DNA from: Thermoplasmatota archaeon
GTDB lineage: Archaea; Thermoplasmatota; Poseidoniia; Poseidoniales; Poseidoniaceae
Length of the DNA stretch: 53,630 bases
Assembly: GCA_036019775.1 (NCBI GenBank)
Contig: JAYXXD010000003.1
Location: 1-53,630, forward strand
Reading direction: 5' to 3'
Shown here one piece after another: positions 1 to 53,630 of this stretch; positions within the stretch are counted from its first letter, which is position 1, and each line of letters begins with the position of its first letter. The notes under the pieces are model-generated. The model was given only the letters and a program-made list of their open reading frames with translations, searched no databases and was not told the origin of the DNA. The position numbers and the translations under genes were made by a program.

Positions 1-11
1 CTTGACGATGA

Positions 12-20
12 GAATAAATA
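12..20 (+). promoter_or_regulatory. Putative TATA box of the tRNA-Tyr gene
   Basis: GAATAAATA lies ~25-30 nt upstream of the mature tRNA 5' end, typical archaeal spacing. Confidence 0.4.
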
Positions 21-43
21 GAACGAGGCGGTCGCAGGGACTA

Positions 44-145
44 CCTCACTTAGCTCAGTTGGTAGAGCACCTGACTGTAGTTGGAAAAAACAACGTCTCA
101 GCAGACATCAGGGTGTCCCCGGTTCAAGTCCGGGAGTGGGGACCA
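44..145 (+). tRNA. tRNA-Tyr(GTA) with a 26-nt canonical-position (37/38) intron and encoded CCA
   Basis: Acceptor CCTCACT(44-50)/AGTGGGG(135-141). D arm GCTC/GAGC. Anticodon stem CCTGA(70-74)/TCAGG(108-112), anticodon GTA 77-79, intron 81-106. T arm CCCGG-TTCAAGT-CCGGG. Discriminator A142, CCA 143-145. C1:G72 + A73 are archaeal Tyr identity elements. Bulge-helix-bulge: CTGT(75-78)/GCAG(101-104) with 3-nt bulges AGT and ACA. Confidence 0.97.
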
Positions 146-162
146 TACAAGGATTCTCTCAT

Positions 163-690
163 TCAATCCGATTTGTATTGGTGACAATGCAAAAAATATT
201 GCTGAATCATGTCATTCTGGGATTTATTCTCAGGTCCTATTTTTGGTATTAAGTTAGATAACTGTGAAATTGCTTCGGAAACCGAATAGTCTCCACTTCG
301 AATCAGTATACAGGCAAGAATCATACCGGTCCTGCCTATTCCTGCACTACAATGAACGACGATTCTCTTATTTTCATTTAGTTCAATGAGGATCTTCTCT
401 ACAAGAGAAATAAGATTACTTAAACTTGGGACCCCTCTGTCTTGAATTGGGAAATGGATAATCGTAAAGTTGTGGTTTTCAATATCAATCAACTTATTCT
501 CTCCAGTTTTTTCGATAAACTCGCTGATCGGATTCGTGGAGATGACGATGTCGATTTCATTATCCAGCCATGAATTGATAATTGCACCATGACTTTGCTC
601 AAAGCGACCAAACGGCATCGGACTTCTGAACAGCTTCCAATTCTGGCTGTTTGGAATGTCAGTTATTGGATCGGTTTTTCCTAGTCTCAT
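163..690 (-). CDS. Cys-dependent protein-tyrosine/dual-specificity phosphatase family protein
   Basis: Signature VVHCSAGIGRTG (HCxxGxxR), general-acid loop FPIQDRGVP, Q-loop-like PENKSQ. Confidence 0.9.
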   Translation of the reverse strand: MRLGKTDPITDIPNSQNWKLFRSPMPFGRFEQSHGAIINSWLDNEIDIVISTNPISEFIEKTGENKLIDIENHNFTIIHFPIQDRGVPSLSNLISLVEKILIELNENKRIVVHCSAGIGRTGMILACILIRSGDYSVSEAISQLSNLIPKIGPENKSQNDMIQQYFLHCHQYKSD

Positions 691-1635
691 TCAACCACTG
701 CTAATAATTTTTGAAATCCCATCTGAGAGGGATGTGCGTGCAGACCAACCAATCAGGCCTTCGATTAAACTACAATCTGCTAATCTCCAGTCAGGGTCTC
801 CAGACAAACGAATCGTGTAATTTACTTCGTAGTTTAACTTCATTTTTTTTGCAATTAGGTCTGCAAGTTCATGAATTGTACACGATTCTTCAGAACCAAT
901 GTTAACGACTGTAGGCAATTCAACCTTAGCTTGCATAAGACCTATGATGGCGCTTACACAGTCATCAATAAACAAGAACGACCTTGTTTGACTACCATCA
1001 CCATCGATGTTGATTGGTCTTGATTTTCTTATGGCATTGAAAAAGTTTGGAAAGACTCTGCCATTTCCATTGAGAGTAGTGTCCATATTTGGACCATACA
1101 CATTAAAAATTCTCATGCTACAAGAATCCAAAGATTCTCTTTTTGCGTGCATAATAAGTTCCTCTCCCATGGATTTTGAGGTGCTGTAAACACTTTTGTC
1201 AGAAAGTAATTGATGATATCCAAAACTTTTCTCGGACATTTTCTGTTGAGATATCGCTCCACAACTCCCATAAACCTCACTTGAGGATGCGTATAAGAGT
1301 CGACATGAATTCAATTTTGCGTGCTCAATCATGTTCAATGTACCAGCAGTATTGGGTAAGATTACATCAAAAACCTGCTTTTTGAATAGGCGAGGAGCCG
1401 CTACTGATGCAAGATGGAAAATGCCGTCCAATTCTTCTTCAATCTTTACTTTGCTTATACAGGTTCTGATGACTTTGACATTTGCGATATTTCGTCTTGG
1501 ATAACTTGTGACATTGTTGTCAACGACAATGATATTGTGCCCTTGGGACACTAAAGTATCAACCAAATTTCTTCCAATAAATCCCTCGCCTCCACTGACT
1601 AAATACGTTTTTGATTTTCGATTAAGCATCTCCAT
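691..1635 (-). CDS. NAD-dependent epimerase/dehydratase, UDP-glucuronate decarboxylase (UXS)-like extended SDR
   Basis: GGEGFIG, HLASVAAP, ASSSEVYG, YxxxK (YSTSK), RIFNVYGP and GDGSQTRSF match UXS-type motifs. Confidence 0.85.
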   Translation of the reverse strand: MEMLNRKSKTYLVSGGEGFIGRNLVDTLVSQGHNIIVVDNNVTSYPRRNIANVKVIRTCISKVKIEEELDGIFHLASVAAPRLFKKQVFDVILPNTAGTLNMIEHAKLNSCRLLYASSSEVYGSCGAISQQKMSEKSFGYHQLLSDKSVYSTSKSMGEELIMHAKRESLDSCSMRIFNVYGPNMDTTLNGNGRVFPNFFNAIRKSRPINIDGDGSQTRSFLFIDDCVSAIIGLMQAKVELPTVVNIGSEESCTIHELADLIAKKMKLNYEVNYTIRLSGDPDWRLADCSLIEGLIGWSARTSLSDGISKIISSG

Positions 1636-4600
1636 TTACCCCCCATAATTTGTAACCTTTTTTCCATGATGGACTCTGAAGACCTGGATCGATATCCATC
1701 ACCTTTCGTTGTGATCTTTCAAGAGGAATATCGCTTAGAAAGTGCCCGCAGAGTGCGCAGTATGTTTTCATCATGTCTAGGAATTGCCACGGGTGATCGG
1801 GGAGTTCATCAAATCCCAATCCAAAATTAAATATCCGTTCAATACCACCTGCAATGGCGCAATGATGGTAGCCATATGGAGACAAGCCGATCCCAGAGTC
1901 TTGAGTAATATAACAACCCTTGGTGAAATCTTGGTTTTTCCACTCTTCGATATCTTTTGGTGCGTAATTAAATGGTTCAAAATGCTGAGTAGCTGCTTCT
2001 CTGTCATGTTTAAACGAATTGTCGTATCTCCATTTTTTGGGTATTGCTGATAAATTCTTTATCGTTTTTCGACTGACTCCATTTGAAATAACCTTTCTTT
2101 CTGTATCAGGACTATTTTGTTCCAACCATTCTTCAATCATCATGATAATTTCCACGAAATTTGGGTGAAGTGTCGGTTCACCACCGAGGATATGGATGCT
2201 TTCCCATTGCTTACCTTTTCTCGATGAACTCTCAAGAAATTCTTGGATCATTTGAATTGGCATATGCATATTACTTGGCGCTTGCGCGCTTGATCGACTA
2301 CAACCAGCACAAGTCAAATTACAAAAATATGTAATATCAATTTCCAATTTGTTGAGGTTTGGGATGTAGTTCGTTCTTCGTTCATCTTCCAGAGAATTTG
2401 AAAACTTCCTATCATAGTTGAGGATATCAAACCCATTTGTGGATATTCCTTCAGAATTCTGTTCATTGGTGCTCAAAGCCAAATTATGGTTATCTGGTGC
2501 ATAATACGATACCTTATGTTCGATACCTAGCGGCCGGTGAACAAGGTGAGCGCGAAGGTTGATGTTCTCTCCATTAAGGGCGATTAACTCCTTACAAACC
2601 ATCTTATCAAACAAAATTTCTCTGGGATTTAGTTCGATAATTTTCGATTGATTATTTGTACAGATTTCGCTGAGATACTCTCCTATCACATCCTTTGAAA
2701 ATTCACTGAATCGCTTCCTGACAATTGTGATTTTTCCTGGATGTTCACTGATTAATTCCAATAACCATTCAAGTTTGTTTGACTTCGTTTGGTCGCAAAA
2801 TATAACCAAACCGGCATCGACATCAACTTGCTTAGCTATACTTACAACTAAACCTCTCAAAAAGTGTTGAATCGGTTTCCTTGTATGAGTGTAGAATACG
2901 AGTTTTTCCTTTCTTTCTTCATATTTCCACAAATGCTCAGATTCAACGATATCCCAATGCCCTCTTTGTTCATCTGGAATCTTTCCTTGTTCGACTAAAT
3001 CAATACATCTGTCATAGAACTCAAAATTTTTCTTTACGCTGTTCATTGGATGAATGTAGTAAGTGCTACCAAAACCTCCTCTGAGCGATTGCCAATCGCT
3101 CATGTTTTGGAATTTCTCAATCGATCTGTACCAACTTCGCTCGAATTTTTTATCGACTAGATTGTTAGGATATGGCCTTTGTTGTAGCAAACGTTTCAAA
3201 TCGAACAAACCACATCTTACTTCTGGCACGAAGCTTCCTTGATACGCATTAAAATGTGTCTCAGCGTCCTGTGGAATGTTAAATCCAACGCCAAATGTAT
3301 TTTGTAACTTGATAGCTTCATGCATCTCCGTTATGGATTTATCATCCACTGAACAATGAAAGAGAACATCGCAATCCATTTGGAAAACATATCTTGTTTG
3401 TATTTGCTCAAATCCCCATAATTGAGGAAACAGCGGAACTCCAGACTTCGTATGTGTAGAGATTGAACTGAGGCCAAACCACTCCTCCAGACAATGCATT
3501 ACGAGTCGTTTATCCTCATTTGGCGAAATAAGAATCTCATCGATCCAATTCTCTTTCTTGAGTCTCTGAGCTTCATCGAACAAACGATCTAGATTTCCGT
3601 CATCGTGTTGGCGCAAGAAGTTGGTTCGCTTCGGATCAATCAACAATACAGTCTTTTCGAAAATATCGAATCTTGTAACCTGCCGAACGATATGCTGAAC
3701 TTGATTTCTAATTAACCTGTAATCCATTGCACATGTTTTGATCAATAGAGTAGTGTTCTCGTGGTTTACCTTATCTGCTTTGATATCCCTTGCTGGTTTT
3801 CGAAAGAAACCTTGATTCAAATTGTACAATTGTACTTCACGTGAAAAGAAATCCTCAAAACCTTCAAATTTTTTCATTTGTCCTATGTTATTTCTGAAAG
3901 TTTTTGTCAATACTGAAAGCTCATGGGAGGAATAGCCTAACACGAAGGAAAGGTATAATCTCAAACACATGTCTCTGAAAAATCGAGCCTCAAATGGAAC
4001 AATTGAAGATCCTATATCAATATATGATAACGCATTTTTCTCGTCAATGTACATATTTTTCTTATTCACATTTAAACAAACAATTCGGCTTTTTATGCAG
4101 GAAGATATGAATCTGCTAATCATTTCGCGAGATACATCTTCAGGTTCATTGTTTGGTTGAAATTTTGAGGTTGCAGTCCATTGACCATCAATAGCTTCCC
4201 AGGAAACCTTGAGTATTGGAGCGTCATCAAGGGATGATAGCCAACTTATTTGCTCTTCATTGATGGTTTGTTTGTTGAATGTCTTGACAACTTTATCGCT
4301 ATGCCTGAATACCATTCCTTCAAGGCCCCAATCAATGCATTCTATCGAAGTTGAATTTGTGTTCAATGAGTTGTAAAGTAGCTGCCTTGATTCAGAATAT
4401 TTCCCCGAGAGAATGTTATTCTGAGTATTGTTGCCCTTCAGGTGATAATTTGCGTGTTTGAAACCAGTCAATATTTGCCCTTTATCTTGGTGTTTGAGTA
4501 AGAGTTTTGAAACCAACCAATGATCTTCTGCAGAATCTACCTCAGGATAATAGATTCGGAAGGAATTTCTTTTCCACAAATTACAGGATGGTAACTCTGC

Positions 4601-5152
4601 GGTCTCTTCTCCATCTGCCATTTTCTCCAATCTTGAGAGAACAAATTCATGGTTCTTGAAATCTGCAGTTACAGGGTTGTCTCGAGTCAGCTTTTCATCG
4701 TCCAGAATCAAATCATTTCCTGCTAGAGCCCATTGAATGTGCATATTTTTTATTTGATTGTGTATGTTCCTCAGTGCGAACTCATTTTGAAGAGTATCAT
4801 CAGAATCAAGCCTACATATCCACGTATCATTGGGGAAAATTTGTCTGCAAATTTCATATGCAAAATTTCTTCCTCTTGCAACGTTACATTCTGGTATTCT
4901 AGCGATGTAAATTCTACTATCTTCGATGACATAATCTGAGGTTCCATCGTCCAGAATTAACATGATACTATTCGTTTTGCTCTTCTGTTGTAAAAAGGAC
5001 TCAACAGCAGGAATCGGCCCATTAGGATGATTATGGATCAATGTTGTCACGACAACATCTACGCGGTCAGGGTCGACTATCTTTTGTGATAATGTAATAT
5101 GCTGCCCATACATGACATCTGAAAGTTCAATCAAGTCACTCATGAATTTCAC
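1622..5152 (-). CDS. Multidomain protein: GT2 + protein-kinase-like + second GT-A domain + degenerate GT2 + C-terminal radical SAM
   Basis: N-terminal GT2 (ILDDG, ARGRN, RLDSDD, AEDH). Kinase-like WGLEGMV..VVK..NVNKKN..IDIG. Second DxD domain (QMDCDV). Radical SAM CNLTCAGC at 2300-2323 with GGEPTLHP and C-terminal CALC. Confidence 0.8.
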   Translation of the reverse strand: MKFMSDLIELSDVMYGQHITLSQKIVDPDRVDVVVTTLIHNHPNGPIPAVESFLQQKSKTNSIMLILDDGTSDYVIEDSRIYIARIPECNVARGRNFAYEICRQIFPNDTWICRLDSDDTLQNEFALRNIHNQIKNMHIQWALAGNDLILDDEKLTRDNPVTADFKNHEFVLSRLEKMADGEETAELPSCNLWKRNSFRIYYPEVDSAEDHWLVSKLLLKHQDKGQILTGFKHANYHLKGNNTQNNILSGKYSESRQLLYNSLNTNSTSIECIDWGLEGMVFRHSDKVVKTFNKQTINEEQISWLSSLDDAPILKVSWEAIDGQWTATSKFQPNNEPEDVSREMISRFISSCIKSRIVCLNVNKKNMYIDEKNALSYIDIGSSIVPFEARFFRDMCLRLYLSFVLGYSSHELSVLTKTFRNNIGQMKKFEGFEDFFSREVQLYNLNQGFFRKPARDIKADKVNHENTTLLIKTCAMDYRLIRNQVQHIVRQVTRFDIFEKTVLLIDPKRTNFLRQHDDGNLDRLFDEAQRLKKENWIDEILISPNEDKRLVMHCLEEWFGLSSISTHTKSGVPLFPQLWGFEQIQTRYVFQMDCDVLFHCSVDDKSITEMHEAIKLQNTFGVGFNIPQDAETHFNAYQGSFVPEVRCGLFDLKRLLQQRPYPNNLVDKKFERSWYRSIEKFQNMSDWQSLRGGFGSTYYIHPMNSVKKNFEFYDRCIDLVEQGKIPDEQRGHWDIVESEHLWKYEERKEKLVFYTHTRKPIQHFLRGLVVSIAKQVDVDAGLVIFCDQTKSNKLEWLLELISEHPGKITIVRKRFSEFSKDVIGEYLSEICTNNQSKIIELNPREILFDKMVCKELIALNGENINLRAHLVHRPLGIEHKVSYYAPDNHNLALSTNEQNSEGISTNGFDILNYDRKFSNSLEDERRTNYIPNLNKLEIDITYFCNLTCAGCSRSSAQAPSNMHMPIQMIQEFLESSSRKGKQWESIHILGGEPTLHPNFVEIIMMIEEWLEQNSPDTERKVISNGVSRKTIKNLSAIPKKWRYDNSFKHDREAATQHFEPFNYAPKDIEEWKNQDFTKGCYITQDSGIGLSPYGYHHCAIAGGIERIFNFGLGFDELPDHPWQFLDMMKTYCALCGHFLSDIPLERSQRKVMDIDPGLQSPSWKKGYKLWGVNGDA

Positions 5153-6818
5153 TCCATTTTTGGTATGCTTCGGTCCATTCTTGAGATTTGTTTTTGGGGT
5201 TATCGTTTATCCAGGGTGGTTTGAAAACCCTTGATTTGAATCTTCCACACATCCTACAGAACTCTTCGAGTAAGTCCAGCATATTATCATCAATGTGTGG
5301 AATCTCTTTTCGGCCCAAATCTAAACCAAGTATCCGATCGATACCCCCAGCAAGGGTGCAAGGGTAATACCCATTTGGCGTTAATCCAATTCCGCAATCT
5401 TCAATATTTGAGCACCCATTGGAGAAATCCAACTTCTTGTATCTTTTATCATCAACTGGTGCCATGTTGAATGCGTAAAATCCCTCTTGATGTGCTGATG
5501 TCTTTGAAGTGTTTTCTACGTGAAAAAAGGGAGGTATTCGAATAATATTTCTTTTTACTTTACGCCCAAAACCATTCGTTGTGACCTCAAGCCTCGTCCG
5601 TGGATACACCGATTTATACTTGGAAAACATGTACAAGATTTCCTCAAAATCGGGGTGTAACGTAGGTTCCCCGCCAAGCAGTCGAATGCGCTTCCAGTAA
5701 ATTTTCCGTTTAATCGAATCTTCGATGAAGTTAGAAATTTGATCTAAATGTATATGCATTTTTTCTGGAGCTTGTCGACATGACCTATTGCAACCATAGC
5801 AATTCAGATTGCATTCATAGGTTAAATCGATCTCAATTTTATCCCTTGACCGAGTGAATTGTCGGCCAAAGATTTTTGTCAATGATCTCCGATTTCTAAA
5901 TCGCCACCATGCTTGCATGAGATTCCATCTTCGGAGTGCGAATCCTTGTCCAAATCTTGTTTTGGGTGAAGGTGGTAATGCGGGAAATCCTGGCTCGTCT
6001 TTAGTTGTATCACTTATAGAAAACATATCTGCATCTACACCAAAAAATTTGGCTCTGGAAATAAAATTCTCCTCGTCTTTTTTGTTCATTAAATGCTTGT
6101 GCTTTACATAGAATTGCAGTAGACCAGTCTGCTTTCCTTTCGATTCTGACAGGGTTAACGATTCTCTTTCTCTGTCGAGGAAATAATTTACACTCACATT
6201 TTCTGTGAAAGCAATGCGTACGCCATTCATTGAGAGGATTCTAACTGCCAAATCTCGATCGTGAGTACAAAACAAGGATTCGTCAAAACATCCAGCGTTG
6301 TTGAGCAATTCTGTCTTCATAAATGTATTCGAACCTTGCCAACCGGGATTTGTGGAAAAAACGTCGCGCAACGTTATTTTGCTTGGTATTCTTTCTTCAA
6401 TTGACTCTCCGTCAAGAAGTGTTCGGATCCCTCCTATAACTACATCGTAACCTTTCATGAAATTGCTGTTCTCTTGGAGATGATGATCCAACCATTCATC
6501 ATCATCATCCAAAATTGCAGTCCATGAATTAGGGTAGTTTTTAGCGATGTAATCTAGACCATAATTCCAAGTCCCAGCTGCACTTGGGAATCCCTTATTT
6601 TTCAAATAAATCCCATCGGGAAAGAGATCAACAAAATTTTCCTTGTTTTTTTCTGATATTGATTTATCATCTGAATTGTCTACAAGTAAGACAACATCAG
6701 GACTGAGTGTTTGACGCTTGACAGAGGGTAGTGCTCTTGATTTTAGCAGTAAGGGGCGATTGTATGTTGTAATCAAAGCAACAATAACCTCATTATTCAT
6801 TTGCATGCCTCCAATCAA
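5136..6818 (-). CDS. GT2 glycosyltransferase fused to C-terminal radical SAM domain
   Basis: GT2 motifs ITTYNR, LLVDNSDD, AAGTWNYG, ILDDDD, FDESL..THDRD. Radical SAM CNLNCYGC (5790-5813), GGEPTLHP, TNG, C-terminal CRMC. The true start may be the ATG at 6800. Confidence 0.85.
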   Translation of the reverse strand: MIGGMQMNNEVIVALITTYNRPLLLKSRALPSVKRQTLSPDVVLLVDNSDDKSISEKNKENFVDLFPDGIYLKNKGFPSAAGTWNYGLDYIAKNYPNSWTAILDDDDEWLDHHLQENSNFMKGYDVVIGGIRTLLDGESIEERIPSKITLRDVFSTNPGWQGSNTFMKTELLNNAGCFDESLFCTHDRDLAVRILSMNGVRIAFTENVSVNYFLDRERESLTLSESKGKQTGLLQFYVKHKHLMNKKDEENFISRAKFFGVDADMFSISDTTKDEPGFPALPPSPKTRFGQGFALRRWNLMQAWWRFRNRRSLTKIFGRQFTRSRDKIEIDLTYECNLNCYGCNRSCRQAPEKMHIHLDQISNFIEDSIKRKIYWKRIRLLGGEPTLHPDFEEILYMFSKYKSVYPRTRLEVTTNGFGRKVKRNIIRIPPFFHVENTSKTSAHQEGFYAFNMAPVDDKRYKKLDFSNGCSNIEDCGIGLTPNGYYPCTLAGGIDRILGLDLGRKEIPHIDDNMLDLLEEFCRMCGRFKSRVFKPPWINDNPKNKSQEWTEAYQKWSEIHE

Positions 6819-8058
6819 TTACCTCAATTATTCCAGACTCTTGGACTTCTCCAATTAAATCACAAGGATCGGTCAAACAAGTATTCAATCCGTTATTAGT
6901 ACTGTAAAACCAGTACTCGTTCCAATTGTATTTGATGTGATCATGGTAGGTGGTTGAGCAATCACTACCCCCCTCATAGTTCGAGTAGCATTGATGACTT
7001 GAAGTGGTGTAAACTCCCGTTGAATCAAACACAATCTCGCTTACGAACACAACATCTCCTTCGCTAAGTGTCACATTTCCATCTAAAAATTTCGTTTCAC
7101 CAACAAGTTGAGACGTGCTCTCCCATCCAATAGTACCAGCCCCAATAACTGCGAGAATTACGGTTCCTGCAATCAACCCATATGTTATGACAGACATGAA
7201 TAGACTCGCTAAAATTGAGAAAGCGGAAGATGGGAAGGAGTTTTTTTTCTGCTTGAGAGCGGCGGCTAATTTTTCAGCATGATGGTGATGCCTTCGAACA
7301 TTATCTTCCAATCCGCGGGATTTCAGAATATGAAGCAACGAATTTCGTTCCGTATCGAATTTTGCTAAAGCGAAGGTATCTTTTGGTACACATTTTCCAT
7401 CAAAACCTCCCAACCCAGGCTCAAGATGCGCCATGTTTCCAATTCTTCGATCAACCCAAATCGAATTCATAACTTTCCGAGCTCGAGCATTGTGAAGGAT
7501 ACAAAGCCTTTCGATTTCACACGTGAATGTAACCTTTGTTGCAATGTATGCATTGTGTGCGAGTTTGGCAATTTCAGCCTCGATACATGTCATGATGATT
7601 CTTGGTACAGCATCATTCACCCAGGTGAACAAATCGAGAACTGATTTTGCAATTTCACTCGGCTCGGTAATGACTAACCTATCTGGATTTTCAAACCATT
7701 CAAGAGCATTTTTTTCTCGAAGATATTCGGGCATATAACAAATTTTTTGTGATGGGAATTCTTTATGCAAAGCTTCCATCGTATAGGGTTGTAATGTACT
7801 TTTCACGACGATTGTTCCATCGTATCCTGTTCGATTTAATCGATTAATAACCTCGTGAACGATACTCACGTCTAAACAATCATCATGGCCCGCATTCGTT
7901 GGAACGCAGACAAAGGCAAAATCAGAACTCAAAACGTCTTCCCAGTCACCGCGACCATCAATGTCATACCCGACGCATGAATGGTGCTTTGACATCCCGC
8001 TCAGGACGGAAGAGCCAACTGAACCCAAGCCAACTACAGCGATTTTCTTCATTCGCAT
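6793..8058 (-). CDS. UDP-glucose/GDP-mannose dehydrogenase-family protein lacking the C-terminal domain, fused to TM segment(s) and a small extracytoplasmic domain
   Basis: GLGSVG, YDID, CVPT, KST, PEYLRE, AKLAHN and catalytic GKCVPKD. After ~aa 275 a hydrophobic stretch (ILASLFMSVITYGLIAGTVILAVIGAG) precedes a Ser/Thr/Tyr/Cys-rich tail. Confidence 0.85.
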   Translation of the reverse strand: MRMKKIAVVGLGSVGSSVLSGMSKHHSCVGYDIDGRGDWEDVLSSDFAFVCVPTNAGHDDCLDVSIVHEVINRLNRTGYDGTIVVKSTLQPYTMEALHKEFPSQKICYMPEYLREKNALEWFENPDRLVITEPSEIAKSVLDLFTWVNDAVPRIIMTCIEAEIAKLAHNAYIATKVTFTCEIERLCILHNARARKVMNSIWVDRRIGNMAHLEPGLGGFDGKCVPKDTFALAKFDTERNSLLHILKSRGLEDNVRRHHHHAEKLAAALKQKKNSFPSSAFSILASLFMSVITYGLIAGTVILAVIGAGTIGWESTSQLVGETKFLDGNVTLSEGDVVFVSEIVFDSTGVYTTSSHQCYSNYEGGSDCSTTYHDHIKYNWNEYWFYSTNNGLNTCLTDPCDLIGEVQESGIIEVIDWRHANE

Positions 8059-8558
8059 TCCTCCAGTTCATCGTAAATTGAGAAACTGTCTACCTCTCTT
8101 TTAAGATCACTGCTCAAACACTGGTTGTTTCTCGCAAGAACGTGGACGTTTTTCCCAAGACATTTCAATTCCCGAACGAGGGGAACAAATCCACCATCGC
8201 CTGTGACCAAAAGAAAAGTAGAGATGTGAGGATAGTTGATTGCAATCTTTAGAGCTTCAACGGTAAGGTGAATGTCTGCTGCATTTTTCAAAAATGAAGT
8301 TTTTGTGTTTTTCGACCTATCTTCAAAAATTTTCTTAACGTTAGTAAAGCGAGGCTCGATACCAAATCTGTGCATCACACTGACTAAACTCCCATTTCGA
8401 TCTGAAAATCCAGCCAAGGCTAATGTAACACTCTTCCTACCTAGAGTCTCGATGTAGTTGTTTATCTTAGCAAAATCAATTTTATTTTTTCTGCCCTTTC
8501 GAGTATCAAGGTTTTCCCAATCGATTAATGTGGCTACAGATGCACAGATTGCTTGCAT
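8049..8558 (-). CDS. NYN (LabA/DUF88, PIN-fold) domain protein
   Basis: IDWEN, KNAADIHL, LLVTGDGGF..LV..LK..GKNVHV and SSDLKREVDSF follow the NYN pattern. Confidence 0.85.
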   Translation of the reverse strand: MQAICASVATLIDWENLDTRKGRKNKIDFAKINNYIETLGRKSVTLALAGFSDRNGSLVSVMHRFGIEPRFTNVKKIFEDRSKNTKTSFLKNAADIHLTVEALKIAINYPHISTFLLVTGDGGFVPLVRELKCLGKNVHVLARNNQCLSSDLKREVDSFSIYDELEECE

Positions 8559-8583
8559 GAATTCAATTAGGAGAGGGATGTAT

Positions 8584-8686
8584 ATAGTTAAATTTATTGT
8601 AAATTAATCATAATTTAACGATTATATGTGTGCTTTAGTGAAAAAAACTAGATAATTTAACGATATATTGATAATATCGTTTAATT
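8584..8686. promoter_or_regulatory. Divergent promoter region with repeated operator-like half-sites
   Basis: ATAATTTAACGAT repeated at 8610-8622 and 8652-8664. Palindrome AATTtAACGATAT-N7-ATATCGTTtAATT at 8654-8686. Inverted near-copy ATAGTTAAATT at 8584-8594. Confidence 0.65.
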
Positions 8687-8696
8687 TAGTCAAATC

Positions 8697-9467
8697 ATGA
8701 AGACATTGGTGATTCCCCTATCGAGGACTGCCGTGGAGAAAGTTGACCAGCTTTTACAGCAATTCAGTTGTCCGAGAATTGTACTTATCCACACTGCAAA
8801 AATCGGTAGTACCGTTGATACGAATCTCAGACAACTTCAATCCTTTTTGTCCTCTAGAAACAAAAATCTTGAAATTATGGTCCAGCCACTAAGTTGTTCT
8901 GATTATCCATTTGCACTAGGGGAATCATTTTCTCGCTGGATTACTAGCGATGTTGAAAAAAACAGTACTCAATCATTTGATGTTGTCATCTCAGAGGATC
9001 TAGCATTGGGTTATTTCGTTGGATTAACATCACTTTCTCTTGAATCCATTCAATTACGATGTCATTTGTTGACAATAACAAATGATTTTACAAAACATGA
9101 TACGCATTTATTTGATCCTGAAAAAACGTTCAGAATTGCACAATTGCCACTCTTTGATGACATTAACAGAGCAAGAGATTTTTTCAGAGGAAAAAGTGGA
9201 ACATCTCGTATATTTTCCTATGTTCAGGCTTGGCATGATGAAGAGCGAAAGAGGTACAATGAGGATTCTTGGTTCAAGAGTAAAGACATACAAGAGTATG
9301 CAAAAAGAAATCGACAAGACCTAACACAGTCATTGATCACGAAACATCTTTCGATCATGGTTGACATGGGAGAATCGTTTCGAGTTATCGAACGAAATAA
9401 AGAAAACCAAACACTCTACAGGATAACGTCTGTTGGCAGGGCTTACAGTTGGCATAAGAAAAATTAG
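8697..9467 (+). CDS. Putative transcription regulator: N-terminal Rossmann-like (CARF/Csa3/DUF6293-like) domain + C-terminal winged HTH
   Basis: Beta-alpha N-terminus (KTLVIPL..RIVLIHT..FDVVIS), LP linker, wHTH (SKDIQ..LTQSLITKHLSIMVDMG..YRITSVGR). Divergent from the island operon. Confidence 0.6.
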   Translation: MKTLVIPLSRTAVEKVDQLLQQFSCPRIVLIHTAKIGSTVDTNLRQLQSFLSSRNKNLEIMVQPLSCSDYPFALGESFSRWITSDVEKNSTQSFDVVISEDLALGYFVGLTSLSLESIQLRCHLLTITNDFTKHDTHLFDPEKTFRIAQLPLFDDINRARDFFRGKSGTSRIFSYVQAWHDEERKRYNEDSWFKSKDIQEYAKRNRQDLTQSLITKHLSIMVDMGESFRVIERNKENQTLYRITSVGRAYSWHKKN

Positions 9468-9523
9468 AAATTCCTGATGGTAGTTCACGTTAATTTCAAA
9501 CAACATTGTTTCCTGGGCTGTTC

Positions 9524-10807
9524 ATGCACATTGTGATGGTCTCCGGAGAGTACCCTCCACGATGGGGTGGAATGGGTTCTGTCGTTTACAACCTTGCTGG
9601 CCACATGGCCCAACGCGGACACAAAGTGACCGTTATCACTCGAAAACACAAGCAAATGCCACCGACCCAAACAGGTGTTGAAGTCATTCCAGTTCGATGG
9701 GCTCCTCTACCGATGTCATTTACCAAGTCCTTTGGTAAGCACGCCATTAAGGCTCTCAATCAACTGAAGCGACGTCGCTCGATCGATGTTGTCAGTGTCC
9801 ATCTTCCCCTTGTTTCTTGGACTCGCAAACAGTTTCGGTACATCGAAGAAAACATTGCTCCAGTCGTGAGCACACTCCATGGTTCTTGGATTGGTGAGCG
9901 AGAAGGTGTTCGTCGAGCTGCATTGAATCGAGAGGCGGCAACGTGGAGAAATCCGAACGACCTCGCTATTCGCCTCACGGCTGGCTGGTATGCTCGTTAT
10001 GAGCGTGCAGGCGTCCTCGAATCAACATGCTGTGTAGCAGTCTCTCGCTCAACCAAAAAAGAGTTTCATGAATTCTACAAGATACCTGATGATTCGGATA
10101 TCGAAGTTGTACACAATGGATGCGATGCTCGCGTCTTCAGGCCTCCGAATAAAGACCATGAAAAGGAACAACTCGCACATGAACGAATTCGAAAAGAGTA
10201 CGGTTGTGCAGATGAAGAAGCTCTCAATTACGATCCAAAAACAAAGACGCCAATGATTCTTGCAGTTGGTCGCCTTGTCGCACGGAAAGGATATGTCTCA
10301 CTCTTGCGAGCATTACCATTGATTCTCAAAGAACATGAGAATGCGAAACTCGTCATTGTCGGTCGAGGGCACATGAAGAAAAAACTCCTGAAGATAGCAG
10401 AAGAATTAGGCGTTAGTCAATCGTTATTCATCAAGAGTGCAATGTCGTTTGAAGATCTTGCTCAACATTATCGTTCTGCAGATCTGGTCGTGTTCCCATC
10501 CTATTACGAAGGACAAGGACTCATCCCACTCGAAGCTCTTGCATCAGGAACGCCTGTTGTCACTGTTGACCAGGCCCCATTAACAGAAATGATTGATGAT
10601 ACGGTTGGAGGTCTCTTCGATCGTGGAGATTTCGTAGGACTTGCAAAAGCAGTTTGTGATGAACTCAATGGACACGTTCAGCGAATGAAGAAAGCAAAGG
10701 AAGGTCGAAAGCGCGTCCTCGAAAAATTCACCCTTGAAGGACAAGCAGAATCGTATGAGGACGTTTTCCTTCGTTCTGTTCAGAAACGACGTTGGCGCGA
10801 CTCTTGA
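9524..10807 (+). CDS. Glycosyltransferase family 4 (GT-B)
   Basis: EYPPRWGG, HNG.D, VGRLVARKG, PSYYEGQGLIPLEALASGTPVV (Ex7E). Start placed at ATG 9524. Confidence 0.92.
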   Translation: MHIVMVSGEYPPRWGGMGSVVYNLAGHMAQRGHKVTVITRKHKQMPPTQTGVEVIPVRWAPLPMSFTKSFGKHAIKALNQLKRRRSIDVVSVHLPLVSWTRKQFRYIEENIAPVVSTLHGSWIGEREGVRRAALNREAATWRNPNDLAIRLTAGWYARYERAGVLESTCCVAVSRSTKKEFHEFYKIPDDSDIEVVHNGCDARVFRPPNKDHEKEQLAHERIRKEYGCADEEALNYDPKTKTPMILAVGRLVARKGYVSLLRALPLILKEHENAKLVIVGRGHMKKKLLKIAEELGVSQSLFIKSAMSFEDLAQHYRSADLVVFPSYYEGQGLIPLEALASGTPVVTVDQAPLTEMIDDTVGGLFDRGDFVGLAKAVCDELNGHVQRMKKAKEGRKRVLEKFTLEGQAESYEDVFLRSVQKRRWRDS

Positions 10808-10816
10808 GTTGGAACT

Positions 10817-11287
10817 ATGCGTACTCGCCTCATCATCATGCGTCACGCCAAAAGCAGCTGGCCGGATGCAAATTTGGATGACCACGATCGTCCATTGAAC
10901 AAGCGTGGTCGCAGAGATGCACCCCGAATCGCACAGGAATTGCTCAATCGTGATTGGATTCCTGACCGAATTCGAGTGAGTTCTTCCAAACGGACCATTG
11001 AAACTCTTGAACTGATGGAACCAATCTCACTTAATTCAAGTATTGATGTTGAACCAAGCCTCTACCATTCAAACATAAGCACATTATTGCAAGCTGTTGA
11101 ACAAATTGAAGAAGGAAAGACAACAATGTTATTGAGTCATAATCCAGGAAGTGAGATTCTTGTTCATCAATTGTCAAATCGCCTTGAAGTGATGCCAACT
11201 GCAGCTGTTGCACTCTTTGAAAAAGAACAAAACGATTGGGCACTGATTGATGTGTTGCGACCAAAAGAATTGGAATATCTGAATTGA
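10817..11287 (+). CDS. sixA: SixA-type histidine phosphatase
   Basis: MRHAKSSW, DHDRPLNKRG, SS.KRT, SHNPG, MPTAA. Confidence 0.9.
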   Translation: MRTRLIIMRHAKSSWPDANLDDHDRPLNKRGRRDAPRIAQELLNRDWIPDRIRVSSSKRTIETLELMEPISLNSSIDVEPSLYHSNISTLLQAVEQIEEGKTTMLLSHNPGSEILVHQLSNRLEVMPTAAVALFEKEQNDWALIDVLRPKELEYLN

Positions 11288-11288
11288 C

Positions 11289-11374
11289 TACAAGGGTACC
11301 GTTGATAAGGGTCCTCTGAGAGCCCTTGTAAACAGGTGGATTATACACAAGGGTGTTTAGAATAACCCCTTGTG
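11289..11374. repeat. Two adjacent inverted repeats built from ACAAGGG/CCCTTGT
   Basis: TACAAGGG(11289-11296)...CCCTTGTA(11323-11330) and CACAAGGG(11346-11353)-N13-CCCTTGTG(11367-11374). Confidence 0.75.
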
Positions 11375-11522
11375 AACAAAAGTAAACTATTCATGCACTT
11401 GATTATTTTTCATTTCTTAAAATTGTAGTAAATGCTCCACATTCAAATAGTAATCCGTGTGTGATACATGGACTTTTGAAAAACATAGGATGGTTTATTT
11501 TACACGATTCGGACGGAATAGC

Positions 11523-13523
11523 ATGAGTAAAGGCGAGAGGCATAGCGTCTCCATAATTGAAAAGGTTGAGATTTTCGGTTTATTCGGACTCTATGATGAG
11601 ATCATTGAATTTCAAGATGATCAAAATGCTGTTCTTCTCTACGGGCTAAATGGTTCGGGAAAGACAACAGTGCTATCCATAATTAAGTCCTTGTTGAGTA
11701 GAGACTACATATCGTTAATGCGACTCCCTTTTGAGAGGGTAAAACTCTCGACAAAGCGGATAATCCCCCGAGAGCACACAGATTATTTGTATCTGTATAC
11801 CGATGATGTAGAAGAAATGCTTGAGATTGATGGGCAAGTGAACAACGTTTTCGACCCGCATGAACCTATTTTGGAATGGTTTGAGGATGAAGATGCAAGG
11901 AGTTATGATATCCAAATCAATCTTCCAAATTTTATTGAACATGAGGTATATGAACTGATTAGACGGCCGAACTCGAAGATAGACGTGGGTATATCGGATG
12001 TCCATGGCAACATTGAGGCAGATACTATCGTAAACACAGTAGGATTTGTTTTCGAAGCGAGGAGAGAGATAAATAGGAAAATTCATACAAAAAGTAAAGA
12101 ATTGGATCAGATTTTTTCTGATCTCATGCCTTTGTTTCAACAACAAAACGACATATGGAAATTGATGGGAGGATCTGTTTCTAAATCTGAATATATACGT
12201 ATGTTGTCTGAATGGGACTTAACCGATGATGATTGGGATGATATCGCCTCTAATTATTTTAATTCAAACTCATACTCGATATCGAGAGAATCAAATCAAC
12301 GGTACCAAATCGATAAGAACAAACTATACTCGACAAAGATACAAATAATTGACGAGGAGGGAGAAACAGTCTCTCCGATTGATTTTCTCAATTACCATCT
12401 GCCAGCGGAACTTTATGCTAATATTCAAATCAAAAATGCCGCATTTTATAACCCTGAAATTCAATTTGAAAACAACGAGAATACCCTGTTCCCTGGGTTT
12501 CTAAAAAATAACATGAATCGATATTATCACAGCCATATGTTATCGGATTTTTTCCTCGTGAAGGACGAACATTTGCGCCCCCAAGGTTCGCTTTACTGGT
12601 CCGAGAACCATCACGCACCCAATCTTTACAGAGATAATGTCAATATGGTGTTCCTGCCCGTATCTAGGATACTTGGTGATCGATATAATTCAAACTCAGA
12701 TTTAATCGAATTCGCAAAACAAGTTGAAAAGAGACATTTTGAAGCAATCGATTTCCTCAAAGAGCAGGTTCGGAACATAAAAACCATGATTGAGGCGGAG
12801 GGACTAGAGGCAGAAGATGACATTCAGTTTTATCAACAACCATACAGCGATGACGTCCGCAAATGGGGCTTCAATACTTGGAATGACATCAGCCGAGATC
12901 GTGAAAACACTCATCTCTGGATCGAGCTTTCTCTATTGGAACTCAATCAAAATGAGGAGAAATTTGCCATATGTATTCCAGATTTGCAAGAAACAATTGA
13001 GGAATTAGATGGTATGCTAGCGACTTCACCTGAAAAAAACCCAAAACAGGTGGTATTAAATCAACACAATGTAAGTGCTGAGAGCGTTTTATCCGCGATT
13101 TCTGATCTTTCCTCATTTTGGATTATTACAAAAATCCTAAGTAAACACTTCGACAAAACAATCACTTTAAACAAAAATGGCAAAGTAGAGGTATTCAACT
13201 CAATGGGTAAGAATATCCCTTTGTCGCTATTATCCTCAGGAGAAAAGCAACTCACACTTCTATATTGGAAAATTTTTAGTTCCATGAAAAGAAATCGAGA
13301 CACCCATGAAAATATTGTGATCATTGATGAACCCGAGCTTTCGCTACACATTTCTTGGCAAAGAGATTTTATCTCTAATTTACTTGACTTACTCGTGTTT
13401 CAGGAACGCTATGGCGATGAAGCAGAAGGTGGATATAACGTCAAAATTTTTGTTGCAACACACTCTCCGAGTATATTGGCAAATAACTTTGATTTTGCCA
13501 AAGAATTAGGGGCTGGAGAGTGA
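11523..13523 (+). CDS. ABC/SMC-like ATPase (AAA_15/AAA_21 family; PARIS AriA-like)
   Basis: Walker A GLNGSGKTT, signature LSSGEKQ, Walker B/D-loop IIDEPELSLHISWQ, H-loop ATHSP, with a long insertion between the halves. Start placed at ATG 11523 (ORF open from 11457). Confidence 0.88.
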   Translation: MSKGERHSVSIIEKVEIFGLFGLYDEIIEFQDDQNAVLLYGLNGSGKTTVLSIIKSLLSRDYISLMRLPFERVKLSTKRIIPREHTDYLYLYTDDVEEMLEIDGQVNNVFDPHEPILEWFEDEDARSYDIQINLPNFIEHEVYELIRRPNSKIDVGISDVHGNIEADTIVNTVGFVFEARREINRKIHTKSKELDQIFSDLMPLFQQQNDIWKLMGGSVSKSEYIRMLSEWDLTDDDWDDIASNYFNSNSYSISRESNQRYQIDKNKLYSTKIQIIDEEGETVSPIDFLNYHLPAELYANIQIKNAAFYNPEIQFENNENTLFPGFLKNNMNRYYHSHMLSDFFLVKDEHLRPQGSLYWSENHHAPNLYRDNVNMVFLPVSRILGDRYNSNSDLIEFAKQVEKRHFEAIDFLKEQVRNIKTMIEAEGLEAEDDIQFYQQPYSDDVRKWGFNTWNDISRDRENTHLWIELSLLELNQNEEKFAICIPDLQETIEELDGMLATSPEKNPKQVVLNQHNVSAESVLSAISDLSSFWIITKILSKHFDKTITLNKNGKVEVFNSMGKNIPLSLLSSGEKQLTLLYWKIFSSMKRNRDTHENIVIIDEPELSLHISWQRDFISNLLDLLVFQERYGDEAEGGYNVKIFVATHSPSILANNFDFAKELGAGE

Positions 13524-13575
13524 TTTTATTTCCTCTCCAAAATACACCTTCACCGAAGGAGGGATAGTATACAGG

Positions 13576-14415
13576 ATGATGAGAGCGATTAACAATGGAG
13601 AAAAATTCCTCATGTTGGAGGGTAATTTTGATCATTCCTTTTTCTCAAAATTACTGAGAGAACATCGTATAAGAGGGGTCACATTACTCAACCTTCATGA
13701 AGAAGACATAAATGTCGAATCGAATAAAGATTACATTCTTGGTTTCGTAAATGAGTATGCGGATGATTATTCCAACCTCTATGCATTTGTTGATGCAGAT
13801 TACGACTTTGCTGTAGATTCGATGAATCAACCTGGAGACTCTATTCTTCCATACTCGAAGAATATTTTCGACACCTCTCCGGCTACTGATCTAGATACAA
13901 AATTAATTTCATATCACAATGTCGAAAATTACCTACAATCAATCGGATGCAGGGATTCTGAGCACATCAGAATCTTGGCTATTTCGTCTATGCTTGGTTG
14001 TTTGAGATATCACAAACACAGCATGGAGAGATCAAATCATGGTGTCGTGTACGCAAATTTCTCGGGACTGTTGAAGAATTTGACTTCAGTTACTGAAAGA
14101 GTTTCATTCGAAAGTCTCGTAGGTGCTTTGAAGAAAGAATCAAAATCAATGGGATCATTAACAAAAAAATATTTTGAAAAAATGATGAAAAAAGGGGTAT
14201 ATGAGGACACATTAGCGAATTTTCAGAGGAAAGACCTCGCTCAATGCTCATACATTAGAGGGCATGACATTATGGAGGTTATTTGTGCAGTAAAAGGATG
14301 GAAAAAAATCCACAAGAATAAATTGGAGAAGGAATTAATAAAATCAAACTTAAAAAATTCCGATTTTGAAAGTATCGTGTTTAATTTAAATCAGAGTCAA
14401 GATTTAGATGCATGA
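13576..14415 (+). CDS. DUF4435/TOPRIM-like protein (PARIS AriB-like)
   Basis: LEGNFD (EGxxD), FVDADYD (DxD), DLDT and C-terminal RGHD. Directly downstream of the ATPase. The frame is open back to a CTG at 13513 overlapping the ATPase stop. Confidence 0.75.
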   Translation: MMRAINNGEKFLMLEGNFDHSFFSKLLREHRIRGVTLLNLHEEDINVESNKDYILGFVNEYADDYSNLYAFVDADYDFAVDSMNQPGDSILPYSKNIFDTSPATDLDTKLISYHNVENYLQSIGCRDSEHIRILAISSMLGCLRYHKHSMERSNHGVVYANFSGLLKNLTSVTERVSFESLVGALKKESKSMGSLTKKYFEKMMKKGVYEDTLANFQRKDLAQCSYIRGHDIMEVICAVKGWKKIHKNKLEKELIKSNLKNSDFESIVFNLNQSQDLDA

Positions 14416-14459
14416 AAAAAGGTGTATACAACGGATCCCCTCGAATACGTATACGGATA

Positions 14460-14474
14460 CAACCGTACCCTTGT
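14460..14474 (-). repeat. Inverted copy (14/15) of 11290-11304
   Basis: Reverse complement ACAAGGGTACGGTTG vs ACAAGGGTACCGTTG at 11290-11304. Confidence 0.75.
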
Positions 14475-14596
14475 GTTTGAATACGAATGAAAGGATGTTA
14501 TTTCCATACATCGATGTATTTTAGTAATTCAGTGATAAATTTCTCAAGCCATAACTTGTGGAAATCATAATTAGATTTCATTACATAAAAAATACA

Positions 14597-15307
14597 ATGG
14601 CAAGGTTTGTGTTAGTCTCATTCACGATATTATGTTTCACTTTTTGTTTACCAGGTTGCTTGGATTTTTCTGAAGGGGAAATCAACAACAGTGATGGCAT
14701 GGATGTTGATGAGTTGTATTACTTCTCTTCATATTTCGCTTTTGAGTTAGAGATAAAAAACGGTAACAATGTTACACTTGAGAATCAAAGGCTAGTTACT
14801 TGTGATGAGAAACCTTACGTTGGATGTATTGATGGAGAATTTAATGGCAATGAAATGAATTTCGAGGTCCCATTGAACTCAACAAAAGAACTCGGGATAT
14901 GGATTGACACTTCCACCTATTCCTCACCGATATTTGCAATGTATGAAACCACTGAAAGGAATGTAGGTTATATTTTCACGGATCAAGGCATTGGATTCAC
15001 CATGTTTAATACAAATTTCAACCAAACAAAGGCCGATGAATGGAACGTTACGGATGCAAATGGTGATGGGAAGTTACAAGTTTGCAACATTGGTTTATCT
15101 GAGGAACTATTGGAATATCACACACTATTCATTAATGAAATAAATGATAATTCAACGGTTGAAGAGCAAAACCATGTAGCATACCAAAGATTCCTTGAAT
15201 ATATCAGTCTCCTTGAAGATAAAAATTTAATCGATTTGTTCAACGATTATTGCGAAGTAGAATATTTAACTCATTTTTTAGTCATTGATACTTCAACTGT
15301 CGAGTAG
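14597..15307 (+). CDS. Putative archaeal lipoprotein, acidic, with Ca-binding-like motif
   Basis: Hydrophobic signal ending in lipobox-like LPGCL. DANGDGKL (DxDxDG-like). Start placed at ATG 14597. Confidence 0.65.
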   Translation: MARFVLVSFTILCFTFCLPGCLDFSEGEINNSDGMDVDELYYFSSYFAFELEIKNGNNVTLENQRLVTCDEKPYVGCIDGEFNGNEMNFEVPLNSTKELGIWIDTSTYSSPIFAMYETTERNVGYIFTDQGIGFTMFNTNFNQTKADEWNVTDANGDGKLQVCNIGLSEELLEYHTLFINEINDNSTVEEQNHVAYQRFLEYISLLEDKNLIDLFNDYCEVEYLTHFLVIDTSTVE

Positions 15308-15405
15308 AGCGATATTCATTCTGAACGCTAAGTATATTCAACCACGAAATAAATGAAGCAGAGGTTTCAGCAAGGGTTGTTCGATAATATCCATGTACAC
15401 TCCTT

Positions 15406-16110
15406 TCAGTCGCCTTTTCTTTGTCTTAAGGATTCAACTGCAAGAACACTAATCGCAACTTGAAGATTGTATGAAGGGACGAATCCATCCATTGGCAATC
15501 GGACAATTTCATCACATGCTTCTAGGACTTCTTGTGAAACTCCTTCACGTTCAGCTCCGACAACAAACAACACGTTACCAGTCATGTCGGTATCCCAAGG
15601 TTCAACAGTTCCGATATCTTCTGCTGCTAAAATTCTGAAGTTGTTCTTTTTTGCTTCGTTGATGATGGATGTAGTATCGCTGTAAACAACGGGAATAAAT
15701 CGATCTGCTCTCATGCTTGAGCGACGAATCGTTCGTCGATCTTGATGTGTTCTTGGAATGTTGAGAACAACCGCGTCTGCACCACTCACCTCAATCGTTC
15801 GTATTCCGAATCCAAGATTTGTTGGATATTGGACGCCATCGAGAAGCCATATTGAACCGCCGCGTTCAAAGATTTCCTGAAGTGAACCATGCGGTTCCCT
15901 ACCGATAAGGGCTAATGCATCAGTATTTCCAATTGCTGACATACGCCATAGATCGTTGGTTGATCCTTCCTCAAGCGGGATGCCTTGGCGTTCACATTCT
16001 TGTCGTAGCGCTTTCGTGTCCATTTCTCTATCAACGAGGACAAGCCGAATGTCATGGTCCGTTTGGAGCATGGAAAGAATCGTTTCCGAGCCTTGCACCT
16101 GATTGGCCAT
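15406..16110 (-). CDS. SpoU/TrmH-family (SPOUT) RNA 2'-O-methyltransferase
   Basis: LDGVQYPTNLG..IRT, VGAEREGVS, RLPMDGFVPSYNLQVA. Confidence 0.9.
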   Translation of the reverse strand: MANQVQGSETILSMLQTDHDIRLVLVDREMDTKALRQECERQGIPLEEGSTNDLWRMSAIGNTDALALIGREPHGSLQEIFERGGSIWLLDGVQYPTNLGFGIRTIEVSGADAVVLNIPRTHQDRRTIRRSSMRADRFIPVVYSDTTSIINEAKKNNFRILAAEDIGTVEPWDTDMTGNVLFVVGAEREGVSQEVLEACDEIVRLPMDGFVPSYNLQVAISVLAVESLRQRKGD

Positions 16111-16214
16111 GTGCTGGGGTGATGCCGGTGCGGTTTGACTTTAATGGGGAATTGGGTTGAAATCAGTAACATTGGTGAAATCATCATAAGCAATGTGCAT
16201 CGGTGAAAAGTTGA

Positions 16215-18731
16215 ATGAGACTCCCCCGTATAGCCATTGTTGCATTTGCAATGGTGGCGTTGTTTTGTTTACCATCTCTCGTTCATACAGGCTACTACAT
16301 TGTGTCTGATGCGCCGGTTCCCATGGAGGGGGTTGAACCGTCCCCTTATCCAGATGAACCACTGACGGAGGGTTTTCTCTTCGTTGTCCTTGATGGGGGG
16401 CGAATTGACTCAATGAGCGATCCTGAATTGATGCCGAATTTGAATCGTCGTGTTCAGGATGGAGCTTACCTTGAGGTACGGACCAATTTCCTCACAATGA
16501 CGGCGATGTGTGTTAAGGAAATGGCAACCGGTGTTCCTTCACGACCGAACGATGCACTGCAAAACTTCCGTCCTAAACATCCAGGGAGTATCGATGGATT
16601 CAATCTGGCAACGACGCATGACGGAAATGCTGATGGCGAGCCGGACAATCATGTCGGAATTATTGGTGATTATGTCTGGAAAGATTTGATTCCGGACCGA
16701 GACAAAGTTCCGTTCTACAAAGCTCGTTATGGTCATGCCGATTACTACCAAGGTGATGAAGAAGGACTTGAAGAATTGAAGCGATGGGCTCGAGGGGCAC
16801 CTCCTGAAGGATTTTCCCAATCCCGTAATATCATCGTTACTCATCTGTCTGGCCTCGATAGTGTTGGCCATCGATATGGTGCTGCAGATTCTCCAGAATA
16901 TGATGAAAAATTGCGTTGGTTGGATTCGCATTTAGAGGAAGTTTTTCAGGAACTTTCTGAGGATTGGACGGTCCTTGTCACCTCCGATCATGGATTAACA
17001 GATTCAGGACAACACGGTTCGGATCTTGAAATCTTGCGCAACGTTCCTGCATTCATGTGGGGTCCAAACATTGCCAGCGGCGTCACAGTTGAAGACATGA
17101 CTCAGAGAGATTTAGCTACCATGCCTTCGATGATCTTTGGACTTCCTTTACCACATGCAATTCACGGCAAGGTGCCACTGGATGCGTTTGTGCTAACCGA
17201 TGAAGAATACCAAGCATACGAACAGTGGAATTGGGATGCTGCAGTAGCTAGAAACAATTGGCTTATTGAAGAAGGTCATCCTCATATCGAAGGCTTAAGT
17301 TCTGATGAAATCGAATGGGAACGATTGAATGCCGATCAAATCGGAATGCGGCAATCGGATTTAATTCTCAGTGGAGTTGCATTTCTCGGTATTGCCTGCA
17401 TCCTCATTTATGGACTCAGTCAAATCAATTGTTCTCGAAAACACATGGTTTGGGCTTCTCTATCATTCCTTGGAATCTCGGCTTTGTCCATGAGCCTCTC
17501 ATACAACAGAGATACTCTCGCAATTCTGTATTATCCAGTCGGCGTTTTCCTGCCCATTACAGTCTTTGTGATAGGAATGTTGCTCTTGAAATCCGAAAAA
17601 TGGAGTGCAGAGGATTACTCATCAGGCTATGTCATTGCATTGGGTGGTCTGCTTATCGCAACCGTCATGTTTCCTGAAACAAGATTATCGATTCTGGGCT
17701 TGTGTATCTTTGTTTACGTAATGATTGACCGATTTCATTTGAAATCTTCAGGATTGAAGATACCAACTCAACTATTCTTGCCATTCATGGTTGTTTGCAT
17801 AGTGACGTTTTTCCTCAGTGAACATCGTCTCCTGGGGCGGTCTCTAGCTCGCTACTACATCGTCATCCTGCAAAAAGAACACATTTCAATGCTCTTCCTT
17901 TCGATCATTTTGGTTGTTGGTTCATCGCTTCTGTATTTGATTTATGTTGAACGAGTCCAATCGCGTCCAGTCCTTGCTTCCGTCTCGTCGATGTATGGTC
18001 TCTTGCCTATCGCCATGTGGTTCAAAAACAACATCATTGATTGGGTTGTTCTTTCGATTTTGTTGATGTTCGTGTTCGCTTGGGTGTTCGAGATTGTTAA
18101 GAAGAAACAAACTGCATCCATTGCCCCACTGCGATTCGTAGGCTTTGCCTGGGTGACCATCAGTTGGGGCGCTTATGCTGGTGCTGCAACCATGATCCTT
18201 TACTCTGGATTTTATTTCCTGAGTCAGCGGGAGTTCAAATTCCTTCTTGCTAAACAAAACAAGCCTGTTGTTGAGGCGTCCCGATACCTCCTCCTGGCTC
18301 TTCTTCCAATTTGCGCTTGGTTCATGTGGTGGGCTGCGATGGGACAGTTGGATGGATACATCAATATGTCAAGAGATATCGATCCGGGAAATCTCTACCT
18401 TACTGGAGGATACATCGGTGATCGAGATTCACCGAGTAACACATGGGTTGGGTTCATGGGTGGAGGTCCAATGATTTTGATGACACTCTTAATTTTCCAT
18501 ATGTTCAAGTCGATCCATTGGCCGATTCATCTCACCGTTTGGTTTTGTATTCTTCGGGTTGCTTTCCTATCGATACACCTTTCTGTTTCACCGAATTTAC
18601 CGAGACTTGTGTTCAAAATATCATGGGACATCATACTGTATGCACTTTTCGCATTGATTCTTTTCTCAATGCATCAGGTTGAGAAGTTGATTCCGAGGGA
18701 AGCGAACGTTTCTGATGTTGAAGCATCATAG
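16215..18731 (+). CDS. Alkaline-phosphatase-superfamily membrane protein resembling GPI ethanolamine-phosphate transferases (PIG-G/O/N architecture)
   Basis: N-terminal TM, VVLDGGR.D, TMT..VKEMATG, HLSGLDSVGH, TSDHGLTDSGQHG, then many hydrophobic TM segments. Confidence 0.75.
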   Translation: MRLPRIAIVAFAMVALFCLPSLVHTGYYIVSDAPVPMEGVEPSPYPDEPLTEGFLFVVLDGGRIDSMSDPELMPNLNRRVQDGAYLEVRTNFLTMTAMCVKEMATGVPSRPNDALQNFRPKHPGSIDGFNLATTHDGNADGEPDNHVGIIGDYVWKDLIPDRDKVPFYKARYGHADYYQGDEEGLEELKRWARGAPPEGFSQSRNIIVTHLSGLDSVGHRYGAADSPEYDEKLRWLDSHLEEVFQELSEDWTVLVTSDHGLTDSGQHGSDLEILRNVPAFMWGPNIASGVTVEDMTQRDLATMPSMIFGLPLPHAIHGKVPLDAFVLTDEEYQAYEQWNWDAAVARNNWLIEEGHPHIEGLSSDEIEWERLNADQIGMRQSDLILSGVAFLGIACILIYGLSQINCSRKHMVWASLSFLGISALSMSLSYNRDTLAILYYPVGVFLPITVFVIGMLLLKSEKWSAEDYSSGYVIALGGLLIATVMFPETRLSILGLCIFVYVMIDRFHLKSSGLKIPTQLFLPFMVVCIVTFFLSEHRLLGRSLARYYIVILQKEHISMLFLSIILVVGSSLLYLIYVERVQSRPVLASVSSMYGLLPIAMWFKNNIIDWVVLSILLMFVFAWVFEIVKKKQTASIAPLRFVGFAWVTISWGAYAGAATMILYSGFYFLSQREFKFLLAKQNKPVVEASRYLLLALLPICAWFMWWAAMGQLDGYINMSRDIDPGNLYLTGGYIGDRDSPSNTWVGFMGGGPMILMTLLIFHMFKSIHWPIHLTVWFCILRVAFLSIHLSVSPNLPRLVFKISWDIILYALFALILFSMHQVEKLIPREANVSDVEAS

Positions 18732-18953
18732 AGGTGTTTTGATACCAACCGCTCGTACAATGCACCAGCCTTTACGTGCTTCGAAAATGGCAAACGCACC
18801 ACCGAAGACGCTACCTGCTACTGCAATCCAGCCAAGAGTGGCCGGAATGACGCTCAAGTATGTCAACAGAGCGAGAGCAATTCCAACAGCAATTGCAAAG
18901 ATTCCTGTGTAGAGTCGAGCGAGTCGCCCTTTTTTGTTTATGTTACACTCCAT
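18726..18953 (-). CDS. Small membrane protein, DUF2892/YgaP-TM-like
   Basis: CNI...R..R N-terminus, two TM helices, GWC...GIKT C-terminus. Confidence 0.7.
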   Translation of the reverse strand: MECNINKKGRLARLYTGIFAIAVGIALALLTYLSVIPATLGWIAVAGSVFGGAFAIFEARKGWCIVRAVGIKTPL

Positions 18954-19039
18954 TAGATATTGCTACTAATCCTGGATATTTGAAGGCGTGTTTCAAGAAC
19001 GGGCATATTTTCAAATGCAAAACTCACTTGTTTCCGTGT

Positions 19040-19432
19040 ATGGGGAAGAACCACAGCCCGAAGTTTTTGGCTACAGTTGAGCAATCTCGTTCAGTTGTAC
19101 AGGAGTGCGACATCACTGAGTTTGCATCGATGATGAACGATGGCGATGATCTCGTTGTCATCGATGTGCGCGAACGTCATGAGTACGAAGGTGGCTGTTT
19201 TGAAGGAGCTATACACTTGAGCAAGGGTGTGATTGAACGAGACATCGAAAAGCATCCAATTACGGAAGATGCCCGCATCGTCTTGTATTGTGGTGGTGGT
19301 TTTCGTTCTGCTCTTGCTGCTGAATCACTTACTCGAATGGGTTATCTGAACGTTTACTCTCTCTGGGGAGGTTGGAGAAGTCTTGTAGCAGAGGGTCTAG
19401 CCAAATCTGCAAAAGAGTCGAATTTGCCGTAG
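19040..19432 (+). CDS. Rhodanese-like sulfurtransferase
   Basis: VIDVRE..EY..G...GA, active loop YCGGGFRS, SLWGGW. Start placed at ATG 19040. Confidence 0.9.
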   Translation: MGKNHSPKFLATVEQSRSVVQECDITEFASMMNDGDDLVVIDVRERHEYEGGCFEGAIHLSKGVIERDIEKHPITEDARIVLYCGGGFRSALAAESLTRMGYLNVYSLWGGWRSLVAEGLAKSAKESNLP

Positions 19433-19509
19433 TTTATTGAAACTTCAATCGATGGACAGACTCATAAAGGGGTTCAAAGTCGGCAAGTTGCTCCCATTGA
19501 GGTTTTACC

Positions 19510-20112
19510 ATGGCAAAAGGACTCCACCATTATGTTCGTGAAACTTGGAAGAAGCCAAAAGAGGCTCTCCCGCACATGTTCCGTCAGACTCGGATGGCAC
19601 AGTGGCGTCGTGAACCTGTCAACTGCCGCATTGAGCGCCCAACCCGTCTCGATGCAGCTCGCCGACTTGGTTACAAAGCCAAGCAAGGTGTTGTTCTCAT
19701 CCGTACCCGTGTCCGCCGTGGTGGACTTCGCAAGGGTAAGATTCACATGAAGCGAAAGCCATCCAAGGCTGGTATCTCCAAGATCACCATGGCCAAAAAC
19801 ACTCAACGAATCGCAGAAGAGCGTGTCGCTCGTCACTTCCCGAACCTTGAAGTTCTCAACTCATACTGGGTTGGCGAAGATGGAAAGCACAAGTTCTTCG
19901 AAGTTATTCTGATTGATACACACCATCCTGCTATCATCAACGATAAGCAACTCGGTGTCTTTTGTCAAGCGAACGGTAACAACAGCCACCGAGGTCGTGC
20001 ATACCGTGGAAAGACTTCCGCTGGAAAGCGTGGACGTGGTCTCTTCAACAAGGGCAAGGGAGCAGAAAAGCTGCGACCTTCTCTCAAGGCGAACCTCAAC
20101 CGTGGCAAGTGA
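19510..20112 (+). CDS. rpl15e: 50S ribosomal protein L15e
   Basis: ERPTRLDAARRLGYKAKQG, NLEVLNSYWVGEDG, GRAYRGKTSAG. Confidence 0.98.
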   Translation: MAKGLHHYVRETWKKPKEALPHMFRQTRMAQWRREPVNCRIERPTRLDAARRLGYKAKQGVVLIRTRVRRGGLRKGKIHMKRKPSKAGISKITMAKNTQRIAEERVARHFPNLEVLNSYWVGEDGKHKFFEVILIDTHHPAIINDKQLGVFCQANGNNSHRGRAYRGKTSAGKRGRGLFNKGKGAEKLRPSLKANLNRGK

Positions 20113-20169
20113 AATCAAGCGTTTGTTTGATGTCCTTGTTCTTCTTGCACTTACCAAGGAGGAGGACTT

Positions 20170-20427
20170 TTGAGCAAGGGCGAGCGAAATTTATCCGATC
20201 TCTCCGGACTGCATGTCTATCTTCCAGATGGGAGACGGCTTGGCATGGTTCATGATGCAGTTGTTGAACATGCGAATCTTTCGTGCACTCATCTTTTCGT
20301 AACGGAAACATCGGAAGAACTTGTAGAAGGTTCGATTCACGTCGCTGTACCTTGGCGATGGATTCGTTCCATTGGCGATGTTGTCATTCTTCGATGGTTC
20401 CCTGAGACACCGATTCCACGCCGATGA
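20170..20427 (+). CDS. PRC-barrel domain protein
   Basis: L.G..VY..DG..LG.V.D and VPW.WI.SIGDVVIL. TTG start preceded by GGAGGA. Confidence 0.85.
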   Translation: MSKGERNLSDLSGLHVYLPDGRRLGMVHDAVVEHANLSCTHLFVTETSEELVEGSIHVAVPWRWIRSIGDVVILRWFPETPIPRR

Positions 20428-20436
20428 TGTGATCAT

Positions 20437-21585
20437 ATGATGGAACTTCACATATTGGGGACTGCATCAGCGCGACCCACATCGACCAGAAGTGTAAGCG
20501 GAAGCGTCTTCACCTGTCAAGAAGGCATTGTTGTTCTCGATGCAGGAGAAGGCTTCCAGATGAGATACTCAAAACAGCGTAGTCAAATGAAACGTCGAGA
20601 AGAACCTTCTCTGCTACGTCCGAATAGAATTGTAGCAATAGCGCTGACTCATGGCCATTTGGACCATACTTGGGGCGTGTTGCCGTTCTTGCAGACATTA
20701 TCGCTCGATGGCCGCCAGCAACCACTGATTGTTTATGGCCCGACGTCTTCAGAAGTCCTTGATAGACTTCTGTCGGATGGTGTTCATGCTTCAGTACCAT
20801 CAGATACTCCAGCGGCTGATTTGCTCAATCAATATCGCTCTTGGTTTACCCTTGGAGGGACATCAACGAATCTTGGTTACGATGTACGATGGTTGCTGGG
20901 CCATCCACAATCTGGACGTTGGGTGGAGTTTGTCGATGATGCATCTGATTTGATTTTCCATGAATCAATGCCTCAACCAGATGGATTCAAAGAATTTCGA
21001 ATGGATTCGATTCCAACACAGCATAGCGTTCCTTCTTGTGCATGGCAACTTTCTCGGAAAGGAAGAAAGGGAGTTTTTGATCGAGATAAAGCGAAACTTG
21101 CCGGATTGTCTCAAGAAGATTGTAAGCTGCTTTCGGAAGGCATCGACATTGAACATACGAACGGTGAAATGCTGCAAGCATCTCAATTTCGAGGCCCTTC
21201 AAGGCCTGCTGTGAGCATGATTCTTTCCGGAGATACGGCAGAACAAGCAATACAAACCTCTGGGCCAGTTACTGTTCTAATTCATGAGGCAACGTTCCTC
21301 GATGATTCAGCTGACAAAGCTGAAGCGCATTTGCATAGTACTGCTGCGGGAGCAGCACGTACTGCCCTGAAATGCAACGCGGATAATCTCATTCTTACTC
21401 ATTTTTCTGCACGATTACGCGATGTCAGTCAAGCAATTGAGGAGGCGAGACAAGTATTAGGGGAAACATATGGATTGGAAGCAGCATCCGATGGGGACCG
21501 AGTACGCATCGATGAGAATGGGCATGCATCTTTGCTCAAGTCATCTCAGAATGGTTGGGTGCAACACAAACTATCGCATCATTGA
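20437..21585 (+). CDS. rnz: Ribonuclease Z (tRNase Z)
   Basis: LGT...PT, LDAGEG, THGHLDH, HSVP, SGDT, HEATF, HST, THFSAR. Confidence 0.9.
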   Translation: MMELHILGTASARPTSTRSVSGSVFTCQEGIVVLDAGEGFQMRYSKQRSQMKRREEPSLLRPNRIVAIALTHGHLDHTWGVLPFLQTLSLDGRQQPLIVYGPTSSEVLDRLLSDGVHASVPSDTPAADLLNQYRSWFTLGGTSTNLGYDVRWLLGHPQSGRWVEFVDDASDLIFHESMPQPDGFKEFRMDSIPTQHSVPSCAWQLSRKGRKGVFDRDKAKLAGLSQEDCKLLSEGIDIEHTNGEMLQASQFRGPSRPAVSMILSGDTAEQAIQTSGPVTVLIHEATFLDDSADKAEAHLHSTAAGAARTALKCNADNLILTHFSARLRDVSQAIEEARQVLGETYGLEAASDGDRVRIDENGHASLLKSSQNGWVQHKLSHH

Positions 21586-21610
21586 AAGAGTATGTTGTGA
21601 AGGGAAGGCT

Positions 21611-24103
21611 ATGCATTCAAGGAAAGCCATCGCAGTTCTCACACTCCTGTTTTGTGTTTCACTCATGCCCCTTGTTTCGAGCACATCTGGGCGAGCAATA
21701 CCGTCGTGTAGTTCAGAATCAGCGTCAACATTTGCTTCGCAAGTACCCGTTGATGACGGGGAGTGTGTTGAATTGTCGCTTGGTCTTCTTACTCCAGGCG
21801 ACGTTTATGACATCGAGATTCTCGTTATCGATGATGCTCTTGATGTACTTGTTTTTGATGAAGCAGGCTTGCAGCCCTATCTTTTGGGACAGTCGTATCG
21901 TTCCTCCTATCAACAAATCCCATCAACGGAGTTTGCAAATGGTTCCTATAAATTTCATTGGAAGGTCCCTCTCTCAATTTCAGAGAAATCCTGGACAATC
22001 ATCATCGATAATTTAGCGCATGATGGCGATCAAGGAAACGGCGACCAAGGTGGAGACGAGGGCCGTGTTTCGATCAAGATTACCAAACTGAGCGATGGTC
22101 AATGGACCTCATACCATGATCTTGTTGGAATTATTCCCGATGGCTACTTGACACTGCTTGAAGGTGATGATTTACGACTCGAAGAAGGAACAGCAGTATC
22201 GGTCACTGCATGGTCGCTAGAAGGTTTTGGTGATGTTTATCTCCAGTCAGAGTCGATGAATGCGAATTATCTTTCAGGCCAATCCAATGTTGCAATAACC
22301 GGTGCTTCGTTGCTCGGAGTCGATGGTACAGCTTCATTCAATTGGATTGTTCCAGCTGACTTCGCAGACCAACCTCTCAAGCTCGTTGTCGATAACACCG
22401 ACGATACGGATGGTCAAGGAACTGGTTCTACAACACTTCGAGTTACGATTCGGGTTGAGTTAACGCCAGTCATGAAGGCATTGTTTGTTGCAGAAAACAA
22501 TTCAGTTGCTCTCAATACACCGTTGAATTTTGACGGATCTTCCTCACCGAATAATCTCGGACAAATCGATCTATACCAGTGGGATTTTGATGCATCTGTT
22601 GATTCAGACAACGACGGGGATGCTATCAACGATGCTGATGCAGTTGGTATTACGGCTTCATCATCGTGGTCGTCTCCAGGTGAAAAAACAGTCACACTTA
22701 CCGTATCAAGTGCCCTTGGATTAGATCGATTGCAAAGCAACATCACCGTCGTTGATGAGACCAAACCTGTTGCGAGAATTACCAATTCACCAACGTCATC
22801 AGCGATCTCAATTCCCGAAGGATGGCGAGTCGAACACGGTGAAACGATTACACTTTCATGCGCCACGAGTACTGATAATCATCAAATTGCAGCCTGTTCT
22901 TGGTCCTTGGATGGTAATCCATTTGGCCAACAGACAACTGCTTCCTTCAATTGGTCCGAAATTGGAACACATGAAGTAAGTCTAATTGTCCTTGATTCCA
23001 GCGGAAACAGCCAATCTACAACGGATCAGATTCTTGTTACCGATTCAACGAAACCTCGTCTTGACCAAGCATTGGTTGATGTGCTTGAAAATCAAGCAAC
23101 GATTGGCAAAGCTACCACGTTTAGCATGACTGCTTCAGATGAATATGATTCAAACACAGACCTGAGATTTCATTGGGACCTGAATCCACTGAAAGATTCG
23201 GATGGCAACGGAAATTTGCTTGACGATCCAGATTACACTGGGTCACGTGTTGATATCAATTTTGACTCTGCAGGCACAAATACTGTCATCCTTACCGTTT
23301 TTGACATCTCAAACAACAGCGATAGTCATACCTTTTCAGTTATTGTAAGCGAGGCTGAAGTAGAAGAAGCGGATTATGCAATTTTTGTCGTCGTCATCTT
23401 CGCAGGTCTTGTGACGATGTCCATTGCGCTTATTGGCTACCGGCGTTGGCAGTCGACAATTGCATTGAAACTTCTTATGGATCGGGGGCTGCCAGAAAAC
23501 GAAGCCATTTCTCACATGGCAATGGTTAAGCAAACTCAACAGCTCCCTCTTTTCGCAAAAGCAATTCAAATTGCAGGTCTTGCTTCAGGAGCCGAAATCG
23601 TATCGCAACAACAACAACAAATGGCACAAAAAGAGGCCGAACTCCAGTCGATTTACGGGTCTTCAAACGAATATGAAGTGACTCCACAAGCTCAATTTGC
23701 ACCACGAATGCAACTCTCACAAGCATCCAGCCAAGCCGCTAGTGAAGCAGCAGCTTTGTTCTTTGAAGATGAATCACCTAAATCTCGTCCTCCAGCACCA
23801 CCAAAATCTGGCCGTCCTGCGCCACCAAAATCGGCACCAGTGACCGACGGACTTGAAGAATTGATGCAACCAAACCGACCCAAACCAGAAGCGAAACCAA
23901 CCTCTTCTGGAATCGAATTACCCCAACCCATTGACCTGCCTGAGATGGATGAGGAGGCATCTGAACCATCTGAAACGACCAACCTTCTCAGAGGAACCTG
24001 TTCCAGTTGTTCTTTGGAATTCCAAGTTCCAATGCCAGTCGGTGTTAAGGAAGCAATCGTCATTTGTCCATCATGCTCTTCTGAGCAACTGTTCCAACGC
24101 TAA
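21611..24103 (+). CDS. Secreted PKD-domain protein with C-terminal TM, Pro-rich linker and terminal Zn ribbon
   Basis: Signal peptide. PKD motifs (FDGSSS..YQWDFD, WSLDG, FHWD). DxDxDG loops. TM YAIFVVVIFAGLVTMSIALIG. CSSC...CPSC at the end. Start placed at ATG 21611. Confidence 0.8.
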   Translation: MHSRKAIAVLTLLFCVSLMPLVSSTSGRAIPSCSSESASTFASQVPVDDGECVELSLGLLTPGDVYDIEILVIDDALDVLVFDEAGLQPYLLGQSYRSSYQQIPSTEFANGSYKFHWKVPLSISEKSWTIIIDNLAHDGDQGNGDQGGDEGRVSIKITKLSDGQWTSYHDLVGIIPDGYLTLLEGDDLRLEEGTAVSVTAWSLEGFGDVYLQSESMNANYLSGQSNVAITGASLLGVDGTASFNWIVPADFADQPLKLVVDNTDDTDGQGTGSTTLRVTIRVELTPVMKALFVAENNSVALNTPLNFDGSSSPNNLGQIDLYQWDFDASVDSDNDGDAINDADAVGITASSSWSSPGEKTVTLTVSSALGLDRLQSNITVVDETKPVARITNSPTSSAISIPEGWRVEHGETITLSCATSTDNHQIAACSWSLDGNPFGQQTTASFNWSEIGTHEVSLIVLDSSGNSQSTTDQILVTDSTKPRLDQALVDVLENQATIGKATTFSMTASDEYDSNTDLRFHWDLNPLKDSDGNGNLLDDPDYTGSRVDINFDSAGTNTVILTVFDISNNSDSHTFSVIVSEAEVEEADYAIFVVVIFAGLVTMSIALIGYRRWQSTIALKLLMDRGLPENEAISHMAMVKQTQQLPLFAKAIQIAGLASGAEIVSQQQQQMAQKEAELQSIYGSSNEYEVTPQAQFAPRMQLSQASSQAASEAAALFFEDESPKSRPPAPPKSGRPAPPKSAPVTDGLEELMQPNRPKPEAKPTSSGIELPQPIDLPEMDEEASEPSETTNLLRGTCSSCSLEFQVPMPVGVKEAIVICPSCSSEQLFQR

Positions 24104-24178
24104 ATGAATCAACAACAATCCTCGTCTGTTTGCACAATTCGGGGATGGGTTCAGATATGAGTTCCTCGACCTGCAATC

Positions 24179-27100
24179 ATGGTCGAGGAAGCAATTCGTC
24201 TGATTCGACCTGGCTTGCATCAACCAAAACGTGGACGATTGGCCACTTTCTTGATTCTGGTCCTACTTATCCCGATTTTCCAACCGGTTCAAGCGGATGT
24301 TCTAGTTGAAAAGGATGATTTCGGATTGATGGAGAAACTTTCAGATCTTATGGAACTGCAAGAATCAAGCGATGATTTGGTGATTGCTGCGGGCTCATCA
24401 GCTTCCTCTCTTGCACTTGTCGAAGCAGCAAAGCGAGAAAGTCGTGAAGGGGATCCATTGAACGATTCGACGGAATATCTCAGTCAGGCGCAATTGAGGG
24501 ATACAACACCGTTTGAACCTGATCATCCTCGGCCGTATGAGATTCTTCTCGATACCAGCTCACAGCCTGACGGATGGCCAAACAATCTGATTCAAACGCT
24601 CTTTTCACTCGAATCATGGGACATCACCGATCCTCTAGCAGTGGGAATTAACACCTATGCACTGTACATTAATTTCTCAAGCAGGGATAACGGCCCACAA
24701 TACGAGGCTTGGGATTATGGGACGTTTACTGGAGAATTATTTGTTGGTTCAGACCTTGTCCTGTTTGAGAATTACATCGACATTGACGGTGATAATGTTG
24801 ACGATGTCTCCATCTCGTTGACCGTTCTTGGGCTGCTAACGCTCAATGAAGGATTTGGATTTGAACCACCATTGGATCCTTTCCAATTCCCTCCAAGCAT
24901 ACCCGATACCCTATGGCTGCGACCAACATTCCAATGGAAAATTGATTATTTGAATGAGAACGACCCGATTTGGGATGAACTCGCCCATATGGAAGTCTCC
25001 TTGCTGAAAGGGTTGGCCTTTGATTCTGCACTACAAGAATCACAATCCTATGCTCTTGTTCTGGATACACGCCTCACTCAACCTCCAAACAATTTCAGAG
25101 TTGAAGTTGGAATTCAAGAATTCCGATTTAGCATTTCGAACACAATCAGCAATATTGCTGGATTATTAGCCGACTTCATTACTGGAGGGATTTTGCCAGC
25201 AAATGCAGTTTCGCTGACAAGTGTTTCAGCGCCATATTCAATTTCCATCCGAAACTCGAATTCAAATTCTGAGAATAAGCAAACTGAATGTGATGAAACA
25301 TACTATGACGTGTTTAACGATCATGGTTCAGCGAGTGAAACGCACAAATGCGGCTATGGTATTGGTATTGGTTTCATCCAATTCGACCAGGTCGACCAAC
25401 AAGGACAAGTTGAGATTATCGACATGGGTTATCTCGACGTCGGATTCCATCCTGAACTTGGCTCCAACCAACTGCCTGAAGAGATAGATCTTGTTTTACG
25501 CAACGATAATCTTGGTGACAACACCTTCGACACGGTTGAATTGTACAGCGATGTAGGTGCTGATCTGTGGTTGCATTACTTTGAGGATCGTAGCAATACG
25601 CTTGAAGGGGGCTCTTTTGGAAACACCACTGACTCTCGGTTGTGGATACGCGGAATACCCTCAGGCTCCCTCCCTCAGGAAGAAATCAATGCCATCTTCA
25701 CCATGATTGGAGAAGCCCCAGGAAGTGCAAATCTACCGGGCGATATTCCAGACCGTCTTTCGTTTATTCTTGCTATCAAGAATTTTTCCGGAGATGCTAC
25801 GGCGAACGAGAACGACCTGACCTTGCCCGTCAACCCAGCAGCGCCCCCAGCGACACTGATCATGATTGCTGGTACAGAACGAATCAAATCATTATCATAC
25901 AATTCAACATTGAAGCGAGGCGGATACGCTAATGATGTCAGTTCGTTAACCATTCAAGTGGAAAATCTACCAGAAGTACTCATCCTTAAGGGAAGTTTTC
26001 AGCTTTCTTCAACTGGCCTTTCACGTGTAAACTTCAACAATCCTGACCTCAACACAATTGCTCAACTTCTCGACAATGCTTTGCTAACGCTGGTTGAAAT
26101 TGTCCTCGATTTGGGTTCGATTCTCAACACACTCCCAGATTTGATTGTAGGAACAGCAGGCAGTTCAGGTGGTGAGCTTGAAGTTCTCTGTCTAAGTCAA
26201 GTTCGCCAGACTTGGTCGAATGGCGCTGTGCGTGGTCCAAGTAGTCTTGGAGAGATTTCAATGGCCATTGGAAGCAGTGATCACCCTTGGCTGACTGATT
26301 CTGATCACATCCTTCTTTCACAAGATACGGAAATTGAGCAGATCGATGGAAGGGATGGACCTGTCGAACCACTCGTTCCAGTGGCGATGAGCATTCGAGT
26401 TTCAAACATTTCAAGGGTGTTTCAATCCTACGATCCTGTGACCAGCGTTCGTGCACTGGAGTTGCAAGGTCAACAATCTGGTGCACTTTTGGTGGGCCAC
26501 ATCCGGCATTCAGGTACCAATTTTGCGAATGTTACTGCTCAATCTGCGATGATTTCCAATCGACCCAGCGATTTAAGTGTCGTTCAAGATCCTGCAAAAT
26601 TGGTTTACACAGCTAGCGAACCAATTGGAACGATCACATACGGAGGTGAACAAGGGGCTCAACGGAATGCGATTCGACTCGAAGGTTTACCTGCCCAGTT
26701 CCAATTGAATCTTGGTGATTCGGTTGGTTTCCAGGCCGAGACACCCATTACTTCGATCATGGTTCAAATGACGAATGCAACTACGCCGCTCACAATGAAC
26801 GGAGATCATTTCCGGTTCTGGGTCGATGCTGATACAGCTCAGGCATCATTGAGCGCGAAGATTTCCAACGTACAATCGGTTCAACGTTATTCACCGATTG
26901 ATGCAAATTCAACAGGGCCTGAAGGAAGCGCCCGGTATGCCCTTCAACGTCAAGTATCATCTCCATTCAGCATCTCAATGGAAGATGTGAGCAACTACGA
27001 TGACCCGTTCCTTGGTCTCAATGGTATGATGCGACTTGAACCACTACCAGCAAACCTTGAGGTTGTTCTTCCCAGCGACTTGGATTCCAGTGGCATTGAA

Positions 27101-28849
27101 ATTCCAGATTTTAGCCAAGGAGAAGGCGTTGAAGCACTTTCATTCTTCCTTGGCGATGTTGTTGGAATTGGTGGCCTTGTCAACGACTTGGTGTATGGTC
27201 TTGTTTCAAATGTTGGCGATTCCACTGGAGAGGTTGAAGATGTTGCATATGGCCTCGACATGACCACAGGTGAAAGTTTTGACATTGTTGCTGACATGCG
27301 TAAAGGAAGCGTTCCAGTTGCGCAACCAGAATGGCAGCATGGACTCGATATGCAAGCTGTAGAACGAACGGTTGTTGATTTCAATCTATCAAAGTTAACC
27401 AATGTAACCGAATCCAACCGCAACATCATCGACGGGATTCTTTCCGATTACATCATCAATGATGACGAACTTGCGACCTTAGAGTCGACATTTTCTCAAA
27501 CAAACTTGTCATTTGCTTATCCATTGATGGAATTCCTCGATGATGGAATCATCACTGAACGTGAGTTGGTTGGAATCGATGTGGAATTACTCGAAGCGTT
27601 AGGTGTGTCGTTTGAGAAACGACGTAGTTGGCATCTTCGGACATGGTTGCCACAACTTCCCTCCGGAAAAATCGAAATCAGTTACGTATTTTCACTCACC
27701 GATGACGTGCCGACCTACGATTTCAACATGGATCTTGAAGAATGGCTCCCTGCACGAGAAAACTTGTACATTACGATGAATGGTATCGAACAATCTTCTG
27801 CTCAATTGCAAATTTTTGGATTCGATACGCAAACTTCGCGAGATGTATCAGTTTCGGCAAAGTTTTCACGACAAGATAATCTTACAGTTCCACGGTTGTC
27901 AATCGACATGAATTACGATATTGGGCAACGGCTGGATTACGCCTATGCTGTGTTTATTGATTTTGATAATCTTGTCCGTGCGGAAACGTTCATTGAAGGC
28001 GTTCCACAGCAAACTGGATTTTCAGCTACCATTGGTGATGTTCTATTGCTCAATGTTGATGTTCCTCAAGCGTACAGGGTTGGCGATACGAGTGTTGATT
28101 CGATGATGATTCAACAACATCGTTACGTCGATGGCTTTTGGTGGCCAGCAACAACCTTCTTCCAAGACATACCGTCGGAAATGAGGCTTGCTGCAGAACC
28201 AGATACTCGATACGATATTCGTCAAGAAACATCTTTCCAAGGTATGATGACACTCGATTATGCCTCAAACTCGGATAAAATGGATATGTACATCGAAGCG
28301 AATGGGCGTGCGATCGATGCCAAAGGTGATACGTTGATGATTGCCAAAAATCTACCAAAGACCTTCAAACTTGAGACAACGGAAGACTGGGGTGTCCGAA
28401 TCGTTTCTTCTGGTAACGGTGTTGAAGAATTGTACATGCGTCAATCCAACGTTCCTGGTGCACCTGGTGCCTTTTTGGACCGCTTTGAGATTGTTGGGGA
28501 AGACCTCAAAGGGGCAACGATCACCATCCATCGTCCGCTTGGCTACCCGGTCATTATTCTCGATGACATTACGACGGGACGTCTTGTATCAAGCGCAGAG
28601 GTTCATCTTGAACCTGGTGTTTATGCTCCTATTTTTGGTGACTTGGAAGTGGATGGACGCGGTGTATTGCTCGATGCCCAATTTACTGGAATACTTCCGA
28701 CTTCGACATCGATTGGTGTCAATGGGGTTGTGACGGACCTTTCCGTCGTAAGTACGCTCACTGGTGGTTCAATTGAAACGCGCCACATTATGGTTGTAGA
28801 ACCGTTTACCTCTGGTATTGCTTCGCTCTTTGCGATGATTTTTGGGTGA
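24179..28849 (+). CDS. Very large (1556 aa) secreted acidic hypothetical protein
   Basis: Long ORF with host-like codon usage. Signal peptide KRGRLATFLILVLLIPIFQPVQA, DIDGD loop, hydrophobic C-terminus. No family recognised. Confidence 0.8.
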   Translation: MVEEAIRLIRPGLHQPKRGRLATFLILVLLIPIFQPVQADVLVEKDDFGLMEKLSDLMELQESSDDLVIAAGSSASSLALVEAAKRESREGDPLNDSTEYLSQAQLRDTTPFEPDHPRPYEILLDTSSQPDGWPNNLIQTLFSLESWDITDPLAVGINTYALYINFSSRDNGPQYEAWDYGTFTGELFVGSDLVLFENYIDIDGDNVDDVSISLTVLGLLTLNEGFGFEPPLDPFQFPPSIPDTLWLRPTFQWKIDYLNENDPIWDELAHMEVSLLKGLAFDSALQESQSYALVLDTRLTQPPNNFRVEVGIQEFRFSISNTISNIAGLLADFITGGILPANAVSLTSVSAPYSISIRNSNSNSENKQTECDETYYDVFNDHGSASETHKCGYGIGIGFIQFDQVDQQGQVEIIDMGYLDVGFHPELGSNQLPEEIDLVLRNDNLGDNTFDTVELYSDVGADLWLHYFEDRSNTLEGGSFGNTTDSRLWIRGIPSGSLPQEEINAIFTMIGEAPGSANLPGDIPDRLSFILAIKNFSGDATANENDLTLPVNPAAPPATLIMIAGTERIKSLSYNSTLKRGGYANDVSSLTIQVENLPEVLILKGSFQLSSTGLSRVNFNNPDLNTIAQLLDNALLTLVEIVLDLGSILNTLPDLIVGTAGSSGGELEVLCLSQVRQTWSNGAVRGPSSLGEISMAIGSSDHPWLTDSDHILLSQDTEIEQIDGRDGPVEPLVPVAMSIRVSNISRVFQSYDPVTSVRALELQGQQSGALLVGHIRHSGTNFANVTAQSAMISNRPSDLSVVQDPAKLVYTASEPIGTITYGGEQGAQRNAIRLEGLPAQFQLNLGDSVGFQAETPITSIMVQMTNATTPLTMNGDHFRFWVDADTAQASLSAKISNVQSVQRYSPIDANSTGPEGSARYALQRQVSSPFSISMEDVSNYDDPFLGLNGMMRLEPLPANLEVVLPSDLDSSGIEIPDFSQGEGVEALSFFLGDVVGIGGLVNDLVYGLVSNVGDSTGEVEDVAYGLDMTTGESFDIVADMRKGSVPVAQPEWQHGLDMQAVERTVVDFNLSKLTNVTESNRNIIDGILSDYIINDDELATLESTFSQTNLSFAYPLMEFLDDGIITERELVGIDVELLEALGVSFEKRRSWHLRTWLPQLPSGKIEISYVFSLTDDVPTYDFNMDLEEWLPARENLYITMNGIEQSSAQLQIFGFDTQTSRDVSVSAKFSRQDNLTVPRLSIDMNYDIGQRLDYAYAVFIDFDNLVRAETFIEGVPQQTGFSATIGDVLLLNVDVPQAYRVGDTSVDSMMIQQHRYVDGFWWPATTFFQDIPSEMRLAAEPDTRYDIRQETSFQGMMTLDYASNSDKMDMYIEANGRAIDAKGDTLMIAKNLPKTFKLETTEDWGVRIVSSGNGVEELYMRQSNVPGAPGAFLDRFEIVGEDLKGATITIHRPLGYPVIILDDITTGRLVSSAEVHLEPGVYAPIFGDLEVDGRGVLLDAQFTGILPTSTSIGVNGVVTDLSVVSTLTGGSIETRHIMVVEPFTSGIASLFAMIFG

Positions 28850-28853
28850 GAAC

Positions 28854-29498
28854 ATGGATGATGAATTGGTGGTTCATGAAGACGACATTGTCGCTGCCAA
28901 ACCTATGGGGTTGTTGGAAACTACTCAACGCCGAGAAGCCATTGAAATGGGCTTTGATTTGAACGATCCTGAACAGGCTGAAGCATACCGACAAGCGCAA
29001 GAGGTTGCTCTCTTTGTCAAAGAGCGAATACGGGATATTAACCCGGTAAGGGTTGCGATTGCTGGATTAATTCTCATGCTCTTGGTTGGCTTGGTTGCGA
29101 GTGGGTGGTACTGGGTCATTCCACGTGATGATGTCGAGATTCATACAGTCTACATGCAACGAGGTGGACATCTAGTCATGAGCGAATTGCAAAACGATGG
29201 AAGTCGAGCCATCCGTGACGTCGTTTTAGAGGTTCAATTCTTGGACGCACAAGACGACTTAATCCAAACAATGCGCATCGAAGTGGATACTGTCAAAGCG
29301 CATTCTTCACTTGCAGGGGATGATTTGGAGATGATTGTCCTTGGATACACGGTTTGGGAGGAATACACATTGAAAATTTCAGTTCGATATACGATGTTCG
29401 ATAACAGTCAAAATTACATGGAGGTCAATCACGTTGTCGGGACATATGCTTCGGAAGTCTTTGTCGATCAGGTTGAAACAACGACTCGACTGTTCTGA
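28854..29498 (+). CDS. Single-pass membrane hypothetical protein with Ig-like C-terminal domain
   Basis: TM VAIAGLILMLLVGLVASGWYW, then beta-rich LQNDGSR..V.LEVQF. GGTGA SD before ATG 28854. Confidence 0.7.
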   Translation: MDDELVVHEDDIVAAKPMGLLETTQRREAIEMGFDLNDPEQAEAYRQAQEVALFVKERIRDINPVRVAIAGLILMLLVGLVASGWYWVIPRDDVEIHTVYMQRGGHLVMSELQNDGSRAIRDVVLEVQFLDAQDDLIQTMRIEVDTVKAHSSLAGDDLEMIVLGYTVWEEYTLKISVRYTMFDNSQNYMEVNHVVGTYASEVFVDQVETTTRLF

Positions 29499-29562
29499 TA
29501 GTTCGTTGTTCAAACAATTGACCCATAGCGATAAATGCGTCATCTAAACGAGGTTGATTTCA

Positions 29563-32500
29563 ATGGAGCAACAAACCCGTCTTGCCCTTGGAATTCTCAT
29601 CCTCTTGATGATGAGTCCATGGACTTCGATGGTAAGTCCAGAAGTCGAATCGGAACAGAATCTAACATATCAAAGGAATGCGGAGTATTTCTCGATACGT
29701 ACTGATGCATACTCTGACTTTATTGGAACATACGAAGATTCGGAGACTACAGAGCAACGTGCACTTGTTGCAGAATCAAGACTTGGAGTATTCTCTGTCA
29801 ACGGTTTGGAACTCAATCGACCACTTTCCAGTGATGTACTTGAACCAAGGTTGGATGTTCAACTTCTTCTTATCGATAATGACCGCCATATGCAGGAAGT
29901 TCGAAATGAACTTTCCGAGATTTCAGGCCTTGAAATTCGAGAATTTATTGGCCCGTCCGGTTTGATGGTTCAAGGAACTGCATCCGCACTGTCACGTGCT
30001 CAATCCATATCCAGCGTTATCGCACAATGGGATGTTCCATTAGCCATGTTCCTCGATGATTCGATGCTTGATGTGATGATGTTTGAAAATGGAATTGAGT
30101 CATTGCAAGATGAGGAGATTCGACTGGAGGGCTGGTGGAGCCATCAACAAATTGACTCCCTTTCAATCGCTGATGATGAAGGCAACACAATCAAGCAAGA
30201 ATTGTCAGATGTTGCCGCAATCGCTCTCGATGATGCCGAACATCTCGATCTAGGACAGTACCGTGGCAAATTGTCGGTCAAGACTGTTCTCGATGTGGTC
30301 CGTCAACCCTCAGTTATGTGGCTAAGGTTTGAGCCTCAGATGGCGTATGATAACGATCAATCGAAGAATCACATGCAAATCAACACAATGCGGTCATATT
30401 TTACGACCGATCTTGACGGTTCAGGCCAAATCGTTGCAGTTGCAGATTCAGGATTGGATGAAGATCATGGTGATTTTGGAACGCGTATCGTTGGAAATTA
30501 TGATGTCATTGGCGATGGTTCAACAGCAGACAGACACTCAGGCCATGGAACGCATGTAGCATGTACAGTTCTTGGCGATGGGAGCAGAGGAGGCTATGCA
30601 GGTGTTGCTCCAGATGCAGAATTGTATTTCCAAGCGATGGAAAACGACAATACGGGTAATTTTGTATCACCTTCGTTGAATTATCTGCTCAATTCAGCCT
30701 ACAATGCTGGTGCTCGAATCCATACCAATTCCTGGGGTTCTTCAGCAACCTCGACGCAAGGCGAATATACGTCTGAGGCAGAAGCTGTCGATGATCGTTC
30801 CTTCAATTACGACAAAGTAAGCAACGGGCAAGAAGGCCTAACAATTCTTTTTGCAGCAGGCAATGATGGCCCTGGCGCCGGTACGGTTGGCTCGCCATCG
30901 ACGGCGAAGAATGTCATTACTGTAGGGAACCATCAAGCCCGTTACAGTGGTGCACCCGACAATCTCATGTCAGGTTCATCACGCGGCCCTACCGATGATG
31001 GGCGGATAAAACCAGACATCATCGCTCCCGGAGGATACGTTCGGTCTTGTCGGGCACAAGAAGCGCAAGATATTGAAGGTTCAAATTGGCAATCGACTTG
31101 GTATCTTGAATATACAGGTACGTCAATGGCGACTCCAAATGCTGCAGGCGCTGCAACATTGATTCGAGAATATCTTATTGAAATCGCTCAAAGACCTTCT
31201 CCTCAAGGTGCTTTGGTAAAGGCCTTGCTTGTACTCGGCGCTCAAGATATTAACTCAAGAGATATTCCAAACAATGACGAAGGTTGGGGGCGTGTCAATC
31301 TCAAAGAAACGCTTGCTCCATCTCAAGGCCGAGGCATCTGGGTTGACGATCGTTCAGTTTTAACAAGTTCAGGCGCTTCGAAATCGTATGTGTTTAATGT
31401 CACGTACGCCAATTCTCAGCTCAAAGCTGTCCTTGCTTGGTCGGATTATCGTGGTAGCAGATTTGCCAGTAAAGCATTGGTGAACGACCTTGATTTGGAA
31501 GTCGAATCTCCAGATGGAACCGTCTACTTGGGCAACGATTTTGCGAATGGGCGCTCGACAACAGGTGGTACAAAAGACGACATCAACAACCTTGAGGTCG
31601 TTCTTATTGATTCTGCAATGAAAGGAATCTGGACAGTACGCGTAAAGGATGCTTATCATGCTGGCAGTGGTTCGCAACCGTTTGCTATTGCAGTATCAGG
31701 ACAAGGTGTGAACGATTTACGCCCAGATCCACAAGTGGTCCTTGATTCAATGCAATTGAACGTCACCATTCCACAAGTCGGAGATCAAGTGCGCTTGACG
31801 ACTGATGTATTCAATGCAGGAAACATCAAAGCAGAATCCGTTGATGTTGTGTTTAATGTAGATGGCACTGAAATCGATCGGAAAACATTGGACATCAATC
31901 CTGGGGCTTTCCGACAATCAGTGTGGTATTGGACACCTCAACAATCAGGATTAACAACACTTGAATTGATTATCGATCCCGATGATGTCATCGATGAAAT
32001 ACAGGAAAACAACAACATCCTCACAAAGGTCGTCGATGTAACGGCTCCAGGGGTGAAGGTAACAACCGATACAATTGATCAACAGGTGCAATTTGCCGAA
32101 CAAACAACAACAACCTGGAATCTAACCCTTGAAAATACAGCTCTGTTGGAAACGAATGCCTCGATTGATGCGCTCGGCATCTATGTCGATTCAAACAATT
32201 CAGAGGTGCCCTGGTATCTCGGTATGACGGCATCCAACTTTTCCTTACAAGGGAAAGAAACAGCAGAAGTCTCGTTAACAGTCGTGTATCCTCAAGCGCC
32301 GGAACCAGGAAGGTACCGAATTGATCTTTCGGGTTTAGACGTCGATAATGGGATTACATATCCTCTATCCCTTTATCTTGAAGTACTTGAGATCCCTGAA
32401 TTCCGAATTGAATACGATTACACGATTGTCCCTGTCCACCCAGTAGATGCAACCAATCTAACCGTTCGAGTATTCAATGATGGAAATACTGAGATAGGCT

Positions 32501-34035
32501 ACGATCTTTTCTTGCAAGCCCCATCAGGTTGGAGTGCAGGGTTCACGGATCTAAGCAACGATCCTGGAGCAACATCCGGCTCAACAGGATTGATTGAAAA
32601 GAATGGACAATTAAATGTCGGTATGGAGTTTACGCCTCCTCAAATTTCAACAGCTGCAGGTGCACAACGAATGGTTACATTGACTGCTATTTCGCAGACG
32701 GAACCAGCCCAGCAATGGGAGATAGATATTCCAATCGAAGTCATGGAAGTTCGAGAAGTTGAACTTATCTTCGAGTCGAATCTTGGTAATCCACGTCCAG
32801 ATGCTTCGTTAAATCTTCTGTTTACGATTGAAAACCGTGGCAATGTCGACATGTCCCTTGTTCCGAGTTTGTCTCTACCATCTGGGTGGACTCAACAAAC
32901 ATCAATCGAAACCATAGAAATGGGTTGGACTGAGCAATCAAAGGATATCCTTATTTCGATTCAAGGAGATGGTAATGCTTTGTCAGGTGAGATTCGATTG
33001 ATTCTTGACGTAGGTTCTGAACGATTTAGTTGGGTTGGTGAAATCAATGTGTTGGAATTGCCTCAGCCAACTCTCGCCTTCTCAGATTTGAAATTTGAAG
33101 ATGGGCGAAGCTTCGACCATCCATTCGGGCCAGGGTCACATCCTGCAGGCCAAGAGTTGACGTTCACATGGTTGCTTGTCAATGAAGGTGATGTAGCATG
33201 GAGTCCCTCGATTACAACTTCTTTATCACCTGGGCTTTTTGGCGAATGTTTTGATGTTGGTACAATAACAAGTGATGTTGTACCTGTCGTCTGTTCAATC
33301 ATTCTACCTTCAACTCTTGAGGTCGGATCTCAACCCTCATTTTCCTTCACGTTGTACGACGATGATGTATCACTTACTGAGGGAACGAGTATGCTCGTTG
33401 CAGAATCTCGTAGTGTTGAGTGGGAGGTGACTGGTCTTTCGAATCTCGATGAATCAGGTTCCGGAACAATTCAAGTTCGGATTTTGAATTCTGGCAACAC
33501 GGCACTATCTCATCAATTGGTTGCTGAAACGACCAAAGGTCTCGAAGCCTTGATTCAAGGAGATGACATTGTAAATGCGGTCGCTGGTGAATCTCAACAG
33601 TTTACCGTCCAGCTCAAGGGGAAGAGCACTGGTGCTCAACAACTCACGTTGAAGCTTTCAGGCGTCCAAGATGTCGAGTCATCGGTGAAAACATTGGAAA
33701 TTGATGTTTCGGTCTCGTCTGAAGAATCAACGTCAGCAGGTCGCACTGTGATTTACACCAGTGCGGCAATTGTTCTCTTTGTTAGTGTGGCGGCTGTCCT
33801 TTTCATTCTGCGATCAAGAGGCCGATCCGTGGTTGAAACACCTTCTCCAACAGTTGCTTCTTCTATTGGTCAACAGCAAGCCGCTACGTGCTGGTCTTGC
33901 CGTTCTCCAATTCTTGGCCCGATGCAAGGCTGCCCCGGTTGTGGAGCGCGTTATCATGCGGATATGCCAACTTGTCCAAAGGTGGAGAATTGCGCGAATT
34001 GCGGCGCTTCTTCCGACCAGTTTGTTTCGGCTTAA
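29563..34035 (+). CDS. Membrane-anchored subtilisin-family (S8) serine protease with PPC/CARDB/Ig-like repeats and C-terminal Cys/His finger
   Basis: Catalytic VADSG (D), HGTHVA (H), AAGN (oxyanion), GTSMATP (S). NDLDL/NNLE PPC-like domain. CARDB IDPDDVIDEIQENNN. TM, then CWSC..CPGC..H..C..CANC. Confidence 0.93.
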   Translation: MEQQTRLALGILILLMMSPWTSMVSPEVESEQNLTYQRNAEYFSIRTDAYSDFIGTYEDSETTEQRALVAESRLGVFSVNGLELNRPLSSDVLEPRLDVQLLLIDNDRHMQEVRNELSEISGLEIREFIGPSGLMVQGTASALSRAQSISSVIAQWDVPLAMFLDDSMLDVMMFENGIESLQDEEIRLEGWWSHQQIDSLSIADDEGNTIKQELSDVAAIALDDAEHLDLGQYRGKLSVKTVLDVVRQPSVMWLRFEPQMAYDNDQSKNHMQINTMRSYFTTDLDGSGQIVAVADSGLDEDHGDFGTRIVGNYDVIGDGSTADRHSGHGTHVACTVLGDGSRGGYAGVAPDAELYFQAMENDNTGNFVSPSLNYLLNSAYNAGARIHTNSWGSSATSTQGEYTSEAEAVDDRSFNYDKVSNGQEGLTILFAAGNDGPGAGTVGSPSTAKNVITVGNHQARYSGAPDNLMSGSSRGPTDDGRIKPDIIAPGGYVRSCRAQEAQDIEGSNWQSTWYLEYTGTSMATPNAAGAATLIREYLIEIAQRPSPQGALVKALLVLGAQDINSRDIPNNDEGWGRVNLKETLAPSQGRGIWVDDRSVLTSSGASKSYVFNVTYANSQLKAVLAWSDYRGSRFASKALVNDLDLEVESPDGTVYLGNDFANGRSTTGGTKDDINNLEVVLIDSAMKGIWTVRVKDAYHAGSGSQPFAIAVSGQGVNDLRPDPQVVLDSMQLNVTIPQVGDQVRLTTDVFNAGNIKAESVDVVFNVDGTEIDRKTLDINPGAFRQSVWYWTPQQSGLTTLELIIDPDDVIDEIQENNNILTKVVDVTAPGVKVTTDTIDQQVQFAEQTTTTWNLTLENTALLETNASIDALGIYVDSNNSEVPWYLGMTASNFSLQGKETAEVSLTVVYPQAPEPGRYRIDLSGLDVDNGITYPLSLYLEVLEIPEFRIEYDYTIVPVHPVDATNLTVRVFNDGNTEIGYDLFLQAPSGWSAGFTDLSNDPGATSGSTGLIEKNGQLNVGMEFTPPQISTAAGAQRMVTLTAISQTEPAQQWEIDIPIEVMEVREVELIFESNLGNPRPDASLNLLFTIENRGNVDMSLVPSLSLPSGWTQQTSIETIEMGWTEQSKDILISIQGDGNALSGEIRLILDVGSERFSWVGEINVLELPQPTLAFSDLKFEDGRSFDHPFGPGSHPAGQELTFTWLLVNEGDVAWSPSITTSLSPGLFGECFDVGTITSDVVPVVCSIILPSTLEVGSQPSFSFTLYDDDVSLTEGTSMLVAESRSVEWEVTGLSNLDESGSGTIQVRILNSGNTALSHQLVAETTKGLEALIQGDDIVNAVAGESQQFTVQLKGKSTGAQQLTLKLSGVQDVESSVKTLEIDVSVSSEESTSAGRTVIYTSAAIVLFVSVAAVLFILRSRGRSVVETPSPTVASSIGQQQAATCWSCRSPILGPMQGCPGCGARYHADMPTCPKVENCANCGASSDQFVSA

Positions 34036-34101
34036 TTCGTAAACAACAAAGGGCATCCTTTTGATAGGTCAATGTCTCCCCATCTTTAGGGAGGATACGG
34101 T

Positions 34102-36969
34102 ATGCTCGATTTGGGACACAAGAAACGTCTCGCATTTCTTTTGATTTCTGTGATGGTTTTCTCAATTCTTCCAATCTCTGCGCCGATCGTTTCGGCAGAC
34201 GAAGCAAGAGATGCGAACATCCGAGTTTCCGTGACACCAAGTGAACAAACCATCAATCCCGGTGAATCCGGTGAGTACACCGTTTATGTTTACAATGATG
34301 GCGAGAATCCAGTAACAGTTCAACTGAGTTCTGTAGAAGGCGCAGAGCAAGATTGTACTGCATACACATCGACAATAACCCAGATTCCTGGAGCAATCGA
34401 TGCAGGTTCGTATGGGGAGACAACAATGACTGTCACACTTACAGCAAATGCAGAAGGTTCTTGTGAGACCACAGTAACTGCAAACGCACAAGATTCCCCT
34501 GAACCACCCGAACCGCCAGGTCAACCCGCCACAGAGACGGATACTGCAACAACAACAGCGGGAGATGGTTCTGGTAATGCTTTGTTTGGTGTGGATCTAT
34601 CAATGGAAACTTCAAGTCGCACTTGGGGCGGGGAAGAAACGACTGAATGGACGCTTATTGTAGAGAATAAGGGAAGAAATCAAGCTAATGTGGATTTGGT
34701 AATCGAAGAAGATGAATCTGCCTCAGGCTGTAATGACATTGATAATCTTGCACCAACACTTTCTGAAACTTCAGTTCAACTTGATTCGAATGAAACCAGG
34801 GATATAACGGTCTTTTTGGATGTAACCAACGACATCGAAGCTGCCAAATATTGTTGGGACATCATTGGGACCGTTCGAGAGGATCCAAGCGACAATACGA
34901 GTGATAATCAACCGTTCGATATCACGGTACCAATCCTGAAAGAATGCAGTCTATCGCTTTCAAAGACCTCGGTGACCGTCGAGCCAGGAAGCGAATCCAG
35001 TTTAGTTGCAACCTTTGTCAACGAAGGCAACTCCGATTGGACAATTCGCGCTGACGCTGCAGGACCAAAGGCTGATTGGATTTCCTTTGTTGGAGGATCG
35101 AGTGGAGTGCTGCCATACGAAGGTGCTGCAACCAAGGCGTTTGATTTACGTGTCAGCCCCGATGACTCTGTGAATGCAGGACAAGAACAGACGGTCTTCA
35201 TCCAAGGTAAGGATGGTACACAAGTCAAGTGTACCACTGAATTGATCGTCACAGTTGGGCAATCGTTTGGGGCGACCATTACGATGATGAACTCACAACT
35301 CAATAACGTAGAACCAGGGACTTCAGCAACAACTTCCGTAACGGTCGAGAATACAGGTAATGGCGTTGATTCCTTCCGATTGACTTCCTCTTCCGTTCCA
35401 AGTGGCTGGACAATCGAATTGGATGAGAGCCTCGTAACCCTTGATTCAAAACACGAACCTGGACGAAAGGATACAATTGATGTTACCGTAACCTTGCCAG
35501 AGGACGCATTGGCAACCGAAGTAGTTGACATCGAGATTGCCGTTACTTCCAGCGTTGGTGGAGAATCTTACGATGATGTCACCCTTTCAGTATCCGTCGC
35601 TGAAGTGCACGGTTTTGAAGCGGATTCAACCGCATTAACTCAGACCGGTAAAGATGGGAATGAAGTAAAGTTCCCATTTGAAATCGAAAACACAGGAAAC
35701 GTGGAAGACAGTTTCCGATTGAGCGTTATTCAGCAAACAGCATCTCCTTCTTGGTCGTATTTCTTCGAGGATGAAGCAGGCAACCGATTCACAGAAATCT
35801 TAGTCGATGCTCGACAAACCAAGAAACTCTTCTTTGTCGCTACAATATCAGATAGCGATGAATACTCAACGTTTACCATTCGAATCACCAATAAAGACGA
35901 TTCGAACAACATCGATGACGACAATGATGGTATACCTGACAACCAGCGAGAACTACGATTTACTGCCTTCCTTACAACAAGGGATTATGCAATGGATGTT
36001 CGCCTTGAAGAAGGAGGCTTGAATGGTCGAACAGGAGAACTCATCCTTGCTCCAGGTGACGAGGCAACCGTTGGAATGTGGATTCGAAACATGGGTAACG
36101 GTGATGATACAGCCGTTCTGGAAATCACTGGTTTAAACGGAATTGCAACACGGACGGTGTTTTACAAAGGGCTCCCAATCGCTTCAAACAATGAAATTGA
36201 TGTCCCATTCGGTTATGGAATATGGGATGAAAACAACAGCGCCTTTGTAATCGATGCATCGGGTTCCCCTTACCTTGAAATGACTCCAGATGCAATGGCA
36301 GATGAGATGTTATTTACACTCAACCTCAGCCAAGGACACAGTGTGCGTCCGTACGAATTGTTCCTTGAATTGAAAGTTGAGGTGAACGAGGCTACGCTGA
36401 CTGGCGAAGGAGGCAACCTCAATATTGTAGTGACCAGCAAATCCAACGCTGCGAACCGAACTGGACAGGCGACGGTTGCTTTGAGCGTTCAGAAGATCTT
36501 CGATTTGGAAATTATTGAACCTGCAACGACGTCATTCGGCTTGGTTTACCCTCAGAGCGAGAAGTTCGTAGTTCAAATCCGCAACGATGGAAATGTGGAA
36601 ACTGAAACTGAAATCTTCTCGTCCGAGAACCTTCGAGGCTGGAAGATTGAACTCGATGGGCCTCAAGATGACTGTGAATCGATTACAACATCTTCACTGG
36701 TCTGCACAATCGGAAAAGGAGAAATCATGAACATCACGGTTGAGATGAAACCACCGTTTGGGGCTGAACTCTCTGACACCTTCGATTTTACAATCTCAGT
36801 CCAGCCTGAAGAGATTGGTGTTATTGGAAGGATCAACCAACAATATGAGGTCACGGGCGACCTTGAACAAGGGCTCTTTGGTCTTGCTGATGATACAACT
36901 GTAATCCTATTCGGAGGCGGATTCATCGTACTTGTTGGCGTTTTGTTCATCTTCAGCAGACGTTTCTGA
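34102..36969 (+). CDS. Cell-surface protein with repeated Ig-like (NEW3/COG1470-type) domains and C-terminal TM anchor
   Basis: Signal peptide. Repeated PG......V.N.GN..D motifs (VENTGNGVD, IENTGNVED, IRNMGNGDD, IRNDGNVE). C-terminal TM + SRRF. Confidence 0.8.
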   Translation: MLDLGHKKRLAFLLISVMVFSILPISAPIVSADEARDANIRVSVTPSEQTINPGESGEYTVYVYNDGENPVTVQLSSVEGAEQDCTAYTSTITQIPGAIDAGSYGETTMTVTLTANAEGSCETTVTANAQDSPEPPEPPGQPATETDTATTTAGDGSGNALFGVDLSMETSSRTWGGEETTEWTLIVENKGRNQANVDLVIEEDESASGCNDIDNLAPTLSETSVQLDSNETRDITVFLDVTNDIEAAKYCWDIIGTVREDPSDNTSDNQPFDITVPILKECSLSLSKTSVTVEPGSESSLVATFVNEGNSDWTIRADAAGPKADWISFVGGSSGVLPYEGAATKAFDLRVSPDDSVNAGQEQTVFIQGKDGTQVKCTTELIVTVGQSFGATITMMNSQLNNVEPGTSATTSVTVENTGNGVDSFRLTSSSVPSGWTIELDESLVTLDSKHEPGRKDTIDVTVTLPEDALATEVVDIEIAVTSSVGGESYDDVTLSVSVAEVHGFEADSTALTQTGKDGNEVKFPFEIENTGNVEDSFRLSVIQQTASPSWSYFFEDEAGNRFTEILVDARQTKKLFFVATISDSDEYSTFTIRITNKDDSNNIDDDNDGIPDNQRELRFTAFLTTRDYAMDVRLEEGGLNGRTGELILAPGDEATVGMWIRNMGNGDDTAVLEITGLNGIATRTVFYKGLPIASNNEIDVPFGYGIWDENNSAFVIDASGSPYLEMTPDAMADEMLFTLNLSQGHSVRPYELFLELKVEVNEATLTGEGGNLNIVVTSKSNAANRTGQATVALSVQKIFDLEIIEPATTSFGLVYPQSEKFVVQIRNDGNVETETEIFSSENLRGWKIELDGPQDDCESITTSSLVCTIGKGEIMNITVEMKPPFGAELSDTFDFTISVQPEEIGVIGRINQQYEVTGDLEQGLFGLADDTTVILFGGGFIVLVGVLFIFSRRF

Positions 36970-37098
36970 TTTGGATGCTGTCGAGCCAAATTGTTCTTCT
37001 TGAAGCGACCATTTCGTTCAAGGCTGACTGGGAACGCTTATGGAGGGTATTCAAGTCGGTTTAATCAGAGAGCGGATGCGTTCTTGAGGCGATGATAA

Positions 37099-37566
37099 AT
37101 GGTCGACACAGGTTCAGTTCCAAGCGCCTATCTTTCGATTGCATTTTTGGCAATTGTCGGCATTTTAATGCCATTGACGAATTTCATCATGTCTTGGGCG
37201 CTACGGCCAAGAACAGACCCGTCCCGTCCTCACATTACGAAGTCCTATTTGCTCGAAGGGTACGAGCGGGATCACAGCCTCTATCCACGCCGTCTCTCAA
37301 CGTTTGAATGTGGTAGTGAACCAATCGGAGATGCAATGATTCAATTCCATTTCCAATATTACTGGTACGCGATTGTCTTCCTTGTTTTCGATGTTGCATT
37401 CATGTTCCTTGTTTTGGGAGGTATGGTCGCTTCTGAAGAAACGTCAAAAGCTGCTGGAGACATTGCAAATGCTGAAGCGGGTTTAGCCATCATTGGTATA
37501 TTCTTCACCATCATGTCCCTGGGCGTCTGGTATGTTTTCCGAAAGCGAGGGCGAATCTACATTTGA
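37099..37566 (+). CDS. nuoA: NADH-quinone oxidoreductase-like subunit A
   Basis: FECGSEP.G, YY.YAIVFLVFDV. First gene of the nuo operon. Confidence 0.93.
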   Translation: MVDTGSVPSAYLSIAFLAIVGILMPLTNFIMSWALRPRTDPSRPHITKSYLLEGYERDHSLYPRRLSTFECGSEPIGDAMIQFHFQYYWYAIVFLVFDVAFMFLVLGGMVASEETSKAAGDIANAEAGLAIIGIFFTIMSLGVWYVFRKRGRIYI

Positions 37567-37577
37567 GGTGAAATCAT

Positions 37578-38171
37578 ATGGCAGAATCTGGAGAAAATTA
37601 CACTGCATTCAACAGCCGTGCATTGGTCGAAGTTGTCGGCGATGTTACCGATGAAGCGCTCAAAGCAACGAAAATCAAACAACTTTTGTCTGTTCTAGCA
37701 GGCCGTTTCTTCAATTGGGGTGGGCGTAAATCATTGTTTACATTGCACTTGGGAATCAAATGTTGTGCCATTGAAATGGCGGCCGCAGCTACACCACGAT
37801 TCGACGGAGACCGATTCGGTGTTCTGTTCCGTTCCTCCCCGCGACAATCCGACGTTTTGCTTGTGAACGGGCCAATCAGCAAGAAATTTGCAGACAAAGT
37901 CGTACGTCTTTGGGAGCAAATGCCAGAACCAAAATATTGCATTGCAATGGGAGAATGTGCTATTTCTGGTGGACCTTACTTCCAGTCCTACAACATTCTC
38001 GAAGGTGTTGATACCGTTATCCCTGTAGATGTTTACATTCCAGGATGTCCACCACGACCAGAGGCTTTGATCGATGGATTCGGACTTCTCCGTGAGAAGA
38101 TTATCCGAATCGGTGGTGCGCCAAGCACAGGCCGTGATGGCGAAAAGCCAGTCATTGTAGGAGAGGACTGA
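37578..38171 (+). CDS. nuoB: NADH-quinone oxidoreductase-like subunit B
   Basis: CCAIEM, SPRQSD, QMPEPKY.IAMGECAISGG, PVDVYIPGCPPRPEAL. Confidence 0.97.
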   Translation: MAESGENYTAFNSRALVEVVGDVTDEALKATKIKQLLSVLAGRFFNWGGRKSLFTLHLGIKCCAIEMAAAATPRFDGDRFGVLFRSSPRQSDVLLVNGPISKKFADKVVRLWEQMPEPKYCIAMGECAISGGPYFQSYNILEGVDTVIPVDVYIPGCPPRPEALIDGFGLLREKIIRIGGAPSTGRDGEKPVIVGED

Positions 38172-38173
38172 AC

Positions 38174-38824
38174 ATGGGAATGAGCATTTCTGCAGAACAA
38201 AATGCAGCTGCTGCATCGACCTTTGCAGCCCAAGTTGAGAAGCAATTTGGCGGGAGCGGAGTCACCGTTTCTGTTGAAAATCACAGCAATGCGGCAAAGT
38301 ATGCATTTGTTCGACTGACATGTCCTCCTCAACATTGGATCGCTGTTGCGAAGTGGATGCGTTTCGATGGAGGAGTTAACTACTGTTCGATGATTACTGG
38401 GACGCATTATCCAGAAAATGCGGATCGAGGCTGGGGCGTTGCTTACCATTTCCTTCGGCAACCCGTACGAGATGTTGAACCATTCACTGCTGATGTTCTC
38501 AAAGCGAGCGAGTTAGAAGGATCATCCATTCCCCTTGAAGTTGAAGTTCTCATCGATTTGCCTGCAGGCGATGCACCTGTCGTGCCAAGCGTTCAGTCCA
38601 TTTGGGTTGGCGCTGATTGGAATGAAAAAGAAACTTGGGACCTTGTTGGTATCCGATTTGAAGGCCACAAGAACATGCATCGTGTTTTGAATCCTCACGA
38701 TAGTCCAGAAGGATTCCATCCATTGCAAAAGCAACATCAAATTCGGTATCATGATTTCAATGAAATGTATGATGATGCACAAGGATTTGTGCGTAAACCT
38801 GCGGATGAGGGCCGCGTAAAGTGA
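38174..38824 (+). CDS. nuoC: NADH-quinone oxidoreductase-like subunit C
   Basis: ADWNEKETWDLVGIRFEGH, HPLQK. Confidence 0.92.
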   Translation: MGMSISAEQNAAAASTFAAQVEKQFGGSGVTVSVENHSNAAKYAFVRLTCPPQHWIAVAKWMRFDGGVNYCSMITGTHYPENADRGWGVAYHFLRQPVRDVEPFTADVLKASELEGSSIPLEVEVLIDLPAGDAPVVPSVQSIWVGADWNEKETWDLVGIRFEGHKNMHRVLNPHDSPEGFHPLQKQHQIRYHDFNEMYDDAQGFVRKPADEGRVK

Positions 38825-38833
38825 GGTGAAAAG

Positions 38834-39973
38834 ATGGCACAAATGTGGATTACAATGGGGCCTCAACACCCGATGACACACGGTCTGTGGACACTTCGTG
38901 TCAAAGTCGATGGTGAAACGGTCGTCGATACTGAAGCTGAACTTGGCTACATCCATCGTGGTGTTGAAAAGATTGCAGAAGCTCGAGATTTCACACAAGT
39001 TACACCGTACTGTGACCGTCTTTGCTATGTCAGTGCAATGACATGGTCCAACTCGTACATCTATGCAGCCGAAGACCTTCTTGAAGTTGAAGTTCCTGAG
39101 AGAGCTGAATTTATTCGCCTTATTGCCGCCGAATTGCAACGATTGGCATCGCATTTGATGTGGCTTGGAGCATTCGGCCCGGACATTGGAAATCTCACCT
39201 TGATGACTTGGTGCATGCGTGACCGTGAGATGTTCCTTGACCTCCTTCAAGAACTTGGAGGTTCGAGAATGCACTACAATTATCCACGTATCGGTGGTGT
39301 TAAACGCGATCTTCCTGTTGGATTTGCTGACAGAGCTCGGGCCAAGATCAAGTTGTTTGAGAACCGTATCAATGAATATGAAATGATGCTTGATGAGTCA
39401 ACAATCTGGTTGGTACGTCTTCAAGGAGTTGGCTATGCTCGTGCCGAAGACATGGTCAATGCTGGCGTTTCTGGTCCAAACGTTCGCGCTGCAGGAGTCA
39501 ACTATGACGTTCGATGGGCTCACCCCTATTCCGTATACGATCAAGTTGATTGGGAACCTGCTGTCGAAAAGCCGACTTCCGTCAAAGGAGCAGATTGTTA
39601 TGATCGATACCGTGTTCGAATGGAAGAAATGAGACAATCCTGCAAAATGACGCTTGATGCCCTTGACAAGATTCCAGGCGGAGCCAACACGCACTACAAC
39701 ACAGGAGATGAGATGATTATCGCTAAAGCGCCAACCCGTGCTCCTGAAGGTGCGACTGGCTTCAGTAACTATGAGTGTACTCGCGGCGCATCTCAATTCT
39801 ACATTCAAGGCGGTGGCGACGGCCGTGGTAAGAATCCTTACCGGCTTTCGATCCGGTCTCCGATGTTCATCACGATTCCTTATGTTGCAAAGACCATGAT
39901 TGGTTACAAGGTTGCAGACATCCCTGCAATCATGGGCAGTTTTGACCCCTGTATTGGAGAAACAGATCGTTGA
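38834..39973 (+). CDS. nuoD: NADH-quinone oxidoreductase-like subunit D
   Basis: GPQHPMTHG, GYIHRGVEK, DRLCY, RIGGV, FDPCIGETDR. Confidence 0.97.
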   Translation: MAQMWITMGPQHPMTHGLWTLRVKVDGETVVDTEAELGYIHRGVEKIAEARDFTQVTPYCDRLCYVSAMTWSNSYIYAAEDLLEVEVPERAEFIRLIAAELQRLASHLMWLGAFGPDIGNLTLMTWCMRDREMFLDLLQELGGSRMHYNYPRIGGVKRDLPVGFADRARAKIKLFENRINEYEMMLDESTIWLVRLQGVGYARAEDMVNAGVSGPNVRAAGVNYDVRWAHPYSVYDQVDWEPAVEKPTSVKGADCYDRYRVRMEEMRQSCKMTLDALDKIPGGANTHYNTGDEMIIAKAPTRAPEGATGFSNYECTRGASQFYIQGGGDGRGKNPYRLSIRSPMFITIPYVAKTMIGYKVADIPAIMGSFDPCIGETDR

Positions 39974-39983
39974 GGTGATTTCG

Positions 39984-41492
39984 ATGGATGACAAGTATGA
40001 TCTACGTAGCCTCTTTGTTGGAGAGGACAGTTTCGCCCACAAAACAATCACTTCTTTGCTTGAAGGAACCCCGCTTGAAGAGAGCTCTTCTGCAATCGCC
40101 TTTGGAGTTGGAACCTTTGCCATTGTCAACATTGTCTTCCTTTTGTTGTTCTTTTCTCAATTCGCCATTCTATGGATTGAGCGAAAGGCTGTTGCTCGGA
40201 TGAACGATCGTCGTGGAGCTACCACTGCCCTTCGCTCCCTTTGGGTCGGAGAAAATGGCGTCACAGCAGGCGCTTGGTGGAACATGCTTCCATTTGGATT
40301 GGGTCGGCCAGTTGGTGCTCTAAACAAATGGCTCAACAACAAATTTGGCAACTCATCTGAATACGAAACTGTGGATCGTGTTGGGAACCGTTCATGGATG
40401 GGACTCAGTATCTTCCCTGGATTTTTCCAAAATGTAGCGGACGGTATGAAGTTCCTTGTCAAGGAGCACATGGTCCCTCGTCGTGCAGACAAACTCATTT
40501 TCGAAGTCTCTCCATTCCTGATCGTTTCAACCACACTTCTCATTTTGGGAATGATTCCGCTCTCAAGCGGAATCTATGCTACGAACCCAGACCTTTCAAT
40601 TCTCTACATTATCGCTATCTTCGGAATTGCACCAATCGGTGTTTTCTTTGCAGGTTGGTCTTCCAACAACAAATACACTCTTATTGGCGGAATTCGTTCA
40701 GCTGCTCAACTCACTGCTTACGAAATCCCACTTCTCCTCACTCTTCTGGCAGTTGCCATGCTTACTGGAACATTCAACATCATTGAAAGTGTCCATTTCC
40801 AGCACACAGCCGGTGCCTGGAACATCTTTTTGATGCCTCTTGGAGGTGCATTGTTCCTCATTACCATGATTGCAGAAGTCGAGCGTGTGCCGTTTGACAT
40901 GCCTGAAGCCGAGGCTGAACTTGTTGAGGGTTGGTGGACTGAATATGGTGGTATGCGATTCGGTATGCTATTTATGGCTGAATACATTCGAACCTATGCA
41001 GCATGTTTCCTCTTCACCCATTTCTTCCTTGGAGGATGGCATCTACCATTCCAGGGCATCATTGGAAGCATTCCGTATCTCGGCGATGCTTACCTCCTGA
41101 TCCCCGGTGCTCTTGTTGTTCTCATCAAGGCCTGGCTTGTGTTCCTCATTGTTTTCGTTTGGGCTCGATTCTCACTTGCTCGTATTCGAACCGATCAAAT
41201 TCTTGAGTTCGGATGGCGTATGCTCCTTCCTCTTGCCGTGCTTCAGGTCGTTCTTGCTGCAGTGTATCGGCTCTACTTGTTTGACCTGGATGGAATGGCT
41301 GACACCGTTTACGGAGGAACAGCCTGGGATGCATTTGGAATTCCGTTCCTCGTTCCTGCGTTGACCACCATTCTATGGCTTGCTCTCTTCTTCCTCTTGC
41401 TCAATGATACGGGTAAGAATGAACGCACTGCACGTATGTACCACGTGCAAACGGTGCAACCTGCAGGTACACATACTCCTGGACAGGACTGA
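39984..41492 (+). CDS. nuoH: NADH-quinone oxidoreductase-like subunit H
   Basis: ERK..AR, ADGMK...KE, SNNKY.LIGG.R..AQ...YE, PFDMPEAEAELV.G...EY. Start ATG 39984 after TGAGGTGA. Confidence 0.95.
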   Translation: MDDKYDLRSLFVGEDSFAHKTITSLLEGTPLEESSSAIAFGVGTFAIVNIVFLLLFFSQFAILWIERKAVARMNDRRGATTALRSLWVGENGVTAGAWWNMLPFGLGRPVGALNKWLNNKFGNSSEYETVDRVGNRSWMGLSIFPGFFQNVADGMKFLVKEHMVPRRADKLIFEVSPFLIVSTTLLILGMIPLSSGIYATNPDLSILYIIAIFGIAPIGVFFAGWSSNNKYTLIGGIRSAAQLTAYEIPLLLTLLAVAMLTGTFNIIESVHFQHTAGAWNIFLMPLGGALFLITMIAEVERVPFDMPEAEAELVEGWWTEYGGMRFGMLFMAEYIRTYAACFLFTHFFLGGWHLPFQGIIGSIPYLGDAYLLIPGALVVLIKAWLVFLIVFVWARFSLARIRTDQILEFGWRMLLPLAVLQVVLAAVYRLYLFDLDGMADTVYGGTAWDAFGIPFLVPALTTILWLALFFLLLNDTGKNERTARMYHVQTVQPAGTHTPGQD

Positions 41493-41503
41493 GGTGAAGA
41501 AAC

Positions 41504-42844
41504 ATGCCAACACACCCTCAAGCAAAACCAAACTTCCGAAATTTGTTCTGGTATCCATTCAAAATCACATTGATTACAGCACTGCGAACGTTCCCGTTCT
41601 TGGGCCGTATGTTCCCAAAGAAACTGGGAATGGGATATCACAACACCTCTCACCCAGAGTTCCTCGACGATGCTAGCGAGCATCGAGCAAAAGGTCGTGC
41701 GAAATACAATGATATTTCGAAGCAAGAATTCGCTCCAGACCGTGTTACATCAGATCTCTTCCCAAGTCTATGGAAGCCACAAACCGTACAGTACCCATAC
41801 GAACGTCTCGAAGACATGGAACCATGGCTCTTCGTGCCTGGAAATTACAACGGAAGAATCGGTGTTATCTGGGAAACGTGTACTGCGTGCAAGATGTGCG
41901 TTAACATTTGTCCAAACGATTGTTTGCACATGACGACAGAACTTCGTGTTGACGTTCTTGACAATGCTGAAGGTGAATACGAGGGGTATGGCGCTGAACT
42001 CGAAGTCGGTGGCTATGCAGCCAAATTCCGCGAAGAGGTCACTGAGGAATTGGAATCCTTCGATTTGATTACTGCGCACACTGCGCCTCCGTCCGAGTGG
42101 CGATTTGGTCAAGTATTGGATCTCTCGGGAAGTACTGCAACCGTTCGATGGAATGATTCAGGTCAGGAAGAAATTCTCGCACAATCCGAACTTCGAACTG
42201 CGGATGATCAAATTGTTTCAGGTCGAATCGATATTGGCCGTTGCATGTTCTGCGGTCTTTGTATGGAAGCCTGTGGATTTACTTCCTTCTTCATGACCAA
42301 TGAATACGATGGAATGTCTGGATTTACTCGACAAGATCTATGGTTCGATGCAAACCGAACACGCGTTCTTCCTTCCGTCCACCAAGAAGCGGTCGATGGT
42401 GAACTTGCCAAGCGAGCCACCAAGGAACGAGATAAGCGTGCAAAGAAAGCTGCTAAGGCCGCAAAACCAGAAGTAGAAGTGGCAGAGGAACCTCAAGCAG
42501 TCGAAGAAAAAGCTGAGGTTGAGGAAGAGAAACCTTTGAGCAAAGAAGAGAAGAAGGAAGCTGAACTTCAACGAGTAAAGGAACGCTCAAAGAACATCGA
42601 TTTCGCTATTCTTGGTACAGCAAGTGCTGATGAAAAAGACGACCTAAAAACCATCAAAGGTGTCGGGCCATTCATCGAAGAAAAGCTCAACGCTCTTGGT
42701 ATTTTCACCTTCTCACAAATCAGTAAAATGACCAGCGAGTTAGAAGACCAAGTCAACGAAGCCATCGAGTTCTTCCCAGGTCGCGTCAAGAGGGACGAAT
42801 GGGCCAAACAGGCCAAGGATTTGCTCGATAAGGGGGATGCCTGA
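41504..42844 (+). CDS. nuoI: NADH-quinone oxidoreductase-like subunit I with internal insertion and C-terminal HhH-like domain
   Basis: TVQYPYE, CTACKMCVNICP, IDIGRCMFCGLCMEAC. C-terminal DDLKTIKGVGPFIEEKLNALGI..GRVKRDEW. Confidence 0.88.
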   Translation: MPTHPQAKPNFRNLFWYPFKITLITALRTFPFLGRMFPKKLGMGYHNTSHPEFLDDASEHRAKGRAKYNDISKQEFAPDRVTSDLFPSLWKPQTVQYPYERLEDMEPWLFVPGNYNGRIGVIWETCTACKMCVNICPNDCLHMTTELRVDVLDNAEGEYEGYGAELEVGGYAAKFREEVTEELESFDLITAHTAPPSEWRFGQVLDLSGSTATVRWNDSGQEEILAQSELRTADDQIVSGRIDIGRCMFCGLCMEACGFTSFFMTNEYDGMSGFTRQDLWFDANRTRVLPSVHQEAVDGELAKRATKERDKRAKKAAKAAKPEVEVAEEPQAVEEKAEVEEEKPLSKEEKKEAELQRVKERSKNIDFAILGTASADEKDDLKTIKGVGPFIEEKLNALGIFTFSQISKMTSELEDQVNEAIEFFPGRVKRDEWAKQAKDLLDKGDA

Positions 42845-43121
42845 AATGGACGTCGCCTCCGCCACTGAAACCATCATTTTCTTTGTCTTTGCAACGATTA
42901 CAATTCTTGGAGCATTGGGACTCATCTATGCACAGCGTGTTGCTCACTCTATGCTTTCACTGATTTTTTGTTTCATGGCAGTATCAGGTATCTTCATCCT
43001 TATGGGTGCTGAATTCCTCGCAGCCATTCAGATTCTTGTTTATCTTGCCAGTGTTGGTTTGGTCGTTCTGTTTGGTATTATGCTGACTCGACGACAAATT
43101 CAGGAGGAGGATTTTGAATGA
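42837..43121 (+). CDS. nuoJ: NuoJ N-terminal part (split J1)
   Basis: HS.LSL..CF..VSG.F...GAEFLAAIQILVY...V.L.LF.IML. Confidence 0.9.
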   Translation: MPEMDVASATETIIFFVFATITILGALGLIYAQRVAHSMLSLIFCFMAVSGIFILMGAEFLAAIQILVYLASVGLVVLFGIMLTRRQIQEEDFE

Positions 43122-43387
43122 GATTAATGTCGACTTTAACCCGTCTTGGCTTGATTTTCCTTGCTGGTGCAATGATTACTGTCCTAGGGACGGCAGAACT
43201 TTGGGATGAAGTACCAGAAAAAGAAGTTACAACACTCGACCTAGCCAACACCATGCTCGATGATTGGGCTCTACCACTGCTCATCCTTGGCGTTCTCATG
43301 GCCATGGCGATGATGGGTGCTGCTTATCTTGTTCGAGACGAACGTCGTGAAAATCTTGAGTGGGAACAGAGAGGTGAAGACGCATGA
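43118..43387 (+). CDS. nuoJ: NuoJ C-terminal part (split J2)
   Basis: LA..M..DW.LPL.ILGVL..AMMGAAYL. Located between J1 and K with ATGA overlaps. Confidence 0.8.
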   Translation: MRLMSTLTRLGLIFLAGAMITVLGTAELWDEVPEKEVTTLDLANTMLDDWALPLLILGVLMAMAMMGAAYLVRDERRENLEWEQRGEDA

Positions 43388-43686
43388 TCGATCCAGCATG
43401 GGTAAGCGTTCTCTCCGCTATTCTGTTCATTATTGGCGTATGGGGTGCCTTCACTCGAAAGAATGCGATTATCGTCTTGATGTGTCTTGAATTGATTCTT
43501 AACGCTGCAAATCTTCAATTCGTTGCAGCAGCAATCCAGCACGGTGATGCAACAGGCTGGGTTTATGCAATCTTTGCCATCGCCATTGCAGCCTCAGAGG
43601 TTGCGATTGGTTTGGCCATTTTCCTTGCCATGTATGGCCAACACGAAACGATTTCACTCGATGATGTGAATCTCTTGAAACACTGA
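43384..43686 (+). CDS. nuoK: NADH-quinone oxidoreductase-like subunit K
   Basis: LF.IG..G...RKN.I..LM.LELILNAANL, AASEVAIGLAI. Confidence 0.96.
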   Translation: MIDPAWVSVLSAILFIIGVWGAFTRKNAIIVLMCLELILNAANLQFVAAAIQHGDATGWVYAIFAIAIAASEVAIGLAIFLAMYGQHETISLDDVNLLKH

Positions 43687-43695
43687 GGTGATAGA

Positions 43696-45951
43696 ATGGG
43701 TGGTACATCAGAAACAATCAGTTCAACATTCATTGAGTATGCAATTTTCATCGTTCTCTTACCGATGCTCGCATTCCCGATTATTCTCTTCCTTGGACAC
43801 ATCTTCAATGGAAATCAAACATGGGTCAAGTCTGCAAAGGAAGGTGGGCTTATCGCCCTTCCAATTATGGTCGCAAGTTTTGTTCTCTCCATGCTGCTCA
43901 TCTCCGAATTCATCGGAAAGGGAACAGGGGCGCATCACATTGGTGATTGGCTCTCGTTCGGATGGATGAGTGCAGATGGTATGACCATCAATGAGAAGGT
44001 CTTCGGAGTTGGCATATACATCGATCACGTTACAGTAATGCTACTCTTCATCGCATCTTTCCTTTGTATGCTAATCAATATCTTCAGCATTGGATACATG
44101 AACACCGATCCAGTTAACGACAACCGCAACCACCGATTCTACGCTGAATTCGTTCTGTTCTGTTCAGGTATGCTCGGAATGGTTCTTGCTGATTCATTCC
44201 TTTGGTTGTTCATCTTCTGGGAATTGATGGGTCTCTGTTCTTATCTCCTTATCGGATTCTATTACGAGAAGCCCAGTGCTGCTTATGCTGCAAAGAAGGC
44301 ATTCCTAACCACACGTGTTGGTGACGTCTTCCTCGTAATCGGTTTGGTTATGCTCTGGAATCTCTTTGATTCACTCGATTATGCAGTCGTCTTCAATGAG
44401 GATTTGATTGCACAAGTCGATCCTGGACAACTCCAACTCGCACTGGGAATGATGTTTATCGGAGCCGTTGGTAAGTCTGCACAATTCCCACTTCACGTTT
44501 GGCTGCCTGATGCAATGGAAGGACCAACACCTGTATCCGCTCTTATCCACGCTGCAACCATGGTCAATGCAGGTCTTTACCTCGTAGCTCGAATGTTCCC
44601 ATTCTTTGGTGCACCAACGATGCAAGGTGAATTGGTTGATCTCGCCTTCATCATTGCTGCAATTGGCGGCATTACTGCTGTGATGGCTGCAGCGATTGCC
44701 TTTGTTCAGGACGATTTGAAGAAGGTTCTCGCCTATTCAACAATGAGTCAACTTGCGTACATCTTTACCGGTCTTGGTGCAGCTTTGTGGCTTGCCAACT
44801 CTCTCGACTGGCATACCGATGACAAAGCTCACAACATCGTTGTCGTTGCTTTCGGTGCAGCCCTTTTCCATCTCTTTAATCACGCCATGGCCAAAGGAAT
44901 GCTGTTCATGGCCAGTGGTTCTGTGATTCATGAAATGCATCATGCACACCACGATCTTCATCATCACGATGACCATGGTGACGATCATCACGATGATCAT
45001 CACGACGACCATTTCGATGCTCAATCCATGGAGAATATGGGCGGACTTGCCTCTAAGATGCCAATTACTGCTACAGCAATGTTGGTCGGTTCAGCCTCAA
45101 TTATGGGATTACCATTGATCGGTGGTTTCTGGTCGAAGGAAGGCATCATCGCTAACGCATGGCGAGTCGCTCTTGAAGATCCTCGTTTCTTCCTTCCAGC
45201 AGCCTGTGTCCTCATCGGTGCAGCAATGACAGGATTTTACATGAGCCGAATGTGGCTCAAAACCTTTGCAGGCAAGCCAAAGACTGAAGTTGCAGCAAAT
45301 GTACACGAGCACACACCATGGATTCCTATTCCATTGGTCACACTCACCTTTGTATCTCTTTCAAGCGTCATTCTCGCCGGAATGATGTTTACACATTGGG
45401 CTGGTGAACCTGGTTCAACATACGCTTTCTTTGGAAAGAAGGGTCTGCTTGAAGGTCTCATCTATGAGTTTGAGCATGTCTTTGCGAACTCTGATGCATT
45501 CTTCTTTGTCTTGACGTATGTAGCCATCTTCATCGGCGCGATTGTTGGGCCTGGCCTTGCGATGGCACTTTATGGCGGTTCGCTCAAAGACGGCGAGAAA
45601 GCCAAGCCATGGATGCAACCAATCATCAATCTCTCTTCTCGAGTCAATGCAAAGCGCGGATTTGACAACAGTGCATGGGCCAACTCAGGTCTATCCAATG
45701 CGCTTAAAGAACGACTCTACTTTGACAAGTGGTACGATGCAGCCATGCTCAAACTGGTCGCTGGTTTTGCCAACATCAGTGCTGCTTTCGATCGGAACGT
45801 TGTTGATGGAACCATCAAAACCATTGAATCAACTTCTCAAAAGCTTTCGACTCAAGTTCGTCGGTTGACAACTGGATCCGCTCGTGATTACATTATGATG
45901 GCGGCCTTAGGTGTCCTTGTAATCTACCTGCTCTTGGAGGTGATGATTTGA
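43696..45951 (+). CDS. nuoL: NADH-quinone oxidoreductase-like subunit L
   Basis: WELMGLCSYLLIGF, KAFLTTRVGD, GKSAQFPLHVWLPDAMEGPTPVSALIHAATMV, KKVLAYSTMSQL. Confidence 0.97.
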   Translation: MGGTSETISSTFIEYAIFIVLLPMLAFPIILFLGHIFNGNQTWVKSAKEGGLIALPIMVASFVLSMLLISEFIGKGTGAHHIGDWLSFGWMSADGMTINEKVFGVGIYIDHVTVMLLFIASFLCMLINIFSIGYMNTDPVNDNRNHRFYAEFVLFCSGMLGMVLADSFLWLFIFWELMGLCSYLLIGFYYEKPSAAYAAKKAFLTTRVGDVFLVIGLVMLWNLFDSLDYAVVFNEDLIAQVDPGQLQLALGMMFIGAVGKSAQFPLHVWLPDAMEGPTPVSALIHAATMVNAGLYLVARMFPFFGAPTMQGELVDLAFIIAAIGGITAVMAAAIAFVQDDLKKVLAYSTMSQLAYIFTGLGAALWLANSLDWHTDDKAHNIVVVAFGAALFHLFNHAMAKGMLFMASGSVIHEMHHAHHDLHHHDDHGDDHHDDHHDDHFDAQSMENMGGLASKMPITATAMLVGSASIMGLPLIGGFWSKEGIIANAWRVALEDPRFFLPAACVLIGAAMTGFYMSRMWLKTFAGKPKTEVAANVHEHTPWIPIPLVTLTFVSLSSVILAGMMFTHWAGEPGSTYAFFGKKGLLEGLIYEFEHVFANSDAFFFVLTYVAIFIGAIVGPGLAMALYGGSLKDGEKAKPWMQPIINLSSRVNAKRGFDNSAWANSGLSNALKERLYFDKWYDAAMLKLVAGFANISAAFDRNVVDGTIKTIESTSQKLSTQVRRLTTGSARDYIMMAALGVLVIYLLLEVMI

Positions 45952-47510
45952 ACATCGATTATCTCTCACTGATGGTTGTTCTTCCGATTCTTGCAAGTAT
46001 CTTCTTGCTAATTTTGACTTCTCGCCTCAATCCAACAGCACGTGCAAAATTCGATGCACCTGTACGGATGGCAGCGCTGATTATTTCATTGGCAATGTTT
46101 GGACTTGCAACCCTAATGTTCTTGGGACAAATAGGCGACGTGGGATGGAACAATATTGCATTCAACAATTTTGAATTCAAGGAATCCTATATTTGGATTG
46201 AACAACTTGGAATCACATGGACGGTTGGAGTCGATGGACTTTCGTTCCCAATGGTGTGGCTGACAACTTTACTGATGCCGATTACCATCATTGCAACATG
46301 GAATGAAAAGGCTGGTGCAACTTACTTCCCGCTCATGCTCATGCTTGGCGGTGCATTGATTGGAGTGTTCGTAGCCTTGGACATGTTCATGTTCTACGTC
46401 TTTTGGGAATTGACCCTAATTCCGATGTTCTTTATGATTCTCAAGTGGGGTGGAAAGGACAGAAAGTATGCTGCTCAGAAGTTCTTCATCTACACCTTCA
46501 CAGCTTCAGTGATCATGCTGCTTGGCCTACTAACGATGTATTTCTTGATGGATACACAAACCTTCAGCATGCAGGAAATGGTTGTTCAAGCGAGTTATGC
46601 CAACGGAAACGGCGTCTGGCTTGGCCTTGAAGTTCAGAAGGTACTGTTCATCATGCTCATGCTTGGATTCCTTGTGAAACTCCCAGCAGCACCGTTCCAC
46701 ACTTGGCTTCCTGATGCACACGTCCAAGCACCAACAGGTGGTTCGATGATGTTGGCTGGTGTCATGTTGAAGATGGGCGCTTACGGTATGTTCCGTCTAC
46801 CAATTTCCTTATTCCCACATGCCCTCGAAGAATTCCAATTCATCATCATGATCATTGGTCTAATTTCATTAGTATGGGGAGCAATTGTCTGTCTTGGACA
46901 GACAAATCTCAAGAAGATGGTTGCATATTCCTCCGTTTCACACATGGGTGTCATCCTGCTTGGAATTGCCAGCATGCAACCACTTGGATGGGCAGCTGCA
47001 CTTTTCATGATGTTCGCCCACGGTATCATCAGCCCAATGCTTTTCGCAGTTTGTGGCGCATTCAAACATCACTATCACAGTATGGAGATTGGAGCAATGC
47101 GTGGTATGGCTAAACATTCGCCTTGGCTCGCTACCAGCATGATGTTTGGTTGGATGGCCTCACTCGGTCTTCCTTTACTTGCAGGATTCGTTGCTGAATT
47201 GATGCTCATGGTCGCATACTGGTACGCCTATGGTTGGTGGATTCTCCTGCCTGGCCTTGTTCTTGCCATCACCGCAGCGTATTATCTCTGGTCAATGCAG
47301 CGAACAATCTTTGAGGGTGGTGAAGAAACTCAACCACCAGAAAGCCTCCATGGAGAACCTGTGCCAGATATCGATAACTCGGAAAAACTTGCAATGATTT
47401 TGCTTGCAGCCTTTACCATACTCTTCGGTATCATGCCTTGGATTTTCCTCGACATGATGGATATGTGGACGAGAAGTGCCATGACATTCCTTGGTTTCGG
47501 AGGTGCCTGA
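45948..47510 (+). CDS. nuoM: NADH-quinone oxidoreductase-like subunit M
   Basis: GVDGLS, FYVFWE..LIPM, PFHTWLPDAHVQAPT.GS..LAGVMLKMG.YG, AYSSVSHMG. TTG start after GGAGGTGA. Confidence 0.96.
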   Translation: MNIDYLSLMVVLPILASIFLLILTSRLNPTARAKFDAPVRMAALIISLAMFGLATLMFLGQIGDVGWNNIAFNNFEFKESYIWIEQLGITWTVGVDGLSFPMVWLTTLLMPITIIATWNEKAGATYFPLMLMLGGALIGVFVALDMFMFYVFWELTLIPMFFMILKWGGKDRKYAAQKFFIYTFTASVIMLLGLLTMYFLMDTQTFSMQEMVVQASYANGNGVWLGLEVQKVLFIMLMLGFLVKLPAAPFHTWLPDAHVQAPTGGSMMLAGVMLKMGAYGMFRLPISLFPHALEEFQFIIMIIGLISLVWGAIVCLGQTNLKKMVAYSSVSHMGVILLGIASMQPLGWAAALFMMFAHGIISPMLFAVCGAFKHHYHSMEIGAMRGMAKHSPWLATSMMFGWMASLGLPLLAGFVAELMLMVAYWYAYGWWILLPGLVLAITAAYYLWSMQRTIFEGGEETQPPESLHGEPVPDIDNSEKLAMILLAAFTILFGIMPWIFLDMMDMWTRSAMTFLGFGGA

Positions 47511-47511
47511 A

Positions 47512-49197
47512 ATGTCATCAAACAATGAATTTGATTCTGATTTAATCGAAACTCTCGGTCCTGAAATGACCCTCTTTGTGGGATTACTTCTTGTTATGAT
47601 TGTTCCAAACCTTGGAAATGGAACGTTCCGAATACCAGGCACCTCAATTCGACTACCATGGTTCCTTGGAGGAACTCGTTACAAGGCAGTTTCATCACCA
47701 CGTCTACCGGGCCTTCTCGCCGTTCTTACCATGGCTCTTGCCCTGTTCCAGGTCCTTTGGTACTTGTTCGATGCGAATGCAGCAGATGGAAAGGTGATTT
47801 CAAGTGAGAACGGAATTGAAATTTTCAAAGTGAATATGTTCTCTCGAATTTTCGAGGCGATCTTCTTCGCAGCGCTGCTTTTAGCAGCAATTGCATCACT
47901 CGACCGATTGCCAACGGGTTCACAGAAAAGTGATGATATTGATGTTCTATTCAACAATCGACGGCAAGCGGATTTCTACATCCTCATGCTCACTTCGGCT
48001 CTTGGAATGAGCGTTGTAGCCCTTGCTCAGGATATGTTTGTCCTGTTTGTTGGATTGGAACTTGCTTCATTCTCGACGTATGTTTTGGTCGCGTTCCACA
48101 AGGAAACTCGCGCTGGATCAGAAGGTGGGGCCAAGTACTTCATCGTCGGTTCCGTTGCTTCCGCTGTCGGACTCTACGGTCTGAGCATGCTTTATCTGTG
48201 GGCTGGTTCACTCCAATTCGATGAACTTGCAGCAAAATGGGCAACAGATGGAGCAACATCCCTCAGCATGATGGCACTAGGATTTGTTCTGGTTGGTTTC
48301 GCTTTCAAGATCAGTGCAGCACCATTCCACTTCGCAGCTCCTGATGCGTATTCGGGTGCAAACAGCCCAGTTGCTGGTGTCCTAGCTACTGCGAGCAAGG
48401 CCATGGGAATGCTTGGTTTGATGCGTGTTCTGTTAATCATCACCGTTCCTGAGGCGAATGCAGATGGCTCAGCCATTTGGATCGGCCTCCTCGGTGTGCT
48501 TGCTGCTGTAACCATGACATGGGGTAACATTGCTGCTCTGGGAAGTGAGAATCCAAAGCGTATGCTCGCTTATTCATCGGTTGCGCATGCTGGATACATG
48601 CTTGCAGCCTTGACTGCCATTGGTGCTTGGAATTGGGGATTGGTTGACAATGCTGGAGAGGCAATGGACGTTGTTGTTGCAGCGCTCCTTTTCCACATGT
48701 TCGTCCTTGTCTTCTTCAAACTTGGAGCCTTCCTTGTTCTAGGTGTGCTTGAAATGGAAGGAGGAGCATCCCGTCTCTCGTCTCTTGCCGGACTTGGTAA
48801 GAGAGAACCACTTCTTGCCGTTGCCATGTTCCTGTTCATGATCTCCTTGGCAGGTGTACCGCCAATGGCTGGCTTCCTTTCCAAATTACTCGTGATAATG
48901 GGTATTGTTGAAGTCGCTACTGGTACTGGTTCTCTTTCTTCCATTGGTGACGCACATTGGGTATGGTGGCTTGCTTTGTTGATGGTTATCAACAGTGCAA
49001 TCTCGATGTTCTACTATCTGCGTGTCGGTGTCGTGATGTACTTCCATGAACCTGAAGAAGGACGTCGCGGACCACTCGCATCAGGAGCATCGATTCGTGT
49101 TGCAATCGCTCTTTGTGCAATTGGAACGGTTGCATTTGGACTGGTTGGTGGAGAACTTATCGAACTCTGCCGAGATGCTGCAGAATCACTTCGCTGA
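47512..49197 (+). CDS. nuoN: NADH-quinone oxidoreductase-like subunit N
   Basis: LELAS..TY.L, EG..KYF..GS, FKISAAPFH..PD.Y.G, KRMLAYSSVAHAGY, SLAGVPP.AGF..K. Start ATG 47512. Confidence 0.95.
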   Translation: MSSNNEFDSDLIETLGPEMTLFVGLLLVMIVPNLGNGTFRIPGTSIRLPWFLGGTRYKAVSSPRLPGLLAVLTMALALFQVLWYLFDANAADGKVISSENGIEIFKVNMFSRIFEAIFFAALLLAAIASLDRLPTGSQKSDDIDVLFNNRRQADFYILMLTSALGMSVVALAQDMFVLFVGLELASFSTYVLVAFHKETRAGSEGGAKYFIVGSVASAVGLYGLSMLYLWAGSLQFDELAAKWATDGATSLSMMALGFVLVGFAFKISAAPFHFAAPDAYSGANSPVAGVLATASKAMGMLGLMRVLLIITVPEANADGSAIWIGLLGVLAAVTMTWGNIAALGSENPKRMLAYSSVAHAGYMLAALTAIGAWNWGLVDNAGEAMDVVVAALLFHMFVLVFFKLGAFLVLGVLEMEGGASRLSSLAGLGKREPLLAVAMFLFMISLAGVPPMAGFLSKLLVIMGIVEVATGTGSLSSIGDAHWVWWLALLMVINSAISMFYYLRVGVVMYFHEPEEGRRGPLASGASIRVAIALCAIGTVAFGLVGGELIELCRDAAESLR

Positions 49198-49249
49198 GAA
49201 GGGGCGACTTCAAGAGGGGTCGACCTCTCGAACCACATGGTGAGACCCT

Positions 49250-49918
49250 ATGGGACGACGTCATGAGGAAAAGGTGGACGAGGAAGAACTCGCACGCTTA
49301 GAAAATCCTGAGGGCTCACCAGGAAAGATACGAGTTAAACTTCCAAACAACGGGAAAACCAAAGGTGAGCTTGGCTACAAGGGTGAAATGTTTGCATTGG
49401 CTGAGGAAATACTTGGGGGGCGGCGCGTCACTGTTCTCTGTGCAGATGGTAAAACTCGAATGGCTCGAATTCCTGGCAAAATGCGCCGTCGTCAATGGGT
49501 TCGTGAGGGTGACTTGATCATTGTCTGGCCGTGGGATTTTCAAGATTCTAAAGCTGATGTAAAGCATCGTTATACAAAAACTCAGGCGATGTATCTCTCT
49601 CGGAAACAAGTTCTCCCAGATGTTGTCGATATGTTCGGTATGAACTCCCGAGTAGACGATGATGATACAGGTGATGATTTGTTTGGCTCATCCGACGCAC
49701 CTGAAGGGGTCTCTGAAGAAGATCTAGATGAGGACGACATGTTCGGTTCAGATGATGATGACGTGGACGATATGTTTGGTTCAGACGGTGATGATGACGT
49801 AGATGACATGTTTGAATCAGATGAAGAAGAAGTCGATGTTGCACAATCATCCGAAGCGGTCGAGATTCCTGAGTCTGAATCGATTGATGATGACGATGAT
49901 GATGCTTTATTCGCTTAA
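49250..49918 (+). CDS. eif1A: Translation initiation factor aIF-1A with long acidic C-terminal tail
   Basis: LGG....V.C.DG..R..RIPGKMRRR.WVREGD..IV.PWDFQ..KAD...RY. Confidence 0.93.
   Translation: MGRRHEEKVDEEELARLENPEGSPGKIRVKLPNNGKTKGELGYKGEMFALAEEILGGRRVTVLCADGKTRMARIPGKMRRRQWVREGDLIIVWPWDFQDSKADVKHRYTKTQAMYLSRKQVLPDVVDMFGMNSRVDDDDTGDDLFGSSDAPEGVSEEDLDEDDMFGSDDDDVDDMFGSDGDDDVDDMFESDEEEVDVAQSSEAVEIPESESIDDDDDDALFA
49673..49822 (+). repeat. Coding tandem repeats DD(L/M)F(G/E)S(D/S) in the aIF-1A tail
   Basis: DDLFGSSD, DDMFGSDDDDV, DDMFGSDGDDDV, DDMFESD. DNA units GACGACATGTTCGGTTCAGA / GACGATATGTTTGGTTCAGA / GATGACATGTTTGAATCAGA. Confidence 0.85.
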
Positions 49919-49973
49919 TTCGTCAAAGGGTTGAAGTGAATCAAGAGCAAATTGAGGCTTGAGAGGCATTCAC

Positions 49974-50975
49974 ATGACGCGTTCTGGTGATGACTGGGAT
50001 GAACTCACTGAGCGAACACGGCAACGCAAACAAACCAGGCGGAAAAGCCGAAACAAACGTCAACGTTCCAAAGAGGAACAAGCTGATGATGAGTATGAAG
50101 AGCAGCATACTTCAAGATTCATTTCAGACCTTGCAAAGAAAGACAGTCAATACAACTGGATGAAAGATGAAAAGAACAAGCAGATGTTCAAGAAAATCGA
50201 GAATCGAATCCAAGGAGCATTAGGAAGTGGAACCTACGACTGGGTCGATCGTCGAGTCTTTGATCAGGTTTTTGATCGACTCACACTTATGTCACTGTAC
50301 AAATTGATGAATGCTGGTGTTCTTGACACCCTCGATTTTCCAGTTGCCCGTGGAAAAGAGGCACACGTCTTTCATGGAACAGATCTCAATGGAAACAGTG
50401 TTGCAGTGAAAATTTTCCACACATCGAATGCTGTGTTCAAGAACTTGATGCAATACATCGAGGGAGACCCACGTTTTGGTGGTTTACGACGGAGACATCG
50501 GGATTTAGTTGACATTTGGGTGCGGAAAGAACACCGTAACTTGATGCGACTTTATCGATGGGGATTACCTGTTCCTCAACCCATTGCTATTCAGAGAAAT
50601 GTTCTCGTAATGGATTATTTGGGAACAGATTCCCAACCATCACCAAAATTAAGGGATGTTCACATTGAAAATCCTCAAGCTGTTTATGAAGAAATGCTCG
50701 AGTTCTTGGCGGTCTCTTGGCAAAAAGCAGAATTGGTTCATGGGGATTTTTCACCGTTCAATATCCTATGGCACGGCAATGCACCAATCGTTATTGATGT
50801 AGGCCAGGGTGTGATTCAACATCATCCAAAAGCAAAGGAATTCCTTGTCCGAGACGTAACTCGGCTTGTCGAATGGGCCAATAAGAATGGAATCGAAGTT
50901 GAACTTGCGGATGCAATGTATGAGGTTCTTGAAATGGACCTTTCCCATATTGTCGAGCGATTGGAGGAAGAGTGA
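49974..50975 (+). CDS. rio1: RIO1-family serine kinase
   Basis: GKEAHVF, AVKIF, W..KE..NL, LVMDYLG, LVHGDFSPFNIL, IDVGQ. Adjacent to aIF-1A. Start placed at ATG 49974. Confidence 0.93.
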   Translation: MTRSGDDWDELTERTRQRKQTRRKSRNKRQRSKEEQADDEYEEQHTSRFISDLAKKDSQYNWMKDEKNKQMFKKIENRIQGALGSGTYDWVDRRVFDQVFDRLTLMSLYKLMNAGVLDTLDFPVARGKEAHVFHGTDLNGNSVAVKIFHTSNAVFKNLMQYIEGDPRFGGLRRRHRDLVDIWVRKEHRNLMRLYRWGLPVPQPIAIQRNVLVMDYLGTDSQPSPKLRDVHIENPQAVYEEMLEFLAVSWQKAELVHGDFSPFNILWHGNAPIVIDVGQGVIQHHPKAKEFLVRDVTRLVEWANKNGIEVELADAMYEVLEMDLSHIVERLEEE

Positions 50976-51719
50976 CTACTCTTCTTCCCACGTAATTGAT
51001 TCATCATCAGCCATTTGCATCATTTCGTCGACCGCATCATCGTCATCAGGATCAACTTGGCTTGCCCGCAAGCGTCGGCCTTTTCGTTCAGAAACACGAG
51101 CAAGGCCGGGAACAAGACCATCGAATCCATCATCTCGAACAGTGTCTTGGCGAGTTTCGATGTATTCTAGGGACCGATTATCAAATTTCATTCGCTTCCG
51201 ACTTCGTTCAAGGAACGAGAGAACGCTACCATGTTCAGATCCACCCGCAATCATCTCTACTGCTTGACGTGCGAGCGCTAGGCCATCTGCATCTCCAACC
51301 AACACCACGGTTGACTTGTAAATTGTAATTTCAACATCGGTGAGATTTTCGATGAGTCGGCGAATTTTCCCTTGACTTCCGATGATTCGGGCACGAATAC
51401 GTCGTTGTTGTTGCGAGCGCTTGCCAACGAAATCCTTCAAATCGACCATTTCAAAGAAATTGTCATCTTCAAGAAGGCGGATTGCTGCTTTGGGCGACAT
51501 TCCTCTACCAATCGCTTTGATGACGTCTGGGAATTTCATCGCCTTGATTGGATCATAGGATCCAGGTTCTCCCCAGACCACTTCAACGTCACCAGATTCG
51601 GAGTCAATATGGAATTCAAGTGCCCCTGAAGCTTCACGGAGTGACTTTGCGGTTGCCCCTTTCGAGCCAATAAGGACCGCAATTCTGTCCTTAGGAATAC
51701 GTGGTAAGCCTTGTCGCAT
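50976..51719 (-). CDS. KH-domain rRNA-processing protein (Dim2/Pno1/Krr1 family)
   Basis: RIPKDRIAVLIGSKG, AIGRG..P..A..L, R.RARIIGSQGK.R..IE, AVEMIAGGSEHG.V..FLE. Start placed at ATG 51719. Confidence 0.92.
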   Translation of the reverse strand: MRQGLPRIPKDRIAVLIGSKGATAKSLREASGALEFHIDSESGDVEVVWGEPGSYDPIKAMKFPDVIKAIGRGMSPKAAIRLLEDDNFFEMVDLKDFVGKRSQQQRRIRARIIGSQGKIRRLIENLTDVEITIYKSTVVLVGDADGLALARQAVEMIAGGSEHGSVLSFLERSRKRMKFDNRSLEYIETRQDTVRDDGFDGLVPGLARVSERKGRRLRASQVDPDDDDAVDEMMQMADDESITWEEE

Positions 51720-51745
51720 GATTAGGTGCCTCACGCCACTCTTTT

Positions 51746-53548
51746 TCAATCTCGTTGTTGAAGCATTGCGACAATAAATCCAACACAAATGAGTGCTGAA
51801 ATTGTTGGTGCGAAAGATGGAACAAGACCTGGACTTGAGACATCTGCACCGGTAACAACCATGTAGTGGTCGTTGTTGATTTCACTGTTTTCATCAATGA
51901 CGTTGGTAGGGTCGATACGAACCCGTAGGTCATACTGTCCACTGTTCGGGACTGTGTATGTCCATTGAACAGTTTCAACACCGTCTCCGAGTGAACCGGC
52001 TGGAAGCGTCTGAACGCTCATCACAGTCCACAGTGTTGTCGCACTGCGATCTGCGGGTGCAGCTTCTAAACTAACCACAACAGCTCCAGCATAGACTTGG
52101 TTGGAGGTTAACTCTCCAGTGATAGTAACGTTCCCGAAAGTTTCACCGGGCCTGACCACCAATCGATCGACATCGGTTGCTGTGACATTCCATGAGAGAT
52201 CGAGTCCTGGTAAAACTTGAAACGCCTCAGGCTCGGTAGTTTCGCTGTTTCCAGCTTCGTCTACTACCGTTGCTCGCAACATAAGGTATTGACGCGACTT
52301 CGTTGCCCAATTGGCCATAGCTAATCCACGTTCAAGTCCAGAACCAGGAAGTTCCAACCATTGACCCGTGAGGTCTGGCGTTAAACCAACACCGTTGCTA
52401 TCGAACCCGTATTGCAATGATGATGCACTGACGTCGATTCCGGAGAGCAAATCATACGCTGAGTAAGAGATATTCGCAGTTCCGAGCAAACTTGTCGTCA
52501 ATGGATCGACAGTCCAACCAACAAGTTCAGGCATTGACGTGTCAATCCGAATTGTTTCAGTAAGGGTATTTCCAATATTTCCAACTCGGTCCGTAGCTCG
52601 TAAAGATATACTATGATTACCTTCTGTCAACTCGATGCTGTGTGAATTACCAGTTAGTGAACTCCAGGCGCCTCCATCAACTTGCAATTCAACGAAAGCA
52701 ACACCGCTTCCAGCCCCATCATTGGCGCCATCAAGAATTCCGTTGATACTGATTGTGCTCGAGGATTGCCAAGTATTTCCGTTTCCTATGGACACGCTAT
52801 TCATCGTCGGACCGGTTCGATCGATGCCGATAAATATGGTTTCTGAGGCACTCAAACCCGAGTCATCTAAGACTGTGAGACGTGGATTCCAAGTGCCCTC
52901 AGAAAACGCACCAGTACTCCAATCCCAACCATAGGCCAACGAACTTGGCCCATCAGTTGCAGGTGAACCAGGGCCGGGTACATTTTGCAGTGTTGCTCTT
53001 GAGAAGTCATCATCTGAGATTCCGTATCTGAATTCGATCGTTGCAGTTTGACTAACATTGAACCAGGCTCGGTCTGAACTTGATGTCCCTGTCCCAACAT
53101 CAGCAGAAAGTACGGTAAATGCTGTGATGATAGGAACCTGATTGGCGATAACAAATTCGTCGGTTGTTGTCACAGTGGTATCGCTTGCATCAGAATCCCA
53201 TCCAGTAGCCCGAAGTGTGTATGTGCCATTTGTGTACGAGTTTGAATCAAAATTGAACAACCAAGGCGACCCTGTGAGGTTGGTGAGTGTTGTATAAGCG
53301 TCTCCCACTTTGGCAATCTCGACCAAGATTGAGTCAATTGTTCCCGTTCCTGAAAGACTGAAACTGACCGTTTTCAAGCCTGTAACAGTTTCGTCTTCAA
53401 CAGGACCGTTTGAGAAGGTAATGGTTGCAGAGGAAGTTCCCATTGATTTCTGTTCCACATCAAGATGAGTTGCTACTGGTAACGAAACCGATATCATAGA
53501 GAGCAGGAGGAAGGTAACAAGACTCACGGCCGTAACCCTTCCTCCCAT
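51746..53548 (-). CDS. Secreted Ig-like/CARDB surface protein with C-terminal TM anchor (possible archaeosortase-type signal)
   Basis: Signal peptide. Ig-like NGTYTLRA, ATDRVGN, VDEAGN. CARDB IDPTNVIDENSEINN. C-terminal VPSF + TM + QQRD. Start placed at ATG 53548. Confidence 0.8.
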   Translation of the reverse strand: MGGRVTAVSLVTFLLLSMISVSLPVATHLDVEQKSMGTSSATITFSNGPVEDETVTGLKTVSFSLSGTGTIDSILVEIAKVGDAYTTLTNLTGSPWLFNFDSNSYTNGTYTLRATGWDSDASDTTVTTTDEFVIANQVPIITAFTVLSADVGTGTSSSDRAWFNVSQTATIEFRYGISDDDFSRATLQNVPGPGSPATDGPSSLAYGWDWSTGAFSEGTWNPRLTVLDDSGLSASETIFIGIDRTGPTMNSVSIGNGNTWQSSSTISINGILDGANDGAGSGVAFVELQVDGGAWSSLTGNSHSIELTEGNHSISLRATDRVGNIGNTLTETIRIDTSMPELVGWTVDPLTTSLLGTANISYSAYDLLSGIDVSASSLQYGFDSNGVGLTPDLTGQWLELPGSGLERGLAMANWATKSRQYLMLRATVVDEAGNSETTEPEAFQVLPGLDLSWNVTATDVDRLVVRPGETFGNVTITGELTSNQVYAGAVVVSLEAAPADRSATTLWTVMSVQTLPAGSLGDGVETVQWTYTVPNSGQYDLRVRIDPTNVIDENSEINNDHYMVVTGADVSSPGLVPSFAPTISALICVGFIVAMLQQRD

Positions 53549-53630
53549 GCTTTGCTTAGGTTTGCAACCATCCTTCAAATCTCCCCTTCTTCCATAGGAT
53601 TTCCTGTAGTCTTGTAGGGTTCTGACCAGA

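What the first reader, a model, noticed from the sequence alone, without database searches (positions are those of the whole stretch)
163..9467. Candidate undescribed system: regulated tRNA-linked operon combining NYN nuclease, UDP-sugar synthesis, two GT2-radical SAM fusions and a kinase/phosphatase pair
Seen: six minus-strand genes overlap or abut with no gaps (NYN > UGDH-TM > GT2-rSAM > GT2/kinase/GT/GT/rSAM > UXS-like SDR > DSP phosphatase). A divergent wHTH regulator faces them, all in an AT-rich block directly 3' of tRNA-Tyr. Established: UGDH + UXS make UDP-GlcA/UDP-xylose; GT2s transfer NDP-sugars; radical SAM enzymes do radical chemistry on sugars/nucleotides (e.g. viperin, nucleoside modification); NYN/PIN domains are RNases; tRNA loci are island hotspots. 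Inference: a self-contained pathway makes a uronic acid/pentose donor, transfers and radically remodels it, and is switched by (de)phosphorylation. There is no flippase, polymerase or oligosaccharyltransferase, and a nuclease and a ligand-sensing regulator are present. This argues against an ordinary surface-glycan locus and for an inducible conflict/anti-viral or nucleic-acid/small-molecule modification system. I do not recognise this combination as a named system.
Basis: partly seen in the sequence, partly recalled or inferred. Interest (0 to 1): 0.9.

Follow-up and report, generated by a model that had tools for sequence, protein, structure and literature searches.

The report
Mobile glycosyltransferase–radical SAM gene cassette
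A 9.3-kb block of seven genes has been inserted beside a tRNA gene in a marine archaeon; its three-part sugar-transferase/radical-SAM core also turns up, rarely and patchily, in many bacteria, often among anti-virus and mobile genes, and matches no named system I could find.

Summary
Six overlapping or abutting minus-strand genes and a divergent regulator-like gene lie directly 3' of an intron-bearing tRNA-Tyr.

- **Insertion.** The block (window 146-9483) is a discrete insertion. One congener has the empty site, with 71 bp between the tRNA and GT4. Another carries a different 3.8-kb cargo there. A third carries the cassette at another locus.
- **Core.** The conserved core is a GT2, a compact radical SAM with four extra invariant Cys, and a ~1000-aa protein (GT2-like, kinase-like, DxD domain, GT2). 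It recurs in 19 of 80 related radical SAM loci across archaea and several bacterial phyla, sometimes fused into one polypeptide.
- **Frequency.** It is rare: 5 of 401 Poseidoniales genomes and 8 of 301 Vibrionaceae genomes.
- **Location.** No core protein has a predicted membrane helix.
- **Neighbours.** Bacterial copies sit among Fic, HipA, GmrSD, UvrD-like, Cas, Tn7 and IS genes. No PADLOC system model fits.

Best reading (0.45): a mobile, cytoplasmic sugar-building and radical-modifying cassette with a role in virus-host conflict. A surface-glycan variation cassette is the main rival.

The parts
44..145 (+). tRNA-Tyr(GTA) with a 26-nt intron after position 37; its encoded CCA end (143-145) is the left edge of the insertion
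   Evidence: Rfam RF00005, 55.3 bits. ARAGORN -i gives tRNA-Tyr [44,145] (gta) i(38,26). Homology to G007 and G006 stops at base 145.
146..9483 (.). The inserted cassette as a whole (9.3 kb, low GC)
   Evidence: G007:C17 has the empty site, with 71 bp between the tRNA and the GT4 start. Window homology covers 1-145 and 9484-9642. G006:C27 has a different 3.8-kb cargo at the same place. GC profile.
163..690 (-). Dual-specificity/PTP-type phosphatase (175 aa) with the CX5R motif HCSAGIGR intact; archaeal accessory gene
   Evidence: Pfam Tc-R-P 58.8 bits and DSPc 48.9 bits, above cut-off. Sequence. Homologues sit beside the cassette in L011 and L012.
691..1635 (-). Extended SDR, NAD-dependent sugar-nucleotide epimerase/dehydratase/decarboxylase type (314 aa); subfamily unassigned
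   Evidence: Pfam Epimerase 4.4e-44. All NCBIfam equivalogs fall far below cut-off. Conserved in L009 (56%) and L011 (51%). Related SDRs occur in the Opitutales and Myxococcota cassettes.
1622..5152 (-). 1176-aa multidomain protein (B + second radical SAM)
   Evidence: 49% identical to the G020 homologue over 1155 aa. 1386 relatives at E<=0.001 in the representative library.
4313..5152 (-). B1: divergent GT2-like GT-A domain (residues 1-280)
   Evidence: The family profile hits TarP (6h1j) at 8.9e-14, chondroitin synthase at 1.5e-9 and SpsA. The single sequence gives only Pfam GT2 at E 0.061.
3713..4312 (-). B2: protein-kinase-like domain (residues 281-480) with a Gly-rich loop and Lys, 'N-I/V-K-x-x-N' and 'D-I-G'; Asn stands where the catalytic Asp is expected
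   Evidence: Alignment columns. The profile gives only weak PDB hits to CDKL5/2 and Aurora kinases (E 0.013-0.17). No Pfam family at E<=1.
2873..3712 (-). B3: best-conserved domain of unknown family (residues 481-760), with near-invariant LQxDxD and RGG..(Y/F)(I/V)HPxNxxK motifs; probably a GT-A-like transferase
   Evidence: Near-invariant columns in A2. 34-44% identical to the bacterial homologues (49-53% to the other archaeal copies). No Pfam family and no PDB hit.
2393..2872 (-). B4: GT2 domain (residues 761-920)
   Evidence: Profile hits to TagF N-domain (5.9e-8) and heparosan synthase B (1.3e-7). The equivalent region of homologue P0128 is Pfam GT2 at 1.1e-22.
1625..2353 (-). Second radical SAM domain (residues 934-1176), paralogue of the one in the GT2-rSAM protein
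   Evidence: Pfam Radical_SAM 9e-09. 39% identical to the other copy. The two archaeal copies are sister clades.
5136..6818 (-). GT2-radical SAM fusion (560 aa): GT2 residues 1-300 (5919-6818), radical SAM residues 317-560 (5139-5870) with CX3CX2C plus four further invariant Cys
   Evidence: Pfam GT2 34.4 bits and Radical_SAM 38.5 bits. Invariant C37, C41, C44, C170, C188, C222, C225 in A1. 169 relatives found.
6793..8058 (-). UGDH-like dehydrogenase (421 aa): NAD-binding and central domains with the catalytic-Cys motif GGFxGKCVPKD, then one membrane helix (about residues 279-297) and a variable Cys-containing tail in place of the UDP-binding domain
   Evidence: Pfam PF03721 and PF00984 only. 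Hydrophobic segment in W, L009 and L011. Alignment A5.
8049..8558 (-). NYN (LabA-like) domain protein (169 aa); archaeal accessory gene
   Evidence: Pfam NYN 73.9 bits. Homologues in L009 (53%) and L011 (46%). The first Asp is Gly in L011.
8584..8686 (.). Four copies of an 11-nt motif (AATTTAACGAT, at most 1 mismatch) in two inverted pairs within the divergent intergenic region; candidate operator sites
   Evidence: All 4 matches in the 53.6-kb window lie here, against 1.45 expected in the whole window. Repeat map.
8697..9467 (+). Divergent 256-aa protein specific to this cassette; possible C-terminal winged helix, N-terminal domain unknown
   Evidence: No Pfam family at E<=0.01. Only weak winged-helix/HTH hints in the L011 homologue (E 0.012-0.21). 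Only 6 clusters in 5.8 billion proteins. Conserved in L009 and L011.

Best explanation
This is a horizontally mobile, self-contained cassette that builds a sugar-based product in the cytoplasm and modifies it by radical chemistry. Its most likely role is in virus-host conflict.

**Core (shown by conservation and fusions).** Three parts recur together: a GT2 glycosyltransferase; a compact radical SAM enzyme with a second, probably auxiliary, 4-Cys site; and a ~1000-aa protein carrying three GT-A-type domains around a kinase-like domain.

**Inferred mechanism.**
1. The four transferase domains assemble an oligosaccharide or glycoconjugate on a soluble or universal acceptor.
2. The radical SAM domain is fused to a GT2 here and to an SDR elsewhere. 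It abstracts a hydrogen from a sugar to rearrange, epimerise, dehydrate or decarboxylate it.
3. The kinase-like domain binds a nucleotide. It either phosphorylates a sugar or only scaffolds the complex.

**Archaeal additions.** The archaeal variant adds a membrane-anchored UGDH-like dehydrogenase, a UXS/ArnA-like SDR, a Cys-based phosphatase, an NYN protein and its own divergently transcribed regulator with operator-like repeats.

**Acquisition.** The cassette was gained by replacing a 71-bp spacer at a hypervariable hotspot, without an integrase.
For: **Shown.**
- Discrete insertion with an empty site and an alternative cargo in congeners.
- At least five different continuations after tRNA base 145 or 146 in contigs of three studies.
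- Cassette contigs at least 99% alike in three further studies.
- The same cassette type lies at another locus in G020, next to genes that are syntenic with G000:C42.
- Rare and patchy: 5 of 401 Poseidoniales genomes and 8 of 301 Vibrionaceae genomes.
- Core co-occurrence in 19 of 80 related radical SAM loci, from archaea, Pseudomonadota, Myxococcota, Planctomycetota and Verrucomicrobiota.
- Single-polypeptide fusions of GT2, B and rSAM, e.g. P0124 at 1513 aa. SDR-rSAM fusion P0101. SDR-GT2 fusion in L054.
- No predicted membrane helix in any core protein of 19 loci.

**Context.**
- Of 10 hand-picked bacterial neighbours, 7 had Pfam families: two UvrD-like helicases, an MZB domain, TnsD/TniQ, HipA, GmrSD and a methyltransferase.
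- Among 125 flanking ORFs of 16 loci: SoFic x3, UvrD/GajB-like x3, HipA x2, integrase x2, Cse1, CT1975, IS66, KAP, HmaC and mad2. In all, 194 PADLOC families matched at 1e-10.
- The control was 125 flanking ORFs of 11 radical SAM loci without the module. It gave 52 PADLOC families, and its commonest Pfam families were GT2 (4 members) and, with 2 members each, polysaccharide pyruvyl transferase beside housekeeping families (hydantoinase, periplasmic binding proteins, short-chain dehydrogenases, a permease); Bac_transf and Epimerase appeared once each.
- The Salinivibrio copy is a 4-gene unit beside IS110 and ISAs1.
- In the window, an AriA/PtuA-like ATPase lies in the next variable slot.
Against: - No antiviral activity, product or acceptor is shown. 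Context enrichment is rough: family counts are inflated by redundant PADLOC models, 4 very long ORFs were dropped, and L017 and L018 are close kin.
- The control flanks also hold some defence genes (pAgo/SIR2, methyltransferases, mad2/3).
- The alternative cargo at the same hotspot in G006 and the unknown genes of the second slot gave no convincing PADLOC match (one E=4.4e-4 hit among 10 proteins).
- Relatives of the radical SAM outside the module sit with GT4, GT2, pyruvyl-transferase and Bac_transf genes. Those are ordinary polysaccharide loci.
- The best structural relatives of the GT domains are wall teichoic acid and capsule enzymes.
- Low-GC, glycosyltransferase-rich replacement islands are typical surface-glycan islands in marine microbes (recalled, not from a call).
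- The kinase-like domain may be inactive.
Confidence: 0.45

Rival explanations
1. Surface-glycan variation cassette ('glycotype' island). The transferases decorate or build a lipid-linked or polymer-bound glycan, which the host's own flippase or exporter moves outward. This changes the cell surface, and so incidentally the virus receptors. The radical SAM and SDR enzymes make an unusual sugar for that glycan.
For: - GT domains resemble TarP, chondroitin and heparosan synthases and TagF.
- Radical SAM relatives outside the module lie with GT4, GT2, pyruvyl-transferase and Bac_transf genes.
- UGDH-like and SDR genes accompany the core in archaea, Opitutales and Myxococcota.
- The insert is low in GC and sits beside a conserved GT4 gene.
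- The archaeal UGDH-like protein is membrane-anchored with an outward variable tail.
- Accessory enzymes differ between lineages, as expected for glycan diversification.
Against: - There is no flippase, polymerase, initiating transferase, exporter or oligosaccharyltransferase in any of the 19 module loci examined.
- No core protein has a membrane helix.
- The same core works in archaea and in several Gram-negative phyla whose envelopes and lipid carriers differ.
- Bacterial flanks are dominated by intracellular defence and mobile genes, not polysaccharide genes.
- The alternative cargo at the same hotspot is not glycan-related.
Confidence: 0.3
2. Biosynthesis of a soluble sugar-derived small molecule, such as a nucleoside-sugar or glycoside metabolite, signal or solute. 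This would be analogous to peptidyl-nucleoside or tunicamycin-type pathways that combine SDR, glycosyltransferase, radical SAM and phosphatase steps, with no dedicated antiviral role.
For: - All core proteins are soluble.
- A radical SAM is fused to sugar enzymes.
- A phosphatase and an SDR are present in the archaeal set.
- There is a distant hit of the radical SAM profile to cytosylglucuronate decarboxylase, at E 0.25 only.
- The cassette is self-contained and mobile, like small biosynthetic clusters.
Against: - Four or more transferase domains are many for a small glycoside.
- There is no exporter or self-resistance gene.
- Similarity to the known nucleoside-antibiotic radical SAMs is at noise level.
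- No paper found describes such a cluster.
Confidence: 0.17
3. No functional unit: unrelated accessory genes that happen to lie together in a variable island.
For: NYN, the regulator and the phosphatase are found only in the archaeal copies.
Against: - The gene set is conserved, with the operon order of the minus-strand genes kept apart from the phosphatase gene, at 33-59% identity in four archaeal contigs.
- The reading frames overlap.
- The core is conserved across phyla and is fused into single proteins.
Confidence: 0.03

Closest known systems
Prokaryotic viperins (pVip), radical SAM antiviral enzymes
   Same: A radical SAM enzyme carried on a rare, mobile element. Weak hits to the pVip models over the CX3CX2C core.
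   Different: - Only the first ~80-90 model positions match (23-31 bits, against an NCBIfam cut-off of 180).
- This family has four extra invariant Cys.
- It is fused to or paired with glycosyltransferases.
- There is no evidence for nucleotide substrates.
Twitch/SPASM-type radical SAM enzymes acting on sugars or lipids (BtrN, MoaA, tetraether synthase Tes, YydG, CteB)
   Same: These are the best PDB relatives of the family profile: Tes 7.5e-8, YydG 1.7e-5, MoaA 0.04, BtrN 0.07. All have a radical SAM core followed by extra Cys.
   Different: - Similarity is confined to the N-terminal core.
- No SPASM Pfam hit in the window's proteins.
- The domain is short (~240 aa).
- No curated NCBIfam family reaches its cut-off.
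Multidomain GT2 enzymes of cell-envelope polymers: TarP (wall teichoic acid GlcNAc transferase), K4CP chondroitin polymerase, heparosan synthase, TagF
   Same: The B1 and B4 domains match these by profile at 8.9e-14 to 1.3e-7. Several GT-A domains sit in one polypeptide.
   Different: - A kinase-like domain and an unassigned DxD domain are inserted.
- A radical SAM partner is obligatory.
- No export or anchoring genes are present.
- The cassette occurs in archaea as well as bacteria.
Sugar kinases built into glycan assembly (WbdD terminator kinase, WaaP/Kdo kinases, POMK); recalled from the literature, plus one Atlas lead
   Same: A kinase-fold domain embedded among glycosyltransferase domains. 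An Atlas cluster of GT2/LPS-kinase (Kdo/WaaP) fusions scored 0.92 with a bacterial homologue.
   Different: No Pfam kinase family matches. The consensus has Asn where the catalytic Asp is expected, so activity is doubtful.
Replacement-type flexible genomic islands at tRNA-flanking hotspots in marine microbes (recalled)
   Same: Low GC, no integrase or att repeats, different cargo in each strain, and assemblies that break there.
   Different: The cargo here is a cassette shared with distant bacteria, not a lineage-specific glycan locus. The alternative cargo in G006 has no glycan genes.

Membership tests
Prokaryotic viperin (pVip) | Full-length match to a viperin model at its curated score | tested here: not met
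   NF038283 scores 23.0 and 28.3 bits against a cut-off of 180, covering model positions 4-92 of 281. PADLOC pVip scores 30.5 and 31.5 bits over positions 2-78 of 257.
Radical SAM superfamily | CX3CX2C cluster motif and a Pfam PF04055 score above cut-off | tested here: met
   36.2 and 38.5 bits against 29.5. C37, C41 and C44 are invariant in 14 sequences.
Radical SAM with auxiliary Fe-S cluster (twitch/SPASM) | Additional conserved Cys after the core; a SPASM/twitch model hit | tested here: inconclusive
   Four further invariant Cys: C170, C188, C222, C225. No PF13186 hit in the window's proteins. N_Twi_rSAM scores 24-26 bits against a cut-off of 170. Cluster binding cannot be tested here.
UDP-glucose 6-dehydrogenase | NAD-binding and central domains with the catalytic Cys | tested here: met
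   PF03721 at 4.4e-12 and PF00984 at 4.5e-16. GGFxGKCxPKD with invariant C223.
UDP-glucose 6-dehydrogenase | C-terminal UDP-binding domain; subfamily score | tested here: not met
   No C-terminal domain hit. It is replaced by a membrane helix and a variable tail in W, L009 and L011. TIGR03026 scores 145.6 bits against a cut-off of 189.8.
UDP-xylose synthase / ArnA-type decarboxylating SDR | Equivalog-level match | tested here: not met
   NF008872 scores 75.1 bits against a cut-off of 294. Heptose epimerase and dTDP-glucose dehydratase models score higher. The fold itself is met: PF01370 at 4.4e-44.
GT2 glycosyltransferase | Pfam PF00535 above cut-off, or a profile match to solved GT2 structures | tested here: met
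   The 560-aa protein scores 34.4 bits against 23.3. B1 alone scores only 13.7 bits, but the family profile hits TarP at 8.9e-14. The B4 region hits heparosan synthase at 1.3e-7.
Protein-kinase-like fold, active kinase | Gly-rich loop with Lys, catalytic Asp in the catalytic loop, metal-binding Asp (motif definitions recalled) | tested here: inconclusive
   The loop, Lys and 'DIG' are present. The consensus 'N-I-K-x-x-N' has Asn at the expected Asp. No Pfam kinase hit at E<=1. PDB profile hits reach only E 0.013-0.17.
Dual-specificity / PTP phosphatase | Pfam score above cut-off and the CX5R motif | tested here: met
   DSPc scores 48.9 bits against 33.5 and Tc-R-P 58.8 against 27. HCSAGIGR is in the translation.
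NYN nuclease | Domain match; conserved acidic catalytic residues (recalled) | tested here: inconclusive
   PF01936 scores 73.9 bits against 24.2. The first Asp is Gly in L011, and the second motif reads GDGGF with a single Asp.
Any defence system in PADLOC-DB 2.0.0 | System-specific protein models match the cassette's genes | tested here: not met
   Only partial pVip hits and a weak NYN hit. The other four cassette proteins match nothing at E<=0.01.
Integrase-mediated tRNA-integrating island | Integrase gene and a direct repeat of the tRNA 3' end at the far boundary | tested here: not met
   No integrase among the cassette's genes. No such repeat in 1-9600. An empty site does exist.
Standard N-glycan / EPS / O-antigen locus | Flippase, polymerase, initiating transferase, exporter or oligosaccharyltransferase in the cluster | tested here: not met
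   None by Pfam. No multi-pass membrane protein is predicted in 19 module loci.

The most novel reading that the evidence does not exclude
The GT2 + auxiliary-cluster radical SAM + (GT2/kinase-like/DxD/GT2) module is a new class of anti-virus defence system shared by bacteria and archaea. It would act inside the cell in one of two ways: by making a radically modified sugar-nucleotide or glycosylated nucleotide that poisons viral replication, or by glycosylating an invader's nucleic acid or proteins. In the archaeal version a membrane-anchored dehydrogenase with a fast-evolving outer tail, an NYN protein and a dedicated regulator would couple it to infection sensing.
Probability: 0.3. Interest if true: 0.9.

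Novelty: new variant of a known kind. Interest (0 to 1): 0.65.

Why it matters
**If the cassette is a conflict system.** It would add glycosylation plus radical chemistry to the known modes of prokaryotic immunity. It would also be one of the few systems shared between marine Group II archaea, which are uncultured and whose virus defences are almost unknown, and bacteria that can be handled in the laboratory.

**In any case.**
- It defines a widespread, uncharacterised radical SAM family. In one genome scan 323 stretches encoded a relative. The family has a second conserved Cys site and is wired to sugar enzymes.
- It defines a conserved ~280-aa DxD domain with no family assignment.
- It gives a compact 4-gene bacterial version that is directly testable.
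- It documents a precise insertion hotspot between tRNA-Tyr and a GT4 gene in this archaeal genus.

Tried and rejected
- Structure prediction was not accepted and was declared switched off. No fold evidence exists for B3, c2, the regulator or the radical SAM, and fold search was never used.
- The Atlas does not hold the window's protein. A stored bacterial homologue gave only generic GT2 clusters, one GT2/LPS-kinase cluster and one viral GT2 cluster. I treat these as leads only.

**Paper searches.** I saw search listings and abstract starts only and read no paper.
- 0 papers.
- nothing on this gene set.
- the PDB code 7WZV gave only unrelated hits.
- Supplements are closed and were not consulted.

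**Boundary and regulator checks.**
- No att-type repeats at the insert's ends.
- A PDB profile search with the regulator found nothing.
- Pfam at E<=1 gave only winged-helix hints.

**Phage and virus collections.**
- The phage collection has no match to the B protein.
- IMG/VR holds 172 radical SAM relatives. The best 80 (at most 42% identity for full-length matches; one partial match 49%) have no A-GT2 or B domain at 1e-4. I therefore dropped the idea that the module is virus-borne.

**Other negatives.**
- PADLOC on the alternative cargo in G006, on three unknown ORFs of G408's second slot and on two unknown genes of the window's second slot: one hit at E=4.4e-4 among 10 proteins.
- Expression: no RNA holder is listed. 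Run X11 is labelled metatranscriptomic but flagged as probably DNA, so I draw no conclusion.
- Depth ratios between the tRNA and the cassette were not used, because the tool says depth is not a share of cells.

**Ideas rejected.**
- I considered that the GT4 gene belongs to the unit. It is 90-97% identical in congeners that lack the cassette, so I rejected this.
- I considered a UGDH + UXS donor pathway as fact and downgraded it (see membership tests).

**Limits of individual analyses.**
- The c2 protein's N-terminal 'GNG...RFN' motif recalls nonulosonic-acid transferases. That comes from memory only, and Pfam found nothing.
- The radical SAM tree is a FastTree with many weakly supported forks. 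A slower IQ-TREE run returned no answer.
- For some searches, four very long ORFs (L012:3583-7626, L028:2063-8431, L028:14989-18711, L042:10625-13855) were left out to fit the 50,000-residue limit.
- The control set is the first 125 of 315 eligible ORFs, taken in locus order.

Full report
**1. What is there.**

Between 163 and 8558 lie six minus-strand reading frames that abut or overlap by 0-26 nt. A plus-strand frame at 8697-9467 faces them across 138 bp. Pfam gives the following:
- a DSP/PTP phosphatase (163-690);
- an extended SDR of the sugar-nucleotide epimerase/dehydratase type (691-1635);
- a 1176-aa protein in which only a C-terminal radical SAM domain is recognised (1622-5152);
- a GT2-radical SAM fusion (5136-6818);
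- a protein with only the N-terminal and central domains of UDP-glucose/GDP-mannose dehydrogenases (6793-8058);
- an NYN protein (8049-8558).

The divergent 256-aa protein has no family.

Default ARAGORN found no tRNA. Rfam does find one at 44-142. GC is 0.37-0.42 here, against 0.44-0.50 beyond 16 kb.

The names of close homologues (Poseidoniales, Poseidoniaceae, Thalassarchaeaceae) place the genome in marine Group II archaea.

**2. It is one inserted block.**

- In congener G007, the same tRNA (99% over bases 1-145) is followed after 71 bp by the start of the GT4 gene. In the window that gene begins at 9506. Homology resumes at window base 9484.
- In G006, the tRNA and GT4 (97% amino-acid identity) are separated by a different 3.8-kb stretch with five ORFs. 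These have no Pfam or PADLOC family.
- The GT4 gene is 90-97% identical in congeners without the cassette. It is a core gene, not part of the unit.

The insert is therefore 146-9483. There is no integrase, and no repeat of the tRNA end at the far boundary. The spacer was evidently replaced through the conserved flanks.

Evidence from public metagenomes:
- Contigs at least 99% alike from three further studies cover the cassette. One bridges 116-930 and one bridges 7313-9555.
- In the same data, at least five different sequences continue after base 145 or 146. Further loose ends lie at 9522, 10807 and around 11300.

Together these mark two hypervariable slots, one on each side of GT4. In five of the six relatives fetched (the sixth, G408, carries the conserved GT4 gene 7.7 kb upstream), contigs break 1.6-5.5 kb upstream of the next conserved gene.

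In G020 the same cassette type (34-56% identity) lies at another locus. There it sits beside genes that are syntenic with G000 contig C42, where no cassette follows.

The B protein was found in 5 of 401 Poseidoniales genomes, and in none of the 67 high-quality genomes among them.

**3. Anatomy of the large protein and the core.**

A full HMMER search found 1386 relatives of the 1176-aa protein. An alignment of 35 of them (A2), searched as a profile against the PDB, shows five regions:
- **B1** is a GT2-like domain. It hits TarP at 8.9e-14 and chondroitin synthase at 1.5e-9.
- **B2** is kinase-like, but the hits are weak (CDKL5/2 and Aurora, E 0.013-0.17). The alignment shows a Gly-rich loop with Lys, 'N-I/V-K-x-x-N' and 'D-I-G'. 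Asn stands where protein kinases have the catalytic Asp; that mapping is by eye, from recalled motifs.
- **B3** is the best-conserved region (residues 481-760). It has near-invariant LQxDxD and RGG..YIHPxN..K motifs and no Pfam or PDB relative.
- **B4** is a GT2 domain. It hits TagF N-domain and heparosan synthase at about 1e-7, and the equivalent region of homologue P0128 is Pfam GT2 at 1.1e-22.
- **The second radical SAM** follows at the C-terminus.

The radical SAM domains belong to a compact family (~240 aa). Seven Cys are invariant across 14 sequences: CX3CX2C plus C170, C188, C222 and C225. The best solved relatives match the N-terminal core only: Tes at 7.5e-8, YydG, MoaA and BtrN. Cytosylglucuronate decarboxylase reaches only E 0.25. 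The viperin models match only their first ~80-90 positions and score far below cut-off.

**4. The core recurs across domains.**

A pattern scan of one genome per species found 323 stretches encoding a relative of the radical SAM; the best 80 loci were kept. In 19 of these 80, tblastn also finds the A-type GT2 and/or the B domains next to it. The loci come from:
- three archaeal contigs;
- Marinobacter, an Enterobacterales MAG, Methylovulum, Vibrio hannami, Photobacterium lipolyticum and Acidocella;
- Myxococcus and other Myxococcota;
- Phycisphaerales and other Planctomycetota;
- an Opitutales MAG.

The bacterial form is GT2 (~270 aa), radical SAM (~300 aa) and B (~1000 aa). In five loci there is also a ~250-aa protein without a family, which I call c2. 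Two loci have tandem radical SAM genes.

The Opitutales locus adds a UGDH, an SDR-GT2 fusion and a second SDR. This shows that dehydrogenase and SDR accessories are not unique to archaea.

Fusion proteins join the parts in one polypeptide:
- GT2, B and radical SAM in P0124 at 1513 aa, and probably in other ~1500-aa homologues whose B region starts near residue 300 (these were not scanned against Pfam);
- SDR and radical SAM in P0101.

On a FastTree of 120 radical SAM segments, 25 of 27 module-linked rows fall in one 38-row group (support 86). The two archaeal paralogues are sisters. The 30 GT4-linked Desulfobacterales rows form a separate clade, and viral rows lie outside. Support is modest.

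NYN, the regulator and the phosphatase were found only in the archaeal copies. The regulator family has just 6 clusters in 5.8 billion proteins.

**5. Where the product is made.**

A hydropathy scan of all core and accessory proteins of 19 loci gave no true membrane helix in any GT2, radical SAM, B or c2 protein. The four further segments it flagged lie in nucleotide-binding loops, the phosphatase active-site loop or the kinase-like domain (my reading).

The exception is the archaeal UGDH-like protein. In three of the four archaeal copies, the dehydrogenase core (catalytic Cys motif invariant) is followed by one helix and a poorly conserved Cys-containing tail. These replace the UDP-binding domain. 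The fourth copy comes from a contig full of ambiguous bases.

**6. Neighbourhoods.**

Of ten hand-picked neighbours in five bacterial loci, seven had Pfam families:
- two UvrD-like helicases, one with a Zn ribbon;
- an MZB-domain protein;
- TnsD/TniQ;
- HipA;
- GmrSD;
- a methyltransferase.

A scan of 125 flanking ORFs (at least 140 aa, within 7 kb) from 16 module loci gave UvrD x3, Fic x3, HipA x2, integrase x2, Cse1, CT1975, IS66, QueC, KAP and DUF3686 by Pfam. By PADLOC it gave SoFic x3 (8.5e-121), GajB-like x3, mad2 x2, HmaC and others, with 194 families at E<=1e-10.

The control was 125 flanking ORFs from 11 radical SAM loci without the module. It gave 52 PADLOC families, including one pAgo/SIR2 pair and methyltransferases. 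Its commonest Pfam families were GT2 (4 members) and, with 2 members each, polysaccharide pyruvyl transferase beside hydantoinase, periplasmic binding-protein, short-chain dehydrogenase and permease families; Bac_transf, GDP-mannose dehydratase and epimerase families appeared once each.

The contrast is real but rough. PADLOC families are redundant, two module loci are close kin, and four long ORFs were dropped.

Other context:
- In Salinivibrio kushneri the four genes lie between IS110/ISAs1 transposases and housekeeping genes. They are annotated only as glycosyltransferase, hypothetical protein and radical SAM protein.
- The B protein is in 8 of 301 Vibrionaceae genomes.
- It was not found in the phage collection.
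- In the window, the slot after GT4 holds a SixA-like phosphatase and an AriA/PtuA-like ATPase (8.7e-25). An ORF with a faint DUF3226 hit follows.

**7. Regulation.**

The 138-bp divergent region holds four copies of AATTTAACGAT (at most 1 mismatch), arranged as two inverted pairs at 8584-8686. These are the only matches in the 53.6-kb window, where 1.45 are expected. The motif was derived from this region, so two of the four copies are not independent. They are plausible operators for the cassette-specific protein. That protein's C-terminus shows only faint winged-helix similarity.

**8. Reading.**

Shown:
- a discrete, mobile, rare cassette;
- a conserved three-part core, confirmed by gene fusions;
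- soluble core proteins;
- bacterial copies enriched in defence and mobile surroundings;
- no match to any PADLOC 2.0.0 system.

Inferred: four GT-A-type domains assemble a sugar-based product, the radical SAM remodels a sugar, and the kinase-like domain binds a nucleotide. The archaeal accessories would supply or trim sugars and regulate the operon.

I favour a conflict-related, cytoplasmic function (0.45). The same soluble core operates in archaea and in Gram-negative phyla with different envelopes and brings no export genes. Its neighbours are intracellular defence genes rather than polysaccharide genes.

The main rival (0.30) is a surface-glycan variation cassette that uses host export. 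It is supported by the envelope-polymer relatives of the GT domains, by the polysaccharide context of sister radical SAM clades, and by the island's character. A soluble metabolite pathway (0.17) remains open.

**9. Novelty.**

I found no named family, PADLOC system or paper describing this combination. The basis is the paper searches (listings only), NCBIfam and the RefSeq product names. The parts are of known kinds, but the architecture and its distribution appear undescribed. I rate it a new variant of a known kind, with a 0.3 chance that it is a categorically new defence mechanism.

Noticed in passing
window 11457-14415: A 688-aa AAA_15/AAA_21 ATPase with strong PADLOC AriA/PtuA-type hits (8.7e-25). 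It is followed by a 279-aa ORF with a faint DUF3226 hit (E 0.0086) and no PADLOC hit. This may be a two-gene ATPase-plus-partner defence pair in the second variable slot.
   Followed up: partly
window 10808-15400: A second hypervariable slot lies between the conserved GT4 and a conserved SpoU-type methylase (15406-16110). Its content differs in each relative. G022 has a 584-aa TPR protein. G408 has 7.7 kb with an NT5C-like nucleotidase and two unknown proteins of more than 800 aa. Metagenome contigs diverge at 10807 and around 11300.
   Followed up: partly
window 10817-11287: A SixA-like histidine phosphatase lies just after GT4. A distant 1963-aa relative of the B3/B4 region (P0232) carries a His_Phos_1 domain at its C-terminus. 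I did not pursue a possible functional link.
   Followed up: no
L194 (G006:C27) 1567-5097: The alternative cargo at the same tRNA-Tyr/GT4 site is five co-oriented ORFs of 247, 148, 179, 449 and 136 aa. None matches any Pfam or PADLOC family.
   Followed up: partly
L014, L019, L022, L023, L035; L196 16855-17625: A ~250-aa protein (c2) accompanies the bacterial cassette. It has invariant G-x-G, FN, PS-G, HNWL-ER and NWW-YD motifs and no Pfam family. Its N-terminal pattern recalls nonulosonic-acid transferases, from memory only.
   Followed up: partly
L097-L129 (IMG/VR contigs): Virus-labelled contigs carry more distant members of this radical SAM family (26-34% identity). They are often tandem pairs and sometimes lie near SDR or UGDH-like genes. 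None has the GT2/B module.
   Followed up: partly
proteins P0193, P0200, P0232 and similar (~1700-1960 aa): The B3+B4 region also occurs at the C-terminal end of very large proteins that have an N-terminal GT2 and a central methyltransferase domain. I did not examine their genomic context.
   Followed up: no
window 44-145: The tool's default ARAGORN run misses this intron-bearing archaeal tRNA. Rfam and ARAGORN -i both find it.
   Followed up: yes
L019 and L205 (G414:C89, G608:C28): Two bacterial B-protein homologues are each interrupted by a single in-frame TAA. They may be decaying copies or sequencing errors.
   Followed up: no

Follow-up and report, generated by a model that had tools for sequence, protein, structure and literature searches.

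The window analyzed here is a stretch of 53,630 nucleotides from a marine Thermoplasmatota archaeon, in which one long open reading frame had been read, from sequence alone, as a five-module enzyme that glycosylates, phosphorylates and radically modifies a single substrate. The locus raises the question of whether such a chain exists as one gene product and, if so, which of its modules may be active and on what. A single open frame was confirmed at 1622..5152 on the minus strand, encoding 1176 amino acids from a GTG start without internal stops. An ATG at 5143, three codons inside the GTG start, has a GGAG 8 nt upstream of it, and a database protein of 100% identity (P0002) has a length of 1173 aa, making the 1173-aa protein the likelier product and this ATG the probable true start. 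With the ATG start, the ORF overlaps the stop of the upstream gene by 8 nt and the start of the downstream gene by 14 nt. Pfam, profile, Foldseek and VIA-align matches bore out all five domain assignments together with the boundaries given, and the motifs named in the sequence-only reading were located at L115-D-S-D-D119, Q591-M-D-C-D595, S771-I-A-K-Q775 and L782-V-I-F-C-D787. In structure comparison, segments 2 to 4 modelled as a kinase fold, a GT-A fold and a GT2 fold. The ORF and its modules are as follows.

1622..5152, minus strand: whole ORF, 1176 aa from GTG, 1173 aa from ATG 5143
4358..5065, minus strand: module 1, GT2 (GT-A fold), aa ~30-265; profile match to TarP, E 6.6e-10
3812..4345, minus strand: module 2, protein-kinase-like fold, aa ~270-447; Foldseek and VIA-align
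2918..3775, minus strand: module 3, GT-A domain, aa ~460-745; VIA-align match to GnT-I, Z 14.4
2399..2905, minus strand: module 4, GT2 fold without catalytic motifs, aa ~750-918; structure match and motif alignment
1625..2359, minus strand: module 5, predicted twitch-type radical SAM, aa ~932-1176; Pfam, structure match and Cys conservation

The source genome is a MAG (73% complete, 155 contigs) and public contigs end near 2440-2547 in all four runs, as might be expected if assembly or gene calling had created the fusion or the gene were a decaying pseudogene. However, a C>T variant at 2534 falls where the contigs break, and the breaks are bridged by X4 record 8 (2296-2547) and X5 record 12 (2419-2942) with no indels or joints; together with X2 record 1, these metagenome contigs bridge the module 4/5 region. 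Contigs from four runs in four studies, at identities of at least 99%, span 1500-5300, again with no indels or joints. There are 31 homologues (about 30 clusters) that are full-length or nearly so, those of the same architecture come from diverse sources at 38-69% identity, and the same gene pair is present in a genome of the same genus (G064). The catalytic motifs are invariant and the frame is uninterrupted, which also speaks against decay. With independent contigs across the junctions and full-length homologues in about 30 clusters, the five-module fusion is real, and we regard the artefact or pseudogene explanation as having a negligible chance of being correct.

Modules 1 and 3 carry the glycosyltransferase signatures, and their catalytic motifs are invariant in 29/29 members. 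In module 1 both R114-L-D116-S-D118-D119 and E209-D210-H211 are intact, D116, D118 and D119 being kept in every one of the 29 aligned members. The query alone scored 13.8 bits against Pfam GT2, under the cut-off of 23.3, and Pfam GT2 was found in 26 of the 29 aligned members. The family profile aligned its RLDaDD on the LDSDD of TarP (6h1j) and also matched K4CP (E 7e-9) with the DxD motifs aligned. By these motifs and profiles, module 1 is a predicted GT2 of GT-A fold with the DxD metal/nucleotide-sugar motif. TarP/TarS, SpsA, K4CP chondroitin polymerase and PmHS2 heparosan synthase have the GT-A fold and motif pattern in common with modules 1 and 4, and the two-domain polymerases K4CP and PmHS2 likewise hold several GT domains per chain. 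In contrast to all of these, the archaeal protein has a module 4 without DxD, has kinase-like and radical SAM modules added, and shows no evident membrane or export coupling.

Module 3 carries Q591-M-D593-C-D595 together with invariant D506, R514, R691-G-G693, H701 and K707. Sequence and profile searches returned no Pfam family and no PDB sequence match for this module, which belongs to a family of 346 representatives, stand-alone proteins among them. By VIA-align its nearest folds were those of the GT13/GT16 GlcNAc transferases, which are DxD-type GT-A enzymes, namely GnT-I (1fo9, Z 14.4, 204 aligned), POMGnT1 (5ggf, Z 14.2) and GnT-II (5vcm, Z 12.7), with 201-224 residues aligned although identity was only 4-10%. 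Further GT-A and nucleotidyltransferase folds matched at Z 10-12, so the likeness to GnT-I does not fix the family assignment.

For module 4, model residues 1-168 matched WrtF (Z 11.9), TarP (Z 10.9) and SpsA (Z 10.8), and its profile matched the N-terminal domain of TagF (E 4.3e-8), in agreement with the earlier description of a decayed GT2-like stretch. It has FCDQT where its relatives have (I/V)DDAS, and LNPREIL in place of LDxDDAL, so that no DxD motif is present at the aligned position; an acceptor-side segment is also deleted. The L-D-x-D-D motif was found in 19/47 homologues of the module and was absent from 28/47, all of them members of the near clade, in which module 4 is predicted from these alignments to be a pseudo-glycosyltransferase.

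Module 2 is predicted to adopt a bilobal kinase fold, in a model with a pLDDT of 92.6. Its best Foldseek matches were protein and RIO kinases (Lyn, RIO1 and CDK2, E ~1e-6), VIA-align returned RNase L (Z 10.8), Rio1 (Z 10.7) and YihE (Z 10.5), and no Pfam kinase match was obtained, the best being ABC1 with an E value of 0.19. The invariant residues are G276, E278, K290, N366, D379, G381 and D394. In a weak alignment with Aurora A (E 0.035), K290, N366 and D379, the last in a DIG motif, fall on the K, N and D of HRDxKxxN...DFG, and since these three are invariant in 53/53 sequences, ATP/Mg binding is probably kept. A Gly-rich loop, a beta3 Lys, a catalytic-loop Asn and a DFG-like Asp are common to module 2, the RIO kinases, YihE/SrkA and the RNase L pseudokinase. 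The position of the HRD Asp, however, is occupied by Asn361, as in some pseudokinases, and across the family is Asn in 50/53, Asp in 2/53 and Thr in 1/53. Module 2 may therefore only bind ATP, or do something else. The claim that the enzyme phosphorylates was in this way upheld for the fold and the ATP/Mg residues and rendered doubtful for the reaction itself. With the kinase Asp and the DxD of module 4 both lost, three modules with complete catalytic signatures remain.

The last of these, module 5, belongs to the radical SAM superfamily according to Pfam (PF04055, 36.2 bits against a gathering cut-off of 29.5). Both C944-x3-C948-x2-C951 and the SAM-binding G990-G991-E992 are conserved in 44/44 sequences. 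A second set of cysteines, C1080, C1098, C1132 and C1135, candidate ligands for an all-Cys auxiliary [4Fe-4S] cluster in a short C-terminal domain, brings the number after aa 900 to exactly seven, all of them kept in 43-44/44. The best Foldseek match was SpeY (E 6.9e-6), and model residues 183-399 were superimposed on SpeY with a Z of 12.9 (205 aligned, rmsd 3.4) and on BtrN with a Z of 11.3 (183 aligned). SpeY (PDB 7wzv) and BtrN (4m7s/4m7t) are twitch radical SAM sugar dehydrogenases. Module 5 has in common with them a small core of ~240 aa, the CX3CX2C and GGE motifs and four cysteines toward the C terminus; it differs in being fused to glycosyltransferases here, or encoded beside them in bacteria, and in having only 16% identity to either. 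For BtrN, PMC10337720 describes the oxidation of a carbinol to a ketone and a Cys4 auxiliary cluster. Oxidation of this type, on a sugar or cyclitol carbinol, may be inferred for module 5 from a likeness of the model at the fold level, and because peptide-modifying twitch/SPASM enzymes also match (anSMEcpe, Z 9.7; SuiB, 9.2; ChlB, 8.6), a sugar is a candidate substrate.

Two other identities for module 5 were tried and rejected, pVip and MoaA each bearing a weak likeness to its N-terminal radical SAM core. As prokaryotic viperin it gave a weak N-terminal PADLOC match (pVip, E 5.9e-8, profile positions 4-78 of 257) and 23 bits against the NCBIfam viperin cut-off of 180. Scored as MoaA (GTP 3',8-cyclase) it reached 32.7 bits, with 231 required, over positions 7-86 of the 308 in the profile, the match in both cases covering the first ~80 positions only. 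All NCBIfam matches of the big protein fell far under cut-off, leaving it with no curated family.

The gene lies in an operon on the minus strand, the neighbors of which are listed from the head of the operon.

8049..8558, minus strand: NYN-domain protein, head of operon; profile search
6793..8058, minus strand: nucleotide-sugar dehydrogenase-like protein; profile search, syntenic in L003 and L004
5136..6818, minus strand: upstream partner, 560 aa, small GT2 plus second radical SAM; profile search
691..1635, minus strand: NAD-dependent sugar epimerase/dehydratase (SDR); profile search
163..690, minus strand: dual-specificity (Cys-based) phosphatase; also in L003, L009 and L038

The twitch radical SAM domain of the partner is a paralogue of module 5 (39% identity over 237 aa), and neither the partner nor the big protein has transmembrane segments. 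No C-terminal UDP-binding domain is present in the dehydrogenase-like protein, whose residues 278-313 form a hydrophobic segment. In two MGII loci (L003 and L004) the gene order is NYN, dehydrogenase-like, GT2-rSAM, big protein and epimerase. An AriA/PtuA-like ATPase is encoded ~3 kb away in the window.

The same parts, a small GT2, a radical SAM, a GT2, a kinase-like domain, a GT-A and a further GT2, make up a cassette that recurs at 72 archaeal and bacterial loci. They occur as separate genes, with the small GT2 and radical SAM fused (4 loci), with the big protein and radical SAM fused (14 loci), or as one chain of 1583-1625 aa (L062 and L063). These varied fusions and splits lend comparative support to the earlier proposal that the modules act in one pathway. 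The architecture had also been called very unusual, which holds for the exact five-module chain, as this is restricted to a small clade of mainly archaeal members and was present in 1/150 other genomes sampled from the same order; the component set, by contrast, is that of a widespread bacterial cassette. The cassette, hitherto uncharacterized, is probably horizontally mobile, and the parts of the architecture are not unique to the archaeon. It encodes no exporter, and no polysaccharide export or polymerase Pfam matches were found in the 36 bacterial flanks. Both the archaeal operon and several bacterial loci also encode nucleotide-sugar enzymes.

We cautiously favor the view that the protein is a real, soluble, cytoplasmic multi-enzyme of a mobile cassette which, with the adjacent proteins, builds and radically modifies a short glycan. 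Whereas the folds, the conserved residues, the order of the genes and the pattern of fusions are observed here, we infer the catalytic steps, acceptor and product as follows. The big protein, the adjacent GT2-rSAM protein, the dehydrogenase-like protein and the SDR epimerase/dehydratase would together build up a short glycan on an acceptor in the cytoplasm before chemically altering this glycan. Modules 1 and 3, the latter with its GnT-I-like fold, would each employ a DxD/metal site in transferring a sugar from a nucleotide-sugar donor, and module 4, as a dead GT2, would probably hold glycan or nucleotide. Module 2 would bind ATP/Mg, and given its Asn in place of the catalytic Asp would perform either a weak or atypical phosphorylation or the role of a nucleotide-gated scaffold. 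Module 5 would cleave SAM and abstract a hydrogen from a sugar carbon, passing an electron to an all-Cys auxiliary cluster and yielding a keto-sugar or a derivative, in the type of reaction that SpeY and BtrN carry out.

Taken literally, the sequence-only reading has five catalytic modules, which glycosylate the substrate, phosphorylate it through a true kinase and modify it radically. The 53/53 conservation of K290, N366 and D379 would fit a true kinase, as would the Cys-based phosphatase co-encoded in the window and in L003 and L009, which would suit a cycle of phosphorylation and dephosphorylation; moreover WaaP, WbdD and POMK, which are functional analogies for module 2, are sugar (glycan) kinases with a kinase-like fold. 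The near-universal Asn at the catalytic-base position and the absence of DxDD from module 4, both here and in 28/47 aligned homologues, make it unlikely that all five modules are catalytic. Less probable again, in our judgment, is a modifier of protein or peptide, combining glycosylation with a radical cross-link or epimerization in the manner of RiPPs or glycocins, in which the kinase-like domain would be a peptide- or protein-binding module. Kinase folds do bind protein substrates, twitch/SPASM radical SAM enzymes are often peptide-acting (three of them being among the structural matches of module 5, at Z 8.6-9.7), the weak NCBIfam matches include peptide maturases, and the S-glycosyltransferase SunS is among the fold matches of module 4 (Z 9.5). 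The SunS match, however, is generic to GT2, the two best structural matches of module 5 are carbohydrate dehydrogenases, and the co-encoded enzymes point to nucleotide sugars. Neither a conserved short precursor ORF nor a RiPP recognition element was noticed in the course of the other analyses.

A rival to the glycan pathway that we favor is a role in defense. The flanks were surveyed at 36 bacterial loci, each offering 5 kb or more on either side. At 21/36, hallmark defense or mobile genes lie within ~6.5 kb of the cassette, which hints at some role apart from the usual making of glycans and so weighs against the favored view. These neighbors include Cas genes (L032 and L050), McrBC (L058), GmrSD (L028, L041 and L048), MksE, WYL and RadC (L049), HNH and WYL (L020) and, elsewhere, assorted transposases and integrases. 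At three loci (L046, L051 and L059) a type I restriction-modification operon contains the cassette, placed precisely between hsdR and hsdM-hsdS, and in Salinivibrio a four-gene unit adjoins IS110 and ISAs1 transposases. Together with the nearby AriA/PtuA-like ATPase, the sporadic occurrence within the archaeon's own order and the lack of an encoded exporter, these settings would fit a new anti-phage or conflict system. Such a system might produce a small antiviral compound, either a (pseudo)oligosaccharide or a derivative of a nucleotide sugar; it might chemically modify a macromolecule of the phage or the host during infection; or it might block adsorption by changing the decoration of a lipid-linked precursor of surface glycans. 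Against this, 13/36 loci have no defense or mobile neighbors, accessory genes of whatever function gather in islands, and 21/36 is a raw count, background island frequency included. The big protein, small GT2 and 264-aa partner yielded nothing in PADLOC beyond the generic N-terminal match to pVip, and homologues of the cassette numbered 0 among 50,697 phage records. An anti-phage role is a tentative and rather unlikely possibility. It is with the same reserve that we consider the cassette a candidate for an unrecognized defense-island class common to bacteria and marine archaea, one in which nucleotide sugars, an ATP-sensing pseudokinase and the radical oxidation of a sugar might yield an antiviral glycan or pseudo-oligosaccharide, or a re-decorated receptor precursor. 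Within such a class, the archaeal five-module protein would represent the most fused form, alone in its association with both ancient radical SAM paralogues.

A single open frame on the minus strand (1622..5152), of 1176 codons and with a GTG start, encodes the five-module protein. An alternative ATG lies at nt 5143, three codons into the ORF, preceded by GGAG 8 nt 5' of it; given this and the 1173-aa length of the identical database protein P0002, the product is likely to be 1173 aa, initiated at that ATG. Counted from this ATG, it shares 8 nt with the end of the gene upstream and, at its own 3' end, 14 nt with the beginning of the gene downstream, within a tight operon of six same-strand genes.

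Genes of the operon:
8049..8558, minus strand, NYN protein
6793..8058, minus strand, nucleotide-sugar dehydrogenase-like protein
5136..6818, minus strand, GT2-radical SAM protein
1622..5152, minus strand, five-module protein
691..1635, minus strand, SDR epimerase/dehydratase
163..690, minus strand, dual-specificity phosphatase

No membrane segments were found in the five-module protein or its GT2-radical SAM partner. In the dehydrogenase-like protein the C-terminal UDP-binding domain is missing; its place is taken by a stretch rich in His, a hydrophobic segment (aa 278-313) and a tail rich in Cys, a form that is also kept in L003 and L004, two related loci from archaea. Divergent to the operon is a 256-aa ORF (8697-9467, plus strand) with no family match, which tblastn showed to be conserved beside the operon in the same two loci; by eye, its C-terminus resembles a putative winged-helix regulator.

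The fusion is real and not the assembly artefact that the sequence-only reading had asked to have excluded. Metagenomic contigs from four runs, belonging to four studies, covered 1500-5300 at 99% identity or better without insertions, deletions or joints. All four assemblies break near 2440-2547, around a C>T variant at 2534; the module 4/5 region was bridged by record 8 of contig set X4 (2296-2547), record 12 of X5 (2419-2942) and record 1 of X2 (1500-2515), and modules 1-4 were spanned by record 5 of X3 (2440-5300) and record 9 of X4 (2523-5300). The same gene pair was present in G064, a genome of the same genus. The source genome is a 1.66-Mb MAG, 73% complete, of which the window is an entire contig; the gene for ribosomal protein L15e at 19510..20112 identifies the organism as archaeal.

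A search of 5.8 billion proteins returned 61 matches to the five-module protein, 31 of them over the full or near-full length (38-69% identity), and the closest came from Poseidoniales (marine group II) MAGs. Since the query by itself gave a Pfam match for the radical SAM core and nothing else (aa 940-1034; 36.2 bits, cut-off 29.5), homologue profiles were used: an alignment of 29 sequences (A1), which contains five conserved blocks, was searched as a profile against PDB sequences. Profile positions 30-186 (module 1) matched the GT2 enzymes TarP (E value of 6.6e-10) and chondroitin polymerase (7e-9), with the family motif RLDaDD aligned to the LDSDD motif of both. D116, D118 and D119 were invariant (29/29), as was the GT2-typical E209-D210-H211, in agreement with the GT2 domain proposed from sequence at aa ~30-265.

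Module 4 had been read as a decayed GT2, and it does have the fold. Profile positions 778-928 matched the N-terminal GT2-like domain of TagF (4.3e-8) and heparosan synthase (2e-4), and in a model of modules 4 and 5 (aa 750-1176; pLDDT 86.9, pTM 0.72) residues 1-168 matched the GT2 enzymes WrtF (Z 11.9), TarP (Z 10.9) and SpsA (Z 10.8). The motifs (I/V)DDAS ... LDxDDAL were present in 19 of 47 homologues; at those positions the query has FCDQT ... LNPREIL, and 28 of the 47, every one in the near clade, are degenerate too. A segment of ~30 residues, which in bacteria bears a conserved Asp-Tyr, is deleted. By its motifs, module 4 is a predicted pseudo-glycosyltransferase.

Modules 2 and 3 (aa 265-760) were folded from a 48-row alignment (pLDDT 92.6, pTM 0.64). 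Protein and RIO kinases headed the Foldseek list (E value of ~1e-6), and a Foldseek-independent structure search was also run.

Fold matches of the kinase-like module (model residues 1-182):
RNase L pseudokinase, Z 10.8, 171 aligned
Rio1, Z 10.7, 152 aligned
YihE, Z 10.5, 147 aligned

These matches bear out the kinase fold suggested at aa ~270-440. G276 and E278 of the Gly-rich loop, K290, N366, D379, G381 and D394 were kept in all 53 kinase-like family members, and the position five before N366 was Asn in 50, Asp in 2 and Thr in 1. The family sequence tsNIKRsN...yiDiG aligned to HRDIKPEN...ADFG of Aurora A with an E value of only 0.035, yet 148 kinase chains matched and the motif spacing agrees exactly, and from this alignment Asn361 is predicted to occupy the position of the catalytic base. 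The module probably binds ATP/Mg, but its capacity for ordinary phosphotransfer is doubtful.

For module 3 (model residues 196-472) the best match was GnT-I (Z 14.4, 204 aligned, rmsd 4.1), followed by POMGnT1 (Z 14.2), GnT-II (Z 12.7), ColGalT1 (Z 12.6) and a long tail of GT-A folds. D593 and D595 of its DxD motif were invariant. By its fold, the second DxD domain (QMDCD) of the sequence-only reading is a GT-A domain. Module 3 had no Pfam match even at an E value of 10, its closest ESM Atlas clusters were without any Pfam family, and no Pfam or NCBIfam family covers either this module or the kinase-like one. Module 3 is common all the same: HMMER, run against all 1.84 billion representatives, found 346 matches to it (E ≤ 1e-3), including stand-alone proteins of 275-294 aa and giants of ~1700 aa. 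In the latter (P0061, P0062, P0106 and about 60 more representatives) the kinase-like domain adjoins a methyltransferase-like stretch, assigned in P0061 to PF13489 and PF13649 in the precomputed Pfam listing; module 3 comes next, and then a GT2. We take this kinase and methyltransferase pairing to resemble that of WbdD-type glycan chain terminators.

The radical SAM domain placed at aa ~935-1176 was likewise upheld, by the Pfam score and by its retained cluster cysteines and GGE motif. Its nearest folds (model residues 183-399) were the twitch radical SAM dehydrogenases SpeY (Z 12.9, 205 aligned, rmsd 3.4; also first in Foldseek, E value of 6.9e-6) and BtrN (Z 11.3, 183 aligned), with anSMEcpe (Z 9.7), SuiB (9.2), BlsE (8.6) and ChlB (8.6) lower. 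Exactly seven cysteines follow residue 900 (C944, C948, C951, C1080, C1098, C1132 and C1135). Of 44 sequences, 43-44 retain each of them, and the GGE motif does not vary. Membership of the viperin or MoaA families was rejected, the match in both cases being limited to the generic N-terminal radical SAM core. In a tree, 55 radical SAM domains formed two groups (support 97/88): clade A, with 17 rows, comprised 15 domains that form the C-terminal end of the big protein and two on long branches that do not (L067 and a fragment from L068), and clade B, with 38 rows, comprised domains that stand alone or are joined to the small GT2. One domain of each clade is present in the window and in its archaeal relatives. 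The two copies in the window share 39% identity and are ancient paralogues rather than products of a recent duplication.

A scan across genomes (one per species) found 72 loci, among them loci of Poseidoniales archaea and of many bacteria, including Vibrio, Photobacterium, Shewanella, Marinobacter, Pseudomonas, Zoogloea, Comamonas, Myxococcus, Corallococcus, Phycisphaerales, Fibrobacteria and Bacteroidia. When the modules of the window were mapped onto these loci, one part list recurred (small GT2, radical SAM, module 1, kinase-like module, module 3 and module 4), with packaging that varied by locus. The radical SAM shared an ORF with module 3 at 14 loci, was fused to the small GT2 at 4, was a separate gene at 32 and was not detected at 23, including 10 short contigs; module 1 was its own ORF at 8. 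Two Bacteroidia loci (L062 and L063; Porphyromonadaceae, Bacteroidales) had the radical SAM, the small GT2 and modules 1 and 3 in single ORFs of 1583-1625 aa, in which the kinase-like module was not detectable by tblastn with the window sequence. The strongest argument for cooperation between the modules is this Rosetta-stone pattern of fusion and fission. Within the order to which the window belongs, the gene occurred in 1 of 150 other sampled genomes and in none of 58 high-quality ones; in marine group II archaea it is a rare, laterally acquired island gene. The architecture called very unusual is rare in its order, but its part list is widespread in bacteria.

Gamma- and betaproteobacterial cassettes have an additional conserved protein of 250-290 aa (L058:10884-11675(-), L020:10894-11661(-) and 22 other loci) with invariant GNG...PSxG...HNWLGERR motifs. 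Its 264-aa representative had no match in Pfam, NCBIfam or PDB sequences; the motifs, in the longer form GNGPG...PSxG...HNWLGERR, may resemble those of GT42-type sialyltransferases.

The best-supported account is that the five-module protein is a cytoplasmic machine that builds and modifies a glycan. Modules 1 and 3 would be two active inverting-type GT-A domains, the kinase-like module would bind ATP with catalysis uncertain, the dead GT2 of module 4 may hold substrate, and the twitch radical SAM module would most likely oxidise a sugar carbon, in partnership with the second GT2-radical SAM protein and nucleotide-sugar enzymes. An assembly line acting on one substrate, as the sequence-only reading had it, survives in that the modules appear to cooperate, but its phosphorylation step is doubtful given Asn361 and module 4 is a pseudo-enzyme. 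A peptide or protein substrate is improbable, more so than the defence role considered next.

Flanks were scanned at 36 bacterial loci with full flanks, ~6.5 kb either way from the cassette, for ORFs of ≥150 aa (the first two batches used ≥110 or ≥130 aa). Polysaccharide export or polymerase Pfam matches were found at 0 of 36, a count that poorly modelled membrane proteins could escape. Together with the island context, the lack of exporters points to a product that is either intracellular or a decoration on a lipid-linked precursor before host machinery flips it. Hallmark defence or mobile-element genes flanked 21 loci, with 2 ambiguous and 13 without; these are raw counts without a matched control, so the neighbourhood is a lead, not a result. 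At L046, L051 and L059 (Shewanella insulae and Marinobacter spp.) the cassette is inserted into a type I restriction-modification operon, with hsdR directly on one side and hsdM-hsdS directly on the other, and in Salinivibrio it is a four-gene unit adjoining two IS transposases; a 607-kb Salinivibrio replicon was the sole match among plasmid records, and no homologue of aa 265-760 was found in phage records. In the window, ~3 kb from the operon, lies a 688-aa AAA_15/AAA_21 ATPase (11457-13523, plus strand) with strong PADLOC matches to AriA (E value of 8.7e-25) and PtuA, followed by a 279-aa ORF without a family match (13576-14415, plus strand); the two may form an archaeal PARIS- or Septu-like defence pair. 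Such neighbours favour a dedicated defence role for the cassette, but PADLOC has no model that matches the small GT2, the 264-aa partner or the big protein itself, and with 13 loci lacking these neighbours we consider that role a live but less likely alternative.

The proposed glycan-building machine combines known kinds, a multi-domain glycosyltransferase and a twitch radical SAM. No description of the family was found in full-text literature or NCBIfam and, as far as our searches show, radical SAM chemistry fused to glycosyltransferases has not been described previously. Many glycosyltransferase fusions in Poseidoniales have been reported (PMC11237513), the five-module fusion not being mentioned in the accessible part of that article. 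The fusion and fission pattern offers a ready map of which proteins cooperate. Compact four-gene cassettes occur in culturable Vibrio, Photobacterium, Shewanella, Marinobacter and Salinivibrio, so both the chemistry and a possible anti-phage role are directly testable there. We know of no cultured member of the marine group II archaea, in which the island gene may affect resistance to viruses or the make-up of the cell surface.

Adjoining the operon on the plus strand are a GT4 glycosyltransferase gene (9506-10807), which also matches the Pfam family GT4-conflict (E value of 1.3e-16), and a short histidine-phosphatase-like ORF (10817-11287). Further along the same strand are three large ORFs, of 1556 aa without a Pfam match (24179-28849), 1493 aa with subtilase S8 and CARDB domains (29554-34035) and 955 aa with domains of the Ig-like and NPCBM-associated types (34102-36969), which probably encode surface or secreted proteins.
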